A stretch of 64,000 nt of DNA, from contig NW_024704742.1 of the NCBI RefSeq assembly GCF_018977255.1, positions 93,498,001 through 93,562,000 on the forward strand, written 5' to 3'. Origin of the DNA: Callorhinchus milii (taxonomy: Eukaryota). Below are positions 1-64,000 of the stretch, piece by piece; within the stretch, counting starts at the first letter, position 1, and each line of letters starts with the position of its first letter. The notes under the pieces were generated by a model that was given only the letters and a program-made list of their open reading frames with translations, made no database searches and was not told the origin of the DNA. The translations under genes were made by a program, and so were the position numbers.

Positions 1-259
1 CTAAAAGAAAAAGTTTTTAGTACTAACCCTCAGCTTCTTCTGCTAAAAGAAAGGTTTCAGTTACAAGACCTTGCTAGGCAATAACGTTCTCCGAAGAAGA
101 AATGAGACACTCTAAGAGTCACTACCCTGCGTGGAGGGTGCTATATAAGTGCAAGTTGTTGATGCTGAGTGAGAGAGAATAAAAGGGGTTTGACAGCAGC
201 ACCAGTCTGACTTTCAATGGTTTTACTTAACTGTCGCCATTGATACACTGTCTCTTAGC

Positions 260-2993
260 GAGAGACACTTGAGTGACAGAGATCAGTACCTGGGGGGAGA
301 GACACTGTGAGTGACAGAGATCAGTACTCTGGGGGAGAGACACTGTGAGTGACAGAGTCAGTACCCTGGGGGAGAGACACTATGAGTGACAGAGATCAGT
401 ACCCTGGGGGAGAGACACTGTGAGTGACAGAGATCAGTACCTGGGGGAGAGACACGGTGAGTGACAGAGATCAGTACCCTGGGGTGAGCGACACTATGAG
501 TGACAGACATCAGTACCCTGGGGGGAGAGACACTATGTGTGACACAGAGCTCAGTACCCTGAGGGGAGAGACACTATGAGTGACAGAGATCAGTACCCTG
601 GGGTGAGAGACACTATGAGTGACAGAGATCAGTACCCTGGGGGAGAGACACTATGAGTGACAAAGATCAGTACTCTGGGGGGAGAGACACTATGAGTGAC
701 AGAGCTCGGTACCCTGGGGGAGAAACACTATGAGTGACAGAGATCAGTACTCCTGGGGGAGAGACACTATGAGTGACAGAGATCAGTACCCTGGGGGAGA
801 GACACTATGTGTGACAGAGCTCAGTACCTGGGGGAGAGACACTATGAGTGACAGAGATCAGTACCCTGGGGGAGAGACACTGTGAGCGACACAAGAGCTC
901 AGTACCCTGGGGGAGAGACACTGTGAGTGACAGAGATCAGTACCCTGGGGGAGAGACACTGTGAGTGACAGAGATCAGTACCCTGGGGGGAGAGACACTA
1001 TGAGTGACAGAGATCAGTACCCTGGGGGAGAGACACTGTGAGTGACAGAGATCAGTACTCTGGGGGGAGAGACACTGTGAGTGACAGAGATCAGTACCTG
1101 GGGGAGAGACACTGTGAGTGACAAGGATCAGTACCCTGGGGGAGAGACACTATGAGTGACAGAGATCAGTACCCTGGGGGGAGAGACACTATGAGTGACA
1201 GAGATCAGTACCTGGGGGGAGAGACACTATGTGAGTGACAGAGATCAGTACCCTGGGGGAGAGACACTGTGAGTGACAGAGATCAGTACCCTGGGGGAGA
1301 GACACTATGTGTGACAGAGATCAGTACCCTGGGGGAGAGACACTATGTGTGACACAGAGCTCAGTACCCAGGGGGAGAGACACTATGTGTGACACAGAGC
1401 TCAGTACCCAGGGGGAGAGACACTGTGTGTGACACAGAGCTCAGTACCCTGGGGGAGAGACACTGTGAGTGACAGAGATCAGTACCCTGGGGGAGAGAAC
1501 TATGAGTGACAGAGCTCAGTACCCTGGGGGGAGAGACACTATGAGTGACACAGAGCTCAGTACCCTGGGCGAGAGACACGATGTGTGACAGAGCTCAGTA
1601 CCCTGGAGGGAGAGACACTGTGAGTGACAGAGATCAGTACCTGGGGGAGAGACACTATGAGTGACAGAGCTCAGTACCCTGGGGGAGACACTGTGTGTGA
1701 CAGAGCTCAGTACCCTGGGGGGAGAGACACAGTGTGTGACACAGAGCTCAGTACCCTGGGGGGAGAGACACTATGTGTGACAGAGCTCAGTACTCTGGGG
1801 GGAGAGACACTGTGTGTGACACAGAGCTCAGTACCCTGGGGTGAGAGACACTGTGAGTGACACAGAGATCAGTACCCTGGGGGAGAGACACTATGATGAC
1901 ACAGAGCTCAGTACCCTGAGGGGAGAGACACTATGTATGACACAGAGCTCAGTACCCTGGGGGAGAGACACTATGAGTGACAGAGATCAGTACCCTGGGG
2001 GGAGAGACACTATGTGTGACAGACATCAGTACCCTGGGGGGAGAGACACTGTGAGTGACACAGATCAGTACCCTGGGGGGGAGACACTATGAGTGACAGA
2101 GATCAGTACCCTGGGGGAGAGACACTATGTGACAGACATCGTACCCTGGGGGAGAGACACTGTGAGTGACACAGATCAGTACCCTGGGGGAGACACTATG
2201 AGTGACAGAGATCAGTACCCTGGGGGAGAGACACTATGTGATAGAGATCAGTACCCTGGGGGGGAGACACTATGAGTGACAGAGATCAGTACCCTGGGGG
2301 GAGAGACACTGTGAGTGACAGACATCAGTACCCTGGGGGGAGACACTGTGAGTGACAGACATCAGTACCCTGGGGGGAGAGACACTGTGAGTGACAGAGA
2401 TCAGTACCCTGAGGGGAGAGACACGGTGAGTGACAGAGATCAGTACCCTGGGGTGAGAGACACTATGAGTGACAGACATCAGTACCCTGGGGGGAGAGAC
2501 ACTGTGAGTGACAGACATCAGTACCCTGGGGGAGAGACACTGTGAGTGACAGAGATCAGTACCCTGGGGGAGAGACACTGTGAGTGACAGACATCAGTAC
2601 CCTGGGGGGAGAGACACTGTGAGTGACAGAGCTCAGTACCCTGGGGGGAGAGACACTATGAGTGACAGAGATCAGTACCCTGGGGGAGAGACACTATGAG
2701 TGACAGAGATCAGTACCTGGGGGAGAGACACTATGAGTGACAGAGATCAGTACCTCTGGGGGAGAGACACTGTGAGTGACAGAGATCAGTACCCTGGGGG
2801 GAGAGACACTATGAGTGACAGAGATCAGTACCTGGGGGAGAGACACTATGTGTGACAGAGCTCAGTACTGGGGGGAGAGACACTATGAGTGACAAGATCA
2901 GTACCCTGGGGAGAAGACACTATGAAGTGACACAGATCAGTACCCTGGGGGAGAGACACTGTGAGTGACAGAGCTCATACGTGGGGGGAGAGA
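260..2993 (+). repeat. ~38-bp tandem satellite, block 1 (unit ~GAGAGACACT[A/G]TGAGTGACAGAGATCAGTACCCTGGGGG)
   Basis: Directly visible tandem units with variable G-run length and GATC/GCTC/CATC variants; ends at the N gap. Confidence 0.97.
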
Positions 2994-3018
2994 NNNNNNN
3001 NNNNNNNNNNNNNNNNNN
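2994..3018. other. Assembly gap (25 N)
   Basis: Run of n characters. Confidence 1.
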
Positions 3019-3114
3019 TGGCACTGAATGCATTTCACAAAGCTGGTCTGCTTCAGTTCTGTACATCATGACCTAATGGTCCGAATGGCTTTCTCTGTCG
3101 TAAATTTCTGCCTG

Positions 3115-3337
3115 AGGTCTGAAATTACACCTACACAAAGATAAATATTTGTCTTTAAGTTTAAGAACATTTAGAATTTGGAAATTCCTTAAATTCAGTC
3201 TTAATGTGGAAGACAGTTCTGTTAAGAACTGCAGAAAAATGGATTCAGAATTTAGGAATTTCCCACAATTCTTTGTGATCTTACAATTTTAAGACCTAAT
3301 GGACCTGGAGGCTAAGACTAGGTGTAATTTTGGACCT
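3115..3337. mobile_element. Degenerate fold-back / MITE-like element
   Basis: AGGTCTGAAATTACACCTA (3115-3133) is the reverse complement of TAGGTGTAATTTTGGACCT (3319-3337) at 17/19; inner arm GGAAATTCCTTAAATTC (~3180) pairs with GAATTTAGGAATTTCC (~3248). Confidence 0.6.
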
Positions 3338-4300
3338 TTGGTGGGTAAAAATCCACAATTGCTGTGACAAATGACATTACGTTAGCTATTGTGTATGTCA
3401 TTTTATTTATGAATGTGGGAAGCTCATGCAATGCTATTGATTTTACATAATATTTGCCAGAGGTACTGTACAAATAATTTGTAGTTGAAAAGATTTGTTG
3501 TTTGTGCTTGTTTATGAATGTTTATTTTTCACAAAAGTTTTCAGTTGCTTTTAAAAGGATTGAAAAGAAGCTGGTTGTAATTCGGTTATAGCGATTGAGA
3601 GTAAGTGACTTCATCAAGTGGTTTTAGATTTCTAGTCCTCTTATTATCTATCCAGTATAATTATTTGGATTAATTTGTTAATTTAATAAGTGCTATGGTT
3701 ATTGCATAGTCCATACATTATTTTAAAAAGCCAATTAGATGCTTGGTAAAGAAGAAGATTAAAGCTATGTGAGGAAAGTGGAATTAGACTGATTGGCTCA
3801 TTTGCGGAAAAGCACTTGATGGGCTGAATGAACTGTTTCTTTTCCTGCAATGTTCTGTTCTCTATACTGAAGTTAAATAATGTGTGTATATGTTCCTACT
3901 TTGCTCTGGACAGAGCATGTGTACATTTGCCAATGTCGAGTAGTGTGTGCAGTTGATGCTAATAGTGAGAGTGAGGTTTATCATATGGTGATACCTGGTT
4001 GTGGCTGTGTTTTTTGTCTTGGCGCAGCCTGCTTTGGCTGAGCTTAGCTTGCTTTTATTTCTAACATTAACTCGCTATAGGTCTGTCGGGTTTCAGTAGC
4101 ATGACTGCAATTTATGCAAGATTCTTCTTGCAGTTCTTAAGTGGGCATTGTTCAAGCTCTTCCCTGCTTCCCACAACTTTGCACGACTTGTAGAGCAATG
4201 TTTATAGACCTCCGTCAAGGTGTTTGTGGCACAGATTGTCTCTCTTTGCCAGGGAATGTGTGGACATAGATTGTTATCCTCATCCAGGGTGTCTGTATGG

Positions 4301-7300
4301 CCCCAGGGTACTGATCTCTGTCACTCATAGTGTCTCTCCCCCAGGGTACTGATGTCTGTCACTCACAGTGTCTCCCCCCAGGGTACTGATCTCTGTCACT
4401 CACAGTGTCTCTCCCCCAGGGTACTGATCTATGTCACTCACAGTGTCTCTCCCCCCAGGGTACTGATCTCTGTCACTCATAGTGTCTCTCCCCCCAGGGT
4501 ACTGAGCTCTGTCACACACAGTGTCTCTCCCCCAGGGTACTGATATCTGTCACTCATAGTGTCTCACCCCCCCAGGGTACTGATCTCTGTCACTCATAGT
4601 GTCTCTCCCCCCAGGGTACTGATCTCTGTCACTCATAGTGTCTCTCCCCCCAGGTACTGATCTCTGTCACTCATAGTGTCTCCCCCCAGGGTACTGATCT
4701 CTGTCACTCATAGTGTCTCTCCCCCAGGTACTGATCTCTGTCACTCATAGTGTCTCTCCCCCAGGGTACTGAGTCTCTGTCACATCATAGTGTCTCTCCC
4801 CCAGGGTACTGATCTCTGTCACTCACAGTGTCTCTCCCCCAGGGTACTGATCTCTGTCACTCATAGTGTCTCTCCCCCAGGGTACTGATCTCTGTCACTC
4901 ATAGTGTCTCCCCCCAGGGTACTGATCTGTGTCACTCACAGTGTCTCTCCCCCCAGGGTACTGATGTCTGTCACACATAGTGTCTCTCCCCCCAGGGTAC
5001 TGATCTCTGTCACTCATAGTGTCTCTCCCCCCAGGGTACTGAGCTCTGTGTCACATAGTGTCTCTCCCCCCAGGGTACTGAGCTCTGTGTCACACATAGT
5101 GTCTCTCACCCCAGGGTACTGATCTCTGTCACTCATAGTGTCTCTCCCCCAGGGTACTGAGCTCTCTGTCACACAGTGTCTCTCCCCCAGGGTACTGAGC
5201 TCTGTCACTCACAGTGTCTCTCCCCCAGGGTACTGATCTCTGTCACTCATAGTGTCTCTCCCCCAGGGTACTGAGCTCTGTCACACATAGTGTCTCTCCC
5301 CCAGGGTACTGATCTCTGTCACTCATAGTGTCTCTCCACCCAGGGTACTGATCTCTGTCACTCATAGTGTCTCTCCCCCAGGGTACTGATCTCTGTCACT
5401 CACAGTGTCTCTCCCCCAGGGTACTGAGCTCTATGTCACACACAGTGTCTCTCCCCCCAGGGTACTGAGCTCTGTGTCACACACAGTGTCTCTCCCCCAG
5501 GGTACTGATCTCTGTCACTCATAGTGTCTCTCCCCCCAGGGTACTGATCTCTGTCACTCATAGTGTCTCTCCCCCCAGGGTACTGATCTCTGTCACTCAC
5601 AGTGTCTCTCCCCCCAGGGTACTGATCTCTGTCACTCATAGTGTCTCTCCCCCAGGGTACTGATCTCTGTCACTCACAGTGTCTCTCCCCCCAGGGTACT
5701 GATCTCTGTCACTCACAGTGTCTCTCCCCCAGGGTACTGATCTCTGTCACTCATAGTGTCTCTCCCCCAGGGTACTGATCTCTGTCACTCACAGTGTCTC
5801 TCCCCCAGGGTACTGATCTCTGTCACTCACAGTGTCTCTCCCCCCAGGGTACTGATCTCTGTCACTCACAGTGTCTCTCCCCCCAGGGTACTGATCTCTG
5901 TCACTCACAGTGTCTCTCCCCCAGGGTACTGATCTCTGTCACTCATAGTGTCTCTCCCCCCAGGGTACTGATCTCTGTCACTCACAGTGTCTCTCCCCCC
6001 AGGGTACTGATCTCTGTCACTCACAGTGTCTCTCCCCCCAGAGTACTGATCTCTGTCACTCATAGTGTTCTCCCCCAGGGTACTGATCTCTGTCACTCAT
6101 AGTGTATCTCCCCCCAGAGTACTGATCTCTGTCACTCATAGTGTCTCTCCCCCCAGGGTACTGATCTCTGTCACTCATAGTGTCTCTCCCCCAGGTACTG
6201 AGCTCTGTGTCACTCACAGTGTCTCTCCCCCCAGGGTGCTGAGCTCTGTGTCACACATAGTGTCTCTCCCCCCAGGGTACTGATGTCTGTCACTCATAGT
6301 GTCTCTCACCCCAGGGTACTGATCTCTGTCACTCACCGTGTCTCTCCCCTCAGGGTACTGATCTCTGTCACTCATAGTATTTCTCCCCCAGGTACTGATC
6401 TCTGTCACTCACAGTGTCTCTCCCCCCAGGGTACTGATCTCTGTCACTCACAGTGTCTGTCCCCCCAGGGTACTGATCTCTGTCACTCATAGTATTTCTC
6501 CCCCCAGGGTACTGATCTCTGTCACTCATAGTGTCTCTCCCCCCAGGGTACTGATCTCTGTCACTCATAGTGTCTCTCCCCCAGGGTACTGAGCTCTGTG
6601 TGACTCACAGTGTCTCTCCCCCCAGGGTGCTGAGCTCTGTGTCACACATAGTGTCTCTGCCCCCAGGGTACTCAGCTCTGTGTCACGTAGTGTCTCTCCC
6701 CCCAGGGTACTGAGCTCTGTGTCACTCACAGTGTCTCTCCCCCCAGGGTACTGATCTCTGTCACTCACAGTGTCTCTCCCCCCAGGGTACTGTCGTCTGT
6801 CACTCACAGTGTCTCTCCCCCAGGGTACTGATGCTCTGTCACTCACAGTGTCTCTCCCCCCAGGGTACTGATCTCTGTCACTCATAGTGGTCTCCCCCAG
6901 GGTACTGATCTCTGTCACTCATAGTGTCTCCCCCCAGGGTACTGATCTCTGTCACTCACTAGTGTCTCTCCCCCCAGGGTACTGAGCTCTGTCACTCACA
7001 GTGTCTCTCCCCCAGGGTACTGATCTCTGTCACTCACAGTGTCTCCCCCAGGGTACTGATCTCTGTCACTCATAGTGTCTCTCCCCCCAGGGTACTGATC
7101 TCTGTCACTACATAGTGCTCTCTCCCCCAGGAGTACTGATCTCTGTCACTCATAGTTTCTCCCCCCCAGGTACTGATCTCTGTCACTCACAGTGTCTCTC
7201 CCCCCAGGGTACTGATCTCTGTCACACATAGTGTATCTCCCCCAGGGTACTGATCTCTGTCACTCAGTGTCTCCCCCCAGGGTACTGATCTCTGTCACTC

Positions 7301-7392
7301 ACAGTGTCTTCCCCCCAGGGTACTGATCTCTGTCACTCATAGTCTCTCCCCCCAGGGTACTGATCTCTGTCACTCATAGTGTCTCTCCCCCA
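4301..7392 (-). repeat. ~38-bp tandem satellite, block 2 (inverted orientation)
   Basis: Units CCCCAGGGTACTGATCTCTGTCACTCA[T/C]AGTGTCTCTC are the reverse complement of the block 1 unit. Confidence 0.97.
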
Positions 7393-10300
7393 GGGAGAGA
7401 CACTATGAGTGACAGAGATCAGTACCCTGGGGAGAGACACTGAGTGTGACACAGAGACTCAGTACCTGTGGGGAGAGACCTATGAGTGACACAGAGATCA
7501 GTACCCTGGGGGAGAGACACTATGTGTGACACAGATCAGTAACCCAGGGGGAGAGACACTATGTGTGACAGAGCTCAGTACCCTGGGGGAGAGACACTAT
7601 GAGTGACAGAGATCAGTACTCTGGGGGGAGAGACACTGTGAGTGACAGGGATCAGTACCCTGGGAGGAGAGACACTATGAGTGACAGAGATCAGTACCCT
7701 GGGGGAGAGACACTGTGAGTGACAGAGATCAGTACCCTGGGGGGAGAGACACTGTGAGTGACAGAGATCAGTACCCTGGGGGAGAGACACTGTGAGTGAC
7801 AGAGATCAGTACCCTGGGGGGAGAGACACTATGTGTGATAGAGCTCAGTACCCTGAGGTGAGAGACACTATGAGTGACAGAGATCAGTACCCTGGGGGGA
7901 GAGACACTATGAGTGACAGAGATCAGTACCCTGGGGGGAGAGACACTATGAGTGACAGAGATCAGTACTGTGGGGGGAGAGACACTATGAGTGACAGAGA
8001 TCAGTACCCTGGGGGTAGAAACACTATGAGTGACATAGATCAGTACTCTGGGGGGAGAGACACTATGAGTGACAGAGATCAGTACCCTGGGGGGAGAGAC
8101 ACTGTGTGTGACAGAGCTCAGTACGCTGGGGGGAGAGACACTATGAGTGACAGAGATCAGTACCGTGGGGGAGAGACACTGTGAGCGACACAGAGCTCAG
8201 TACCCTGGGGGGAGAGACACTGTGAGTGACAGTGATCAGTACCCTGGGGGGAGAGACACTGTGAGTGACAGACATCAGTACGCTGGGGGGAGAGACACTA
8301 TGAGTGACAGAGATCAGTACCCTGGGGGAGAGACACTGTGAGTGACAGAGATCAGTACTCTGGGGGGAGAGACACTGTGAGTGACAGAGATCAGTACTCT
8401 GGGGGGAGAGACACTGTGAGTGACAGGGATCAGTACCCTGGGAGGAGAGACACTATGAGTGACAGAGATCAGTACCCAGGGGGAGAGACACTGTGAGTGA
8501 CAGGGATCAGTACCTTGGGGGGAGAGACACAATGTGAGTGACAGAGATCAGTACCCTGGGGGGAGAGACACTGTGAGTGACAGAGATCAGTACCCTGGGG
8601 GGAGAGACACTATGTGTGACAGAGATGAGTACCCTGAGGGGAGAGACACTATGTGTGACACAGAGCTCAGTACCCAGGGGGAGAGACACTATGTGTGACA
8701 CAGAGCTCAGTACCCAGGGGGAGAGACACTGTGTGTGACACAGAGCTCAGTACCCTGGGGGGAGAGACACTGTGAGTGACAGAGATCAGTACCCTGGGGG
8801 AGAGACACTATGAGTGACAGAGCTCAGTACCCTGGGGGAGAGACACTATGAGTGACACAGAGCTCAGTACCCTGGGGGGAGAGACACTATGAGTGACAGA
8901 GCTCAGTACCCTGGGGGAGAGACACTATGTGTGACAGAGCTCAGTACCCTGGCGGGAGAGACACTATGAGTGACACAGAGCTCATTACCCTCGGGGGAGA
9001 GACACTGTGTGTGACAGAGCTCAGTACCCTGGGGGAGAGACACTGAGTGTGACACAGAGCTCAGTACCCTGGGGGGAGAGACACTATGAGTGACAGAGCT
9101 CAGTACCCTGGGGTGAGAGACACTATGTGTGACACAGAGCTCAGTACCCTGTGGGGAGAGACACTATGAGTGACACAGAGATCAGTACCCTGAGGGGAGA
9201 GACACTATGTATGACACAGAGCTCAGTACCCAGGGGGAGAGACACTATGTGTGACACAGAGCTCAGTACCCTGGGGGAGAGACACTATGAGTGACAGAGA
9301 TCAGTACCCTGGGGGGAGAGACACTATGTGTGACAGACATCCGTACCCTGGGGGGAGAGACACTGTGAGTGACACAGATCAGTACCCTGGGGGGGGAGAC
9401 ACTATGAGTGACAGAGATCAGTACCCTGGGGGGAGAGACACTATGTGTGACAGACATCCGTACCCTGGGGGGAGAGACACTGTGAGTGACACAGATCAGT
9501 ACCCTGGGGGGGGAGACACTATGAGTGACAGAGATCAGTACCCTGGGGGGAGAGACACTATGTGTGATAGAGATCAGTACCCTGGGGGGGGAGACACTAT
9601 GAGTGACAGAGATCAGTACCCTGGGGGGAGAGACACTGTGAGTGACAGACATCAGTACCCTGGGGGGAGAGACACTGTGAGTGACAGACATCAGTACCCT
9701 GGGGGGAGAGACACTGTGAGTGACAGACATCAGTACCCTGGGGGGAGAGATACTGTGAGTGACACAGATCAGTACCCTGGGGGGAGAGACACTATGAGTG
9801 ACAGACATCAGTACCCTGGGGGGAGAGACACTGTGAGTGACAGACATCAGTACCCTGGGGGGAGAGACACTGTGAGTGACAGACATCAGTACCCTGGGGG
9901 GAGAGACACTGTGAGTGACAGACATCAGTACCCTGGGGGGAGAGACACTGTGTGTGACAGAGCTCAGTAACCTGGGGGGGAGAGACACTATGAGTGACAG
10001 AGATCAGTACTCTGGGGGGAGAGACACTGTGAGTGACAGAGATCAGTACTCTGGGGGGAGAGACACTATGAGTGACAGAGATCAGTACCCTGGGGGGAGA
10101 GACACTGTGAGTGACAGAGATCAGTACCCTGGGGGGGGAGACACTATGAGTGACAGAGATCAGTACTCTGGGGGGAGAGACACTATGAGTGACAGAGATT
10201 AGTACTCTGGGAGGAGAGACACTGTGTGTGACAGAGCTCAGTACTGTGGGGGGAGAGACACTATGAGTGACACAGATCAGTACCCTGGGGGGAGAGACAC

Positions 10301-10408
10301 TATGAGTGACACAGATCAGTACCCTGGGGGGAGAGACACTGTGAGTGACAGAGCTCAGTACTGTGGGGGGAGAGACACTATGAGTGACAGAGCTCAGTAC
10401 TGTGGGAG
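7393..10408 (+). repeat. ~38-bp tandem satellite, block 3 (forward orientation)
   Basis: Same unit; orientation switches at GTCTCTCCC-CCA-GGGAGAGAC (7381-7401); last unit merges into the promoter. Confidence 0.97.
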
Positions 10409-10710
10409 GCGAGGGCCGCAATCAGCCAATAGGAGCCGAGGTCAGCGAGCGCCGCCCCCGTTGATTGGCGGCGGCTCCGAGCGGGATGAGAGAGGCGGCG
10501 TCCGATTGGCGCAGCGCGGCTGCCAGTCAGGAATCCGGGCGGGGTCCGACGTTTGCCGAAAAGGCGGGAAATGCTTAAACGCGGGAGTTGGTGTCCGAGC
10601 GGCTGCCGCGTCCCCACCGCCTATTTATTTATTATTGTACCTTGTGTGTGTGTCGGGCAGGGAGTCGCCCCCCTCCTCCCCCCCCCGCCGCCGCCTCCCC
10701 GGGGGGCGCC
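10409..10710 (+). promoter_or_regulatory. ZNF367: ZNF367 CpG-rich promoter/5'UTR with three CCAAT boxes, GC boxes and an E2F site
   Basis: CCAAT 10426-10430; ATTGG 10464-10468 and 10505-10509; GGGCGGGG 10537-10544; GGCGGGAAA 10563-10571 (reverse complement TTTCCCGCC, canonical E2F); high CpG density; no TATA box. Confidence 0.85.
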
Positions 10711-10953
10711 ATGGCCGAACCCCCCATCGCCTGCGATTCCCCCAAACGTGTCTCTGTGATCAGGACCACCCCGATCAAACCCAAGCGGGTGGAGCTGACC
10801 CCCACCAGCCCGGGCTTCAGCGACTTCATGGTCTATCCCTGGAAATGGGGCGAGAACGCTCACAACGTGACCCTCAGCCCCGGGGGCCCCTTCCAGGGCG
10901 GCGGCGGAGACCACCAGCTCGGGGCTGCGGCTCTGGACCGGGAGCTCTCTCAG
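10711..10953 (+). CDS. ZNF367: Zinc finger protein 367, coding exon 1
   Basis: GCCATGG Kozak start; MAEPPIACDSPKRVSVIRTTPIKP...TSPGFSDFMVYPWKWGENAHNVTLSP matches the conserved ZNF367 N-terminus; donor CAG|GTGGGT, phase 0. Confidence 0.93.
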
Positions 10954-11163
10954 GTGGGTCAGTGGGCACCGATGCCATTACCTCTCTCCCCGTCTCCCCA
11001 GTCCCCTGGTCTTTCTGCATCAGCACTCGGGAGTTTGCAGTGTGTGTGTATATATATATATATATATACATATAATTGTGGGTATATTGTTTCTCCACTA
11101 AATCTGCGCTGATTTTTACTTTAAAATTCGCGCTTCATCCAACACATTGTGTTTGGCTTTATG

Positions 11164-11776
11164 TGATGTGTGGGTGTGTGTGTGTGGGGGTGTGTGGGGG
11201 TGTGTGGGGGTGAGGGTGTGTGTGTGAGGGTGTGGGTGAGGGTGTGTGTGTGTGGAGGGGGTGAGGGTCTGGGTGAGGGTGAGGGGGTGTGTGTGGGGGT
11301 GAGGGTGAGGGGGTGTGTGTGGGGGTGAGGGTGTGTGTGTGTGGAGGGGGTGAGGGTGTGGGTGAGGGGGTGTGTGTGGGTGAGGGGGTGTGTGGGGGTG
11401 AGGGTGGCTGTGAGGGTTGCGGGTGTGTGGGGGTGAGGGTGGGGTGAGGGTGTGTGTGTGTGAGGGTGTGTGTGGGGGTGAGGGTGTGAGGGTGTGTGGG
11501 GGTGAGGGTGTGTGTGGGGGTGAGGGTGTGTGTGAGGGGGTGTGTGGGGGTGAGGGTGTGTGTGTGTGGGTGAGGGTGAGGGTGTGTGTGGGTGAGGGTG
11601 TGTGTGGGTGAGGGTGTGTGGGTGAGGGTGTGGGTGTGGGTGAGGGTGTGGGTGTGTGTGGGGGTGTGTGTGGGGGTGTGTGTGAGGGTGGGGGTGAGGG
11701 TGAGGGTGTGTGTGTGGGGGGGGGGTGTGGGGGTGAGGGTGTGTGTGTGTGAGGGTGTGTGTGGGTGTGTGTGTAG
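11164..11776 (+). repeat. G/T-rich low-complexity tract ((GT)n mixed with TGAGGG units and G-runs)
   Basis: Visible composition of GTGT, GGGTGAGGGT and GGGGG motifs. Confidence 0.9.
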
Positions 11777-12172
11777 GGGGGGTCACAAGTGCTTTCAAAT
11801 GACCCGCTCGTCTGTTTCACATCCCTCTTTATTTTTCTTCTCTCTCTCTCTCTCTCTCTCTCTTTCACTCGTCTTTTTTTATTTTGTCTTTGAAACGTTT
11901 TTTTTTAAAAAAAAATAGGCATAAATAATATAGATTTTTTTTTAAAAAAAAGGCGTGTGTCGGTGGAGGGGCAGTAAAGTGCAATGGGGGGGACCGAACG
12001 GGTTAAGTGCAGGGACCCAGTGAGCGGGAGGGGAAGGGGGGGGTGTGTCTGGGTGTACCCCCCCCTCCCCTCCCCTCTCCCCTCTCCCCTCTCTCTCTCC
12101 CTCTCGGTGTGTGTCTGTGGTGCAGGTCCTGGGTCTGTGTTGGCGCGCAATTTTACTGTTCAATATCACACA

Positions 12173-12204
<32 letters not shown>

Positions 12205-12539
12205 AAAAGAAAGAGAGAGAGAGAGAGAGAGAGAAGCGCTGCGATCAACACATAAACAAACCAGAGGGAGGAGAGGCTGCACCGAGGGGGCGGTCACTGA
12301 CCCCCCGCACACAGACCCCCCCCCACCCCCCAACCCCCCCCTCGCATTTCATTCTCGTTTCGCATCTCCGGCTTCTCTTTATGCAACAAAACCGTCTTCA
12401 TCTCTCTGTGTTTTTATATATATATATATATATATCCACATATACGAACATAATATATGTCGATCCTCTCTCTGGGTCGCAGCTGAATGATTAGCAGATG
12501 AATGAAATCACTTCCTGGTGAGGTTTGTCAGACGCCACT

Positions 12540-12670
12540 CAACACCCAACCCCCAGCTCCCCAGCCCACCCCCCAGCCCCCCACCCCCCCAGCCCCCAGC
12601 CCCCACCCACCAGCCCACCAGCCCACCAGCCCCCCAACCCCCCAACCCCCCCCCAGCCCCCCAGCCCACC
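12540..12670 (+). repeat. C-rich low-complexity tract (CCCCAG/CCCACC)
   Basis: Visible composition. Confidence 0.8.
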
Positions 12671-13401
12671 AAAAAATAATAATACAAGACTCGCTCTGCA
12701 AACCTGCCCCCGTTTAAAAAGATCAGACACACACACACACACAGACAGCCTCTTGTGGGGGGTGGGGGGAGGGGGGGTTCTTGTTGAGATCTTGTAACGT
12801 TTCACAGTATTGCAGGGAAGGTGTCCCTTTTTTAAAAAAAAATTGGTATTTTTTTGCAGTGGTGTCTTCAGTGGTGCCCGATCCTCCAGAGTTGACAATA
12901 GATTGAAGATAAGAGCAGAGCAGAGAGATTGTCAGTGAAGATATCAAGGCAGAAAGTGCGGTTTATTTTGATCAGATGTTTTCAACTCTTCCCCCCCCCC
13001 CCCCCCCCCCCTCCCTCTCCCCCTCACTCACCGATTGAAGCAGCCTGGGTTGCATTTCTTACTTTTGTTTGAAATATAAAGTTGATTTCTTTGCATCACT
13101 TTCACTGTTTAACGATTTTCAGTCTCTCCCCCCCAAAAAAAGCAGATGCAATCATTACAATATTGTGACGGGTCAAGTTTGCAAGGATAAGGGGGGGGGG
13201 GGGGGTGGGTTGGAACTGCTCCATCGGGAATGTTGCACACCCTGGTAGTGGGGCTGTGCTAAATCTCCTTCAATAATAATAATAATAATAATCCTTGCAT
13301 TTGATATAGCGCTTTTCACATCGGGAGGACATCCCAAACTGACTTGGGAGCGTTTAATTTGTTTTCTCTTTTGAAAACGACACGGTGATGGCTTCTTGCA
13401 G

Positions 13402-13552
13402 GATGGGACGAGACGTGGGCGACCCAGAGCCGAGCTGATTCGGGATCTGATCAACGAGGGCGAGAACTCCCCCAGCAGAATCCGCTGCAATATCTGCAAC
13501 CGAGTGTTCCCCCGTGAGAAGTCCTTACAAGCTCATAAAAGAACCCACACTG
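13402..13552 (+). CDS. ZNF367: ZNF367 coding exon 2 (RRGRPR motif and first C2H2 finger)
   Basis: TTGCAG| DGTRRGRPRAELIRDLINEGENSPSRIRCNICNRVFPREKSLQAHKRTHT G|GTAAG; 151 nt, phase 0 to 1. Confidence 0.96.
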
Positions 13553-14891
13553 GTAAGCCACCACTCACTCACTTGTACCATGTAACTCACCTGTGGTGGT
13601 CTGTTCTGCGCCAGACTATCATTACAACCACCACCACAACAACAACAACAAACACTCGACAGCCCCCCCTCCACCAAGGAAACACATTACTTTCTTGGCT
13701 TGTTGTCGCTTGCCATTCTTGTAGCTTGTGTGTTATTTTTTTTTTCGTTTCCAATCCCCGAGTAAGACCTGACCTTTTACCAAGAGAGGCATTGCTGAAC
13801 AGCAGAGATCGCTGTATGTACAACGTGTGTCTGTCTGTCTGTCTGTCTGTCTGTCTGCACAATGACCTGATGTTTTGGAAACGGTTTGTAGAAAGCAAGA
13901 AATCCGTTGAAAACGATAAAGATGATGCTTTTTCCATGTGTTATAAATCCCCTGCTTTCCATTGTTTTCTGTTGTTTTTATAAATCCCCTGTTTGCTATT
14001 GATTTCTGATTTTTTTTAGACATTCGTTAGCACCCAGAGCACCTACTAATTCCTCCGTCTGTTTCTTTATCTGATTCTAACCACTTGGGTAATGCCACCT
14101 AGTGGTAATTTGTTAATGATCTGTTGGGTAGGATTGAGGGAGGAATGATTATTTCAGCATTATTTCTTAATTAACCAAGTTCTCAATCGTTCACTGAATA
14201 AAGTAATATTTTAAATATCTGATTTCTCTGTAATAAAACTGCTTACCCAAGGAGATTTGCTTGGATTATACTTGGAGTTGCCCAGTGAGATTATTCCATT
14301 TAGGCAAATACATTATTCATAGTGCAGAAGAACTGAATTTATATTGTTATATGACAACCTCTGCCCTTCTCCAGCTCGCCCATTAGAATTAAGATGATAC
14401 ACCAAGGGTTGATAATTCTTTTTATTTGGTTGTACATATTTTGACACCATAAGAGTACCATGCATTCAAATGGTCTGCGTTGGTCGTCTAACAGTATGCT
14501 TGATGCATCAGACTTCTATCTGCTCCAAATTTCATATGAAATGTGAACATAACAATCGTCTTCCTTCATTGCCATGTTTACATTTAATTTTGCGTGAAGT
14601 TTGCAGCAGCTGGAAGTTTTGACGTACCACAGACACAAGTAGATGACTGGTGCAGACCAAGGGAACACCATGCTGTATTATGCTGTAATAATAATGGTTA
14701 ATAAAACCTTGCATTTGATATAACACCTTTTCATGTTGTTGATGTCTCAAAAGTCCTTGCCAGGATATATTGTGAAGTGGTTTGACTCGGTCAGTTGCGC
14801 ACAGCAATGTCCCACAAACAGCCATAAAGTGAGTGAGCAATTTTATTTGGGGGGTGTTGGCCAGGACACTGGAAGAAACTTCCTTTGTAAA

Positions 14892-15910
14892 ATGTTCGGA
14901 TGGGGACAACCAATATGGTGGTGTCAACCCTCACCCCTGTATTTCGCGTCTCGATCCTCTAGTTCATGAACCTAGCATTTATATATTACTTAGTTATCTA
15001 GATCAATTCACTTTACAGCATATTCTGTGAAACGCTTTGAGACATCTAGAAGCTGTGAAAAGCGCTATATCAAATGCAAGGATTATTGTTATTATAAATT
15101 ACAGTCTCCTTCTGGCTGGCTTGCCAACTTATAAGATGTTTGGATGGAGACAACCAATATGGTGGTATAATAATTCAAAGGTTATTAAATAATACAGACA
15201 GCCAGAGAGTCGAACAAAGTAGCCTAGCTTATCCTTCTAACTGAGACCATCGATACAATAAAATCGATATTAGCCGATCCCACTGGGAAGAAGCGTTCCC
15301 AACTCCAACTATTTAAAAGTTGCTTCTTTTATGTGTTTCTAACGCTGTCTCCCATTGTCACAGAGAATGAAGCCCCTGCCCTTCGCGAGCTGCTAGTGAC
15401 CTTGAGCAGGCTGTTTGTGAAGCTAGTCATTGAATCAAACCAACCTTATAATAATAATCCTTAATAATAGTTGCATTCGATATAGTGCTTTTCACGTCTT
15501 CTGGACGTCTCAAAGCGCTTCACAGAATATACTGAAAAATGATTTGACTATTTGTGGGCGAAACGCGGCAGCCAATTGCACACAGTGGTATCCCACAAAC
15601 AGTCGTCGATCGAATGACCATATTATTATTATAACTTTTTTGAAGGATTATTATGCCCGGAAAAGTGATCCGCCAATCGACTAACAACTGGGTTCCTACT
15701 TACTGCTAGGTAAACAGAGGAATAAGGAAACTTGCCCAACATTTTGTCCTGCTGGGAATCAAACCCAGGTCTCTCGCTTGCGAGCTGAGTGCTCTAACCA
15801 CTGAGCTACAGGACTCCACAAAGGAGTATGGATAGATTGCATTGTAAAAGTATATAAAGATTAATTAAAAGCTTTTAAAAAAAATTAAGCATCACAAATA
15901 TAATCTTATA
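14892..15910 (-). mobile_element. ERV LTR/leader-like direct repeat, left copy, interrupted by SINE pieces
   Basis: Segments 14925-15008, 15098-15155, 15302-15415 and 15826-15900 recur collinearly at 17874-18502; purine-rich AAGGTGAGGAC just inside on the - strand. Confidence 0.7.
15448..15818 (-). mobile_element. tRNA-derived SINE inserted in the LTR
   Basis: Reverse complement of the TGGAGTCCTGTAGCTCAGTGGTTAGAGCAC head and of the (ATT)n tail shared with the 37935 copy. Confidence 0.85.
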
Positions 15911-17873
15911 GTCCTCACCTTGAGAGTGAGAAAATAAGATTTTCGATCTCTCACTTAACCTGTTTTTGAATCAAACTTGTCAATTCGGGGTGATCAGCCT
16001 TATTTTCATTTTGTTTCAAAGTGCACTTAACATAGCATATTAAAATAAACAATATAAAAATCATGACTTACACTATTACGAACAGCATGAGTCCGAATTG
16101 ACAATCATTCCATTTCTTGATCCTTCTGGTTCTCTTGGACATTTAATTGAATCAGAGCCACTTAGTCCCAATGAGTTGATGGTACTCGATCCCTCAGCCA
16201 CGGGCCTTGTTTTGGTTAGCACCAATAGTTCTCCAAAACGAGCAGTCTGGTGGGGGTATTGTAAACCTGTTTCTTAAGAGTTTCTTACTGTTTCTTAGAG
16301 TATTCGGTGACACATTGTCTCCTTCAGTGTTATTGATCCATATCACTTTAGTCAGGCACATTATCCACAAGCTCTCCATTTTTCTGGGAAAAAATCAAAC
16401 CGTATTTGTTACTTACGTCTTTGATTTTTTTTCTGCTATTTTTAGTTGATTAGTATGGCGCCATCTACATGCAAGTTTTTTTTTAACATTGTTGTTAAAG
16501 TTCGGTTCCCCTTTTCACAATTCCAGATGACTGGGTGATGTGATACATGCAATTTTTGTTCAATTCCCATTACTCATTGTATTTCCTTAAACACTTTTCC
16601 ACTAAAATGTGAGCCTTGATCACTGTCCACCTGTATTGGCAGTCACAATCCCCACCTTGACATCACTTCACACAACAGTATGTGTGCTACAGTGATGGCA
16701 GTGTTACTTCTACAGAGGAAGGCTTTGATCTATTTGGTAAATTTACCAATTATTACTAAACAATATTGGTATCCTGACTCAGATTTTGGCAGCGATCCAA
16801 TAAAATCAATTTGTATATGGTTCCAAGGACTGTCAGGTGGAGGAGCTCATCCCAAAAATGTTTGGTTAGTATGCAAATTGTTAGTTAGTTAATTAGTTAG
16901 TTGCAAATTGTAAGCAAATTAAGCAACTTTGATCTTGTATCATTTTCTAAGCCTGGCCACCAAGCTTTATTCAATATCCTTTGGATGGTAAGCTTTGCTG
17001 ACCAGTCAGTAGAGTGGTGTTTATGGAATATGCACTATCAGACCAGATGTTAACTTCAATACCCATAGTCATTTGTACGGCTGTAAGTAGAGCTGTCAAC
17101 TCAGCATACTGGGATGAATGAGGGTTGCGCTTAAGAGTGTCTGTCGATCAAAACGGTCAGCAAGTTTTCGATGCAGGCACAGGTAATCGACTGATGATGT
17201 CAACCTTGTGCTGGTCTGGACTACACTCCTCATCTGAGACCCTGATTCCCAGTAACCCAACAGAGATCTGCACGTGTTGTGCTTTCTTTGTGTTTACTTT
17301 TAACTCTGCCTGCTCCAGCAGCTGTAACAGTTCTTGCAGCAGTATCTGATGCTGCCAGAAATAAATCATCCACATATTGTAATAAGCACTGTGATGCAGA
17401 AAAGTCCTTGACTAGTGCAGTCATCCTCTTGTGGAATATTGTTGGAGAATTATGGAATCCCTGAGGCAAACAAGTCCACGTGTGTACTGTTGATCTTCAA
17501 ATGTAAATGCAAATTTAACAAGAATACTCCAAAATCCATTAGATATATCCAATGTGGAAAACAACTTTGCCCTCGGTGGTATTTGTGACAACAGTGTAGG
17601 AAATTCCCTCACAACAGGTGAACGCAGTTCCTGCTGCATGTGTTCGACTTTCTCCTCGCTTCTCTTCGCAAACAATGTGCCGCATACACCAACTGTGGCT
17701 AACTTCACCTTAATCCGACCTCCATCAACTTCTTTATCTAGGTGACTGACTTCTTACCTCCTTATAAGCAGGAGCATCTTTGGTCATTACCAAAACTAAT
17801 TCTTCCTTACCGGCAATCCCGGACAACTGTTTCTCGAAAGCCTTTCCATGGTCACTTTATTCTATCGGAGAGT
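15911..17873 (-). mobile_element. Decayed endogenous retrovirus internal region (RT, RNase H and integrase remnants, internally deleted)
   Basis: Minus-strand translations: RT FSTLDISNGFWS..FAFTFEDQQYT..PQGFHNSPTIF..LQYVDDL (~17160-17620); RNase H SSQYAELTAL..VNIWSDSAY (~17000-17130); integrase PWNHIQIDFIGSLP..YCLVII..FTK*IKAF..VDSDQGSHF (~16480-16850); multiple stops and frameshifts. Confidence 0.9.
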
Positions 17874-18502
17874 ATCAATCCTCACCCCTGTATCTCACGT
17901 CTCGATCGTCTAGTTCATGAACCTAGCATCTGTATATTACTTAGTTATCTAGATCAATTACAGTCTCCTCCTGGCTGGCTCGCCAATTTGTAGGATGTTC
18001 GGATGGAGACAACCTCTACGATGACTCCCAGCTATTTAAAAGTTGCATCTTTCTTTTATGTGTTTCTAACTCTGCCTCCCCTTGTCACAGAGAATAAAGC
18101 CCCTGCCCTTTGCAAGCTGCTAGTGACCTTGAACAGGCTGTTTTCCCCAGGGTAAAGAACTGATAGGGAGATGGGGATAACTTTTTGTTTTGGCAGCCTT
18201 CTCCAACCTGCACATTTCTCAACCTTGAGACAGGCAGGTGTCTGAGGCTGTTGCCTTTTCTTTCTGAGGTCCACTGTTCCTATGTCTGTCTCATGGACCT
18301 GATTGCTCATTATCTCAGAGGAGTGAACATCGTCCCAGGAAAATATTAAATTAATTGGAAGCTAGTCTCAGCCCGTCCAGCAAAGCTACGTTTAACCCCT
18401 GTGAAGCTAGTCATTAAATCAAAATGATTATGGATAGGTTACATTCTAAAATTATATAAAGATTAATTAAAAGCCTTAAAAAATATATTAAGCATCACAA
18501 AC
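17874..18502 (-). mobile_element. ERV LTR-like direct repeat, right copy
   Basis: Collinear similarity to 14892-15910; reverse-complement similarity to 45261-45590. Confidence 0.7.
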
Positions 18503-18629
18503 ACCTCTTTTTGGATAGTGCCACAACCTTCTGTCTCGAGGCAAGAGTGCGACCACTGAGCCAGGCTGACACACAAAGCCTGCTGTTAAGATGTCAAATC
18601 ACGATCTTGATGAGGATATCGAAGTTAAT

Positions 18630-19575
18630 ATATCTAAATTCGCGGAATGACACAAAACTAGGAGGAAGTGTCAACACAGAGGACGACATTAAAAAAAAAT
18701 GCAGCGAAACATAGATAGGTTAGGCGATGGGCAGGTAGGTGGCAGATGAAGTATAATCTAAGGAAGTGCGAAGTCATCCACCTGGGTAGCAAAAACAGTA
18801 GAACGGGTTATTTTTTTAGAAGGGGAGAGATTGGAATGTGTTAGTGTCCAGAGGGACTTGGGTGTCCTTGTACACCCATCACAGAAAGTTAGTCTGCAGG
18901 GGCAGCAGCAATTAGGAAGGCGAACGGTATGTTAGTATTCATTATGAAAGGATTAGAGTATAAGAGTAGGGAAGTCTTGCTGCAACTGTATAGGGCCCTG
19001 GTGAGACCACACCTGGAATACTGTGTGCAGTTTTGGTCTCCTTATTTAAGGAAGGATGTACTTGCCTTGGAGGGGCTGCAGCGTAGATTTACTTGGTTAG
19101 TACCAGGGATGAAGGGGATGAGTTACGAGGATAGGTTGACCAATTTGAGCCTATATTCTCTAGAATATAGAAGAATTAGAGGGGATTGTATAGAAACCTA
19201 TAAGATCATCAAAGGGCATGATAGAGTAGATAGTGGGAGATTGTTTCCCCTGGTTGGAGAAACTAAAACCAGGGGTCACAACATTAAAATCAGAGGCCAG
19301 CCCTTTCGCACTGAGTTGAGGAAGAATTTCTTCACTCAAAGGGTGGTGGATGTATGGAACTCACTACCCCAAAGGGCTGTTGACGCTCAGTCCTTGAACA
19401 TATTCAAGACTGAGATAGATAGATTTCTTATTGCAAAAGGGATTAAGGGATATGGGGATAAGGCAGGGTTATGTTATTAGCTGGAGTTAGATTAGAAGAT
19501 CAGCCATGATTGAATGGCGGGGCAGGCTCAAAGGGCCGAATGGCCTACTCCTGCTCCTACATGTTATGTTATGTT
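18630..19575 (+). mobile_element. CR1 LINE 3' fragment
   Basis: ORF2 C-terminus [19 protein letters not shown]...FFTQRVVDVWNSLP; 3'UTR GAATGGCCTACTCCTGCTCCT plus (ATGTT)n tail; same subfamily as 61650-63625. Confidence 0.95.
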
Positions 19576-19897
19576 AAATCATGTGAAACACAAGTAGAAA
19601 TCTCCATATCAGAACAAAGTAGATTAGCTGAGTTGGGAGATGCTAAATGCTCATGGATAATTGATATCTTGTAGTATTATTTACAGCAAGCATTTTGGGA
19701 AAGGTTTTTCAATCCTTGCTCTATCATCTTAAATGGTTGCAGCTAATTCCAATGGGCTAAATAAATATTGTGAACCTGATAACTTGTATGTCTCAACCAT
19801 TCATTAAAAAACAGAGTTCAGAGGAGCTGTGCAGCCTTATTTAGAAACAAATTGGACAACAATGGTTGACTTGCCATGTAACAAGTTTTTCCACTAA

Positions 19898-20143
<246 letters not shown>

Positions 20144-20788
20144 TAAAAAATCCTCTATATTGTCTGAATCGACAATGTGTCTGAGAGATCAAGTTTCTAT
20201 TGTGTAATGTCATGCCTCCTGTACCTCAATCTATTTGATATTTTGGGGTGGGAGCACTTTTTTGTGTTTGATGTCCTCCTGTACAAAGCATGAGTGTAAA
20301 AGGCAAATCAAATGCACAAATATTGCAGGTTGAACCATTCAGTTGTCAAAGCTACAGGGGTGAGTTACTGTATGCGGAACAAAACTATAAGCTAGGACTA
20401 TTTGATCTTAAAAAGAGAAGGGATTTTAAAGGTGTACTAGATGCTAAAACAAAGGACAAAAGTGTTTAGGTTCAGGGTTGTAAAGGGTAAGTTTAGGAGC
20501 CAGAAGCTATTTCTTTACACAGGGGTAACTGGAACAGTTTTATCAGGAAGGCCACTGAATTTGTATAGTGTGTTGCTGTTATGGGAAGATGGTATGGTGA
20601 ATGTTCTGGAAGGAGAAGATCAAATAGACTCAAGGATGAGATCAAATAATCTGCATCTCTTGTGCTTATCACATTGTTCTGAGTGTTACATTTTGTGTTT
20701 TGTTTCCATTTTTCTGAGTTAATTTTAAAAAGATCTTTTTGCCTTGGAAGAGAAATGGTGCAATTAATATTTGCTGGTTTGTGTGTAG

Positions 20789-20927
20789 GGTGTGGGAGCA
20801 GATTTACACATGCCAATCGGCATTGTGCCAAACATCCTTATGCACGTCTACGGAGAGATGAAGACTCTAACGGAGCAAGCAAAGCCCAGGTCGCAGACAA
20901 CAAGGCTGTTGCAGAGTGGCTGGCAAA
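20789..20927 (+). CDS. ZNF367: ZNF367 coding exon 4
   Basis: TGTAG| (G)CGSRFTHANRHCAKHPYARL...DNKAVAEWLA AA|GTGAGT; 139 nt, phase 1 to 2. Confidence 0.95.
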
Positions 20928-21493
20928 GTGAGTTTGTGCAGAAAAGTCTATCTTGTGAATAAGTAATCATTTTCTTGAAATAGTGTATTTTACCACTTTG
21001 TTGTTCTTCGTAGCAGGAGCTACTGAGATGTGAAACTCCTCATGGTATTAACCTACAAATACAGCTACAAAACTTAACCTGATTGCAGTTGTATTTGAGG
21101 TGCTTTGAGATGTTTCAGCGTGGTAATGTTCTCTAAAAATGCACATTATTTATTTTTTCAATTCCAAATATTTAAGAGTTAATATTTTTTCAAAAAAAGT
21201 TGACAAATGTGACATTTCATTACGGATTTGATGTAATCTTTTAATATGTTTAAACAACATAATTTCAGACTAATTCATTGGGTCTAGGTTTGAACGCCAT
21301 ACCTTAGGCACAGTGGTTTGAAAGTTGTTCGGGAGCTATTTTGGATTGACTGTTGTGAGAGGAGGAGGACAAACATATCTTTATTACCACAATTAATTGT
21401 AATGTGTAAGCGGGAATGCTCATCGGGTAGCTATTAATCCAGAAGGTGGTTTGAGTCCAAAGCCCTGACCCTGAAGGTCTTGTCCACCCACAG

Positions 21494-21734
21494 GTACTGG
21501 GAGACCCGAGAGCAGCGCTCTCCTCCCACAAAGAGTGGGGGGCAGAAGGCTGACCAGGAGCAGCAGGATCCCCTAGAGTTCATGCAGTCTGATGAAGACG
21601 AGGAGGAGGAGGAGGAGAAGAACGGTCCACATGCTGCAGCACGGAGGCGTTTGCAGGAGCAAAGAGAGCGCTTGCATGGCGCCCTGGCCCTCATTGAGTT
21701 GGCGAACTTGACAGAAGCACAGCTCCGCCAGTAA
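21494..21734 (+). CDS. ZNF367: ZNF367 coding exon 5 (to TAA stop)
   Basis: CACAG| (K)YWETREQR...acidic run...RRRLQEQRERLHGALALIELANL; spliced CDS totals 894 nt = 297 aa plus stop, frame intact. Confidence 0.95.
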
Positions 21735-24700
21735 ATTGCAATACAATGTGTGTATTTTACATATTAAAAAAAACCGAACCACCCGGGGACCCATATTCTC
21801 ATAGGTCCACCGGACGGGTGGAAATGCACCTTATATTTGCTTTTAATAGGCTGCTATTATGTAGAAATTAAGATGATGAATGTTGTTGCCCTTGCTTAAA
21901 GGAGCACAAGTGTAATGCACTTTTTGTTTATGTAAAGTTTTAGTTTTGTAAATATTGCAAAGCTTTTGAAGGATTGAAGTAATGCTAGGGCAGGATCTCG
22001 AGGCTGCAGGTGCTGAAGTCTAGGTCCAGCAGGAATGCTGAACTCTCAATGGCCTTGGGACTGGGGGGTGGGGGGGGTGTAGGTAGGTGGATGAGAAGGA
22101 GCTCGTGATATAAATCCACCACATTGGAATGTAAGGCGAGCAGAGCCTTTCTGAGCTCTTACTTGGAGATTATCTTTTTGGTTGATCTTTAGCATACAGT
22201 TTTCACAGGTGATGTGTGCAGACCAAATCCCTGGTGTCAGTGTGTCCCAATATTAGTAAAAGCTGCCAGGTCCTGTGATTTCTCCGCCCCTCTTCAATAA
22301 TGTGTCAATAAAGGCAAAGCTGCTAGAAATATGTTGCTTGAACCATCACTTGGACTTTACGACGATTCTTCTTGGGAAATGCACAAATTTCAGCATAAGA
22401 GCTTTAATGCATAAACCAAGACCCTTGCAGTGGAGTTGAGCTAATTTATGCAGGGTTAATATCGAACCATTAACACTTTTTCATAGGAAAATAGGCTTGA
22501 CTGTTTACTATTGATTGGATGGAGCTCATCGCCCAGCATTACATGCGTACAAGTGATATTGACACATAATTGAAGGGAGGAGTGGACTTACAGTAACCTT
22601 GTCCCATGCAGAGGAGTCATTCCATTTGAAACAAATGCTTCCCTTTGAATGGCTGGTTATTCACTGACATCAGTTGGGACTGGGATAGGCAGTTCTTGTC
22701 TAATCTGTAGGTGACGTATGCTGGCTCTCAGAGGCACAGAAAATACCGAAATGTAGTGCTCAAGTGAAACTTCAGCTAGGCATGAAAATATTAGCACTAG
22801 GTTTGTTCTTATAGCACTTGCGCACAGGAGCCCGTTTAAAGACTCCTGTGCTAGATTTGTGGACCAGTTGCACCTTGTGTTTATATTAAAAAAAAGCAAC
22901 TTGCATTCCATCAAATGGAGCTAAGCAGACTTGTGAGACCTGTAAGCTTGATGTGTTCAAGGCAGGTTTTAGTGGTTTGGGAACCCTACCAGAGATATGC
23001 AGCACTTGTAAATTTTAGTTAGGTTTGAACTGGGTGATTTGGTGATGGAAGAAGTTTTGTTGAATTTCTTGTTGGCAACACTAAATTGTATTGGTAGTGT
23101 ATTGTAGACATTATATTGCAGTAGACTGAAGTTTTATAGCTTGCAGTTATTGCTTTGTTGCAATTTAAAGTCAAAAAGTCCTTTTTTACTTTGTCGGACA
23201 GCTTCTGTTTGTTTTCCATAATCCAATATTTTCTGCATCTTTTCATTGTTAAGTTTTTGTTAAATCACAACATATCTATAGCATGAAGTTTTACTTTTTA
23301 AAAAAAATTCTGTAGGTTGACCGTACCATTACAAGCTTGAAGTGCAGTCAGTCACAGTTGATACTTAACAGCCTGTTTTACACTTATATAGTCACAGCAT
23401 TGACTAATGCAAACTGAGATGCAACAGTTACTCACTTTCTAAAAGAGAAGCAGTCGATCATTGGAATGTCCAGACAGACGTAAGGGATTTAATACTTTTT
23501 TTAAAAAAAAATATGAATATATATCAAAGCCTACCAAGCCAGTCAGTTTCTATTCAATACTTTTACTTCCATCAGTCTACTAGGTTTTGCATAATACAAT
23601 TGTATTTATTTTAAGATACAGGTTTAAATTGGATATAATTTGATGTGTGACTGACTCCTTTGAGCTATGTTGCTGTAGAAGGTGTTGATTTTTTGCATGG
23701 AGCTGCATGAACCCATTTTCTTTTGGAACATGAAAATGCTAAGAGCCATGCAAATGATCTGCTCCCAGCACCTGGTCAGCTGCTCTGCAAAGATCACCTC
23801 AGTCAAAGGATCGTTCTAAATTGCAAATGATCCAACCTTTGCCTGGGAGCAGTGTTCAACCGGACATCATGCTTCTCATCATGCCCATAGAGGTGACTTG
23901 AGAGCAGTCGCACAAAAAGTTGCCATTCTAATTTAATAATTTTATTGGGGAATTCATTTTTAAATTTTGAGAAAAATTTGTGTCTTGTAGTAGTTATACC
24001 TCAACTGTGTGTATATGTGTGTGATGGGGGTGGGGGGGTAGAGCGAGGGCAGGAGAAAGAGAAAGCGTAAGTTTGACATGAGTGACTGAGGGGTTGGTGT
24101 GTTGCAATTAGTTTTATGTTTTGTGTGTTCTGGATTTGTGAAATTCATTTGTCACTAATTCTAAATCAGGCAGATTTATGAGATGAAATAAAATCTTGTA
24201 ACCAAGTTATTGCTGATATCACTGACTGTTCGGAGTCTATCTGTCGCCTCTCCTTTGGGCTAATACAATACTGGATTTGTCTATTATTCCAATTAATTTC
24301 CCTGCTTTGATTTTGCTCAGCAGTATTTGGGTTTTTCATATCCTGAACAGGGGGAGGGTGACAGAGGAGGAAGGTGGCATTGTTTTGGATCTCATCTGAA
24401 ACAAAACAGCGTAAATGGCACTTAGTACATAAAGTGCATCTCCTCCAGGGATGTATTGAGAATGCAACTGTGAGATGTTCAATTGGAGTTGCGTTCTTGT
24501 TGAGGCAGATGGGTGGAGCAACTACCAGTAGGAGCACTTTTATGTCCTGTGATGCTTATTCCAGCAAGGCACCATTTATGGAGCTATTTTCCTGATGGGC
24601 TTCTAACCGTCAATAACAGGTTCCTTGAGGACACAGTGGCCTGGAGTAACTACCCACCTCTATTGGCCTCCAGTCTTCTAATAACCAATCTGAGATCCAG

Positions 24701-25560
24701 ATCTTGCCACTCAATTCCTCCGAAACATCTTTAGCTGAAAAAATAACTTTCCAGTTCGAGGGTAATGATATTAGTCCCACCTTTAGAACAGTCAGTGAAT
24801 TACTGTAACTTGGAGGAATTGAATTGAATTTGCAAAGTTGCATTTTGGGGGGATTTATTTTCAGGAGCGCTTTAAAGTTTTGGGTAAGGTGATTGCGTGA
24901 GCACTGCTGCTTTTCAAAGGTACATTCTCTGCTGCACTTCTGAATTTACAAAGGGTTGTGTGGGCTTGCTTTCTTCATTAACTGTTATTGTGTTGACTTA
25001 AAATTCCATTGTTCAAAGTAAATTTGTATTTACTAAGTTAATGTAAAAGGGAATGTTTAGACAGAAGATAGCCTTATTTGATTTTTTTAAAAATTATGAA
25101 ACAGTCATTTTTGGACAGGTTAGTTCAACATTTGGAAGAGATTTAAAAGTGCTTTGATTCAGAAGCATCGTTCCAGGCTGTATAAAAGCACTTACGCTTT
25201 GCACTTGAGTTATGCACAGATGATCTTTTTCTGTTGCAATGTTTTTAGTTTGGATTTCTGAAACTTTTATTTTGATGTCATTTTTAGAAGGCAACTTTTT
25301 TTAAAAGACTTTTATGCACTCACTAGCTTGAAGCTGAGATGGAAATTTTGTTTTTAAATTTGTTTTTTTCTCTCCCCACCCCACCTGAGTTTTACTTCTC
25401 CTTCCTGTGGCTGCTTTTCAAACTGTAAAGGTACTTGGGAGTAGAGACGGTCACCTGTTTAAATCTGCTTCATTCAAAAAAATAAGCACTCTAATAATTC
25501 TGACATTTTAATATTCAGTACTCTAAATAAATATCTGTAGTTGTACAAAATTGGTCGCTC
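21735..25560 (+). other. ZNF367: Putative long ZNF367 3'UTR ending near AATAAA 25526-25531
   Basis: 3.8 kb with no recognisable retroelement, AU-rich; AATAAA followed by a U-rich tract; other AATAAA candidates at ~22307 and ~25708, so the end is uncertain. Confidence 0.5.
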
Positions 25561-25884
25561 TTTTCTTTAGTCTGACACAATAACTTGCATTTACAAAGTG
25601 GCTCTTGTGAAAAATCTCAAAGTACAGTGCTTTACAAAATAACTGGTTAGAGATCAAAGTTAGTGATTATACAGGCATACATGGCAACCTATCATGCAGC
25701 AATGTCCAATAAACAACTGAGTTGAATTGATACAATGACTTAAATACAATAATCCAAAATTAAAAATAAATAATCTAAAGTTATGGCACTTGTTATGAAT
25801 AAAAACCAGTTTACGCTGTAGTCTGTCCTTTGAACCTTATAATGGGCCAAATAGCATCCAAATGGAAATTTGTCAATTCTACAT

Positions 25885-26452
25885 ACAACAACTTGCACTT
25901 ATAATAGCGCCCTCCACAGGGTAATGTCTCAGAGCGTTTAACAGTGGCGGAATCTGACTCCGAGCTGGGGAGTGGGGGAGATGGCCATAAGCATGGTCGA
26001 TGAGGAAAGTTTTTAGGTGGGATTTGAAAAGGGAAAGATGGGGCAAGGCAGAGGGATTGAGGGAGAGTGTTCCAGAGTTTCGGGGCATAGTGGCTGAAAT
26101 CGTGACCTCCAATGGTGGGGCGGAGGGTGCGAGGGACAAGCAAGAGGCTGGTGCCAGTCGAGCGGAGGCGCCAGTTGGTCGATTGGGAGTGAGGAGGTTG
26201 GAGAGGTAGGGAGATGCCAGAGAATAAATGGATTTGAACACGAGACTGAGGACCTTGAAGTTGATCCGTTCAGTGAAGGGCAGCCAGTGGAGCCTGGCCA
26301 GAACTGGTGAGATGGGGGTACGGAGTTTGGTTCGGGTCAGTATGTGGGCGGCAGAGGTTTGAATGAGCTGGATTTTTTGAATAGCGGAGCTGGGGAGACT
26401 GGCGAGGAGTGCATTTGAGTAATCCAGGTGAGACGTGACAAACGCATGAACA
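25885..26452 (-). mobile_element. L2-type LINE 3' fragment
   Basis: HAFVTSHLDYSNALL...LARLHWLPFTERINFK...WN-like C-terminus; tail ...AAGTGCAAGTTGTTG. Confidence 0.9.
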
Positions 26453-28864
26453 TACAGTTTCTTTCCTGGCTTCAGTCTAAAGGGTAGCATTTAAGATATT
26501 GACAATTTATTTGCCCACAAAATACTCACTACACTTTACAGTACATGCCGTGAAGCACTTTTATACGTCTTGATGGGATAAGGCGCTACATCAAATAGAA
26601 GGATTATTATTTATCTGAAGTACAAGAATATTTGCATCCGTATCCTCTTATTTCAGTCTGTTTCACAAGGAATGGCAACACATACTGTATATGAGAATAT
26701 GATTTTTTAAAAGAAGTTTTTACTCAAGTCTTTGGTGGAAATTGTTTGGTGAGTAAGTGATCTTATTTCATGTTTCTACTTCTGAAATCAGTCATGGAAA
26801 AAGTACACAATAAATAATCCACACTTCAAGACATCCTTCCAAGTCTTTTGGAGGTGCTTTACAGGATTACTGTAGAGTGTGACTAGACAACTGCGGCAGC
26901 CAATTTGTGCATAGAAATGTCCAACCAACAGCCATAAACTGAATGACAAACTTTATTTGGGGGATTGTTGTCTGGACACCCGAAGAAACTCCAAAGAAAG
27001 CCAAGCTCTATCCATGTGCAACAAAAGGTGTGTTAGCTGGAACTGAACACCAAGGGATAGGTTAGAAGCTGAGAATGATCAGTATTCTAACATTGAAACC
27101 TGAGGATGGTATAACAAATGTCTTGCATTTTTGTAAGCATAGATGTTAGTTTGCATCAATGCATTCATACTGGTCAACGATGAGAGTAGCATCATTTCCT
27201 TAACTGGAGCTCCTGGTTCTTGAAACGAGTTGAACTACAGCTGTTTGTAGCAATTGCAAGCAGAGATCATCAATGAGGCCCCAGGTAATGCCAGACAAGT
27301 CTTAAACATTATTGCTCAATTGATTATTTTAATTTTAATTACATATTAGCCACTTGTTTTGTCAATAACAACGACTTACATTTTCGTAGTTTGCTTCACC
27401 CAGCTAGCATCTCAAAACACTTAAAACCTTAAGACTGGTTTGTCGAACTGGATGGATTTGATTCAATATAAACATACTAGTGTGAGCTGAAATGGCATAC
27501 GGGAAAATCTGCATGAGCTTGACCTCAGGGCAAAGTAGACAATTTTTAATTGTATCTCGGCCACTTAACAGTATTTGATTAATAGAGGAAAGAAGCAACT
27601 TATCAGTTTCCTATAAAATATTTAAGTGAGACCCACCCCCTACTCCTTTGGCCCCCATCCCATCCAGCTTCCAATGACCCAATTACCCCACTTCTGCCCC
27701 TGACTTAAGACAATGGGTTAATTTAAAAAGTAGCTTGATGTGTTAGTGGGAGGTCAATTGGGTTAATATTCTGGACCAGATGGGCTGAAGAGCCTTTTTC
27801 ATCCAAAGTAATCTTATGTGAGAAAGTCAAGCAAGAGCCAGAAATCATCTCTCTAATGTCATTGTCTCTAAAGACCAAATACGCCCTTCTTGACATGAAA
27901 GGTGTTTTCCCTATTTTCCTGGAAACAATCTTACAGATACTGGATTTGAATGGACTGTTTCCAGGGAAATACCAGACAGTGTTTTACGAATAGGGGAAAT
28001 AGCACCTCGCCTCAACGTTTCGAGCTCTGTAAAATGGTGAACCTCCAATGTCAGACACAGTCCATGCCACTCAATAGTAAGAGGACCAAGCCCACGTGAG
28101 AACCTCTCAAGGACTCAAACATACATAGCTTGGTTGGAATAATCTTGCTGATCATCTGTGCTAACACCACATTACATTGCTCCTCTACGTGGAAGGTGAT
28201 ATTGAGAGAGAAGCAGAGGTATGTTCCAGCCTTCAGACAAACTGAAGTTCACACACAAAACATGCAGTCACTCCACTTTATAATATATCCTGTGAAGTGC
28301 TTTGGGACAGCCTTCTGACATGAGCAGTGCTAAACCAGATGTTAGGATTATTATTATTATTAATAATGAAAATTAATTCTTATTTGGTGCAAAATGGCCC
28401 CAATTATAACAAAAAAAACAACACATTTCTATTCTCCAGAGCACGTATCGTTTTAGGGACATTCTGAATAGTGTGCATGAACAGCGAAGCATAAGTAACA
28501 ACTGTCAGACAGTCTCAGACAGTCTACCAAGGTCACACCCCACAGTCTTGACAATTCTCTAAAGCGGCAAGCCGGTAATGAAAATAGTATCGTTAACACT
28601 AAATTGGCCGCCTCCAGGGAATGGAGATCAGCGCATACTTCATAACACAATTCATTTCTCAGGAAGGTCAGGTCATTACCAGATGCATTGAAGGCAGACA
28701 TAAACAGTTAAGTAAACAAAGTCACTGCCATGAAATACTGACTCAATCCAATTCACATGGCATTGACCTTGCGCTTGCTGGTGGAGTCCACAGACACCTC
28801 TAATGGTGCCACTGAGGTAGAGTTCAGCTGCGGAATTACTCTGGCATCTTCCAATTTACTCACG

Positions 28865-29310
28865 GTTATAATAATAATCTTTGCATTTTGATACAGTGTC
28901 TTTTAAGCGCTTTGGGATGTCCTCCTGATGTGAAAAGCGCTATATCAAATGCAAGGATTATTATTATTATTATTATTATGTCATTGGGAAGTCTCAAAAT
29001 GCTTCACAGAATATATTGTAAAGTGAATTGCCTGTGTAGAGTACTTTGTGGGCGAAACACAGTGTCGAAACACACTTGCGCACAGCAGTGTCTCACAAAC
29101 AGTTGTGGATGGAGTGATCAACATTTGTTGGGGGTGGAGGGATTGTTACCTCTGGAAAGCAATCTGCTAATCGACTAAACAGACGGTTCCTACTTACTGC
29201 TAGGTAAATAGAGATGCGTGTAGTAAGGAAACTTGCTTAAGATTTTGCCCCATCTGGAAATCAAACCTAGGTCCTCTCGCATGCAAAGTGAATGCGCTAA
29301 CAATTATGCT
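28865..29310 (-). mobile_element. Degraded tRNA-SINE plus L2-type tail pieces
   Basis: GGTTCCTACTTACTGCTAGGTAAA core and reverse-complement tRNA head; GTGAAAAGCGCTATATCAAATGCAAGG(ATT)n tail. Confidence 0.65.
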
Positions 29311-30694
29311 AAGAGAATGGTTGGAGCAGACAACTCAAAAGAGTTACCACCAGAATCCCTGTTACCCATGACAAAGCCGGAAGCAGTTTTGACACAATTA
29401 AAAACTGGAGTCTCGTCCAATGTGAAATTGCAGCAGATCAATCTAACGCACTGTCCCTGTTCATGTAATGTTGCCTTTGGGAAGGTTAAATTGTTGATGC
29501 TGGTGCAGAATTCCAGGAGGATTTCCCCGTAAATGGAGATTTTATAGCCCTGAAAGTTGAATGGGTGCTTGCCGTGTTTTTTCCCCGAACACTAAATCCT
29601 TGATCTTGGAAATGCATAAATCAAGAGCACAAAAGCAATGGGTCAGCAGAGATGCCAAACATGCTATTATTTCCCCAGATTTTGCTCCCCTTGGGGATCC
29701 CAAAATCCTAATGTTATTGCAGCCGCAGCAATTGTCCAGGTCACCTGTCTCGGTGGATGTAACTTGCTTCTGTCACAGTGGGAGGCTAATGTATCTTAAT
29801 GAGCACCTTCCTCACATTTCCTCACACACCTTCTAATTTTTCTAATTTTCCACTTCTTGTACACTAAAGAGATAGGTGAAACTCAGCTTAAAATTGAGTA
29901 CATTGTGGTTTGAAGAATGAAGCTCTTTGATTTTGCAGTTGCAGGTTAATCAGCCAGGCCTGAGAAACTGCTCCTGTCTAGAATTTTAGGCTATATTGTT
30001 GAGCATTTCTTTTTCACTCTGAATACCTAACCCCGGGATTTCTAAACAGATGTTCATCCAGCATTGACTGCTTTCGCTGCATGTCTATTGCTTATACATT
30101 TTGGGCCAAAAAGCTAAATAAACAGATTCTTCAGGACCAGTGGCAAGAGGTGAAATTTAGCCCAGTGCAACCTATTTATTGCATTAAGTTTGAAAAATAA
30201 CTGACTTTTGCATTAGTTGATCAGTATATTTTGAATTTTTGGGGTTTCATAACAGATTTGCTCTGCTAATTATCACATTGATTCTGTTTATGTAATGTTG
30301 CATTTTTCCTTCCATTCTTAAAGACGTTCAGAGAACTTAACAGCTCCCTCCCCCAAATTCAGCGCAATGATTTGGGATCTCTTCTCGATGTGAAAGGTGC
30401 TGTACAAATGCAGTTTTGTTGTTTTTTGTTGTTAATTTGGTCCAAAGACCATTTTCAAATAATTTCAATGCAGCTCAATTATTTTTTCAATCCTGGAGCC
30501 AGTATTTGAGCCCTGCTTCACTGGATACTAATTTGAGATGCCACAAATACAAGGATTATTATTATATTTCAAATATAAAATTTGCTTCAAGATCACTGAG
30601 CCTCAGTTTTTTTCAGCTGACCTCAGCAACCATTTGGAACGGGTGACTGAGAAAGTACTGCTGAGATCAGAATGCTGGACCCTTGCAAGAAACA

Positions 30695-31270
30695 TCAACA
30701 CAACAAATTACATTTGTATAGAACCTTTCACATCAGGCGGACGTGCCAAGGCACTGAACAGTCAGGTTTCCACACACGAGCTGGTGGTGGGGTCAGGAGG
30801 GGTGGAGGGCAGGTAAGGGTAGGAGGGTGACCAAAGGCACGGTTGAAGAGGAGGCTCTTGAGATGGGTCTTGAAGGAGGCAAGGGATGGGGTGATGCGGA
30901 GGGACTGCGGAATGGCGTTCCAGAGGGTGGGGACAGAGAAGCTGAAGGCCCACCATCCAATGGTAGGGTGAGCAAGGGGACGTGAAGCAGGCAGGAGCTC
31001 ACTGAGTGGAGTGAGCGGACAGGTTGGTAGGGGGTTAGGAGGTCACAGAGCTAGGGAGAAGCAAGGCCATGGGGGGCTTTGAAGTTGAGGACCAGCATCT
31101 TGAACTGTATCCTCTGTGTGATGGGAAGCCAATGGAGTTGGGTGAGGATGGAGCTGATAGGGTCACGGAGCCTGGCGCGGGAGAGGACCCAGGCTGCAGA
31201 GTTCTGGATGATCTGCAGCCTACTGAAGAAGGAGTTACGAAGGCCGACAATCGAAAGATGGTTGGGAGGA
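30695..31270 (-). mobile_element. L2-type LINE 3' fragment
   Basis: RLQIIQNSAAWVL...LHWLPITQRIQFKMLVL on the - strand, with (TTG)n tail. Confidence 0.9.
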
Positions 31271-31734
31271 TATTCTGAAAAGATGAGATCAAATGGGCTG
31301 AATTTTTTCTTGCTCATAATCTTATGATCCAAACACTTTATATCCTTCTTTGATCTCTGACTTTTGAACATATACTGTATTCTCTTTAGGTGCAAATCCT
31401 TGACTTTCCAATGCCTTGGGACGTGCTCCTGACATGAACGGTGCTATACAAATGTAATTTGTTGTCATTATTAGTATACGTGCCTACAAATACACTACAC
31501 TTTACAATATATCCTGCAAAGCGCTTTGAGAACTTCCTCCTGATGTCAAATGTATCAAATGTAAGGATTATTATTATGTATTATTATAATCCTTCATCTT
31601 GTTATTTGACTGTGTTTCTTCTCGATCAGATCATTCTGCTTTGGTTTGCTCATATATGGTAAAAGATTGGTGAGCAATATTTTCTTATAAATTTTTTTGA
31701 GCCGAAGCCTCTGCTCTAAATTCATGTAGAGGAA

Positions 31735-32856
31735 ACAACAACAAATTGCACTTGTATATCAGCTTTCATGTTGGGAGGACATCGCAAAGCGCTGGACAGT
31801 GAAGTGTGTGCACCTGAGCTGGGGGTTGCGATCAGGAGGGGTGAAGGGCAGAGAGGGTGGGGATACGAGGGTAACCGAAGGCGTGGTTGAAGAGGAAGGT
31901 CTTGAGAACATCAGTCGGAGGAGAGCTAATTCTCTTCAGTTGAACATCAACAAGACCGAGGCTCACCTGATTGGCTCCCATCAGCTCCTCCACACCTCAG
32001 GTGCTAACAGCACCACCATCCATGGTTGCACACTCCACCTCACTGAGCCAGTCCAGAACTTTGGCATCTTGTTTGACCCTCAACTATCCTTTCTACCCTA
32101 CATCTGCGCCATGACCCGCTCTACCTTTCCCCACCTCCACAACATCGCTCGGTTCTGACACTGTCTCAAACCACAGACCGCCAAAACCCTCATACACACT
32201 TTCATTACATCGAGGCTCGACTATGCAAACTCATTGATTGTCGGCCTCCCCAACTCCTCCCTCCATAGACTGCAGATCATGCAGAACTCTGCAGCCCGGG
32301 TCCTCTCCCACACCAGGCTCCATGACCCTATCACCCCCATCCTCGCCCGACTCCACTGGCCTCCCATCACACAGAGGATACAATTCAAGATCCTGGTGCT
32401 CACCTTCAAAGCCCTCCATGGTCTTGCCCCCCGTCTCTACGACCTCTTAACACCCTACCATCCTGCTCACTCCCTCTGCTCAGCGGGCTCCGGCCTACTT
32501 CACACCCTCCGCCTCGCTCACCTCACTATTGGTGGGTGGGCCTTCTACCACTCTGCCCCCACTCTCTGGAACTCCATCCCGCTGTCCCTCTGCCTCACCC
32601 CCTCCCCTTGCCTGTTTCAAGACCCATCTCAAGACCCTTCTCTTCGACAATACTTTCGATCTCCCTGCTTCCCCTGCCCTCCACCCTCCCTGATCCCGAC
32701 CCCCAGCTCGGGTCTGAAACTCTGTCCGTCCAGGCCTTGGGAAGTCCACCCGACGTGGAAGGTGCTTTACAAATGTAATTTTGTTGTTGTTGTTGAAGCA
32801 GGCAAGAGAGGGGGCAAGGCGAAGGAATGTGGGATGGAATTCCAGAGGGTGAGCAT
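31735..32856 (+). mobile_element. L2-type LINE (+, ~31906-32795) inserted in an older - strand L2 tail
   Basis: LQLNINKTEA...FDPQLSF...RLDY...LHWPPITQRIQFK...LWNSIP plus TGTAATTTTGTTGTTG tail; flanks 31735-31905 and 32800-32856 are contiguous - strand L2 sequence. Confidence 0.88.
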
Positions 32857-33949
32857 GTAAACATTAGATAGCTTGCATTCTAGATCAAAAGCTGAATTCT
32901 TAATAGCAGCTTTGAACAAAATAATAAAATAAAGTGCTGCACAGGACTGGGATGCAATATTTGAGGAGCAAGAAGTTGTTATATAGATGGACACTTTAGC
33001 AGAATGCAATGTGCAATCAGAAATTGATTACAAACAGATTCAAAACAAATTTCTTTGTGTATAGAACATGATATCTCATGCACTGGTTTATAAGGCGTCT
33101 CCTGTTAATAGCACATCCATTGACTAGAGGCACAGATTACATCCAGCCAAAAAGAAGGCCAACACAAAGAATAAAAACTAATTTTATTGTGTATATTGGT
33201 TGCCAAGTAAAAACAACTGGTAAAGCAGCTTTAGCAAGTTTTTATAAAAACAATACTACACTTTGGACTTTGAATTAATGGGTAAACTAAATAGTGTTGA
33301 TATGCAATAGGTTTAAAAACCTGCCTGGGATCTAAGTTGTTAGAATATAGGTACACTTTTGTAGTACAAAGATGAAAACATATATGTGTGTGTTTAGGGA
33401 TGGGGGGGTAGGCAGAAAGCATCACATCACCCACCATTATCTTTGACATGTATCAAGTTGTGTTTGAAGGACTGGGATGTATTAAAACATAGAGATCTGC
33501 TTAGAATCCAATGTCAGCAATGATTTCTGTCACAGATTTTACAAAGATCTGGCTTGTCTTTCACCAATAACTTCAGTAACCCATTAATTGGTTACTACAA
33601 GTTTTGATCTTATTGTGATTACATGGGCAAAGACAACAAGATCAAATGAACCCAGGCCGACAATAGAACCCCAGGAAATCGCTGTTCAGTATATTTCATG
33701 CCAGCTCCTTTTCCCGTTAAAGAATTAGCTTGTAGTTTCTAAATGCTACATGAATCTTATAGATTCAGGAATATGAATATGTACACATCCAGATTTTAAA
33801 CCAACAACAACTTCCATTTATACAGTGTGCTTACTAAAAGTAGCAGGTAAAAGTATTAAAGAAAAGGAGAAGAATGGAAAGTTTGCAAGGCAATTTGGTC
33901 CTTTTCTTCACAGAACAGAACACAGCAGACAAACAAAAAGACAATCTGG

Positions 33950-34250
33950 ACGTCAGATCCATTCACTCCCTGAACATCTCCCAACCTCTCCGACCTCTTC
34001 TCTCCCCAATCCACCACCCCGCGTCTCTGCTCGACTGGCACCGGCCTCCTGCTCGTCCCCTGCACTCTCCGCCCAACATTGGAGGTCGCACTTTCAGCTA
34101 CTACGCCTCAAAACTCTGAAACACTTCCCCTCAATCCCTCCGCCTTGCCCCTCTCTCCGCTCTTTCAAGTCTTGCCTGAAAACTTTCCTCTTCGACCGTG
34201 CCACTTCCACTCTCCCGACCACCTCTCCCCGAACAAGTTGTTGTTGTTGT
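33950..34250 (+). mobile_element. L2-type LINE 3' fragment
   Basis: IGGRTFSYYA...FKSCLKTFLFD similarity to the other L2 copies; (GTT)n tail. Confidence 0.8.
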
Positions 34251-34919
34251 CAGGCTTTTCTCTCTCTTTCTCTTCTCAACCTTGTCCTCCTGACCTGTTG
34301 TTCTCCTCTCAGAAGACTGCAGGTAAACAATTCTGGCTCTCTTCTCACTCTAGGCAAAGCTGTTTGATCTAAAAGTTATTGGGGATGCTTGAAAGGACTG
34401 ATTCAATCTAAAGTTCAAGGAATTTGACCACTGTCTTTGGGGCAATTATCGTGGAACATCAGAGTGGTGAAGAAAAGAGAGGGAGAGAAAGTGGACAGAT
34501 GGGGAAGAGGCACAGAAAGTGCAGACAGGTCAAAGGAGAGGAAAAATAGTGAAAGAGGGGTTGGTGGTGAAGTGGACAGATGGGGTAAAGAATAGAAGAA
34601 CAAAGAGATGATAATATGTAAGAAAAGGGGGGTGAAGGATAGAGGGCATTATGATCATTAGCAACATTTGTCACTAAAATTCAGCACCTTGGGATGTCTT
34701 CCCGACGTGAAAGGCGCTATACAAATGTAATCTTGATGTTGTTGTTGTAAAATTTGTATCCAGAGGGATTTCAGCCAGCGTGGAACATCTACTGCCTGTG
34801 CTATGGGAGGACCGACTCTGGGTGTGGGACAAAGTGATTGTTTTATAAGGACTGCTCAAATTCAGCACTATTTAGAAATGGATTGCAATCTGGAGAATAC
34901 ATTGCAGAAAGCAGCAACC

Positions 34920-35172
34920 AGTGGGTAACCCTATCACCGAACGGATCGATTTCAAGATCCTCACACTTGTTTTCAAATCCCTTCATGCCCTGGCACTTCC
35001 CTACATCTTCGACCTACTTACCCCCCAACCCACAACCCGCTTGCTCCACTCGACTGGCTCTGGGCTCCTCCATGTCCCTTGTGTCCTCTGTTCCACCATT
35101 GGTGGCCGTACTTTCGGCCACTATGCCCTGAAACCCTAGAACACTCTTCCTCTATTCCTCCGTCTTGCCCCA
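34920..35172 (+). mobile_element. L2-type LINE fragment
   Basis: PITERIDFKILTLVFKSLHALALPY...IGGRTF. Confidence 0.8.
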
Positions 35173-35429
35173 CGTTTAGGTTTCTTTTTCTGTCCACTCG
35201 AGTTGCAATTTGATGTATGCCATTTGCCTTTCAGGTTCTCATAATCTGCGAGAGCCTTGACATGAAAATTTACCGGCTATCTGAATGTTAGGAATAGCAA
35301 AAAGTCATACCTGAATCTTCCCGCACCTGGCAGCCAATTGACCACAGCAGTATCCTACAAACAGTTAAGGATTGAGTGACCACATTTTTTTTTTGGAGGG
35401 ATAATAACCCCCGGTTACCGAACTGTCAT

Positions 35430-35790
35430 TGAATCATAGAATTGTACAGCACAAAAAGAGGCCATTCGGCCCATCGAGTTTGTGCCGGCTCTTTGAATAG
35501 AGCAGTTAATGTCAATCCCACTCCCCAGCCCTTTCCCCGTAACTCTGCAAACCCGTCCTTCTCAAATACCCGTCCACCGCTTTTTTAAAAGTAGTTATCG
35601 AATCGGTCTCGACCACCCTTTCAGGCAATGCGTTCCAGATTCGAACAACTCGTTGCATGAAAAAATGTCTTCTCACCTCCCCTTCTTTTAGAGACTATTT
35701 TGAATCTGTGACCTTGAGTCACCAACACACCCACCAGTGGAAACAGTTTTCCCCTTTCTAACCTATCAAAACCCCTCATGATTTTGAAAA
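35430..35790 (-). mobile_element. CR1 3' fragment nested in a - strand tRNA-SINE (35325-35897)
   Basis: Reverse complement closely matches 60380-60740 (VFKIMRGFDRLERGKLFPLVG); SINE body on the left and SINE head on the right. Confidence 0.88.
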
Positions 35791-37934
35791 CCTGTGTGGA
35801 GTAAGCAAACTTGCCCAAGGTTTTGTCCCGCCCGGGAATCAAACCAGGGTCCTCTCAGTTGCGAGACGAGTGCTCTAACCAATAGGCTACAGGACTTCAT
35901 AGGAACATCAGGGTGAAAATGTAGCGTTTCATAACAGATTCAGTATACATCATATTGAATCTGTTATGAACCACCACAGTTTTCACTATATTGTTTGGGA
36001 ACAATATTCAATGTTTTAATGAACGACATGGATGTATTCAGTCACTTTTATGTTGCAGAATATAGGTTAGTTTGGATGTGGAACACTAGGGGGCACTCTT
36101 ACACTACATTGTTCAAAGATTTACAAAACTGTTGAATTGTTCCTCATCTCCATTGTGCATTGCTTTTTAAAACCTTTACAATGCAGTTCATATTCATGTT
36201 AAAGAGATTAGATAACAATTACATTTATGCGGGACAAAGATTCAATGGAGAGGGCCTATAATATACAGGTGATTTTGCTAGAGCTTCAACATTGGGCAAT
36301 TGCTATACTTGAGATTGTCAGTTGGGGAGCTAGCCACTTATCTTTGCTGTTAGCTCATTCCGAACTAGCCTGAGTCTGCTGACTGAACTACTGATTTCTT
36401 CACCTTTAGATAGATCCCAGTGAACTTCCTAAACAGTCCTCTAGGTTATTCAATTATTCATTACTGACCTCTAATGTGAGACTTTGTTCTGAGCAAACAA
36501 CTATTGAGTTTACCTGCTCAAGTAATTTATTGACAGTCATTTATTGTGAAGTGTTTTGAGATACTTTGATGTGAAGCGTCATAAAAAGACTTCTTTCGGT
36601 GTGGACTGAAAAGAGCGGATCATTCAGTAGGCTGTTTCAAAATGATTTAAAAAATCACATGGAGGTGGGAGACCAATGAGCACTGCTACTTGCATGCATG
36701 CATGTATGCATGGTTCAGCGTTGGGGGATGCTACCCTGCTTGCGTTCTTGTTGTATTTGAGAACCATTTGGAGCCCAGCTTTCCCAAACTTTACAGCACT
36801 GAAAGCTTGGTTCCCACTATCACTGCGAAATCAGGAATATCCCTGCTGTCCCTTAATGCAATACAAAATTGGCAAGATTTATTCCTCTTGATTGGTTTGC
36901 TTCTTCTCTAGTTATCCCAATTTCTTTTCTCCTCTACTTTTTCCATTTTGCTCCCAAGTATTCCCTACTTACAGGCCCAGAAGTGAAAGCTGCCAAGGGC
37001 AAGAGGAGAAGGAAAGTGGAAAGGAAAGGCAATATTCACTTCGATAGAAGTGGATCTAAGCCTATGATAAGTTGTTGATAACCTTATGTAAAGTTTGCTG
37101 ATAACCTTATGGAGAGGTGACTGAAGGAATTCCCAGAGCGCTGAGAGGAAGAGAATATGTTACTGGTGACTTTGACAATATTGTCTCAGTACTGTGGGCA
37201 GGGTGAAAGGCCTAGCTCAAGCTGGGAGAGGAAGGAAAAGTGGGAGCAAACTTGAGTGTCAATAAAGCATTCCAGGACAGAGGACTGAAGATTGAAGATT
37301 CAAAGAGAGAGAGAAAATAAATTGCCACTTTTGATGGGATTGTAACAGAGGTAGTGATGATGAAGAAAGATGTAGTTCAAAAATAAGCCAACAACCCTCT
37401 GACCCAGAGACAAGAGTTATAGCTGAGCCAAGTTGACACAATGATGGGTGTCAGACACTGAGCAAGGAAGAAAGGGGAACAGGAGAGGGCAATGGAGAGG
37501 TGACGAAAGGGGTACCTGGGCAGCTGAGAGGAAGAGAGTACATCACACCAAGTCACAGAGTTAGAACTACATGTAATGCCAGACCCAATGGTGCAATCCT
37601 AAAGTGAGCTTACAAATTAAGAGTAAAACAGAAAGTACAGGTGAGAGTTCTATCTCGAAAGTAAATGCCATTGTGAGAGCCAGTCACCAAAAACAAAGGA
37701 TGAAAGCTGTTTTTGAAGGATAAATGGAAATGAAAGAATGCATGGCAGGAAGGCAATATTCAAGATAAGAGTGGAAACCCTCAGTTGGATTTTGCTTTCT
37801 CATTTGAGTTTCTATAATATAGTAATGTTTATTTACTATTGTGCCATTAACATTCTTGGTGTCAATCACCCAGGCATCCAAGAAGCCCAGAATCTCTCGT
37901 GGTCTTAAGCTTAAAATTATTGTCTTAATATTCA

Positions 37935-38257
37935 TGGAGTCCTGTAGCTCAATGGTTAGAGCACTCGTTTTGCAAGTGAGAGACCTGAGTTCAATTCCAG
38001 GCAGGGCGAAACCTTGGGCTAGTTTCCTTACTCCACACAGAGCCTAATAATAATCCCTCCAAAACCCAAAACAATAATAAATTGGTCATTTTCAATCTAC
38101 GACTGTTTGTGGGACATTGCTGTGCGCAATTGGCTGCCGCGTTCGCCCACAAATATACAGTCAATTCACTTTGCAGTGTGTTCTGTGAAGCGCTTTGGGA
38201 CGTCCTCCCGACGTAAAAAGCGCTATATCAAATGCAAGGATTATTATTATTATTATT
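37935..38257 (+). mobile_element. Full-length tRNA(Ala-like)-derived SINE with CORE-like segment and L2-type tail
   Basis: A-box TAGCTCAATGG, B-box GAGTTCAATTCC, TTGCAA loop; ACCTTGGGC..TTTCCTTACTC; tail GCGCTTTGGGACGTCCTCCCGACGT..GCGCTATATCAAATGCAAGG(ATT)n resembles the local L2 3' ends. Confidence 0.92.
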
Positions 38258-38419
38258 TAGGATTATACAAAATTCAGTCATAATTTTAAACTAGTTCTCA
38301 AAAAGAACTTTGCACAATCTTAAATTTCAAGACAATGATCTTAAGAACTAGGACCAGATAGAATTTGGGGTCTTGGTCAACTTTGCCCATGTGGACAAGA
38401 CATGCTGTCTTTTGACTGG

Positions 38420-38592
38420 TTCCCCCACCCGGCCCGCCTCACCATCGGTGGTCGGGCCTTCAGCCTCTATGCTCCCACCCTTTGGAATTCCATCCCACAT
38501 TTTCTTTGTCTTGCTCCCTCCCTTGCCTTCTTCAATACATGTCTCAAGACCTTCCTCTTCGACTGCGCCTTTGGCCACCCTCCCCCCAACCC
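38420..38592 (+). mobile_element. L2-type LINE fragment
   Basis: LTIGGRAFSLYAPTLWNSIP...LKTFLFD. Confidence 0.8.
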
Positions 38593-39173
38593 GCTATGCA
38601 CACATAATTTTGTACTGAAATACCATACAATAGGAACCTTTCTGTCCCTCACCCAAGTAGCCATTATTTATGTGTAAGCCTTAATTGTGTGCATTTTTGT
38701 TGGAAAGTTATTCCAACCTGTAGTTGTTTTTTGAGGGGGAAGGGGTAGCAGTCAAGCACATTTCTATTCTTGCCAGATGCTCACACATGCACCTTCCAGC
38801 ACGAGGCTCTGGCTGGTGATCAGGATCCTCCCACCTCCCTTATTTCAGGAGATCCAAGGCCAATTGTAGCAATACAACTGCTGCCTGGTGATCACCAAAC
38901 TCAACACTGACCTGCAATATTGTGGTCTGCCTGGTTTGTTGCTGCACTGTCTGCTCCATTTACCCGCTAGGACATTGGGGGAGTTTGATGCAGTTTCTTT
39001 TGTTGAAAAAATAGTACATCGAAGAGGTGACAAGTATGTATTTCTGTGAGGAAGATCGTGGCTGTTGAAAAGGTGAGTATGCAGAATGCTCAGTGGTTTG
39101 GTTTTGAAACTCTTAAACACGGCAGTGGATTTCCACTTGTGTCATATCTGGCTGCCCAAAATTGAGAAGGAAG

Positions 39174-39565
39174 TTCAAAGCCCTCCATGGTCTTGCTCCG
39201 CTCTACCTCCATGACCTCCTAACCCCCCTACCATCCTGCTCGCTCCCTCTGCTCAGCGGGCTCCGGGCTGCTTCACGTCCCCCGCCTCGCCCGCCCCACC
39301 ATTAGCGGGTGGGCCTTCTGCCACTCTGTCTCCACCCTATGGAACTCCATACCACAGTCCCTCAGCCTCAGCCCCTCCATTGCCACCTTCAAGACCCATC
39401 TCAAGACCCTTCTCTTTGACCGTGCTTTCAATCTCCTTGCTGCCCTCTGCCCTCCACACTCCCCCAACCCTACCCTCAGCTTGGGTTCATAACTCTGTCT
39501 GTCCAGCGCCTTGGGATGTCCTCCTGATGTGAAAGGCGCTATACAAATGTAATTTTGTTGTTGTG
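39174..39565 (+). mobile_element. L2-type LINE 3' fragment
   Basis: Near copy of 32405-32790 including the tail. Confidence 0.88.
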
Positions 39566-39945
39566 ATTTTTTTAAAAAAAATGTGCCAGAAGTGTTTTGG
39601 AGCAGATGATTAAATTAAAAGTTTTTTAAAAAATCGACATCTGAAATGCAAGTCAACAACAACAAAATTACATTTGTATAGTGCCTTTCACGTCAGGAGG
39701 ATGTCCCAAATCAGCTGATTTTTAGGAAAGTTGCAATATTGTGTGCAGTTCAAATGAACTTTTTAAAATTGAGAAATTGGAGAAACATGTTTAAGGAAAC
39801 ATAATTATGCTATTTGAAGAGGACATTTCCTGTTCACTTTACCAGTAAACATCAAGTTTGTTTGGATTGAGCTGCAGCTTGTGGAGCTCACTGGCTTGAA
39901 TCCTTCTCTGTGCTCAGTTTTGTGGTCTTGATCGACGCTGCATAT

Positions 39946-40233
39946 ATAATAATAATCTTTGCATTTGATATAGCGTCTTATCACGTCTTCCAGATGTCTC
40001 AAAGCACTTCACAGAATATACGGTAAATATATTCACCAATTGACTAACAACCGGGTTACTACTCACTGCTAGGTAAACAGATGTGTGTGGAGTACCTTCC
40101 CAACATATCACCCCACCCAAACTTGCCCAACGTTTCACCCTGCCCAAACTTCCCCAATGTTTCTGTAGGGAATCAAACCCAAGTCCTCTTGTTTGCGAGG
40201 CAAGTGCTCTAACCACTGATCTACAGGACTCCA
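39946..40233 (-). mobile_element. tRNA-derived SINE
   Basis: Reverse-complement head and (ATT)n tail as at 37935. Confidence 0.82.
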
Positions 40234-41052
40234 CAAATTACAGGACTACAATTAGCCCTGGTTCTCTCAGAGTTTGAGGAGGGTAAAACCAGTCAGGATA
40301 ACCGATCCCTGTTCAGCACCCTCGACTGGTGATGGATGTGTGTGGCAGCCAGGCAAAGAGATGTCAACTCCATCTGCTGACACCCACTGCTAAGGGCCAC
40401 ATAAACAATGGCCCCAATCTTGGGCGGGATTGAGCATAACTAACTCCTGTGGAAACGCGACACAAGAGAAGGCTGGCGACCAGGAGCAGAGACATGTTAG
40501 AAAAATAATTGGGCTGTAAAAACCCAAAACAAACTGCTCCCCTGAAAATGCTATTTTTATCAAAACAATAAGTATTTTCATCAGAAGAATAATTTTGAGA
40601 TAATCAAAAATGAAGAGTGCAAACTGGAACAAAGGGGATGGAAAATAATCATAACAAGTTAACTCCAAGTGGGTGACTAAAGTAACATTATTGACAGTAT
40701 CAAAGTGGTATGAAGTGTAATAAAGCAATAACATTCTGAAGCGTAATAAAGCAATAAAAAAGCATGGACTCTGTTGATTGATTGTGTCTCACCCTCCTAC
40801 CTCTACCGTTCCTGCCCTCCACACCTCCTGATCCCAACCCCCAGCTCGGATCTAAATCCTTGTCTGTTCAGCAGCTTAGGACGTCTTCCCAACATGAAAG
40901 GCGCTGTACAAATGTAATTTGTTGTTGGTGGTTGATTGATTAGAACCAGCTCTCTAGAGATCAATGCAGCTATTGCCATCCCTCGTGGGTGGCTTCATGC
41001 CAAGTGCAGCATGTGTAACAGACATGTATGTACTCTTGTCATTGCGTTCCAG

Positions 41053-41119
41053 GGATGCTTCATTTGGCACTTGCACGTACAATCTAACAGTTCTGGACTG
41101 TTTATGCGCAGTGAGCAAG
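41053..41119 (+). CDS. CDC14B: CDC14-family dual-specificity phosphatase internal exon (orphan; paralog uncertain, CDC14B by neighbourhood)
   Basis: TTCCAG| (R)[22 protein letters not shown] |GTAAG; 67 nt, phase 2 to 0; matches recalled CDC14A RDASFGNCTYNLTILDCL and CDC14B [23 protein letters not shown]. Confidence 0.8.
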
Positions 41120-41289
41120 GTAAGAATCCATTCTCTACTATCATTAACTGGGATTCTGTGAATATAGTGAGTAATATGGAATGAAGAAGTCTTGTGACCG
41201 TGCACTTCATGTTACCTCCACTGACAATTTTTTCGTCTTGTGCAATGTTCTCAATTATCAAATCTAACACGTTTAAAATTTCTTCCCAG

Positions 41290-41352
41290 GCTTTGCAGTA
41301 TGAATTCTTTGATTTCAATACATTTGATGTAGATGAATATGAACATTATGAG
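41290..41352 (+). CDS. CDC14B: CDC14-family next internal exon (orphan)
   Basis: [34 protein letters not shown]; 63 nt, phase 0 to 0; carries the CDC14 FD(V/L)DEYEHYE motif and is in frame with the previous exon. Confidence 0.85.
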
Positions 41353-42054
41353 GTTAGTGGATTTTTTCATGAATTAAGGAAGCACATTATTCAAATCATT
41401 TTCATTCTCCAGAGTTCGGTTGAATGACTGAAGTACTGTAAACCAAAATACTTTTGAGCTTTCTCCCTGTATCCCTTAATACCCCGACTTCAACCTAAGA
41501 CCTTCTAGCTCCCTATGCTTCATTCTGCAACTGGGCCATGTCTTTACCCACTAGGCCAATGGGCGACCAACCCCAAAGCCTTTAGATTTCTGAGCAAACT
41601 CCTGGAGCTTTACTTTAATCAGGCTCCAGACTTCTAGAAACTGGGATAAAGATCATCTTTTGTAAGGTTGGCCCAACCCTGCTTTCTGCTCATTGTGCAA
41701 TAGATTGTGCTTGCCTGGCAGAGAGTAACCCGATTGGGAACAGAGCTGAAGGAGCACCTTGTCCTGAGAGGCAGTGCAGACTGGATCATAATAATAATAA
41801 TCCTTGCATTTGTATTTTATGAGTCAAATAGCCCCATTCTGTGCTATAAAATTGTATTATTTTACACATTATCACCTGAGGCAATAGAAAATCCGGCGGA
41901 ATCCGCTATAAATACCTTCCTCCGCTACCAATGTTTCTGGCCCGAGGGGCCACTCGGTGGTCACCTGATGTCACTGTGGGCGGGGTGTCTCTGGACGCCC
42001 ATTTGCGGAACAAGCGGCCAATGGGCTTCACTTGGAGGCCGTGCTGTTATGGTT

Positions 42055-42225
42055 GTCTCTGTGTCTGTGTCTCTATGTGTGTGTCTGTCTGTGTCTCTAT
42101 GTGTGTTTGTGAGTGTCTGTGTGTCTCTGTGTGTGTGTGTGTGTCTCTATGTGTGTGTGTGTCTTTCTGTGACTATTTCTGTGTTTGTGAGTGTGTGTTT
42201 GTGTCTCTATCTGTGTGTGGTTGTT
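42055..42225 (+). repeat. (GT/CT)n low-complexity microsatellite
   Basis: Visible composition. Confidence 0.85.
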
Positions 42226-42237
42226 GACGTCTGTTGT

Positions 42238-43100
42238 GGATGACACACAAATCTACTTTGTCTCCTCCAGTACCAATTCCAGGTCTGCCAATGTTCTAAC
42301 AGCTTGTCTGGCAGACATCAGAGTCTGGAGGAGTGTAAACTTCCTGCAGCTGAATATGGACAAGACGGAAGCCATACTCCTTGGCTCCCATAAATATCTT
42401 CACTCCAGCGGATCTAAACTCCTCAATCTCCCTGGGTTCTCCCTCAGACTCACAAAACCAGTGCGCAATCTAGGCGTCTGGTTCGACCCCCAGCTGTCTT
42501 TCCTCCCCCACATCCAGTGCCTGAGCAGGACCATCATCTTCCATCTCCACCACATTGCCCACCTCTGACCGTACCTTACCCCAAATATTCCACTATTCAA
42601 AAGATCCAGCTCATTCAGAACTTTGCTGCCCATATACTGATCCGGACCAAACTCCGTACCCACATCTCAGCAGTTCTGGCCAGGCTCCACTGGCTCCCAT
42701 CACACTCTTGTGTGAGCCCGGGAGATCCTCACACTCTTGTTCAAATCCATTCACTCTCTGGCACTTCCCTACCTCTCCAACCTCCTCACTTCCCAATCCA
42801 CCACCCGGCGCCTCCGCTTGTCTGGCACTGGCCTCCTGCTCATCCCTCACACCCTCTGCCTCACCATCAGAGGTTGCGCTTTCAGCCACTATGCCCCGAA
42901 ACTCTGGAACACCCACCCTCAATCCCTCCGCCTTGCCCCTCTCTCCCCTTTTTCAAGTCCCACCTGAAGACCTTCCTCTTTGACCATGCTTAGGGCCACC
43001 TCCCCCATACCCCCAACTCGGAGTCAGGCTCCGCCACTGTTAGGCACTCTGAGACACTACCCACTGCGTGGAGGGCGCTATATAAGTGCAAGTTGTTGTT
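42238..43100 (+). mobile_element. L2-type LINE fragment, internally deleted
   Basis: DDTQIY...NFLQLNMDKTEAILLG...VRNLGVWFDPQLSF, then LARLHWLP...FKSHLKTFLFD and the tail. Confidence 0.9.
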
Positions 43101-43470
43101 ATGTGTGTCTCTCTATGTGTTTGTCAGTGTCTGTGTCCCTGTGTTTGTCTGTATGTGTCTCTCTGTGTGTCTGTGTTTGTTAAGTCTCTCTCCAAGTGTG
43201 TTTGTTAGTGTCTGTGTGTCTTTCTGTTTGTGAGTGTTATGTAAGTGTCTCTGTATAAGTGTCTGTGTGTTTGTCTCCGTTTGTATGTTTGTGAGCATGT
43301 CTGCGTGTGTCTCCTCTATATGTGTGTGTTTCTGAATGTCTCTATGTGAATGTGTATGTGTGCCTCTCCTCTGTCTGTGTGTGTATATCTCTGTGAGAAT
43401 GTGTGTCACTCTGTGTCTGGGAGTATGTGTGCCTTTCCCTGTGTGTGTGTGTGTGTATCTCTCTCTGGGT
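43101..43470 (+). repeat. (GT/CT)n low-complexity microsatellite
   Basis: Visible composition. Confidence 0.85.
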
Positions 43471-44313
43471 CTTTGGGTCTGTGGGCAGTGCCAACCCTGA
43501 GAGGCGGGAGGTGGTGAGCTCCTGTAGCCTCGCTGGTGACCCCCCGCCCCCCCAAAAAGGCCACCCCGTTCATGTTAAAGAAGTCATTAATACTTTTTTC
43601 GCAACAATCCAATATGTGTTATTTCCTTAAGTTCAATTTTTATCAATAAAGCGAAAAAATGTAGGTTGGCAGTAAAATGGACCTCAATAACACCAATTTT
43701 CTGCAAAATGTGGCAAAAAGTTCCAAGTCTCCCTGCAATTTTTATCAAACATTTCTGCACTTTTCTGTTGGCCCAGATTATCACCTACTTATCAGTCTGT
43801 ATCTGGGGTACTAATTGGTTAATTAATTTATATCAAGTTATTTCATTTCAATGGCAAATTGCACTTTAGATAGAACCTCTCATAAAGAATAGATATTTCT
43901 CGAAACAATGGGTAGATACATTAGTAGACACTAGGTTAGCAAAAGGGAGTTTTAAAGATGTAGCAATATACAGTAGAAATATTTTAAACAATAAAATTAA
44001 TTTCTACCGTAATTTGAATCTTACTTTATCCATAAACAGCAACTGTTGGATACAGAAATTGCATTCCTGAGCAATCCCTTTATAACTCACCTTTACTCAG
44101 GACATGATTACTCACCGAGAAATAATTGAAGTGAAAAATATTCTCAACACCAAAGCAAGGTCACCTCAAACAAAGCACTCTTATAAATTAGACCTCTGTG
44201 TTAACATTTTCAGAGTCTAATTTTATGTAAAACATTGTACACAAACTTTCAGGCTTAAGTACAATATCATGCAGACTGACAGAATAGATCAGGTGAAGGG
44301 CAAATGATGCGAC

Positions 44314-44424
44314 TTAGTAGGTTTGAGCTTCAGTTTCACAGGTCTTCTTCAAATAATTCAACAGAATCTCTTGGATGCTGTCAGTGTGCAGAATCCATTG
44401 AGGAATATTTTTGAGAACAAATCC
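44314..44424 (-). CDS. HSD17B3: 17-beta-hydroxysteroid dehydrogenase type 3, last coding exon
   Basis: TTTTAG| GFVLKNIPQWILHTDSIQEILLNYLKKTCETEAQTY*; phase 0; resembles the HSD17B3 C-terminus (GFLSLIPAW...). Confidence 0.82.
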   Translation of the reverse strand, partial: GFVLKNIPQWILHTDSIQEILLNYLKKTCETEAQTY

Positions 44425-44839
44425 CTAAAATACAATAAGACATGCATGTGCAATTTAAAAGATGTTCTTAATAACATACTGAAAATAATTTTCCATTGGA
44501 TTATTCAGTGCTGATAAATAGTCTAGCAATGCATCATAGCTAAGATACAATATTACATTTATATAACGCCTTTTATGTTGGGAGGAGTTGCAAGGTCTTG
44601 AACCTTGAACTAGATTAGCGAGCAAGCGAGTCGGAACTACTTCGGGAGGGAATTCGAGCGAGTTGGACAGATAGGTTGAAAGCCCGACTGCAGATTATGG
44701 GGTGGAGAACATGAAGCAGGGTGGTGTCCTCTGAACGAAGGGAGTGGCTGGGTTGGTATGGTTTGAGGAGATTGCAGAGAAAGGGTGAGGCAAGTCTTTG
44801 GAGGGATTTAAATGAATATTTGAAAGAATTATAGGTTAC

Positions 44840-44986
44840 CATAAATTCATGAGACAGAGATCCATGGAAGTTTCCAAGCCAAATACAGTCAAGTGATTGT
44901 TTCGCGTACAAATCCGCTGCCAGCATAAATGTCCCAGGTTTCGTATGCCTTGTCATTTGAGTAGAAACTGAAAAGGGCATTAAGCA
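44840..44986 (-). CDS. HSD17B3: HSD17B3 exon (10 by human numbering)
   Basis: TTGCAG| CLMPFSVSTQMTRHTKPGTFMLAADLYAKQSLDCIWLGNFHGSLSHEFM |GTAAC; 147 nt. Confidence 0.88.
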
Positions 44987-45260
44987 CTGCAAAATAAGAA
45001 GGTGAAAGGTTTTATTTGCAATCAGACTCCTGTTTACCCATACTCTAGCTAGAAAACAATAGAAAATACGTTCCTGGTTGTAAGGGAACTCACATTCTAG
45101 AAGCACCTCCATTTGCCATATGTGATAAAACGTGTGAAGCTGTTTCTCAACCTCAGTCATTTTCAAACTGAGTTGTTTCAAACTGAAATATATTGACTAT
45201 CACCTCAGGATATATTTCAAACAGCAACTGAAAGTAGCAGAAGGTTTGCTAGTTAAATGA

Positions 45261-46254
45261 TTAAAAGTAGCTTTGCTGGATGGGCTGAGGTTAGCTTCTG
45301 ATTACATTTCATATTTTCCTGGGAAGATGTTCACTCCTCTGAGATAATGAGTAATCAGGTCCGTGAACACAGACGTGGGTACAGTGGACCTCAGAAAGAA
45401 AATGCTATAGCCTCAGACACCTGCCTATCTTAAGCCTGAGAAACAAGCAGGCTGTGGAAGGCTGCCCAGAAGTTATCCATATCTCTCTGCAAAGCAGCCT
45501 GAGAAGGGTGGGGGTTATCTCTGTGACAAGGGGAGGTGGAGGTGGAAACATATAAAAGATGTAACTTTGGAATAGTTGGAGTTGTGTAGAGGGTCAGTAC
45601 ACTTCCTAGTGGAATCAATATCGATTCTACTGTATCGATGTACAGGGGTGAAGAAATTTACCTCCAGTAAGAAAGTGACCATTAAAAGTTAACGAGGAGG
45701 AATAGTGGGTAATATGGTTTTGGTACTGTTTGGTAGGCAGGGAAGTAATAACGGTAGTAGCGGTTGGTCCAGGGAAACCCAGAAGTCAGATTAGGCAGTA
45801 CGAGTTGGGTGCTGGGCTAATAGCTGGTTGAGTTTACTGGAGCCACTCTCTGATTTGTCATATTATTGTTAATTGAACAGTGTCTGCGTATGACGGTTGG
45901 GTCCGAAGGTTTACCGGATGCCAGTCCCTGTTTAGGGTTGGTATTATGAGAGTCAGTTGTCTCCAAGGGGTAGTTCCAGGGGCTGATCTCTCCAGTGTAT
46001 GACAATATGTGATCCCAGGTCTACTGTTTAGTCTGGAGTATAAAATAGCTCCTGGATACGTGTCGTCATCCCTGTATTCTCAGTACTACTGTTTGGTCTG
46101 GAGTACGGAACAATGTCTGGATTTGTCTGTTTCGTATATTTGTGTCGTATTATTATTGTGTTGTATGTCATAACGTTAATTAGATTGTGAGCTTTACTAT
46201 TTGTTTTATAAAATAAACGCTATACTCTTACCACCACCTGTTGAATTATTAACA
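45261..46254 (+). mobile_element. Solo LTR-like element related to the intron-2 ERV LTRs
   Basis: 45265-45590 is the reverse complement of ~18020-18392, and 45602-45640 of ~15248-15290; TATAAAA at 45551; AATAAA at ~46212; ends ...TTAACA. The right boundary is inferred. Confidence 0.65.
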
Positions 46255-46499
46255 GAGTGAATGGAGTGGAAGACACATTTTGCTAGTGTGCCAGTCTTGG
46301 ACCCACAAACCATCCATAAACTCTCACCTCCAGCAAGGTTTGCACAACATAACATGGGTGCTTTTGTTTGAGTCCTCTAGAAAGGAGAGTTGTGAGAGCC
46401 TCATTTTAGCAGAAAGCCCAGCATTGAGGAGGGAACTGAGTGAGGTGGAACAGAATGAGAAGTCTATGCAGGAATTTAGTGAGAATTATTCAGCAAGAG

Positions 46500-48190
46500 A
46501 GATATGAGAGAGCAAGAGAGAACTCTTTCAATCAGCAGAAGAATGGGAAATCTTTCTTGAGGTAGAGACAACCTTATATGTAAGCGGGCAAACAAGTCAA
46601 TTAGCAGTTAATCCTAGGCCAGGTATTGGGGATTAATAAATTTGCTGACAAGTCAAAACTGGGCACTTCTGTTTGAGTCCTATATAAAGGGGAAGACTTG
46701 TGAGAGCCTCACTGAGCAGAGAGCTCAGCAGAGTGAGAATTCTGCTAAGGAATTTTATGAGCGTGGGAAAGAGGTGCATAATTATAAAATATACAATAGT
46801 TATATTAAAATAATATAAAACATGTCTGGGAATATAGCAGGGCAACTGTGACTGGTTCCAAGCACAATGTGTGCTTGATGGGAACTCCAGGATGCTTTGC
46901 GTGCCCTGGACAAATACGTGTGTAAGAAGTGCCTCTGGCTGCTTGAGCTCAGGGTTTCTGAGCTTGAGGAGAGGCTGGGGTCACTATATAGCATATAGAA
47001 GGCTAAAGAGTTCATGGATCGAATGTTTCAGGAGGTGGTCACCCCACTGCCACAAAGAATTCAGAAGGAGAATGAATGGGTGACCACCTGACACGGTAGG
47101 AAGAGGGGATGGGCAGTGCAGAAATCCCCTGAGAGTGTGGCACTCATAAACCAGTTTTCTGTACTGAATACTGGTCAGGGTGATGACACCTCTCGGGAGG
47201 GGAGTCAAAAGCAAATGGATGCACAGGGGGACACAGGGAAGTGTATCAATGCAATTGTCATTAGGGACACAATGGAGAAAATAGACAGCCGTTTTTGCAA
47301 CCAAAGACGTGACTCTTGCATGGTATGTTGCCTCCCTGGTGCCAGGGTTGAAGACATCATGGAATCGGTGCAAAACGCAGTAAACAGTGAGGTGGATAGT
47401 AGCAGACTGTAAGAGAACATAGACAGACTGGTAAAATGGGCAGACATGTGGCAGATGGAAGTTTAATGTGGAGAAATACAAAGTGATGCATTTTATGAGG
47501 AGACCTGGGGGTTCACATAATTAAGTCTTTGAAGATGCCTGGACAGGTAGATAAAGCTGTTAAAAAAGCATACGGAATACTAGGCTTTATAAATGGAGGC
47601 ATAGAATACAAAAGTCAGGAAGTTATGATAAACCTTTATAAAACAGTGGTTAGGCCTCAGTTCTGGCTACCACATTTTAGGAAAGATGTCAAGACATTGG
47701 AGAGGGTGGAAAGGAGATTTACCAGGATGGTGCCAGGAATGAGGGACTTCAGTTATCAGGAGAGGCTACAGAAGCTAGGATTATTCTCCATGGATCAGAG
47801 GAGGTTAAGGGGAGACTTAATAGAAGCTTTCAAAATTATGAGGGGATTCGATGGGGTGAACAAAGAGAAACTATTTCCTCTGGAGGGTGGGTCGGTAACC
47901 CGAGGACACCGATTTAAAATAGTTGTTAAAAGAAACAGAAGGGAGGTGAGGAGAAATGTTTTGACACTGCGAGTTGTTCAGAGCTGGAATGCATTGCCTA
48001 AAAGGGTGTTGGAAGCCGATTTGATAACAACTTTTAAGAGAGAAATAGATAATTATTTGGGGAGAACAAGTTTGTAGGGCTATGGGGAGAGCGCGGGGGA
48101 GTGGGATTGATTTGGATAGCTTTTTCAAAGAGCCGGCAAAGACACGATGGACCGAATGGCCTCCTTCTGTGCTGTATAATTCAATGATAA
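46500..48190 (+). mobile_element. CR1 LINE with 5'UTR/ORF1 remnant joined to the ORF2 3' end
   Basis: ORF1-like VCKKC..LELRVSELEERL, VALINQFSVL, MVCCLPGARVEDI (46850-47360), then ORF2 end GILGFINGGIEYKSQEVMINLYKTVVRPQ...WNALP and the CR1 tail. Confidence 0.88.
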
Positions 48191-48724
48191 TATGTATCTG
48201 TCTTATCATTGTAAAACGTTAGAACTTACTCCAGTGTAAAAGCTGTATAAAAGCATTTGAGTTCAGGCCATATTCCTTTTCAGAGATTAATTCCAGCTCT
48301 CATTCTATGTTTCTCACTTTGTTACTATCTCACTCAAGTGCTGCTTCTCTCTAGTTTTGCCTAACTGGTATGATTCTCTCTGTTTTCAGGTTAACAATCT
48401 GCCCAATCTCAGAGGTGGGTGCCAAATGGAGGCCATGTTTTTGGCAATAGACAAGGAATTAAAAGTTATAAAATGAGCCACCTTAGCCATGCCTCCTACT
48501 CCTCTAAATAGACACAAGTAGAAGCATTGCACAAGTTCCTGTTGAAAGCACAGCCTCATGACACCTGGCAATGGGGGGTAAGTTCTGCCTGAAATAGTCA
48601 GAAGAAAAAACAAAATACAGCTGAAAATTGTCAGCAGTGGAAATCAACACGGTTTCACTCAACAATCCACAGGCTGCTTTTGGGTCTTAATATTAACCAA
48701 TGACAAATCCCAAACATTTTGTAT

Positions 48725-49175
48725 CTGAGCTCCGTGACCCACTTAACTCCATCCTTGCCAGGCTTCACTGGTTCCCATTCGTGCAAAGGTTCAAGTTCAA
48801 TATCCTCGTCCTCACCTTTAAAGTTCTCCATGGTCTTGCTACTCCCTACCTTTGCGACTTATTAAACGTTTACCAATCTATCCTCTCAGCAGGCACTGGC
48901 TTCTCCTTAGTCCCTGCCCGTCCCACCCCACCATCAGCAGTTGGGCTTTTCACCCGCCACCCTTTGGAACTCCATTTTAGAGTCCTTCCGCCTTTCCCTC
49001 TCCCTTGCCTCCTTCCCAAGATCTTCCTCCTCGACCATGCATTTGGTCACCTCCCCTGCTCTCCAACCCTCTTGATTCCAAACCCCAGCTCAGATGCAAA
49101 CCTTTTAAGTCCAGTGCCTTGGGATGTTCCACCAACGTGAAAGGTACTCGCTAAATGCAATTTGTTGTTGTTGCT
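48725..49175 (+). mobile_element. L2-type LINE 3' fragment
   Basis: LARLHWFPFVQRFKFNILVLTFKVLHGLATPYL and (TTG)n tail. Confidence 0.85.
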
Positions 49176-50628
49176 GTTGGCTGGAGGTTTTGCATTACAC
49201 AAAATTCTACATACTTCCAAGTATTAAGTTTTTATAACCAAGCTCAGACTGCCATTGTGGGAGGCAGAACACAACTAGTTGAAGTGCTGTTGCCTAATAA
49301 GGATCCATAATGATGTTAAGTGAATTGCTTCAAATCATTTGTCTCAATAATTCCTGCAAACTAATCTCTAAGAAGGCCATTATATATCAAGATTTGAACA
49401 TTTATCAAAGAGAAAATGTTAAAGACAAAACATCTGACTTTTCTGAAGGGAGGATGTTGACACCTTTTAAATTCAGTCTATACACTACATATCTAGATGG
49501 TGAATGGGTGGATACAAACATTTAATAATATTGTACTTCAGTATTGTAAATATTCTACAGAGGAAACCTTGACACGTACAATTATATCATCCAAAGATAT
49601 ATTTGAACCACAGCTGTAGTACTTAAAGTAAAGTTGTTTTGGTTAGCCAGGTGTCTGACACACGTGAAAACCAATCACCATAAGAGTATCCAAACCAAAT
49701 GGAGTTCCATGTATCCCACCTATATGAATAATCTTTGCTTACTCCATGTGTAGGTGGGATGATTTAGATACTCTTAAGCATGGCGATGGAAATTTCACAG
49801 ATGTTTATTGGAATGGAGTGTACACTCCTTCCCTGAAGGGACACATCCTGCTTACCTAATTCCAGAAAGTATTAGGTGCAGGTTGACAAGAGCCAAGGCT
49901 TGGGGACGTTAAGAGTATGCGTTGGGGTATTGCTGGAGTCTAACCAGCTTAAAAACGCATGGCTTGCCATTGAGAGCAATGCCTGATAAGATTTCCTGCT
50001 GCTTGTCCAGCTAGTACCACCCTACCTGTTAGGGCTTTGGCTTGCAGGATTAACAGGAGCTGAATGGGAGGATTTCCTGCCCCCAGTGACTGGTCGGCAA
50101 GTCCTACTGATGAGCCAGGGTGGCTGTGCTGTCATGCGTATTCTTACCTTCCCCTCCTCCCGGAAGTAAATTTAAAGGTAGACAGACATACAACCCTGAG
50201 TCGACCTAACAGAATATTTATTTTACACAGAATCACAAAAGCTCTCTCATTGAAATTTTGCCAACTGGTTGCTCATCCAACCTTTTCTTCAGTCTGTCCA
50301 GCCGCTTTTTGCCAGATCTCATCCAATTACCTTCTCTTTTTTCGGCCATAGCACAAAATTGTTCTGGAAATCAGCATAGATATTAAGTAAATCATTGCAA
50401 AAAAGCTGTCTGCAATAAGTTTATCCTTTGTTGCCCGCTGGTATTAGGACACTGTAAGTGCAGGTATCTTCTTTAAAAAGGTATTGATGAAAATTGCTCT
50501 CTGGCCAATTCCATATAGATTTGACCCCATTGTTTGACAAACACGTGGTGCTAGGTATTATTGCAAAAATGGAACAAAACCAATGCCTTTTTATTCATTT
50601 CAAACATAGGAATAAATCTGATAATTAC

Positions 50629-50694
50629 CTGTATGATAATTCCTTTGGAGCCATATTCTGCTTTGCACGCATTGGAGAACCTTTCCATAAAAAT
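50629..50694 (-). CDS. HSD17B3: HSD17B3 exon (9)
   Basis: TTTTAG| IFMERFSNACKAEYGSKGIIIQ |GTAAT; 66 nt, phase 0 to 0. Confidence 0.92.
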
Positions 50695-50778
50695 CTAAAA
50701 AATAAATTTATTGAGAAAAATAACTTGTTGCTTTCAGCCTTGAAATTATATTTGGACTATTCTGCAAGTTATTATAAT

Positions 50779-51083
50779 TAATAATAATAATAATCATCCT
50801 TGCATTTGATATAGCGCTTTTCACGTCGGGAGGACGTCCCAAAGCGCTTCACAGAACACACTGTAAAGTGAACTGACTGTATATTTGTGGGCGAACGCGG
50901 CAGCCAATTGCACACAGCAATGTCCCACAAACAGTCGTAGATTGAAAATGACCAATTTATTATTATTTGTTTTGGAGGCGTGTGGAGTAAGGAAACTTGC
51001 CCAAGGTTTCGCCCTGCCTGGAATTGAACTCGAGTCTCTTGCTTGCAAAGCGAGTGCTCTAACGACTGAGCTACAGGACTCCA
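50779..51083 (-). mobile_element. tRNA-derived SINE, near-identical to the 37935 copy
   Basis: Reverse complement aligns over almost the full length. Confidence 0.92.
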
Positions 51084-52063
51084 CAAATTATAAATAATTT
51101 GTAAAGAATGTGTAATAAATAAGGATTATAATAAAAGAACAGTAATCATATTATTTGAGTAGAGAGGCTTGGGAAGGGTTTAAAATTGGGTTGCAATTTT
51201 GCAGTGCTTTAACAGATAATGCCCTAAATGTCAAATGTTATAATAAAAAGTTGTTCTTGTGGCTGGAATTTTTTTAAAAAAGGCTCATTTTTTTTATACA
51301 TGTAGAAAAATATGATGGTCAAAACAAGTGGGAAGCCTGAGGGACAAACCAAAGTGTAGGGATGGGGCAGGAAGAAGGGTTGATCAGTCAAAAGAAATTT
51401 AAAGGATGCCTTTTATCATATTCCTACTGTTTCTTAATTAATTGCTGGCATTAATTAATGAATAGAACAATAATCCTTATTTGTAGGACATGTGGCAGCC
51501 AACGTACACATGGAGAGGTCCCACAAATAGCCATGATGTGAGTGATCAATTTATTTGGCAGTTATATTGGTCAGGAGATTGGGAGAAACTCCCCTCTCTT
51601 TGTGAATAGTACCATGGGATCTTAAGGTCTATGGAAACTACCACCTAGAGCATGTGCAATATGTTAGTTGACAAAAGCAGGGGAGGCACCAGAACAGATC
51701 CAATCACAGATGATTGTTATTTTGTTGAGGTTGTCCAGGCAAAACTATACTCTGCACAAGAATTAAACTTACAGGCATGTCCAAGAATTGTCTTTTAAAC
51801 AATGCAGTGGGGTTTTAGAATTGTAACAGAACCTGTTGGATTAAAAGTGCTTCCAAAGGGAGAAAAGATAAAAAGACTGAAATTTTTTTTTAAAAAAAAG
51901 TATTTTTCCCCTGTAAATTGCCCAGGCTTAAAATATTTATCCATTACCTCATGAGTTTCATAGTTACCAAAATTACTACATTCTCACAGCTACATGAAAA
52001 AAAGCCCTAGGCTTTTTGGCAATGTGACTACTAGATGGTAACTTTTTTAAAAAGAAAACTCAC

Positions 52064-52145
52064 CTTAGAAGAATTGTACAAGCAGTAGAGAGGAACTGCA
52101 TCAACGGTCAGACCAGAAGATATGTTCAGTATCAGCCCCTTCTGT
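52064..52145 (-). CDS. HSD17B3: HSD17B3 exon (8), catalytic YxxxK
   Basis: TTTTAG| (R)QKGLILNISSGLTVDAVPLYCLYNSSK |GTGAGT; 82 nt; SDR Ser and YNSSK motifs. Confidence 0.95.
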
Positions 52146-52583
52146 CTAAAAACACAATATTTGGTTTGCATAATATATCACTGCACAAGCTTTGTAAAGA
52201 GAAGGTATAAAACGGACGTGATAAAGCACTATATCAAATGCAAGAATTTTTTTTATTATTATCCTGGAGCAATTTTTCATTCTCTTCTCAGAAAATGGTC
52301 ATACTGGAGAATTTCTAATTTTCAAAACAGAATTCATGCGATATCAAACATTGGTTGTGAACTGTTGCAAATACATATTCAACAATTTAAATCTTTCCCC
52401 AACCCAAATTGGTCAGACATTGGTCTTAAAAGAAATACATTCCTATAACTTCACTGGTTAGTCCAAAGTACCAGTTCATGGAACAACCTAAACTTGAAAA
52501 TACCTTTTGCAATTTAAAAAAATTCACAAGCTGGTAGAGATGCAGTTGAGACTCCTTTGCGATACCTACAATACAAAATTACA

Positions 52584-52950
52584 CGGCCTCCACGGCCTCA
52601 CTCCTCTCTACCTCTACGAACTAAGCCCCTACCAACCTGTCAGCTCCCTACGCTCAGTGGGCTCTGGCCTGCTTCATGTCCCTGCCTTGCCCTCCCCATC
52701 ATTGGCAGGTAGGCCTTCAGCCTCTCTGCCCCCATCCTCTGGAACTGCATCCCATAATCCCTCCGACTTGCCCCTTCCCTCCTTCAAGACTCGTCTCAAA
52801 ACAAAATGTTTTTTTTCTTTGATTGAGCCTTTGGTTACCCTCGTACTCTCTCTCCAATCCCGACTCCCAGCCCGGGTCCAAATCTCTAACTGTCCAGCGC
52901 CTTGGGACGTCCTCCCAATGTGAAAGCTGCTATACAAATGTAATTTTGTA
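52584..52950 (+). mobile_element. L2-type LINE 3' fragment flanked by inverted duplications
   Basis: LHGLTPLYL...FKTRLKT and GCTATACAAATGTAATTTTG tail. Confidence 0.85.
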
Positions 52951-53789
52951 TTGTAGGTATTGCAAAGGAGTAATTCTACCTGATGTGCATGAGGCAAGGC
53001 AACCCGACATTAAATAAAAAAAATCCACGTCCTTGACTCAAATCCAGTCATAATATTGTTTTCAAAGACAAGCAGCGTGTAATCTGTGATTGTTTTCATA
53101 ACAATGCTTGGTAAGCTTCACAAAGAGAAGGCATAATCACTGTTAAAGAGGAAAATCTATCATTTCAAGATTCTGATATACCAATTGAAGTCTCAACTGC
53201 ATCTTGTGCATTTTTTTAAATTGCAAAAGGTATTTTCAAGTTTAGGTTTGTCCATGAACAAACATTACAATAAATAACAACTCACATTTATGCGAGCACC
53301 TTTCACATCCAGACGATGCCTCAAAATGCTTCACACAAATTAAACCTAAAAATGAGGTCACAACTCCATTATTCCTGAATTCATTCATAATTACGGTATA
53401 GAAATTCTGATCAACAAGGTGTCTTTTCAAACTCATCTTTAAAGATAGGTTTGAGAATAAAACCGCTTAGATTTCTACCTTAGACTTAGCCAATTTAACT
53501 GCTTTTTTAAAAAAAATAGATAAATCTGAATTTAAAAAAATTACAGAAACTAATAAAACACTTCTAGGGTCAACCCTGATATTGCAATGGATATAGCTGC
53601 ATATATGCTTCTGGGGCCAGGAGTTCACTAGTATGAAGGAGTCATGAATTTGCTGGTGTCATCTGCAATCTGAGACTCACTGCTAGAGATCACACAATGT
53701 CCAGTTGGGTGGGGTGCCAGAGGCACCACTGTGTTTTAGGGAAATGCACTCAGCATGAGGAAGCTGGAGATCAGGAGCAGAGGCATATG

Positions 53790-54150
53790 TGGAGTCCTGT
53801 AGTGTATTGGTTAGAGCATTCGCCACACAAGTGAGAGGACCCGGGTTCGATTCTTGGGCAACGCAAAATCTTAGGCAAGTTTCCTTACTTCACACGTCTC
53901 TGGTTACCTAGTAGTAGTTGATTAGTTGGTTGGCGGATCACTTTCCAGGAGTAATAATCCCTCCAAAAACAAAACAAAAAAAATTTGGTCACTCAATCCA
54001 CGACTGTTTGTGGAACACTGCTGTGAGCAATTGGCTTCCATGTTTCACCCTCAAAATACAGTCAATCTACTTTGCAATATATTCTGTGAAGCGCTTTGAA
54101 ACGTCTCAATGAAGTGATAACGTACTGTATCAAATGCAAGGATTATTATA
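53790..54150 (+). mobile_element. tRNA-derived SINE, longer variant
   Basis: Head TGGAGTCCTGTAG..GGTTCGATTC; extra central TTACCTAGTAGTAG..GGCGGATCACTTTCC block; (ATT) tail. Confidence 0.88.
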
Positions 54151-54246
54151 TGTGACTGAGGAGAAAAGTAGAAAGATAGTTGGACACCAACTTTCTTTTA
54201 AAATAAAAAGAGATTCTAATCACTAATAAAAAAGAAATATTCTTAC

Positions 54247-54281
54247 CTATTTTTCATCTGTGGGAGGATAAGCTGGGTCAT
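54247..54281 (-). CDS. HSD17B3: HSD17B3 exon (7)
   Basis: CTACAG| MTQLILPQMKN(R) |GTAAGA; 35 nt, phase 0 to 2. Confidence 0.92.
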
Positions 54282-56084
54282 CTGTAGCAAAGAATTAATG
54301 CTGCATTTTATTCAAGTTAATCAAAAATAAAAATCAATCTTCTCAATAGGTCCAACAATACGGATTGAAGACAGACAAAATGAAAACCTATACAATTATC
54401 TCTCACCCATTTCAAATTGTTGCCTTTGCTACAAAACCCAAATACTGAAAGTCAATTTGGGAAAGGGTTTAGGGGCTTATGATGAATAAACATTCCCTGC
54501 ATTACCTGATAATATTGCATTGCCATTATAACGTGTGGGTTGGGTCCATAAACTCTGACCTTACATTATAATGAGACATAATAATAATAATTAAAAAACA
54601 AATCGATGCCAGTCAATGCCTTCAGGCCATCAGAGAATCACTGACTTTGCTTCTGTACCAGGAAGCACCTATGATATCACTTCCTTCCTGAAGCAACATC
54701 AACAGTGCTTCCTGCACATAACACACATGTGGCCCTCAGGAATTGACATCAACACCAATATTGGAAGCTGGAATTGTACCATGGGTCTTGTACAACAACT
54801 TTCATTTATATAGCGCCCTTCATGCACGGTTGCATCCCGGACCACTTTGCACACTGTAATGTGGACTGTACAATGTGAGTCCACAGTACACTTGCATAAA
54901 CAGACCCGTACTAAACTGGTACACGTTATAATGGGTATCACTATGTACATTGTGTTGTGTGGAAATTGTGTCACTCTGGCTAACAATTAGACTTATCCTT
55001 GTGATTGTACTGGGGACAATGTAGACTGCCCTCAGTATAGACTACAAATCCATAAGATTAACTCTATAATCTTGGAATAGTAGCGTCTCATACCCATATG
55101 TCAAACGCTCTGGGATGCTAGCCTGCGTGGGGCATGCTATAAATGCAAGTTGTTGAGATAAGAATTACTTTCAACATTTTTAGTTCTCCTAGCTTACATT
55201 ATATATGCTCAACATATGACTTATTTTGTCTTTAATTTTGCTCTGTGTGTAAATCAACTGATTTTGTTTTAACTGGCAGAAGCCTGCATTAGATAGTTAT
55301 GCTGCCATATTCTAAAAGAGACTGGAACGCAATAGGGGAATAGAGTAAATGTAATGATCATCTCAAAGTGCTTCATAACATTTTCTGTAAAGTGTAGTAG
55401 CTATGTATTTCCACACAAACACAGAAACTAACTTGTGCAGGATAATGTTTCAGAAACAGCCAGGAGATGAATGACCAATTTTGACTAGCGGATTGTTGGC
55501 CAGGGGACCTTTCTCTTTTTGAATAGTGCCATGGGATTTTTAATATCTATCATGAACTCACAACCTTCTGACTCAGAGGCAAAAATGCTGGCAATTGAGC
55601 CATTGTTAATAAAGTTTATAGAGAATTTGATTGTTAAATGCTGAAAAGACATTGCATAAAAAGGTGAGTGCTACAAAGGAGCAATTCTAGTGCAAAGGAG
55701 GCAAGGATCAGCTTATGTAAATTCCGTGCGCTCCTCAACATAAAAAAGTTCTAAAAATACTTTTCAAATCAAGTTGAAAAATCAAACCAAATTGAAAAAT
55801 GTAACTGTTATGTTTCAGCAACATAGAATTAACAATGCCTTTTCTTTTTAAAAGCCTACCGAATAGAACACTCAGACACCTAATGAACTAACAAAGATCA
55901 TTGACCATGATATTAAGGATTTAACATGTACATAAGCCTTCCCTTAAACTTGCAAATAGCCAATTCATTATTTTGTCACGTACATCTTCCAACATGAGAA
56001 AATGTGAAGAATGCAGCGTCATTAATACTTAGGATCACCCAGTTCTACTAGCAAAAAACAAATCATTAGTGATCGATCACATAC

Positions 56085-56129
56085 CTTGATGACAGATAAC
56101 ATATTGACATTGATTAAGTCATCGATGGT
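56085..56129 (-). CDS. HSD17B3: HSD17B3 exon (6)
   Basis: CAACAG| TIDDLINVNMLSVIK |GTATG; 45 nt, phase 0 to 0; includes the conserved SDR Asn. Confidence 0.88.
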
Positions 56130-57004
56130 CTGTTGCACAAAATAAATATCAGAATTAGAACACATAGTTGTAGTCATTTTAAATTCTCTCACAGCAGCTT
56201 TTTTCACCCAAAATGAACAGCTTATCGTCAGAGATCCCGTCAAAATTATTAATGTAATTAGATTATTGAGATCACAAAATAGCTTTGATCGCTCATTGCT
56301 GGAGGCACACTGTATTTACTGCAGCAGCAGCAGCAGTTGAGAGAAGTACCACCCAGCCATTAGTTACAGAACCCTATTAAAGTAAACCTAACTGTACTCT
56401 TAAACCTTTGCTACTTGACTCTAGATGTTAAGGAACCAAATTTTGTTTCAGCCCAGAACATGAACTCACAATCACCCACACAGAATTTTAACCTTCTGAC
56501 TGTACTCTTTATCGAAGTTCTCCTAGATGCACTTTCAAACATTTGAATACATTTTCAAATGTAATCCTGTTCTAAATAAAAATGCAGATCTCAACATTTG
56601 CGTCAAGGTTATTCTCCACTTCACATATATAAAAATGTTCTTTTACATCTTGAATCGAATCTTTGAGAATTCCTGTCAAACACATAAATCAAGTTTTGAT
56701 AGTGAAACGTTATTCAAAGAGTGTTTGGAGAGAGGGAACAGCAGGTCTGAAATAAAAGAGACCGCAGAGCAATTTCTAGGTATTTTATTGGGAGCCCGGG
56801 TAAGTCTGAACTTCGTTTGTGCCCATGTAACGTATGCACACCACAGAATAAGGTCAGAAGGTGTGAATCTGAGTGCAGCTGAAATATTACTAACTGAGCA
56901 TGGTGTTCCTTAAGTCATTCAATAAAAGATATGGCTGAATATTGTAAATTTGAAACATAACTTATATAAGATTTAGGTATTAGATATTGAATAATTTGCC
57001 AGAC

Positions 57005-57645
57005 TCGCCACTGCCTCATCCCTCAGGCTGCCGAAACCCTCACCCACGCATTTGTCACATCAAGGCTCAATTACAGAAACTCCCTCCTTCGCAACTCTTC
57101 CCTTCACAAGCTGCAGATCACCCAAAACTCTGCAGCTCATGTAATCTCATGCACCAGGTTCCGCGACCCCATCACTCCCACCCTCGCCCGACTCCACTGG
57201 CTCCCCATCCCCCAGAGGATCGAGTTCAAGATCCTCGTCCTCACCTTTAAGGCCATCCATGGCCTTGCCCCCTCCTACCTCTCTGACCTGCTGACTCCAT
57301 ACCAACTTGCCCGCTCCCTCCGTTCATCGGGCTCCGGCCTGCTCCATGTCTCCCACACCACCGCCCTACCATCGGTGGCCGGGCTTTTAGCCTCTCTGCC
57401 CCCACACTCTGGAACTCCATCTCACGGTCCCTTTGCCTCGCTTCTTCCTTTGCCACCTTCAAGGTCGGTCTCAATACCCTTCTCTTTGATCGTGCCTTTG
57501 GTCTCCCTCCCACCTCTCTGCCTTCCCTCACCCCCACACCACTCCTCCCCCATGCTCGGGCCCTGACACCTGACTGTTCAGCGCTTTGGGACGTCCTCCG
57601 GACGCGAAAGTCGCTCTATAAATGTAATTTTGTTGTTGTTGATGA
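57005..57645 (+). mobile_element. L2-type LINE 3' fragment
   Basis: HAFVTSRL..LHWLPIPQRIEFKILVLTFK..LWNS similarity; (TTG)n tail. Confidence 0.9.
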
Positions 57646-57662
57646 TGAAAGGAGCAGCATAC

Positions 57663-57730
57663 CTTATCTCTACTGAGCATGTCAAGAAATTTAGATGGAT
57701 GTGGGTTGGGCAACATTCCAACATTGTTAA
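57663..57730 (-). CDS. HSD17B3: HSD17B3 exon (5)
   Basis: TTGCAG| (I)NNVGMLPNPHPSKFLDMLSRDK |GTATG; 68 nt; NNVGMLPN fits HSD17B3 rather than HSD17B12 (NNVGMSY). Confidence 0.94.
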
Positions 57731-58236
57731 CTGCAAAGACAATCAGACATGGAAATAAAAGTTCATGAGCATATTTGAAATAACCAAACTACCAATATTT
57801 TTGCTATATTTTATACAAATGTAACAATAATTCATAGTCTGTGGCCATTTGAATTTAACACTTATTTTTCTGCCACCTGTCACTGTCTCTCCCCACCCGC
57901 CACCCCCCCCACCCCCTCAGTCACCAAGAACCTCATCCACACTTTCATCAAGTCCAGGCTTGGTCAGACTGATGCCCCACTCACCAGACTTCCCTCCACA
58001 AACTGCGCACTATACAGATCTCTAACCTAGGTCTTCTCCCGCAACTATTTTTATTCTGTGTTGTGCCACTGTTGAGCGCTCTGGGGCTCTATCCTGCATG
58101 AGGGGTACTATATAAATGCAATTTGTTGTCGTTATTATTCATCATCATCTGAGCCTCAACCTTCAGATCCGGTAACAATCAGGATTTTTGGAAAGGAATG
58201 TACTATTCCAACCTGCTCAACATAAAACATACTTAC

Positions 58237-58344
58237 TCAGAATCCCAATTTCAAGCCCTCTCAGATGTTCTTCAATGATATTATAAATGTCTCTCTTGGT
58301 AAAGTCAACCACAACAATCTTCACTTGTCTTCCTGTAAATTGCT
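58237..58344 (-). CDS. HSD17B3: HSD17B3 exon (4); upstream exons not found in the window
   Basis: TTGCAG| (E)[42 protein letters not shown]; 108 nt, phase 1 to 1. Confidence 0.94.
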
Positions 58345-58589
58345 CTGCAATTTATTCAAACTTGTAGTTAAAACTCCAATGATAAATAATTTAAGAGGTC
58401 AAGCTAATCTGGATTCAACACCTCTGGGATATTGGTCCAAGTGTGGGTTATTTAATTAAATAAATGCAACTAATTTGGGCAATTTAGAATTGAACAGATC
58501 TTTTCTTCCCCCCATATAAAAGGATGCCATTTGTTGTCTAGATAAAATGAAACACTGAATGCTGGCAATCTGAGCTAAACTAAACTTTA

Positions 58590-58730
58590 GCCTGGCTCAG
58601 TTGGAAGCATTCTCATCTTCAAGTCAAACGGTTGTAGGATCAAGGCCCCACCTCAAGACTTTGAACTCTAGGCTGACACTCCAATGTGGGGCCAAGGGTG
58701 TGCTGCACTGTTAAAGTTGCAATCTTCAGG
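58590..58730 (+). mobile_element. Old tRNA-derived SINE remnant (Deu/SacSINE-like)
   Basis: TGGCTCAGTTGG..GGTTGTAGGATCAAG..CTAGGCTGACACTCC..GTGCTGCACTGT resembles a recalled shark Deu-SINE consensus. Confidence 0.55.
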
Positions 58731-59374
58731 ACATGGCTGTAGTGTTCACCTACACACTGCAGTCACCAGAGTTTACAGTATATCCTATGAAATGCTTTGA
58801 GATTTTTCAATGTGATAACACACTGTCCAATGCAACAATTATTATATAGTAGAAGCTTCTCAAAATTGTCATCTGAAACAGATATGTAGTTAACATTTAT
58901 GCATTAACAGGATGAAGAAAAACTTTCAACTCATAATTAAAGATGTAATGGGATGTTAGATTGAAGATGAACAAATGGTCTAAAAAGTTTTGGTATGATC
59001 TCAATTGCTATATCAGTTACAGTAATTGGTTAGTTACCCTTACAATCACTTGTTTGTTAGCTGTTATTTGCAAAAATCTGATAATGGATACCGGAGTGTT
59101 TGTGCTATTCAGCTGAATATGCTTTAACATGCAAGCTTCAGACAAATTGCTTTTGTATCATGGCAAATCTCTAGAAGATTGAATGCACTTTGCAAATGCT
59201 CAGTTGCAACATGAAGTTCTCTCTATCAATATTTAAAGAACATAATGATCAGCCAAATTCTTTCCTAAACAATATTCTCAAATATAGTTTCCATTCTGGT
59301 TTTCTTTTCACACTGTTCATTGAACTATTATTTTGAACTATTGTCAGGATAATTAATACATTTTCATTAAATAC

Positions 59375-61392
59375 ATTACATGAGAGTATACAGCACAGAA
59401 ACAGGCCATTCGGCCCAATTGGTCTATGCCGGTGTTTATGCTCCACATGAGACTCCTCCTGCCCTTCCTCAACTAAGCCTTCAAGCATAACCTTCTATTC
59501 CTTACTCCCTCATGTACCTATCTAGCTTTCCCTCAAAGACATCTATGCTATTTGCCTCAACAACTTCTTGTGGTAGCATGTTCCACATTCCCACTACAAT
59601 AACAACAAGATTACATTTGTTAGCGCCTTTCACGTCGGAAGGACATCCCAAGGTGCTGGACAGTGTACAGCATTTCAGACCCGAGCTGGGGTCAGGGGGG
59701 GAGAAGGGAGGGGAGCGGAAGGGGGGTGACCGATGGCATGGTCGAAGAGGAGAGTCTTGAGGCGGGACCACTGCTCTTCTTAATATACATAATTGATCTG
59801 GACTTGGGTATAGCAAGTACCATTTCCAAGTTTGCGGACAATACAGTTAGGTAGGGTGGTAAACAGTGAGAAGGATAGCAGCCAACTACAGGAAGACATA
59901 GACAGAATGGTAAAATGGGCAGACACATGGCAGATGAGATTCAATGTGGAGAAATGCGAGGTAATGCATTTTGGTAGAAAGAATGAGGGGAGGCAATATA
60001 GGCTGGTAATACAATCTTAAGGGGGGTGAAAGAACAGAGAGACCTGGGGGTGCACGTAAATGAATCCTTGAAGGTAGGACAGGTAGATAAAGCTGTAAAA
60101 AGGGCATATGGGATACGAGGCTTTATAAATAGGGGCATAGAGTACAAGAGTCAGGAGGTTATGATTAACCTATATAAAACACTGGTTAGGCCTCAGTTAG
60201 AATACTGCACCCAGTTCTGGGCACCACACTATAGGAAGGATGTTAAGGCATTGGAAAGGGTGCAGAGGAGATTTACGAGGATGGTACGAGGAATGAGGGA
60301 CCTTGATTATGAGGAAAGGCTAGAGAGGCTGGGATTATTCTCATTGGAGCAGAGAAGGTTACGAGGAGACCTAATAGAGGTCTTCAAAATCATGAGGGGA
60401 TTTGATAGGTTAGAAAGGGAAAAACTGTTTCCACTGGTGGGTGTGTCGGTGACTCGAGATCACAGATTTAAAATGGTCTCTAAAAGAAGCAGAGGGGAGG
60501 TGAGAAGAATTTTTTCACGCAGAGAGTTCGAATCTGGAACGCATTGCCTGAAAGGGTGGTCGAGGCCGATTCGATAACTACTTTTAAAAACTCGGTGGAT
60601 GAGTATTTGAGGAGGACGGGTTTGCAGAGTTATGGGGAAAGGGCTGGGGAGAGGGATTAACATTACATTGGTCTTTTCAAAGAGTCGGCACAGACTCGAT
60701 GGGCTGAATGGCCTCTTTTTGTGCTGTATGATTCTATGATTTGAAGGAGGCTAAGCGGTGGGGCGAGGCAGAGTGATTGAAGGATGGAATTCCAGAGGTT
60801 GGGGGCAGAGTGGCTGAAGGCTCTCCCGCCAATAGTGAGGCGGGTGGGTCGGGGCACGTGGAGCAGGCTGGAGCCGGCTGAGTGAAGGGAGCAGGTGGGT
60901 TGGTAGGGGGTTAGGAGGTCACAGAGGTCGGGTGGGGCGAGGCCGTGGAGGGCTTTGTAGGTGAGGACCAGGATCTTGAACTGGATCTTCTGAAGGATAG
61001 GGATTTAATGGAGTTGAGCGAGAGTGGGGCAGATGGGATCATGAAGTTTGATGCAGGAGAGGACAACCATGGAGGTTGATGCTACCAGAGCCTGAGGTGC
61101 TGAGGCGCTAGCGCGAGCCAATCAGGAGGGCCTCAGTCTTGTTCACATTCAACTGTAGGAAATTTGCCCTCATCCAGTGGTCCTGGAATTGAGGGTGGAG
61201 ACAGAAAGATACAGTTGGGCGTCATCCGCATACATGTGGAAGTTGATCCCATGTCTACAGATGATGTCATCAAGGGGGAGCATGTCGAGTACTACTCTCT
61301 ATGTGAAGAAATTTCTTCTAACTTCCCTATTTGAACTATTTGTGACTATTTTATATTGATGGCCCCTGGTTTTGGTCTCCCCCACAAGTGGT
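59375..61392. mobile_element. Nested cluster: old CR1 tail (-) split by L2 (-), itself split by a younger CR1 (+, 59765-60740)
   Basis: CR1 ORF2 GPLLFLIYI..SKFAD..LYKTLVRPQLEYC; L2 halves 59598-59764 and 60741-61285; old CR1 halves 59375-59597 and 61291-61392. Confidence 0.85.
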
Positions 61393-61649
61393 AGTGATGG
61401 GTTACTACTTTCATTTTATATTCCAATATATCAGATAGCGTTGAACAGTGGAAATGATCCCTGAGCTCAGAGACAAATTAAACACAACTTTCCTCAGGGA
61501 TTTTAATGGTGAGGTAGAGTTCATGACAAAATTTAATGTACAAGATTTGTGTAAAAAGTGTCCTTGATAAGCCAAATTGTTTCTTCTCTCTTGCTTTCAT
61601 GTTCTAAGTTCACTGGAAATCAGGGGATGCAGAGTTTACTACATAACTA

Positions 61650-63625
61650 TAAGCCTATAAAACAGCGAAGATCAGTAGTAAACCCAAGGATTGGGAGAAC
61701 TTTAGGGAACAACAGAGGAGGACCAAAAAATTGATCAAGAGGGAGAAAATAGATTATGAGGGCAAAGTAGCAAAGAACATAAAAACAGACTCCAAGAGTT
61801 TTTACAAATATATAAAGAGGAAAAGGCTAGCGAGGGTGAATGTGGGTCCATTACAGGCAGAGACCGGAGGAATTATAATAGGGGACAAAGACATGGCAGA
61901 GTCATTAAACAAGTATTTTTCTACAGTCTTCACCGTAGAAGACACTGGAAACATACCAAAAATAGAGGACCAAGAAGACAATGTTAGCGAGCAACTTAGG
62001 GAGATTAACATTAGTAAAGAGATGGTTCTAGGTAAATTGTCGGGTCTTAAAACCGATAAATCCCCTGGACCGGATGGCCTGCATCCGAGAGTTTTAAAGG
62101 AGGTGGCTACTGAGATAGTGGATGGCATGTCTATAATCTTCCAAAAGTCTGTGGATACTGGAAAAGTTCCCATTGATTGCAAACATAACTCCACTAATTA
62201 AGAAGGGTGGGAGAGAAAATAGGGAAACCTTTAGACCAGTTAGTTTGACGTCAGTTGTAGGGAAGATTCTTGAGTCCTTAATAAAAGACGTAGTTATGGG
62301 ATACCTGGAAGACCATAAAAAGATTAGGCAGAGTCAACATGGCTTTACAAAAGGGAAGTCATGCTTGACTAACCTTTTAGAATTTTTTGAGGATGTATCC
62401 AGCAGGTTGGATAAGGGGGAACCAGTAGATGTGGTATATTTGGATTTTAGGAAGGCATTTGACAAGGTGCCACACAAAAGGCTGTTACTCAAGATCAAGG
62501 CCCACGGGATTAATGGGAAAATATTAACATGGATAGAAGAGTGGCTATCGGGTAGAAAGCAGAGAGTAGTGATAAACGGATCATTCTCGAATTGGCAGGA
62601 TGTAACTAGTGGAGTGCCACAAGGATCAGTGCTTGGGCCTCAGCTATTTACCATTTACATCAATGATCTGGACGAGGACATTGAATGTAATGTGTCTAAA
62701 TTCGCGGATGATACTAAACTAGGTAGCAGAGTGAGCTCTCAGGATGATGCAAAAAGATTGCAACAAGATATAGATAGGCTAGGGGAGTGGGCAAGTAGGT
62801 GGCAGATGGAATTCAATGTTAGCAAGTGTGAAATTATTCACCTAGGTAGCAAGAATAAAAGAACAGATTATTTTCTGGAAGGGGAGAAGTTAGATAGTGT
62901 TAGTATTCAAAGGGATTTGGGTGTCCTTGTACACCAGTCCCAAAAAGTTAGTTTGCAGGTGCAGTAAGCAACTAAGAAGGCGAACGGCATGTTAGCGTTC
63001 ATTTCGAAAGGTTTAGAATATAAGAGTAGGGAAGTCTTGCTGCAACTGTATAGGGCTTTGGTGAGACCGCACCTAGAGTATTGTGTGCAGTTTTGGTCTC
63101 CTTATTTAAAAAAGGACATACTTGCCCTAGAGGGGGTGCAGCGTAGATTCACTCGGTTAGTTCCTGGGATGAGGGGACTGACCTATGAGGATAGGCTGAA
63201 TAAACTAGGGCTGTATTCTCTAGAGTACAGAAGAATTAGGGGGGATCTTATTGAAACTTATAAGATTCTTAAAGGGCTGGATAAAGTAGACACAGAGGGA
63301 CTGTTTCCCCTGAGAATCTATAACCAGGGGTCACAGTCTTAAAATTAAGGGTCAGCCTCTTAGAACAGAGTTGAGGAAACATTTCTTCACTCAGAGGGTA
63401 GTGAACTTATGGAATTCACTACCCCAGAAGGCTGTAGATGCTCAGTCCTTGAACATTTTCAAGGCTGAGACTGATAGATTCTTGAAAAATAGAGGGATTA
63501 GGGGATATGGGGATAGCGCAGGTAATCAGAGTTAGGTGAGAAGATCAGCCATGATCTTATTGAATGGCGGAGCAGGCACGAAGGGCCGAATGGCCTACTC
63601 CTGCTCCTAATTCTTATGTTCTTAT
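61650..63625 (+). mobile_element. 5'-truncated CR1 LINE (~2 kb) with RT domain
   Basis: KSPGPDGLHPRVLKE, RPVSLTSVVGK, YLDFRKAFDKVPH, GVPQGSVLGP, SKFADDTKLG; frameshift at ~62180, stop at 62965; (TTCTTAT) tail. Confidence 0.97.
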
Positions 63626-64000
63626 AACTAGTAAATTCTAATGATACACAACTAATAAATAATAATAAACACAAGGCAAAATACTGCAGATGCTGGAAAT
63701 CTGAAAGAGAAAGTCGCTGGGAACACTCAGCAGGTCAGGCAGCATCTATGGATAGAGGACAGTGAGTTAACATTTCAGGCCGATGACCTTTCGGCAGAAA
63801 AATAATAATACTTGCATTTGGTATAATGCCTTATCACATCATCGAGACATCTCAAAGGGTTTCACAGATATACTGTAATGTATTGATTGTATTCTCTGGG
63901 CAAGCTCAGGACCAGTTTATACACACAAACAGCTATGGAGTGTGTGAACAATTTTATTTGGGGGAATTGTTGGCTAGGACACTGGGAGAAACTCCCTTCT

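What the first reader, a model, noticed from the sequence alone, without database searches (positions are those of the whole stretch)
41053..41352. Two intact, isolated CDC14 exons between ZNF367 and the 3' end of HSD17B3
Seen: two consecutive exons (67 and 63 nt, 170-nt intron) with canonical AG/GT ends, no stops and compatible phases, encoding [44 protein letters not shown]. Known: this is a conserved stretch of the CDC14 N-terminal domain, and human CDC14B neighbours ZNF367 but lies upstream of it. I could not recognise the flanking CDC14 exons (FYADFGPL, TPEEAY, ENGDxNWI, HCKAGLGRTG) anywhere in the 64 kb. Inference, three options: CDC14 spans the locus with ZNF367 (same strand) and HSD17B3 (antisense) nested in its introns; these exons are a recent partial duplicate left at a rearrangement breakpoint; or the assembly is wrong.
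Basis: partly seen in the sequence, partly recalled or inferred. Interest (0 to 1): 0.75.

Follow-up and report, generated by a model that had tools for sequence, protein, structure and literature searches.

The report
Old partial CDC14B duplicate, patchily homogenised
The two stray exons are a leftover 2.9-kb copy of the middle of the neighbouring CDC14B gene, most likely kept looking intact because the gene keeps overwriting parts of it, which is a known kind of genomic debris rather than a new gene.

Summary
The exons are real (41053-41119, 41290-41352, AG/GT, open frame). They are exons 6-7 of CDC14B. A complete CDC14B lies just upstream of the window, same strand, ending about 13 kb before it, so nothing is nested. 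The window holds a direct partial copy, 38612-41462, of a block 76.3 kb upstream, ending about 20 nt before the exon-8 acceptor. It is not simply recent: edges differ by 9-17% and carry copy-specific repeat insertions, while inner tracts differ by 0.7-3% (clustering p<=0.003). That mosaic fits an old duplicate repeatedly overwritten by ectopic gene conversion. The exons sit in such tracts, so their intactness needs no selection (chance of 0 differences in 130 nt = 0.19). An independent sample holds both parent-type and copy-type contigs, so it is not an assembly invention; no listed contig bridges either junction. Spliced RNA-like contigs carry an allele linked to parent introns. SLC35D2 is missing here and HSD17B3 faces ZNF367, hinting at a local rearrangement (human layout partly recalled). 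Ordinary; a small chance of antisense or chimeric use remains.

The parts
38612..41462 (+). Partial direct duplicate of CDC14B (end of intron 5 to near the end of intron 7). Source G000:C1:93460320-93463164, 76.3 kb upstream, outside the window
41053..41119 (+). Copy of CDC14B exon 6 (67 nt; enters in phase 2), 0 differences from the parent exon in this assembly
41120..41289 (+). Copy of intron 6 (170 nt), 5 substitutions from the parent
41290..41352 (+). Copy of CDC14B exon 7 (63 nt), 0 differences from the parent in this assembly; other samples show a synonymous T>G at 41292 on a contig with parent intron alleles
41353..41462 (+). Diverged 3' edge (12 events in 110 columns). Homology stops about 20 nt before the parent's exon-8 acceptor; unique DNA follows
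38612..38697 (+). Diverged 5' edge (14 substitutions in 86 nt), abutting a repeat fragment at about 38421-38591
38698..39050 (+). Near-identical tract (5 events in 340 columns), inferred conversion tract
39174..39566 (.). Old repeat insertion present only in the copy (72-83% alike to other copies nearby)
39946..40246 (-). tRNA-headed SINE shared by both copies, 17% diverged between them; tRNA-like head at 40158-40229
40599..41052 (+). Near-identical tract (3 events in 453 columns) that includes a repeat fragment (40788-40936) with 0 differences between copies
10711..21734 (+).
44314..64000 (-). HSD17B3, 3' part (stop at 44316-44314; exon 1 lies outside at about 69.7 kb) (context)

Best explanation
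A DNA-level (intron-keeping) duplication copied about 2.9 kb from the middle of CDC14B into the gap between the 3' ends of ZNF367 and HSD17B3, 76 kb away and in the same orientation (shown). It has no first exon, no catalytic exons and no downstream exon, so it cannot make a phosphatase (shown). The event is old, because edges have diverged by 9-17% and each copy has its own repeat insertions (shown; age inferred). Since then short non-allelic gene-conversion tracts between the two nearby copies have repeatedly overwritten parts of it (mosaic shown, mechanism inferred). Conversions that would damage the real gene are purged, those that refresh the copy are neutral, so the copy's exons track the functional ones and look intact without having a function (inferred). 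Whether the copy arose by templated insertion at a break or is the stump of a larger tandem duplication cut back by the rearrangement that also affected SLC35D2/HSD17B3 cannot be told.
For: Complete parent with all exons in order at -79198..-13285 relative to the window; only exons 6-7 occur twice on C1; the second CDC14 gene is on C5. The parent groups with CDC14B-type proteins, 100/100 support. Block limits 38612-41462, direct orientation. 137 difference events in 2302 aligned columns are strongly clustered: longest identical run 184-222 nt against a shuffled mean of 83-94 (p 0.0003-0.0027, 10000 permutations; sum-of-squares 0 of 10000), also without exons and repeat-derived columns. A shared repeat fragment is identical between copies (0 of 149) while another shared SINE differs at about 17%, which constraint would not explain. 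Intron 6 differs at 5 of 170 sites between copies but a relative's contig differs at 27 sites over 258 nt of mostly intron, so the intron is not ultraconserved. Where the relative polarises sites, derived alleles fall on both copies (parent 40970, 41193, 41214; copy 41258, 41271, 41379, 41453). At the local intron rate (8 of 623), 0 differences in 130 exon nt has probability 0.19. Run X1 holds four copy-specific contigs with 0 differences, one parent-type contig and one shared contig at about double depth. Exon contigs of RNA-like runs X5 and X9 carry 41292G (37.9 of 37.9; 72.2 of 72.2), the allele that in X1 lies on the contig with parent intron alleles.
Against: At the block-wide rate (6.3%) zero exon differences would have probability 0.0002, so the reading depends on the exons lying in converted tracts, whose limits I drew after seeing the alignment. 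No listed contig bridges either junction (32 pieces listed of over 210000). Whether the copy carries T or G at 41292 in those samples is not shown, so the RNA allele does not strictly exclude the copy. RNA-like run X9 has one 148-nt contig identical to copy-specific sequence (39998-40145, depth 6; unique among the 40 of 2280 candidates scored). X5 contig 40388-40596 has 4 substitutions where the assembly's parent predicts about 9-10, so it fits neither copy cleanly. Polishing of near-identical tracts during assembly could have added some identity.
Confidence: 0.8

Rival explanations
1. The copied exons are used: ZNF367 exon 4 (phase 2) splices in frame into the exon-6 copy, or HSD17B3 read-through makes antisense RNA complementary to CDC14B exons 6-7; selection, with or without conversion, keeps them intact.
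For: Both exons keep frame and splice sites with 0 differences in 130 nt. ZNF367's exon-4 donor and CDC14B's exon-5 donor are both phase 2 (1 in 3 by chance). No AATAAA on the HSD17B3 strand between its stop and the copy (2.0 expected; only variant signals). One copy-specific contig in RNA-like run X9 and one flank contig (41875-42050) in X5, strand unknown.
Against: Flanking introns are as conserved as the exons in the same tracts. Exon contigs of two RNA-like runs from two studies carry the parent-linked allele. The X9 contig lies in a tRNA-headed SINE that can be transcribed by itself, and the run is only guessed to be RNA. The protein search with the exon-6 frame returned 6 hits of 7 candidates: five CDC14B proteins and one read-through ORF from a relative's parent-type locus, no chimeric model. 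ZNF367 would have to skip its own last exon and 8 AATAAA sites in the next 5 kb.
Confidence: 0.08
2. A single recent duplication of a divergent or chimeric haplotype, or patchy mutation rate, gives the mosaic without recurrent conversion.
For: Some of the most diverged parts are SINE-derived, which mutate fast and can be converted by other SINE copies; inner tracts are 98-99% alike.
Against: Non-repeat edges differ by 10-16%. Identity steps between at least four levels (0.7, 1.5-2.9, 7.5, 10-17%). Each copy has private repeat insertions, one only 72-83% alike to its relatives. Clustering persists without repeat-derived columns (p 0.0027).
Confidence: 0.07
3. Assembly artefact: a misplaced or falsely duplicated piece.
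For: No listed contig spans either junction, and only Logan contigs, no long reads, could be laid. A 2951-bp two-copy inverted pair at 99.6% identity 55-75 kb downstream shows the region may hold assembly or recent-duplication oddities.
Against: The copies differ at 137 events with private insertions, which false duplication does not produce. No gap of N lies in or near the block. Four 2025 samples hold 62-73% of the stretch's words (one study). X1 has copy-specific contigs with 0 differences, one of which runs from copy into the copy-only insertion (38978-39243).
Confidence: 0.04
4. CDC14 spans the locus with ZNF367 and HSD17B3 nested in its introns.
For: Same strand and intact splice sites only.
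Against: CDC14B is complete upstream, with its own exons 6-7 and a last matched exon at about -13.3 kb; no exon 8 or later exists downstream within 164 kb or elsewhere on C1.
Confidence: 0.01

Closest known systems
Partial gene duplicates (unprocessed pseudogene fragments) as defined by Katju 2012, PMC3449122 (passages read)
   Same: Incomplete DNA-level copy of one ancestral gene, introns kept, exposed to ectopic gene conversion that erodes divergence. The review reports partial duplicates as 21-76% of young duplicates in worms and flies.
   Different: Here the copy is only two internal exons, with no start, and no recruited novel exon was found.
CD177/CD177P1 gene-pseudogene conversion in humans, PMC4882059 (abstract and outline only)
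   Same: A nearby partial pseudogene exchanging exon sequence with its parent by conversion.
   Different: CD177P1 supplies a stop codon to the gene and has a phenotype; here the exons are identical and no effect on CDC14B is shown.
Vertebrate CDC14B (dual-specificity phosphatase; P0002 and relatives)
   Same: The exons are residues 162-205 of CDC14B, the end of the DSPn domain and the linker.
   Different: All other exons, including the catalytic HCKAGLGRTG exons, are absent from the copy.
Regulatory partial duplicates such as the Lymnaea NOS pseudogene (mentioned in PMC3449122, passage)
   Same: A truncated copy that could pair with the parent's RNA if transcribed from the opposite strand.
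   Different: No stranded transcript was shown here; this is only the novel case.

Membership tests
Partial (DNA-level) gene duplicate | Sequence derives from part of a single complete gene in the same genome | tested here: met
Partial (DNA-level) gene duplicate | Introns and flanking intron DNA copied along | tested here: met
   2.85-kb block with intron 5, 6 and 7 sequence
Partial (DNA-level) gene duplicate | Direction (ancestral versus derived copy) shown with an outgroup genome | tested here: inconclusive
   The parent is the complete gene in the human-like order; no outgroup assembly could be searched; one relative's contigs were laid but do not show its copy number
Paralogues under ectopic gene conversion | Differences clustered into identical tracts beyond chance | tested here: met
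   p 0.0003-0.0027 for longest run; 0 of 10000 for sum of squares
Paralogues under ectopic gene conversion | Identical tracts are not explained by conservation across species | tested here: met
   Intron 6: 5 of 170 between copies versus up to 27 of 195 against organism B, p 1.7e-4; a repeat fragment is identical between copies. Tested for these two tracts only
Paralogues under ectopic gene conversion | Shared polymorphism or donor-recipient direction in phased haplotypes | not testable with these tools
   Contigs collapse near-identical copies
Processed pseudogene / retrocopy | Introns removed | tested here: not met
   Intron 6 and flanks retained
Nested-gene arrangement (host CDC14) | Host exons continue in order on both sides of the nested genes | tested here: not met
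Functional CDC14 phosphatase gene | DSPn plus catalytic DSPc domain | tested here: not met
   Only DSPn 117-139 and the linker in the window; DSPc match only at the parent and on C5
Chimeric gene / partial duplicate with recruitment | Transcript joining the copied exons to non-parental exons | tested here: inconclusive
   Joint and loose-end tables were filled by repeats and cut (15 of 4251 joints, 24 of 4711 loose ends shown); no chimeric protein among 6 hits

The most novel reading that the evidence does not exclude
The copy is an old chimaera-lineage fragment that conversion keeps in step with CDC14B and that is read: either HSD17B3 read-through (no canonical poly(A) signal before the copy) yields an antisense RNA almost perfectly complementary to CDC14B exons 6-7, coupling a steroidogenic gene to CDC14B regulation in trans, or ZNF367 exon 4 splices in frame into it and swaps ZNF367's tail for a CDC14B-derived one.
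Probability: 0.07. Interest if true: 0.6.

Novelty: new member of a known kind. Interest (0 to 1): 0.22.

Why it matters
Mostly as a caution and a tidy example: exons with perfect frame and splice sites in an intergenic gap can be old, non-functional and kept intact by conversion from the parent, so intactness is not evidence of function and identity is not a clock. It could mislead annotation and read mapping at CDC14B exons 6-7. In a slowly evolving vertebrate genome, a 2.9-kb pair 76 kb apart with tracts of several ages is a small natural record of conversion tract length and persistence. The apparent absence of SLC35D2 and the flipped HSD17B3 are a side lead on lineage-specific rearrangement. 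It would matter more only if an antisense or chimeric transcript were shown.

Tried and rejected
Nesting, retrocopy and a second full CDC14B: rejected. More homology to CDC14B beyond 38612-41462 in the 152 kb downstream of 12 kb: none after masking repeats. In one search, X5 has no depth at 41564-41690 and X9 has depth only at exons and repeats, and organism B has no cover at 38770-38896 and 41564-41690; lack of cover proves nothing. Laying at 85% likeness drew in many repeat contigs, so the joints and loose ends at 41053, 41352, 38612 and 41462 were not shown; I laid 4 of the 24 listed runs. Summed depth is no copy number; the twofold step in X1 (18-26 over the exons versus 9 in the flank) is only consistent with two copies. 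SLC35D2: not found by Pfam TPT search, recalled motifs, a degenerate pattern (11 matches against 9 in the control; of the 3 inspected, 1 was an SLC35D1-type exon on C5, 2 were chance), a search with that exon, or 146 family proteins and a profile over the 264 kb, where the positive control scored E 1e-19; tblastx with C5 and C24 stretches was uninformative. Pfam scan of 148 of 158 candidate exon frames downstream found only ERCC6L2 and a reverse transcriptase. Rfam over 21-46 kb: 3 tRNA-like SINE heads only. No CpG-island-like stretch at 24-44 kb. Paper searches (listings only) showed nothing on this locus in this species; that covers the open library only. Earlier scan findings: none returned. 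No fold or complex prediction: a 43-residue fragment with no shown product gives nothing to test.

Full report
Observation. The two exons are exactly as described: 41053-41119 and 41290-41352, AG/GT ends, 170-nt intron, open spliced frame. [quoted passage not shown]

Where the rest of the gene is. A genome search with DSPn gave 9 matches: 4 on contig C5 (a second CDC14 gene, taken to be CDC14A), 4 upstream of the window on C1, and the window exon, scoring the same as one upstream exon. tblastn of P0002 over 264 kb around the window places every exon in order on the + strand from -79198 to -13285 (window-relative); exons 6 and 7 sit at -35244..-34945, and only these two recur, in the window. 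In a 23-protein tree the parent groups with CDC14B-type proteins of sharks and bony vertebrates (100/100). The layout is CDC14B(+), HABP4(-, one recalled motif at about -3.5 kb), ZNF367(+), the copy(+), HSD17B3(-), then ERCC6L2(-). Nesting is therefore excluded.

Anatomy of the copy. It spans 38612-41462 and matches G000:C1:93460320-93463164, 76.3 kb upstream, in direct orientation. It begins inside intron 5 next to a repeat fragment and stops about 20 nt before the exon-8 acceptor; unique DNA follows. It has no start, no catalytic exons and no CpG-rich stretch nearby. The HSD17B3 stop is 2.85 kb further on.

Age and mosaic. Over 2302 aligned columns (copy-specific insertions left out) there are 137 difference events, very unevenly spread: 16% at 38612-38697, 1.5% at 38698-39050, 9-17% at 39051-40246, 1.8% at 40247-40417, 7.5% at 40418-40598, 0.7% at 40599-41052, 0% in both exons, 2.9% in intron 6 and 11% at 41353-41462 (tract limits drawn after seeing the alignment). 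The clustering test does not use those limits: longest identical run 222, 184 and 184 nt for all columns, without exons, and without exons and repeats, p 0.0003, 0.0007, 0.0027 in 10000 permutations. Each copy has private repeat insertions; the copy's own 390-bp insertion is only 72-83% alike to other copies nearby. Constraint does not explain the identical tracts that could be tested: a repeat fragment at 40788-40936 is identical in both copies while a second shared SINE differs at about 17%, and intron 6 differs at 5 of 170 sites between copies but at up to 27 of 195 against a related species. Edge divergence (0.08-0.18 per site) is of the same order as that species difference (at most 0.15), so the duplication may be about as old as that split; this is uncalibrated. 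Seven sites polarised with relatives split 3 parent-derived to 4 copy-derived. The simplest mechanism is recurrent ectopic gene conversion, which Katju's review describes as the usual tether between paralogues (PMC3449122, passages). Within the converted stretch the intron rate is 8 in 623, so flawless exons have probability 0.19; against the block-wide rate they would have 0.0002. The no-selection reading thus rests on the tracts being real.

Is it an assembly artefact? Four samples of one 2025 study hold 62-73% of the stretch's words. I laid 4 of 24 listed runs. Of 8 pieces listed for X1, four match copy-specific sequence with 0 differences (38978-39243, 39715-39969, 40209-40417, 40486-40628; depth 8-14), one is parent-type (14 substitutions, 19 gap letters; 15 and 16 expected), one covers a near-identical tract at depth 18.6, two are flanks. 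So both versions and at least one homogenised tract exist in another animal. No listed piece bridges either junction, and most rows were cut because repeats flooded the tables.

Is it expressed? X5 and X9 are only guessed to be RNA. Their exon contigs carry a synonymous G at 41292, which in X1 lies on a contig with parent intron alleles 21-34 nt away; the assembly has T in both copies. None of X5's four listed non-repeat contigs in the block equals the assembly's copy; three fit the parent's difference counts and one fits neither. This points to the parent as the source, but contigs drop rare variants and the copy's allele in those animals is unknown. Against silence: X9 has one 148-nt contig identical to the copy at 39998-40145, inside a tRNA-headed SINE. 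ZNF367's exon-4 donor is phase-compatible with the copy, and HSD17B3 has only variant poly(A) signals before the copy (0 AATAAA, 2.0 expected). No chimeric protein turned up. These leave a small opening for antisense or chimeric use.

Breakpoint? The human order ERCC6L2, HSD17B3, ZNF367, HABP4, CDC14B (table passage of PMC8251932) is kept. From recall, not from a call, human has SLC35D2 between HSD17B3 and ZNF367 and all three on one strand. Here no SLC35D-like sequence was found in the 264 kb with a profile whose control worked, and HSD17B3 converges on ZNF367. A local inversion and gene loss near the copy is plausible, but which lineage changed, and whether the copy marks the break, needs other genomes.

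Known kinds and verdict. This is a partial, intron-keeping gene duplicate under conversion, like gene-pseudogene pairs such as CD177/CD177P1 (PMC4882059, abstract and outline). It is not a retrocopy, a nested gene or a phosphatase gene. Searches of the open literature found no description of this copy (listings only; no supplements were read, and genome-paper supplements could mention the locus). New instance of a common kind; interest 0.22.

Noticed in passing
G000:C1:93593929-93596879 and 93611913-93614864 (L023:1929-4879 and its partner): A 2951-bp, mostly non-repeat stretch occurs exactly twice, inverted, 15 kb apart, 99.6% alike: a recent inverted duplication, possibly flanking an inversion, or an assembly artefact.
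   Followed up: partly
G000:C1 about 93567916-93574576 (L020-L021), just 5' of HSD17B3 exon 1: A 2.4-kb direct pair at 94.9% identity lies immediately upstream of the HSD17B3 start codon, in its likely promoter region.
   Followed up: no
window 21734-64000 and loci L010-L029: No SLC35D2 between CDC14B and ERCC6L2, and none found elsewhere by heuristic searches; only an SLC35D1-type exon on C5:3.47 Mb. Possible gene loss or assembly gap; HSD17B3 is convergent with ZNF367.
   Followed up: partly
window 41077 (run X14, organism B): The relative's contig over exon 6 has depth 86.9 against 26-27 for its two longest listed contigs: a weak hint, from one contig, that the relative also has extra copies of this exon.
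   Followed up: no
window 41292: Three samples from three studies carry a synonymous G in CDC14B exon 7 where the assembly has T in both copies and the relative has T: a polymorphism, a fresh conversion in the assembled animal, or a polishing effect.
   Followed up: partly
window 260-10413: A roughly 39-bp minisatellite of about 10 kb in three blocks of alternating orientation, with the window's only gap (25 N at 2994-3018), lies between HABP4 and ZNF367.
   Followed up: no
G000:C1 about 93469843-93470010 (L017): A 56-codon CDC14B exon absent from P0002 but matching the longer isoform of a shark (P0007, 71%): a conserved alternative exon.
   Followed up: no
P0136 (Logan protein, 258 aa): A called ORF that reads straight through CDC14B exons 6-8 and two introns in a related species; most likely a gene-calling artefact, used here as an outgroup.
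   Followed up: yes
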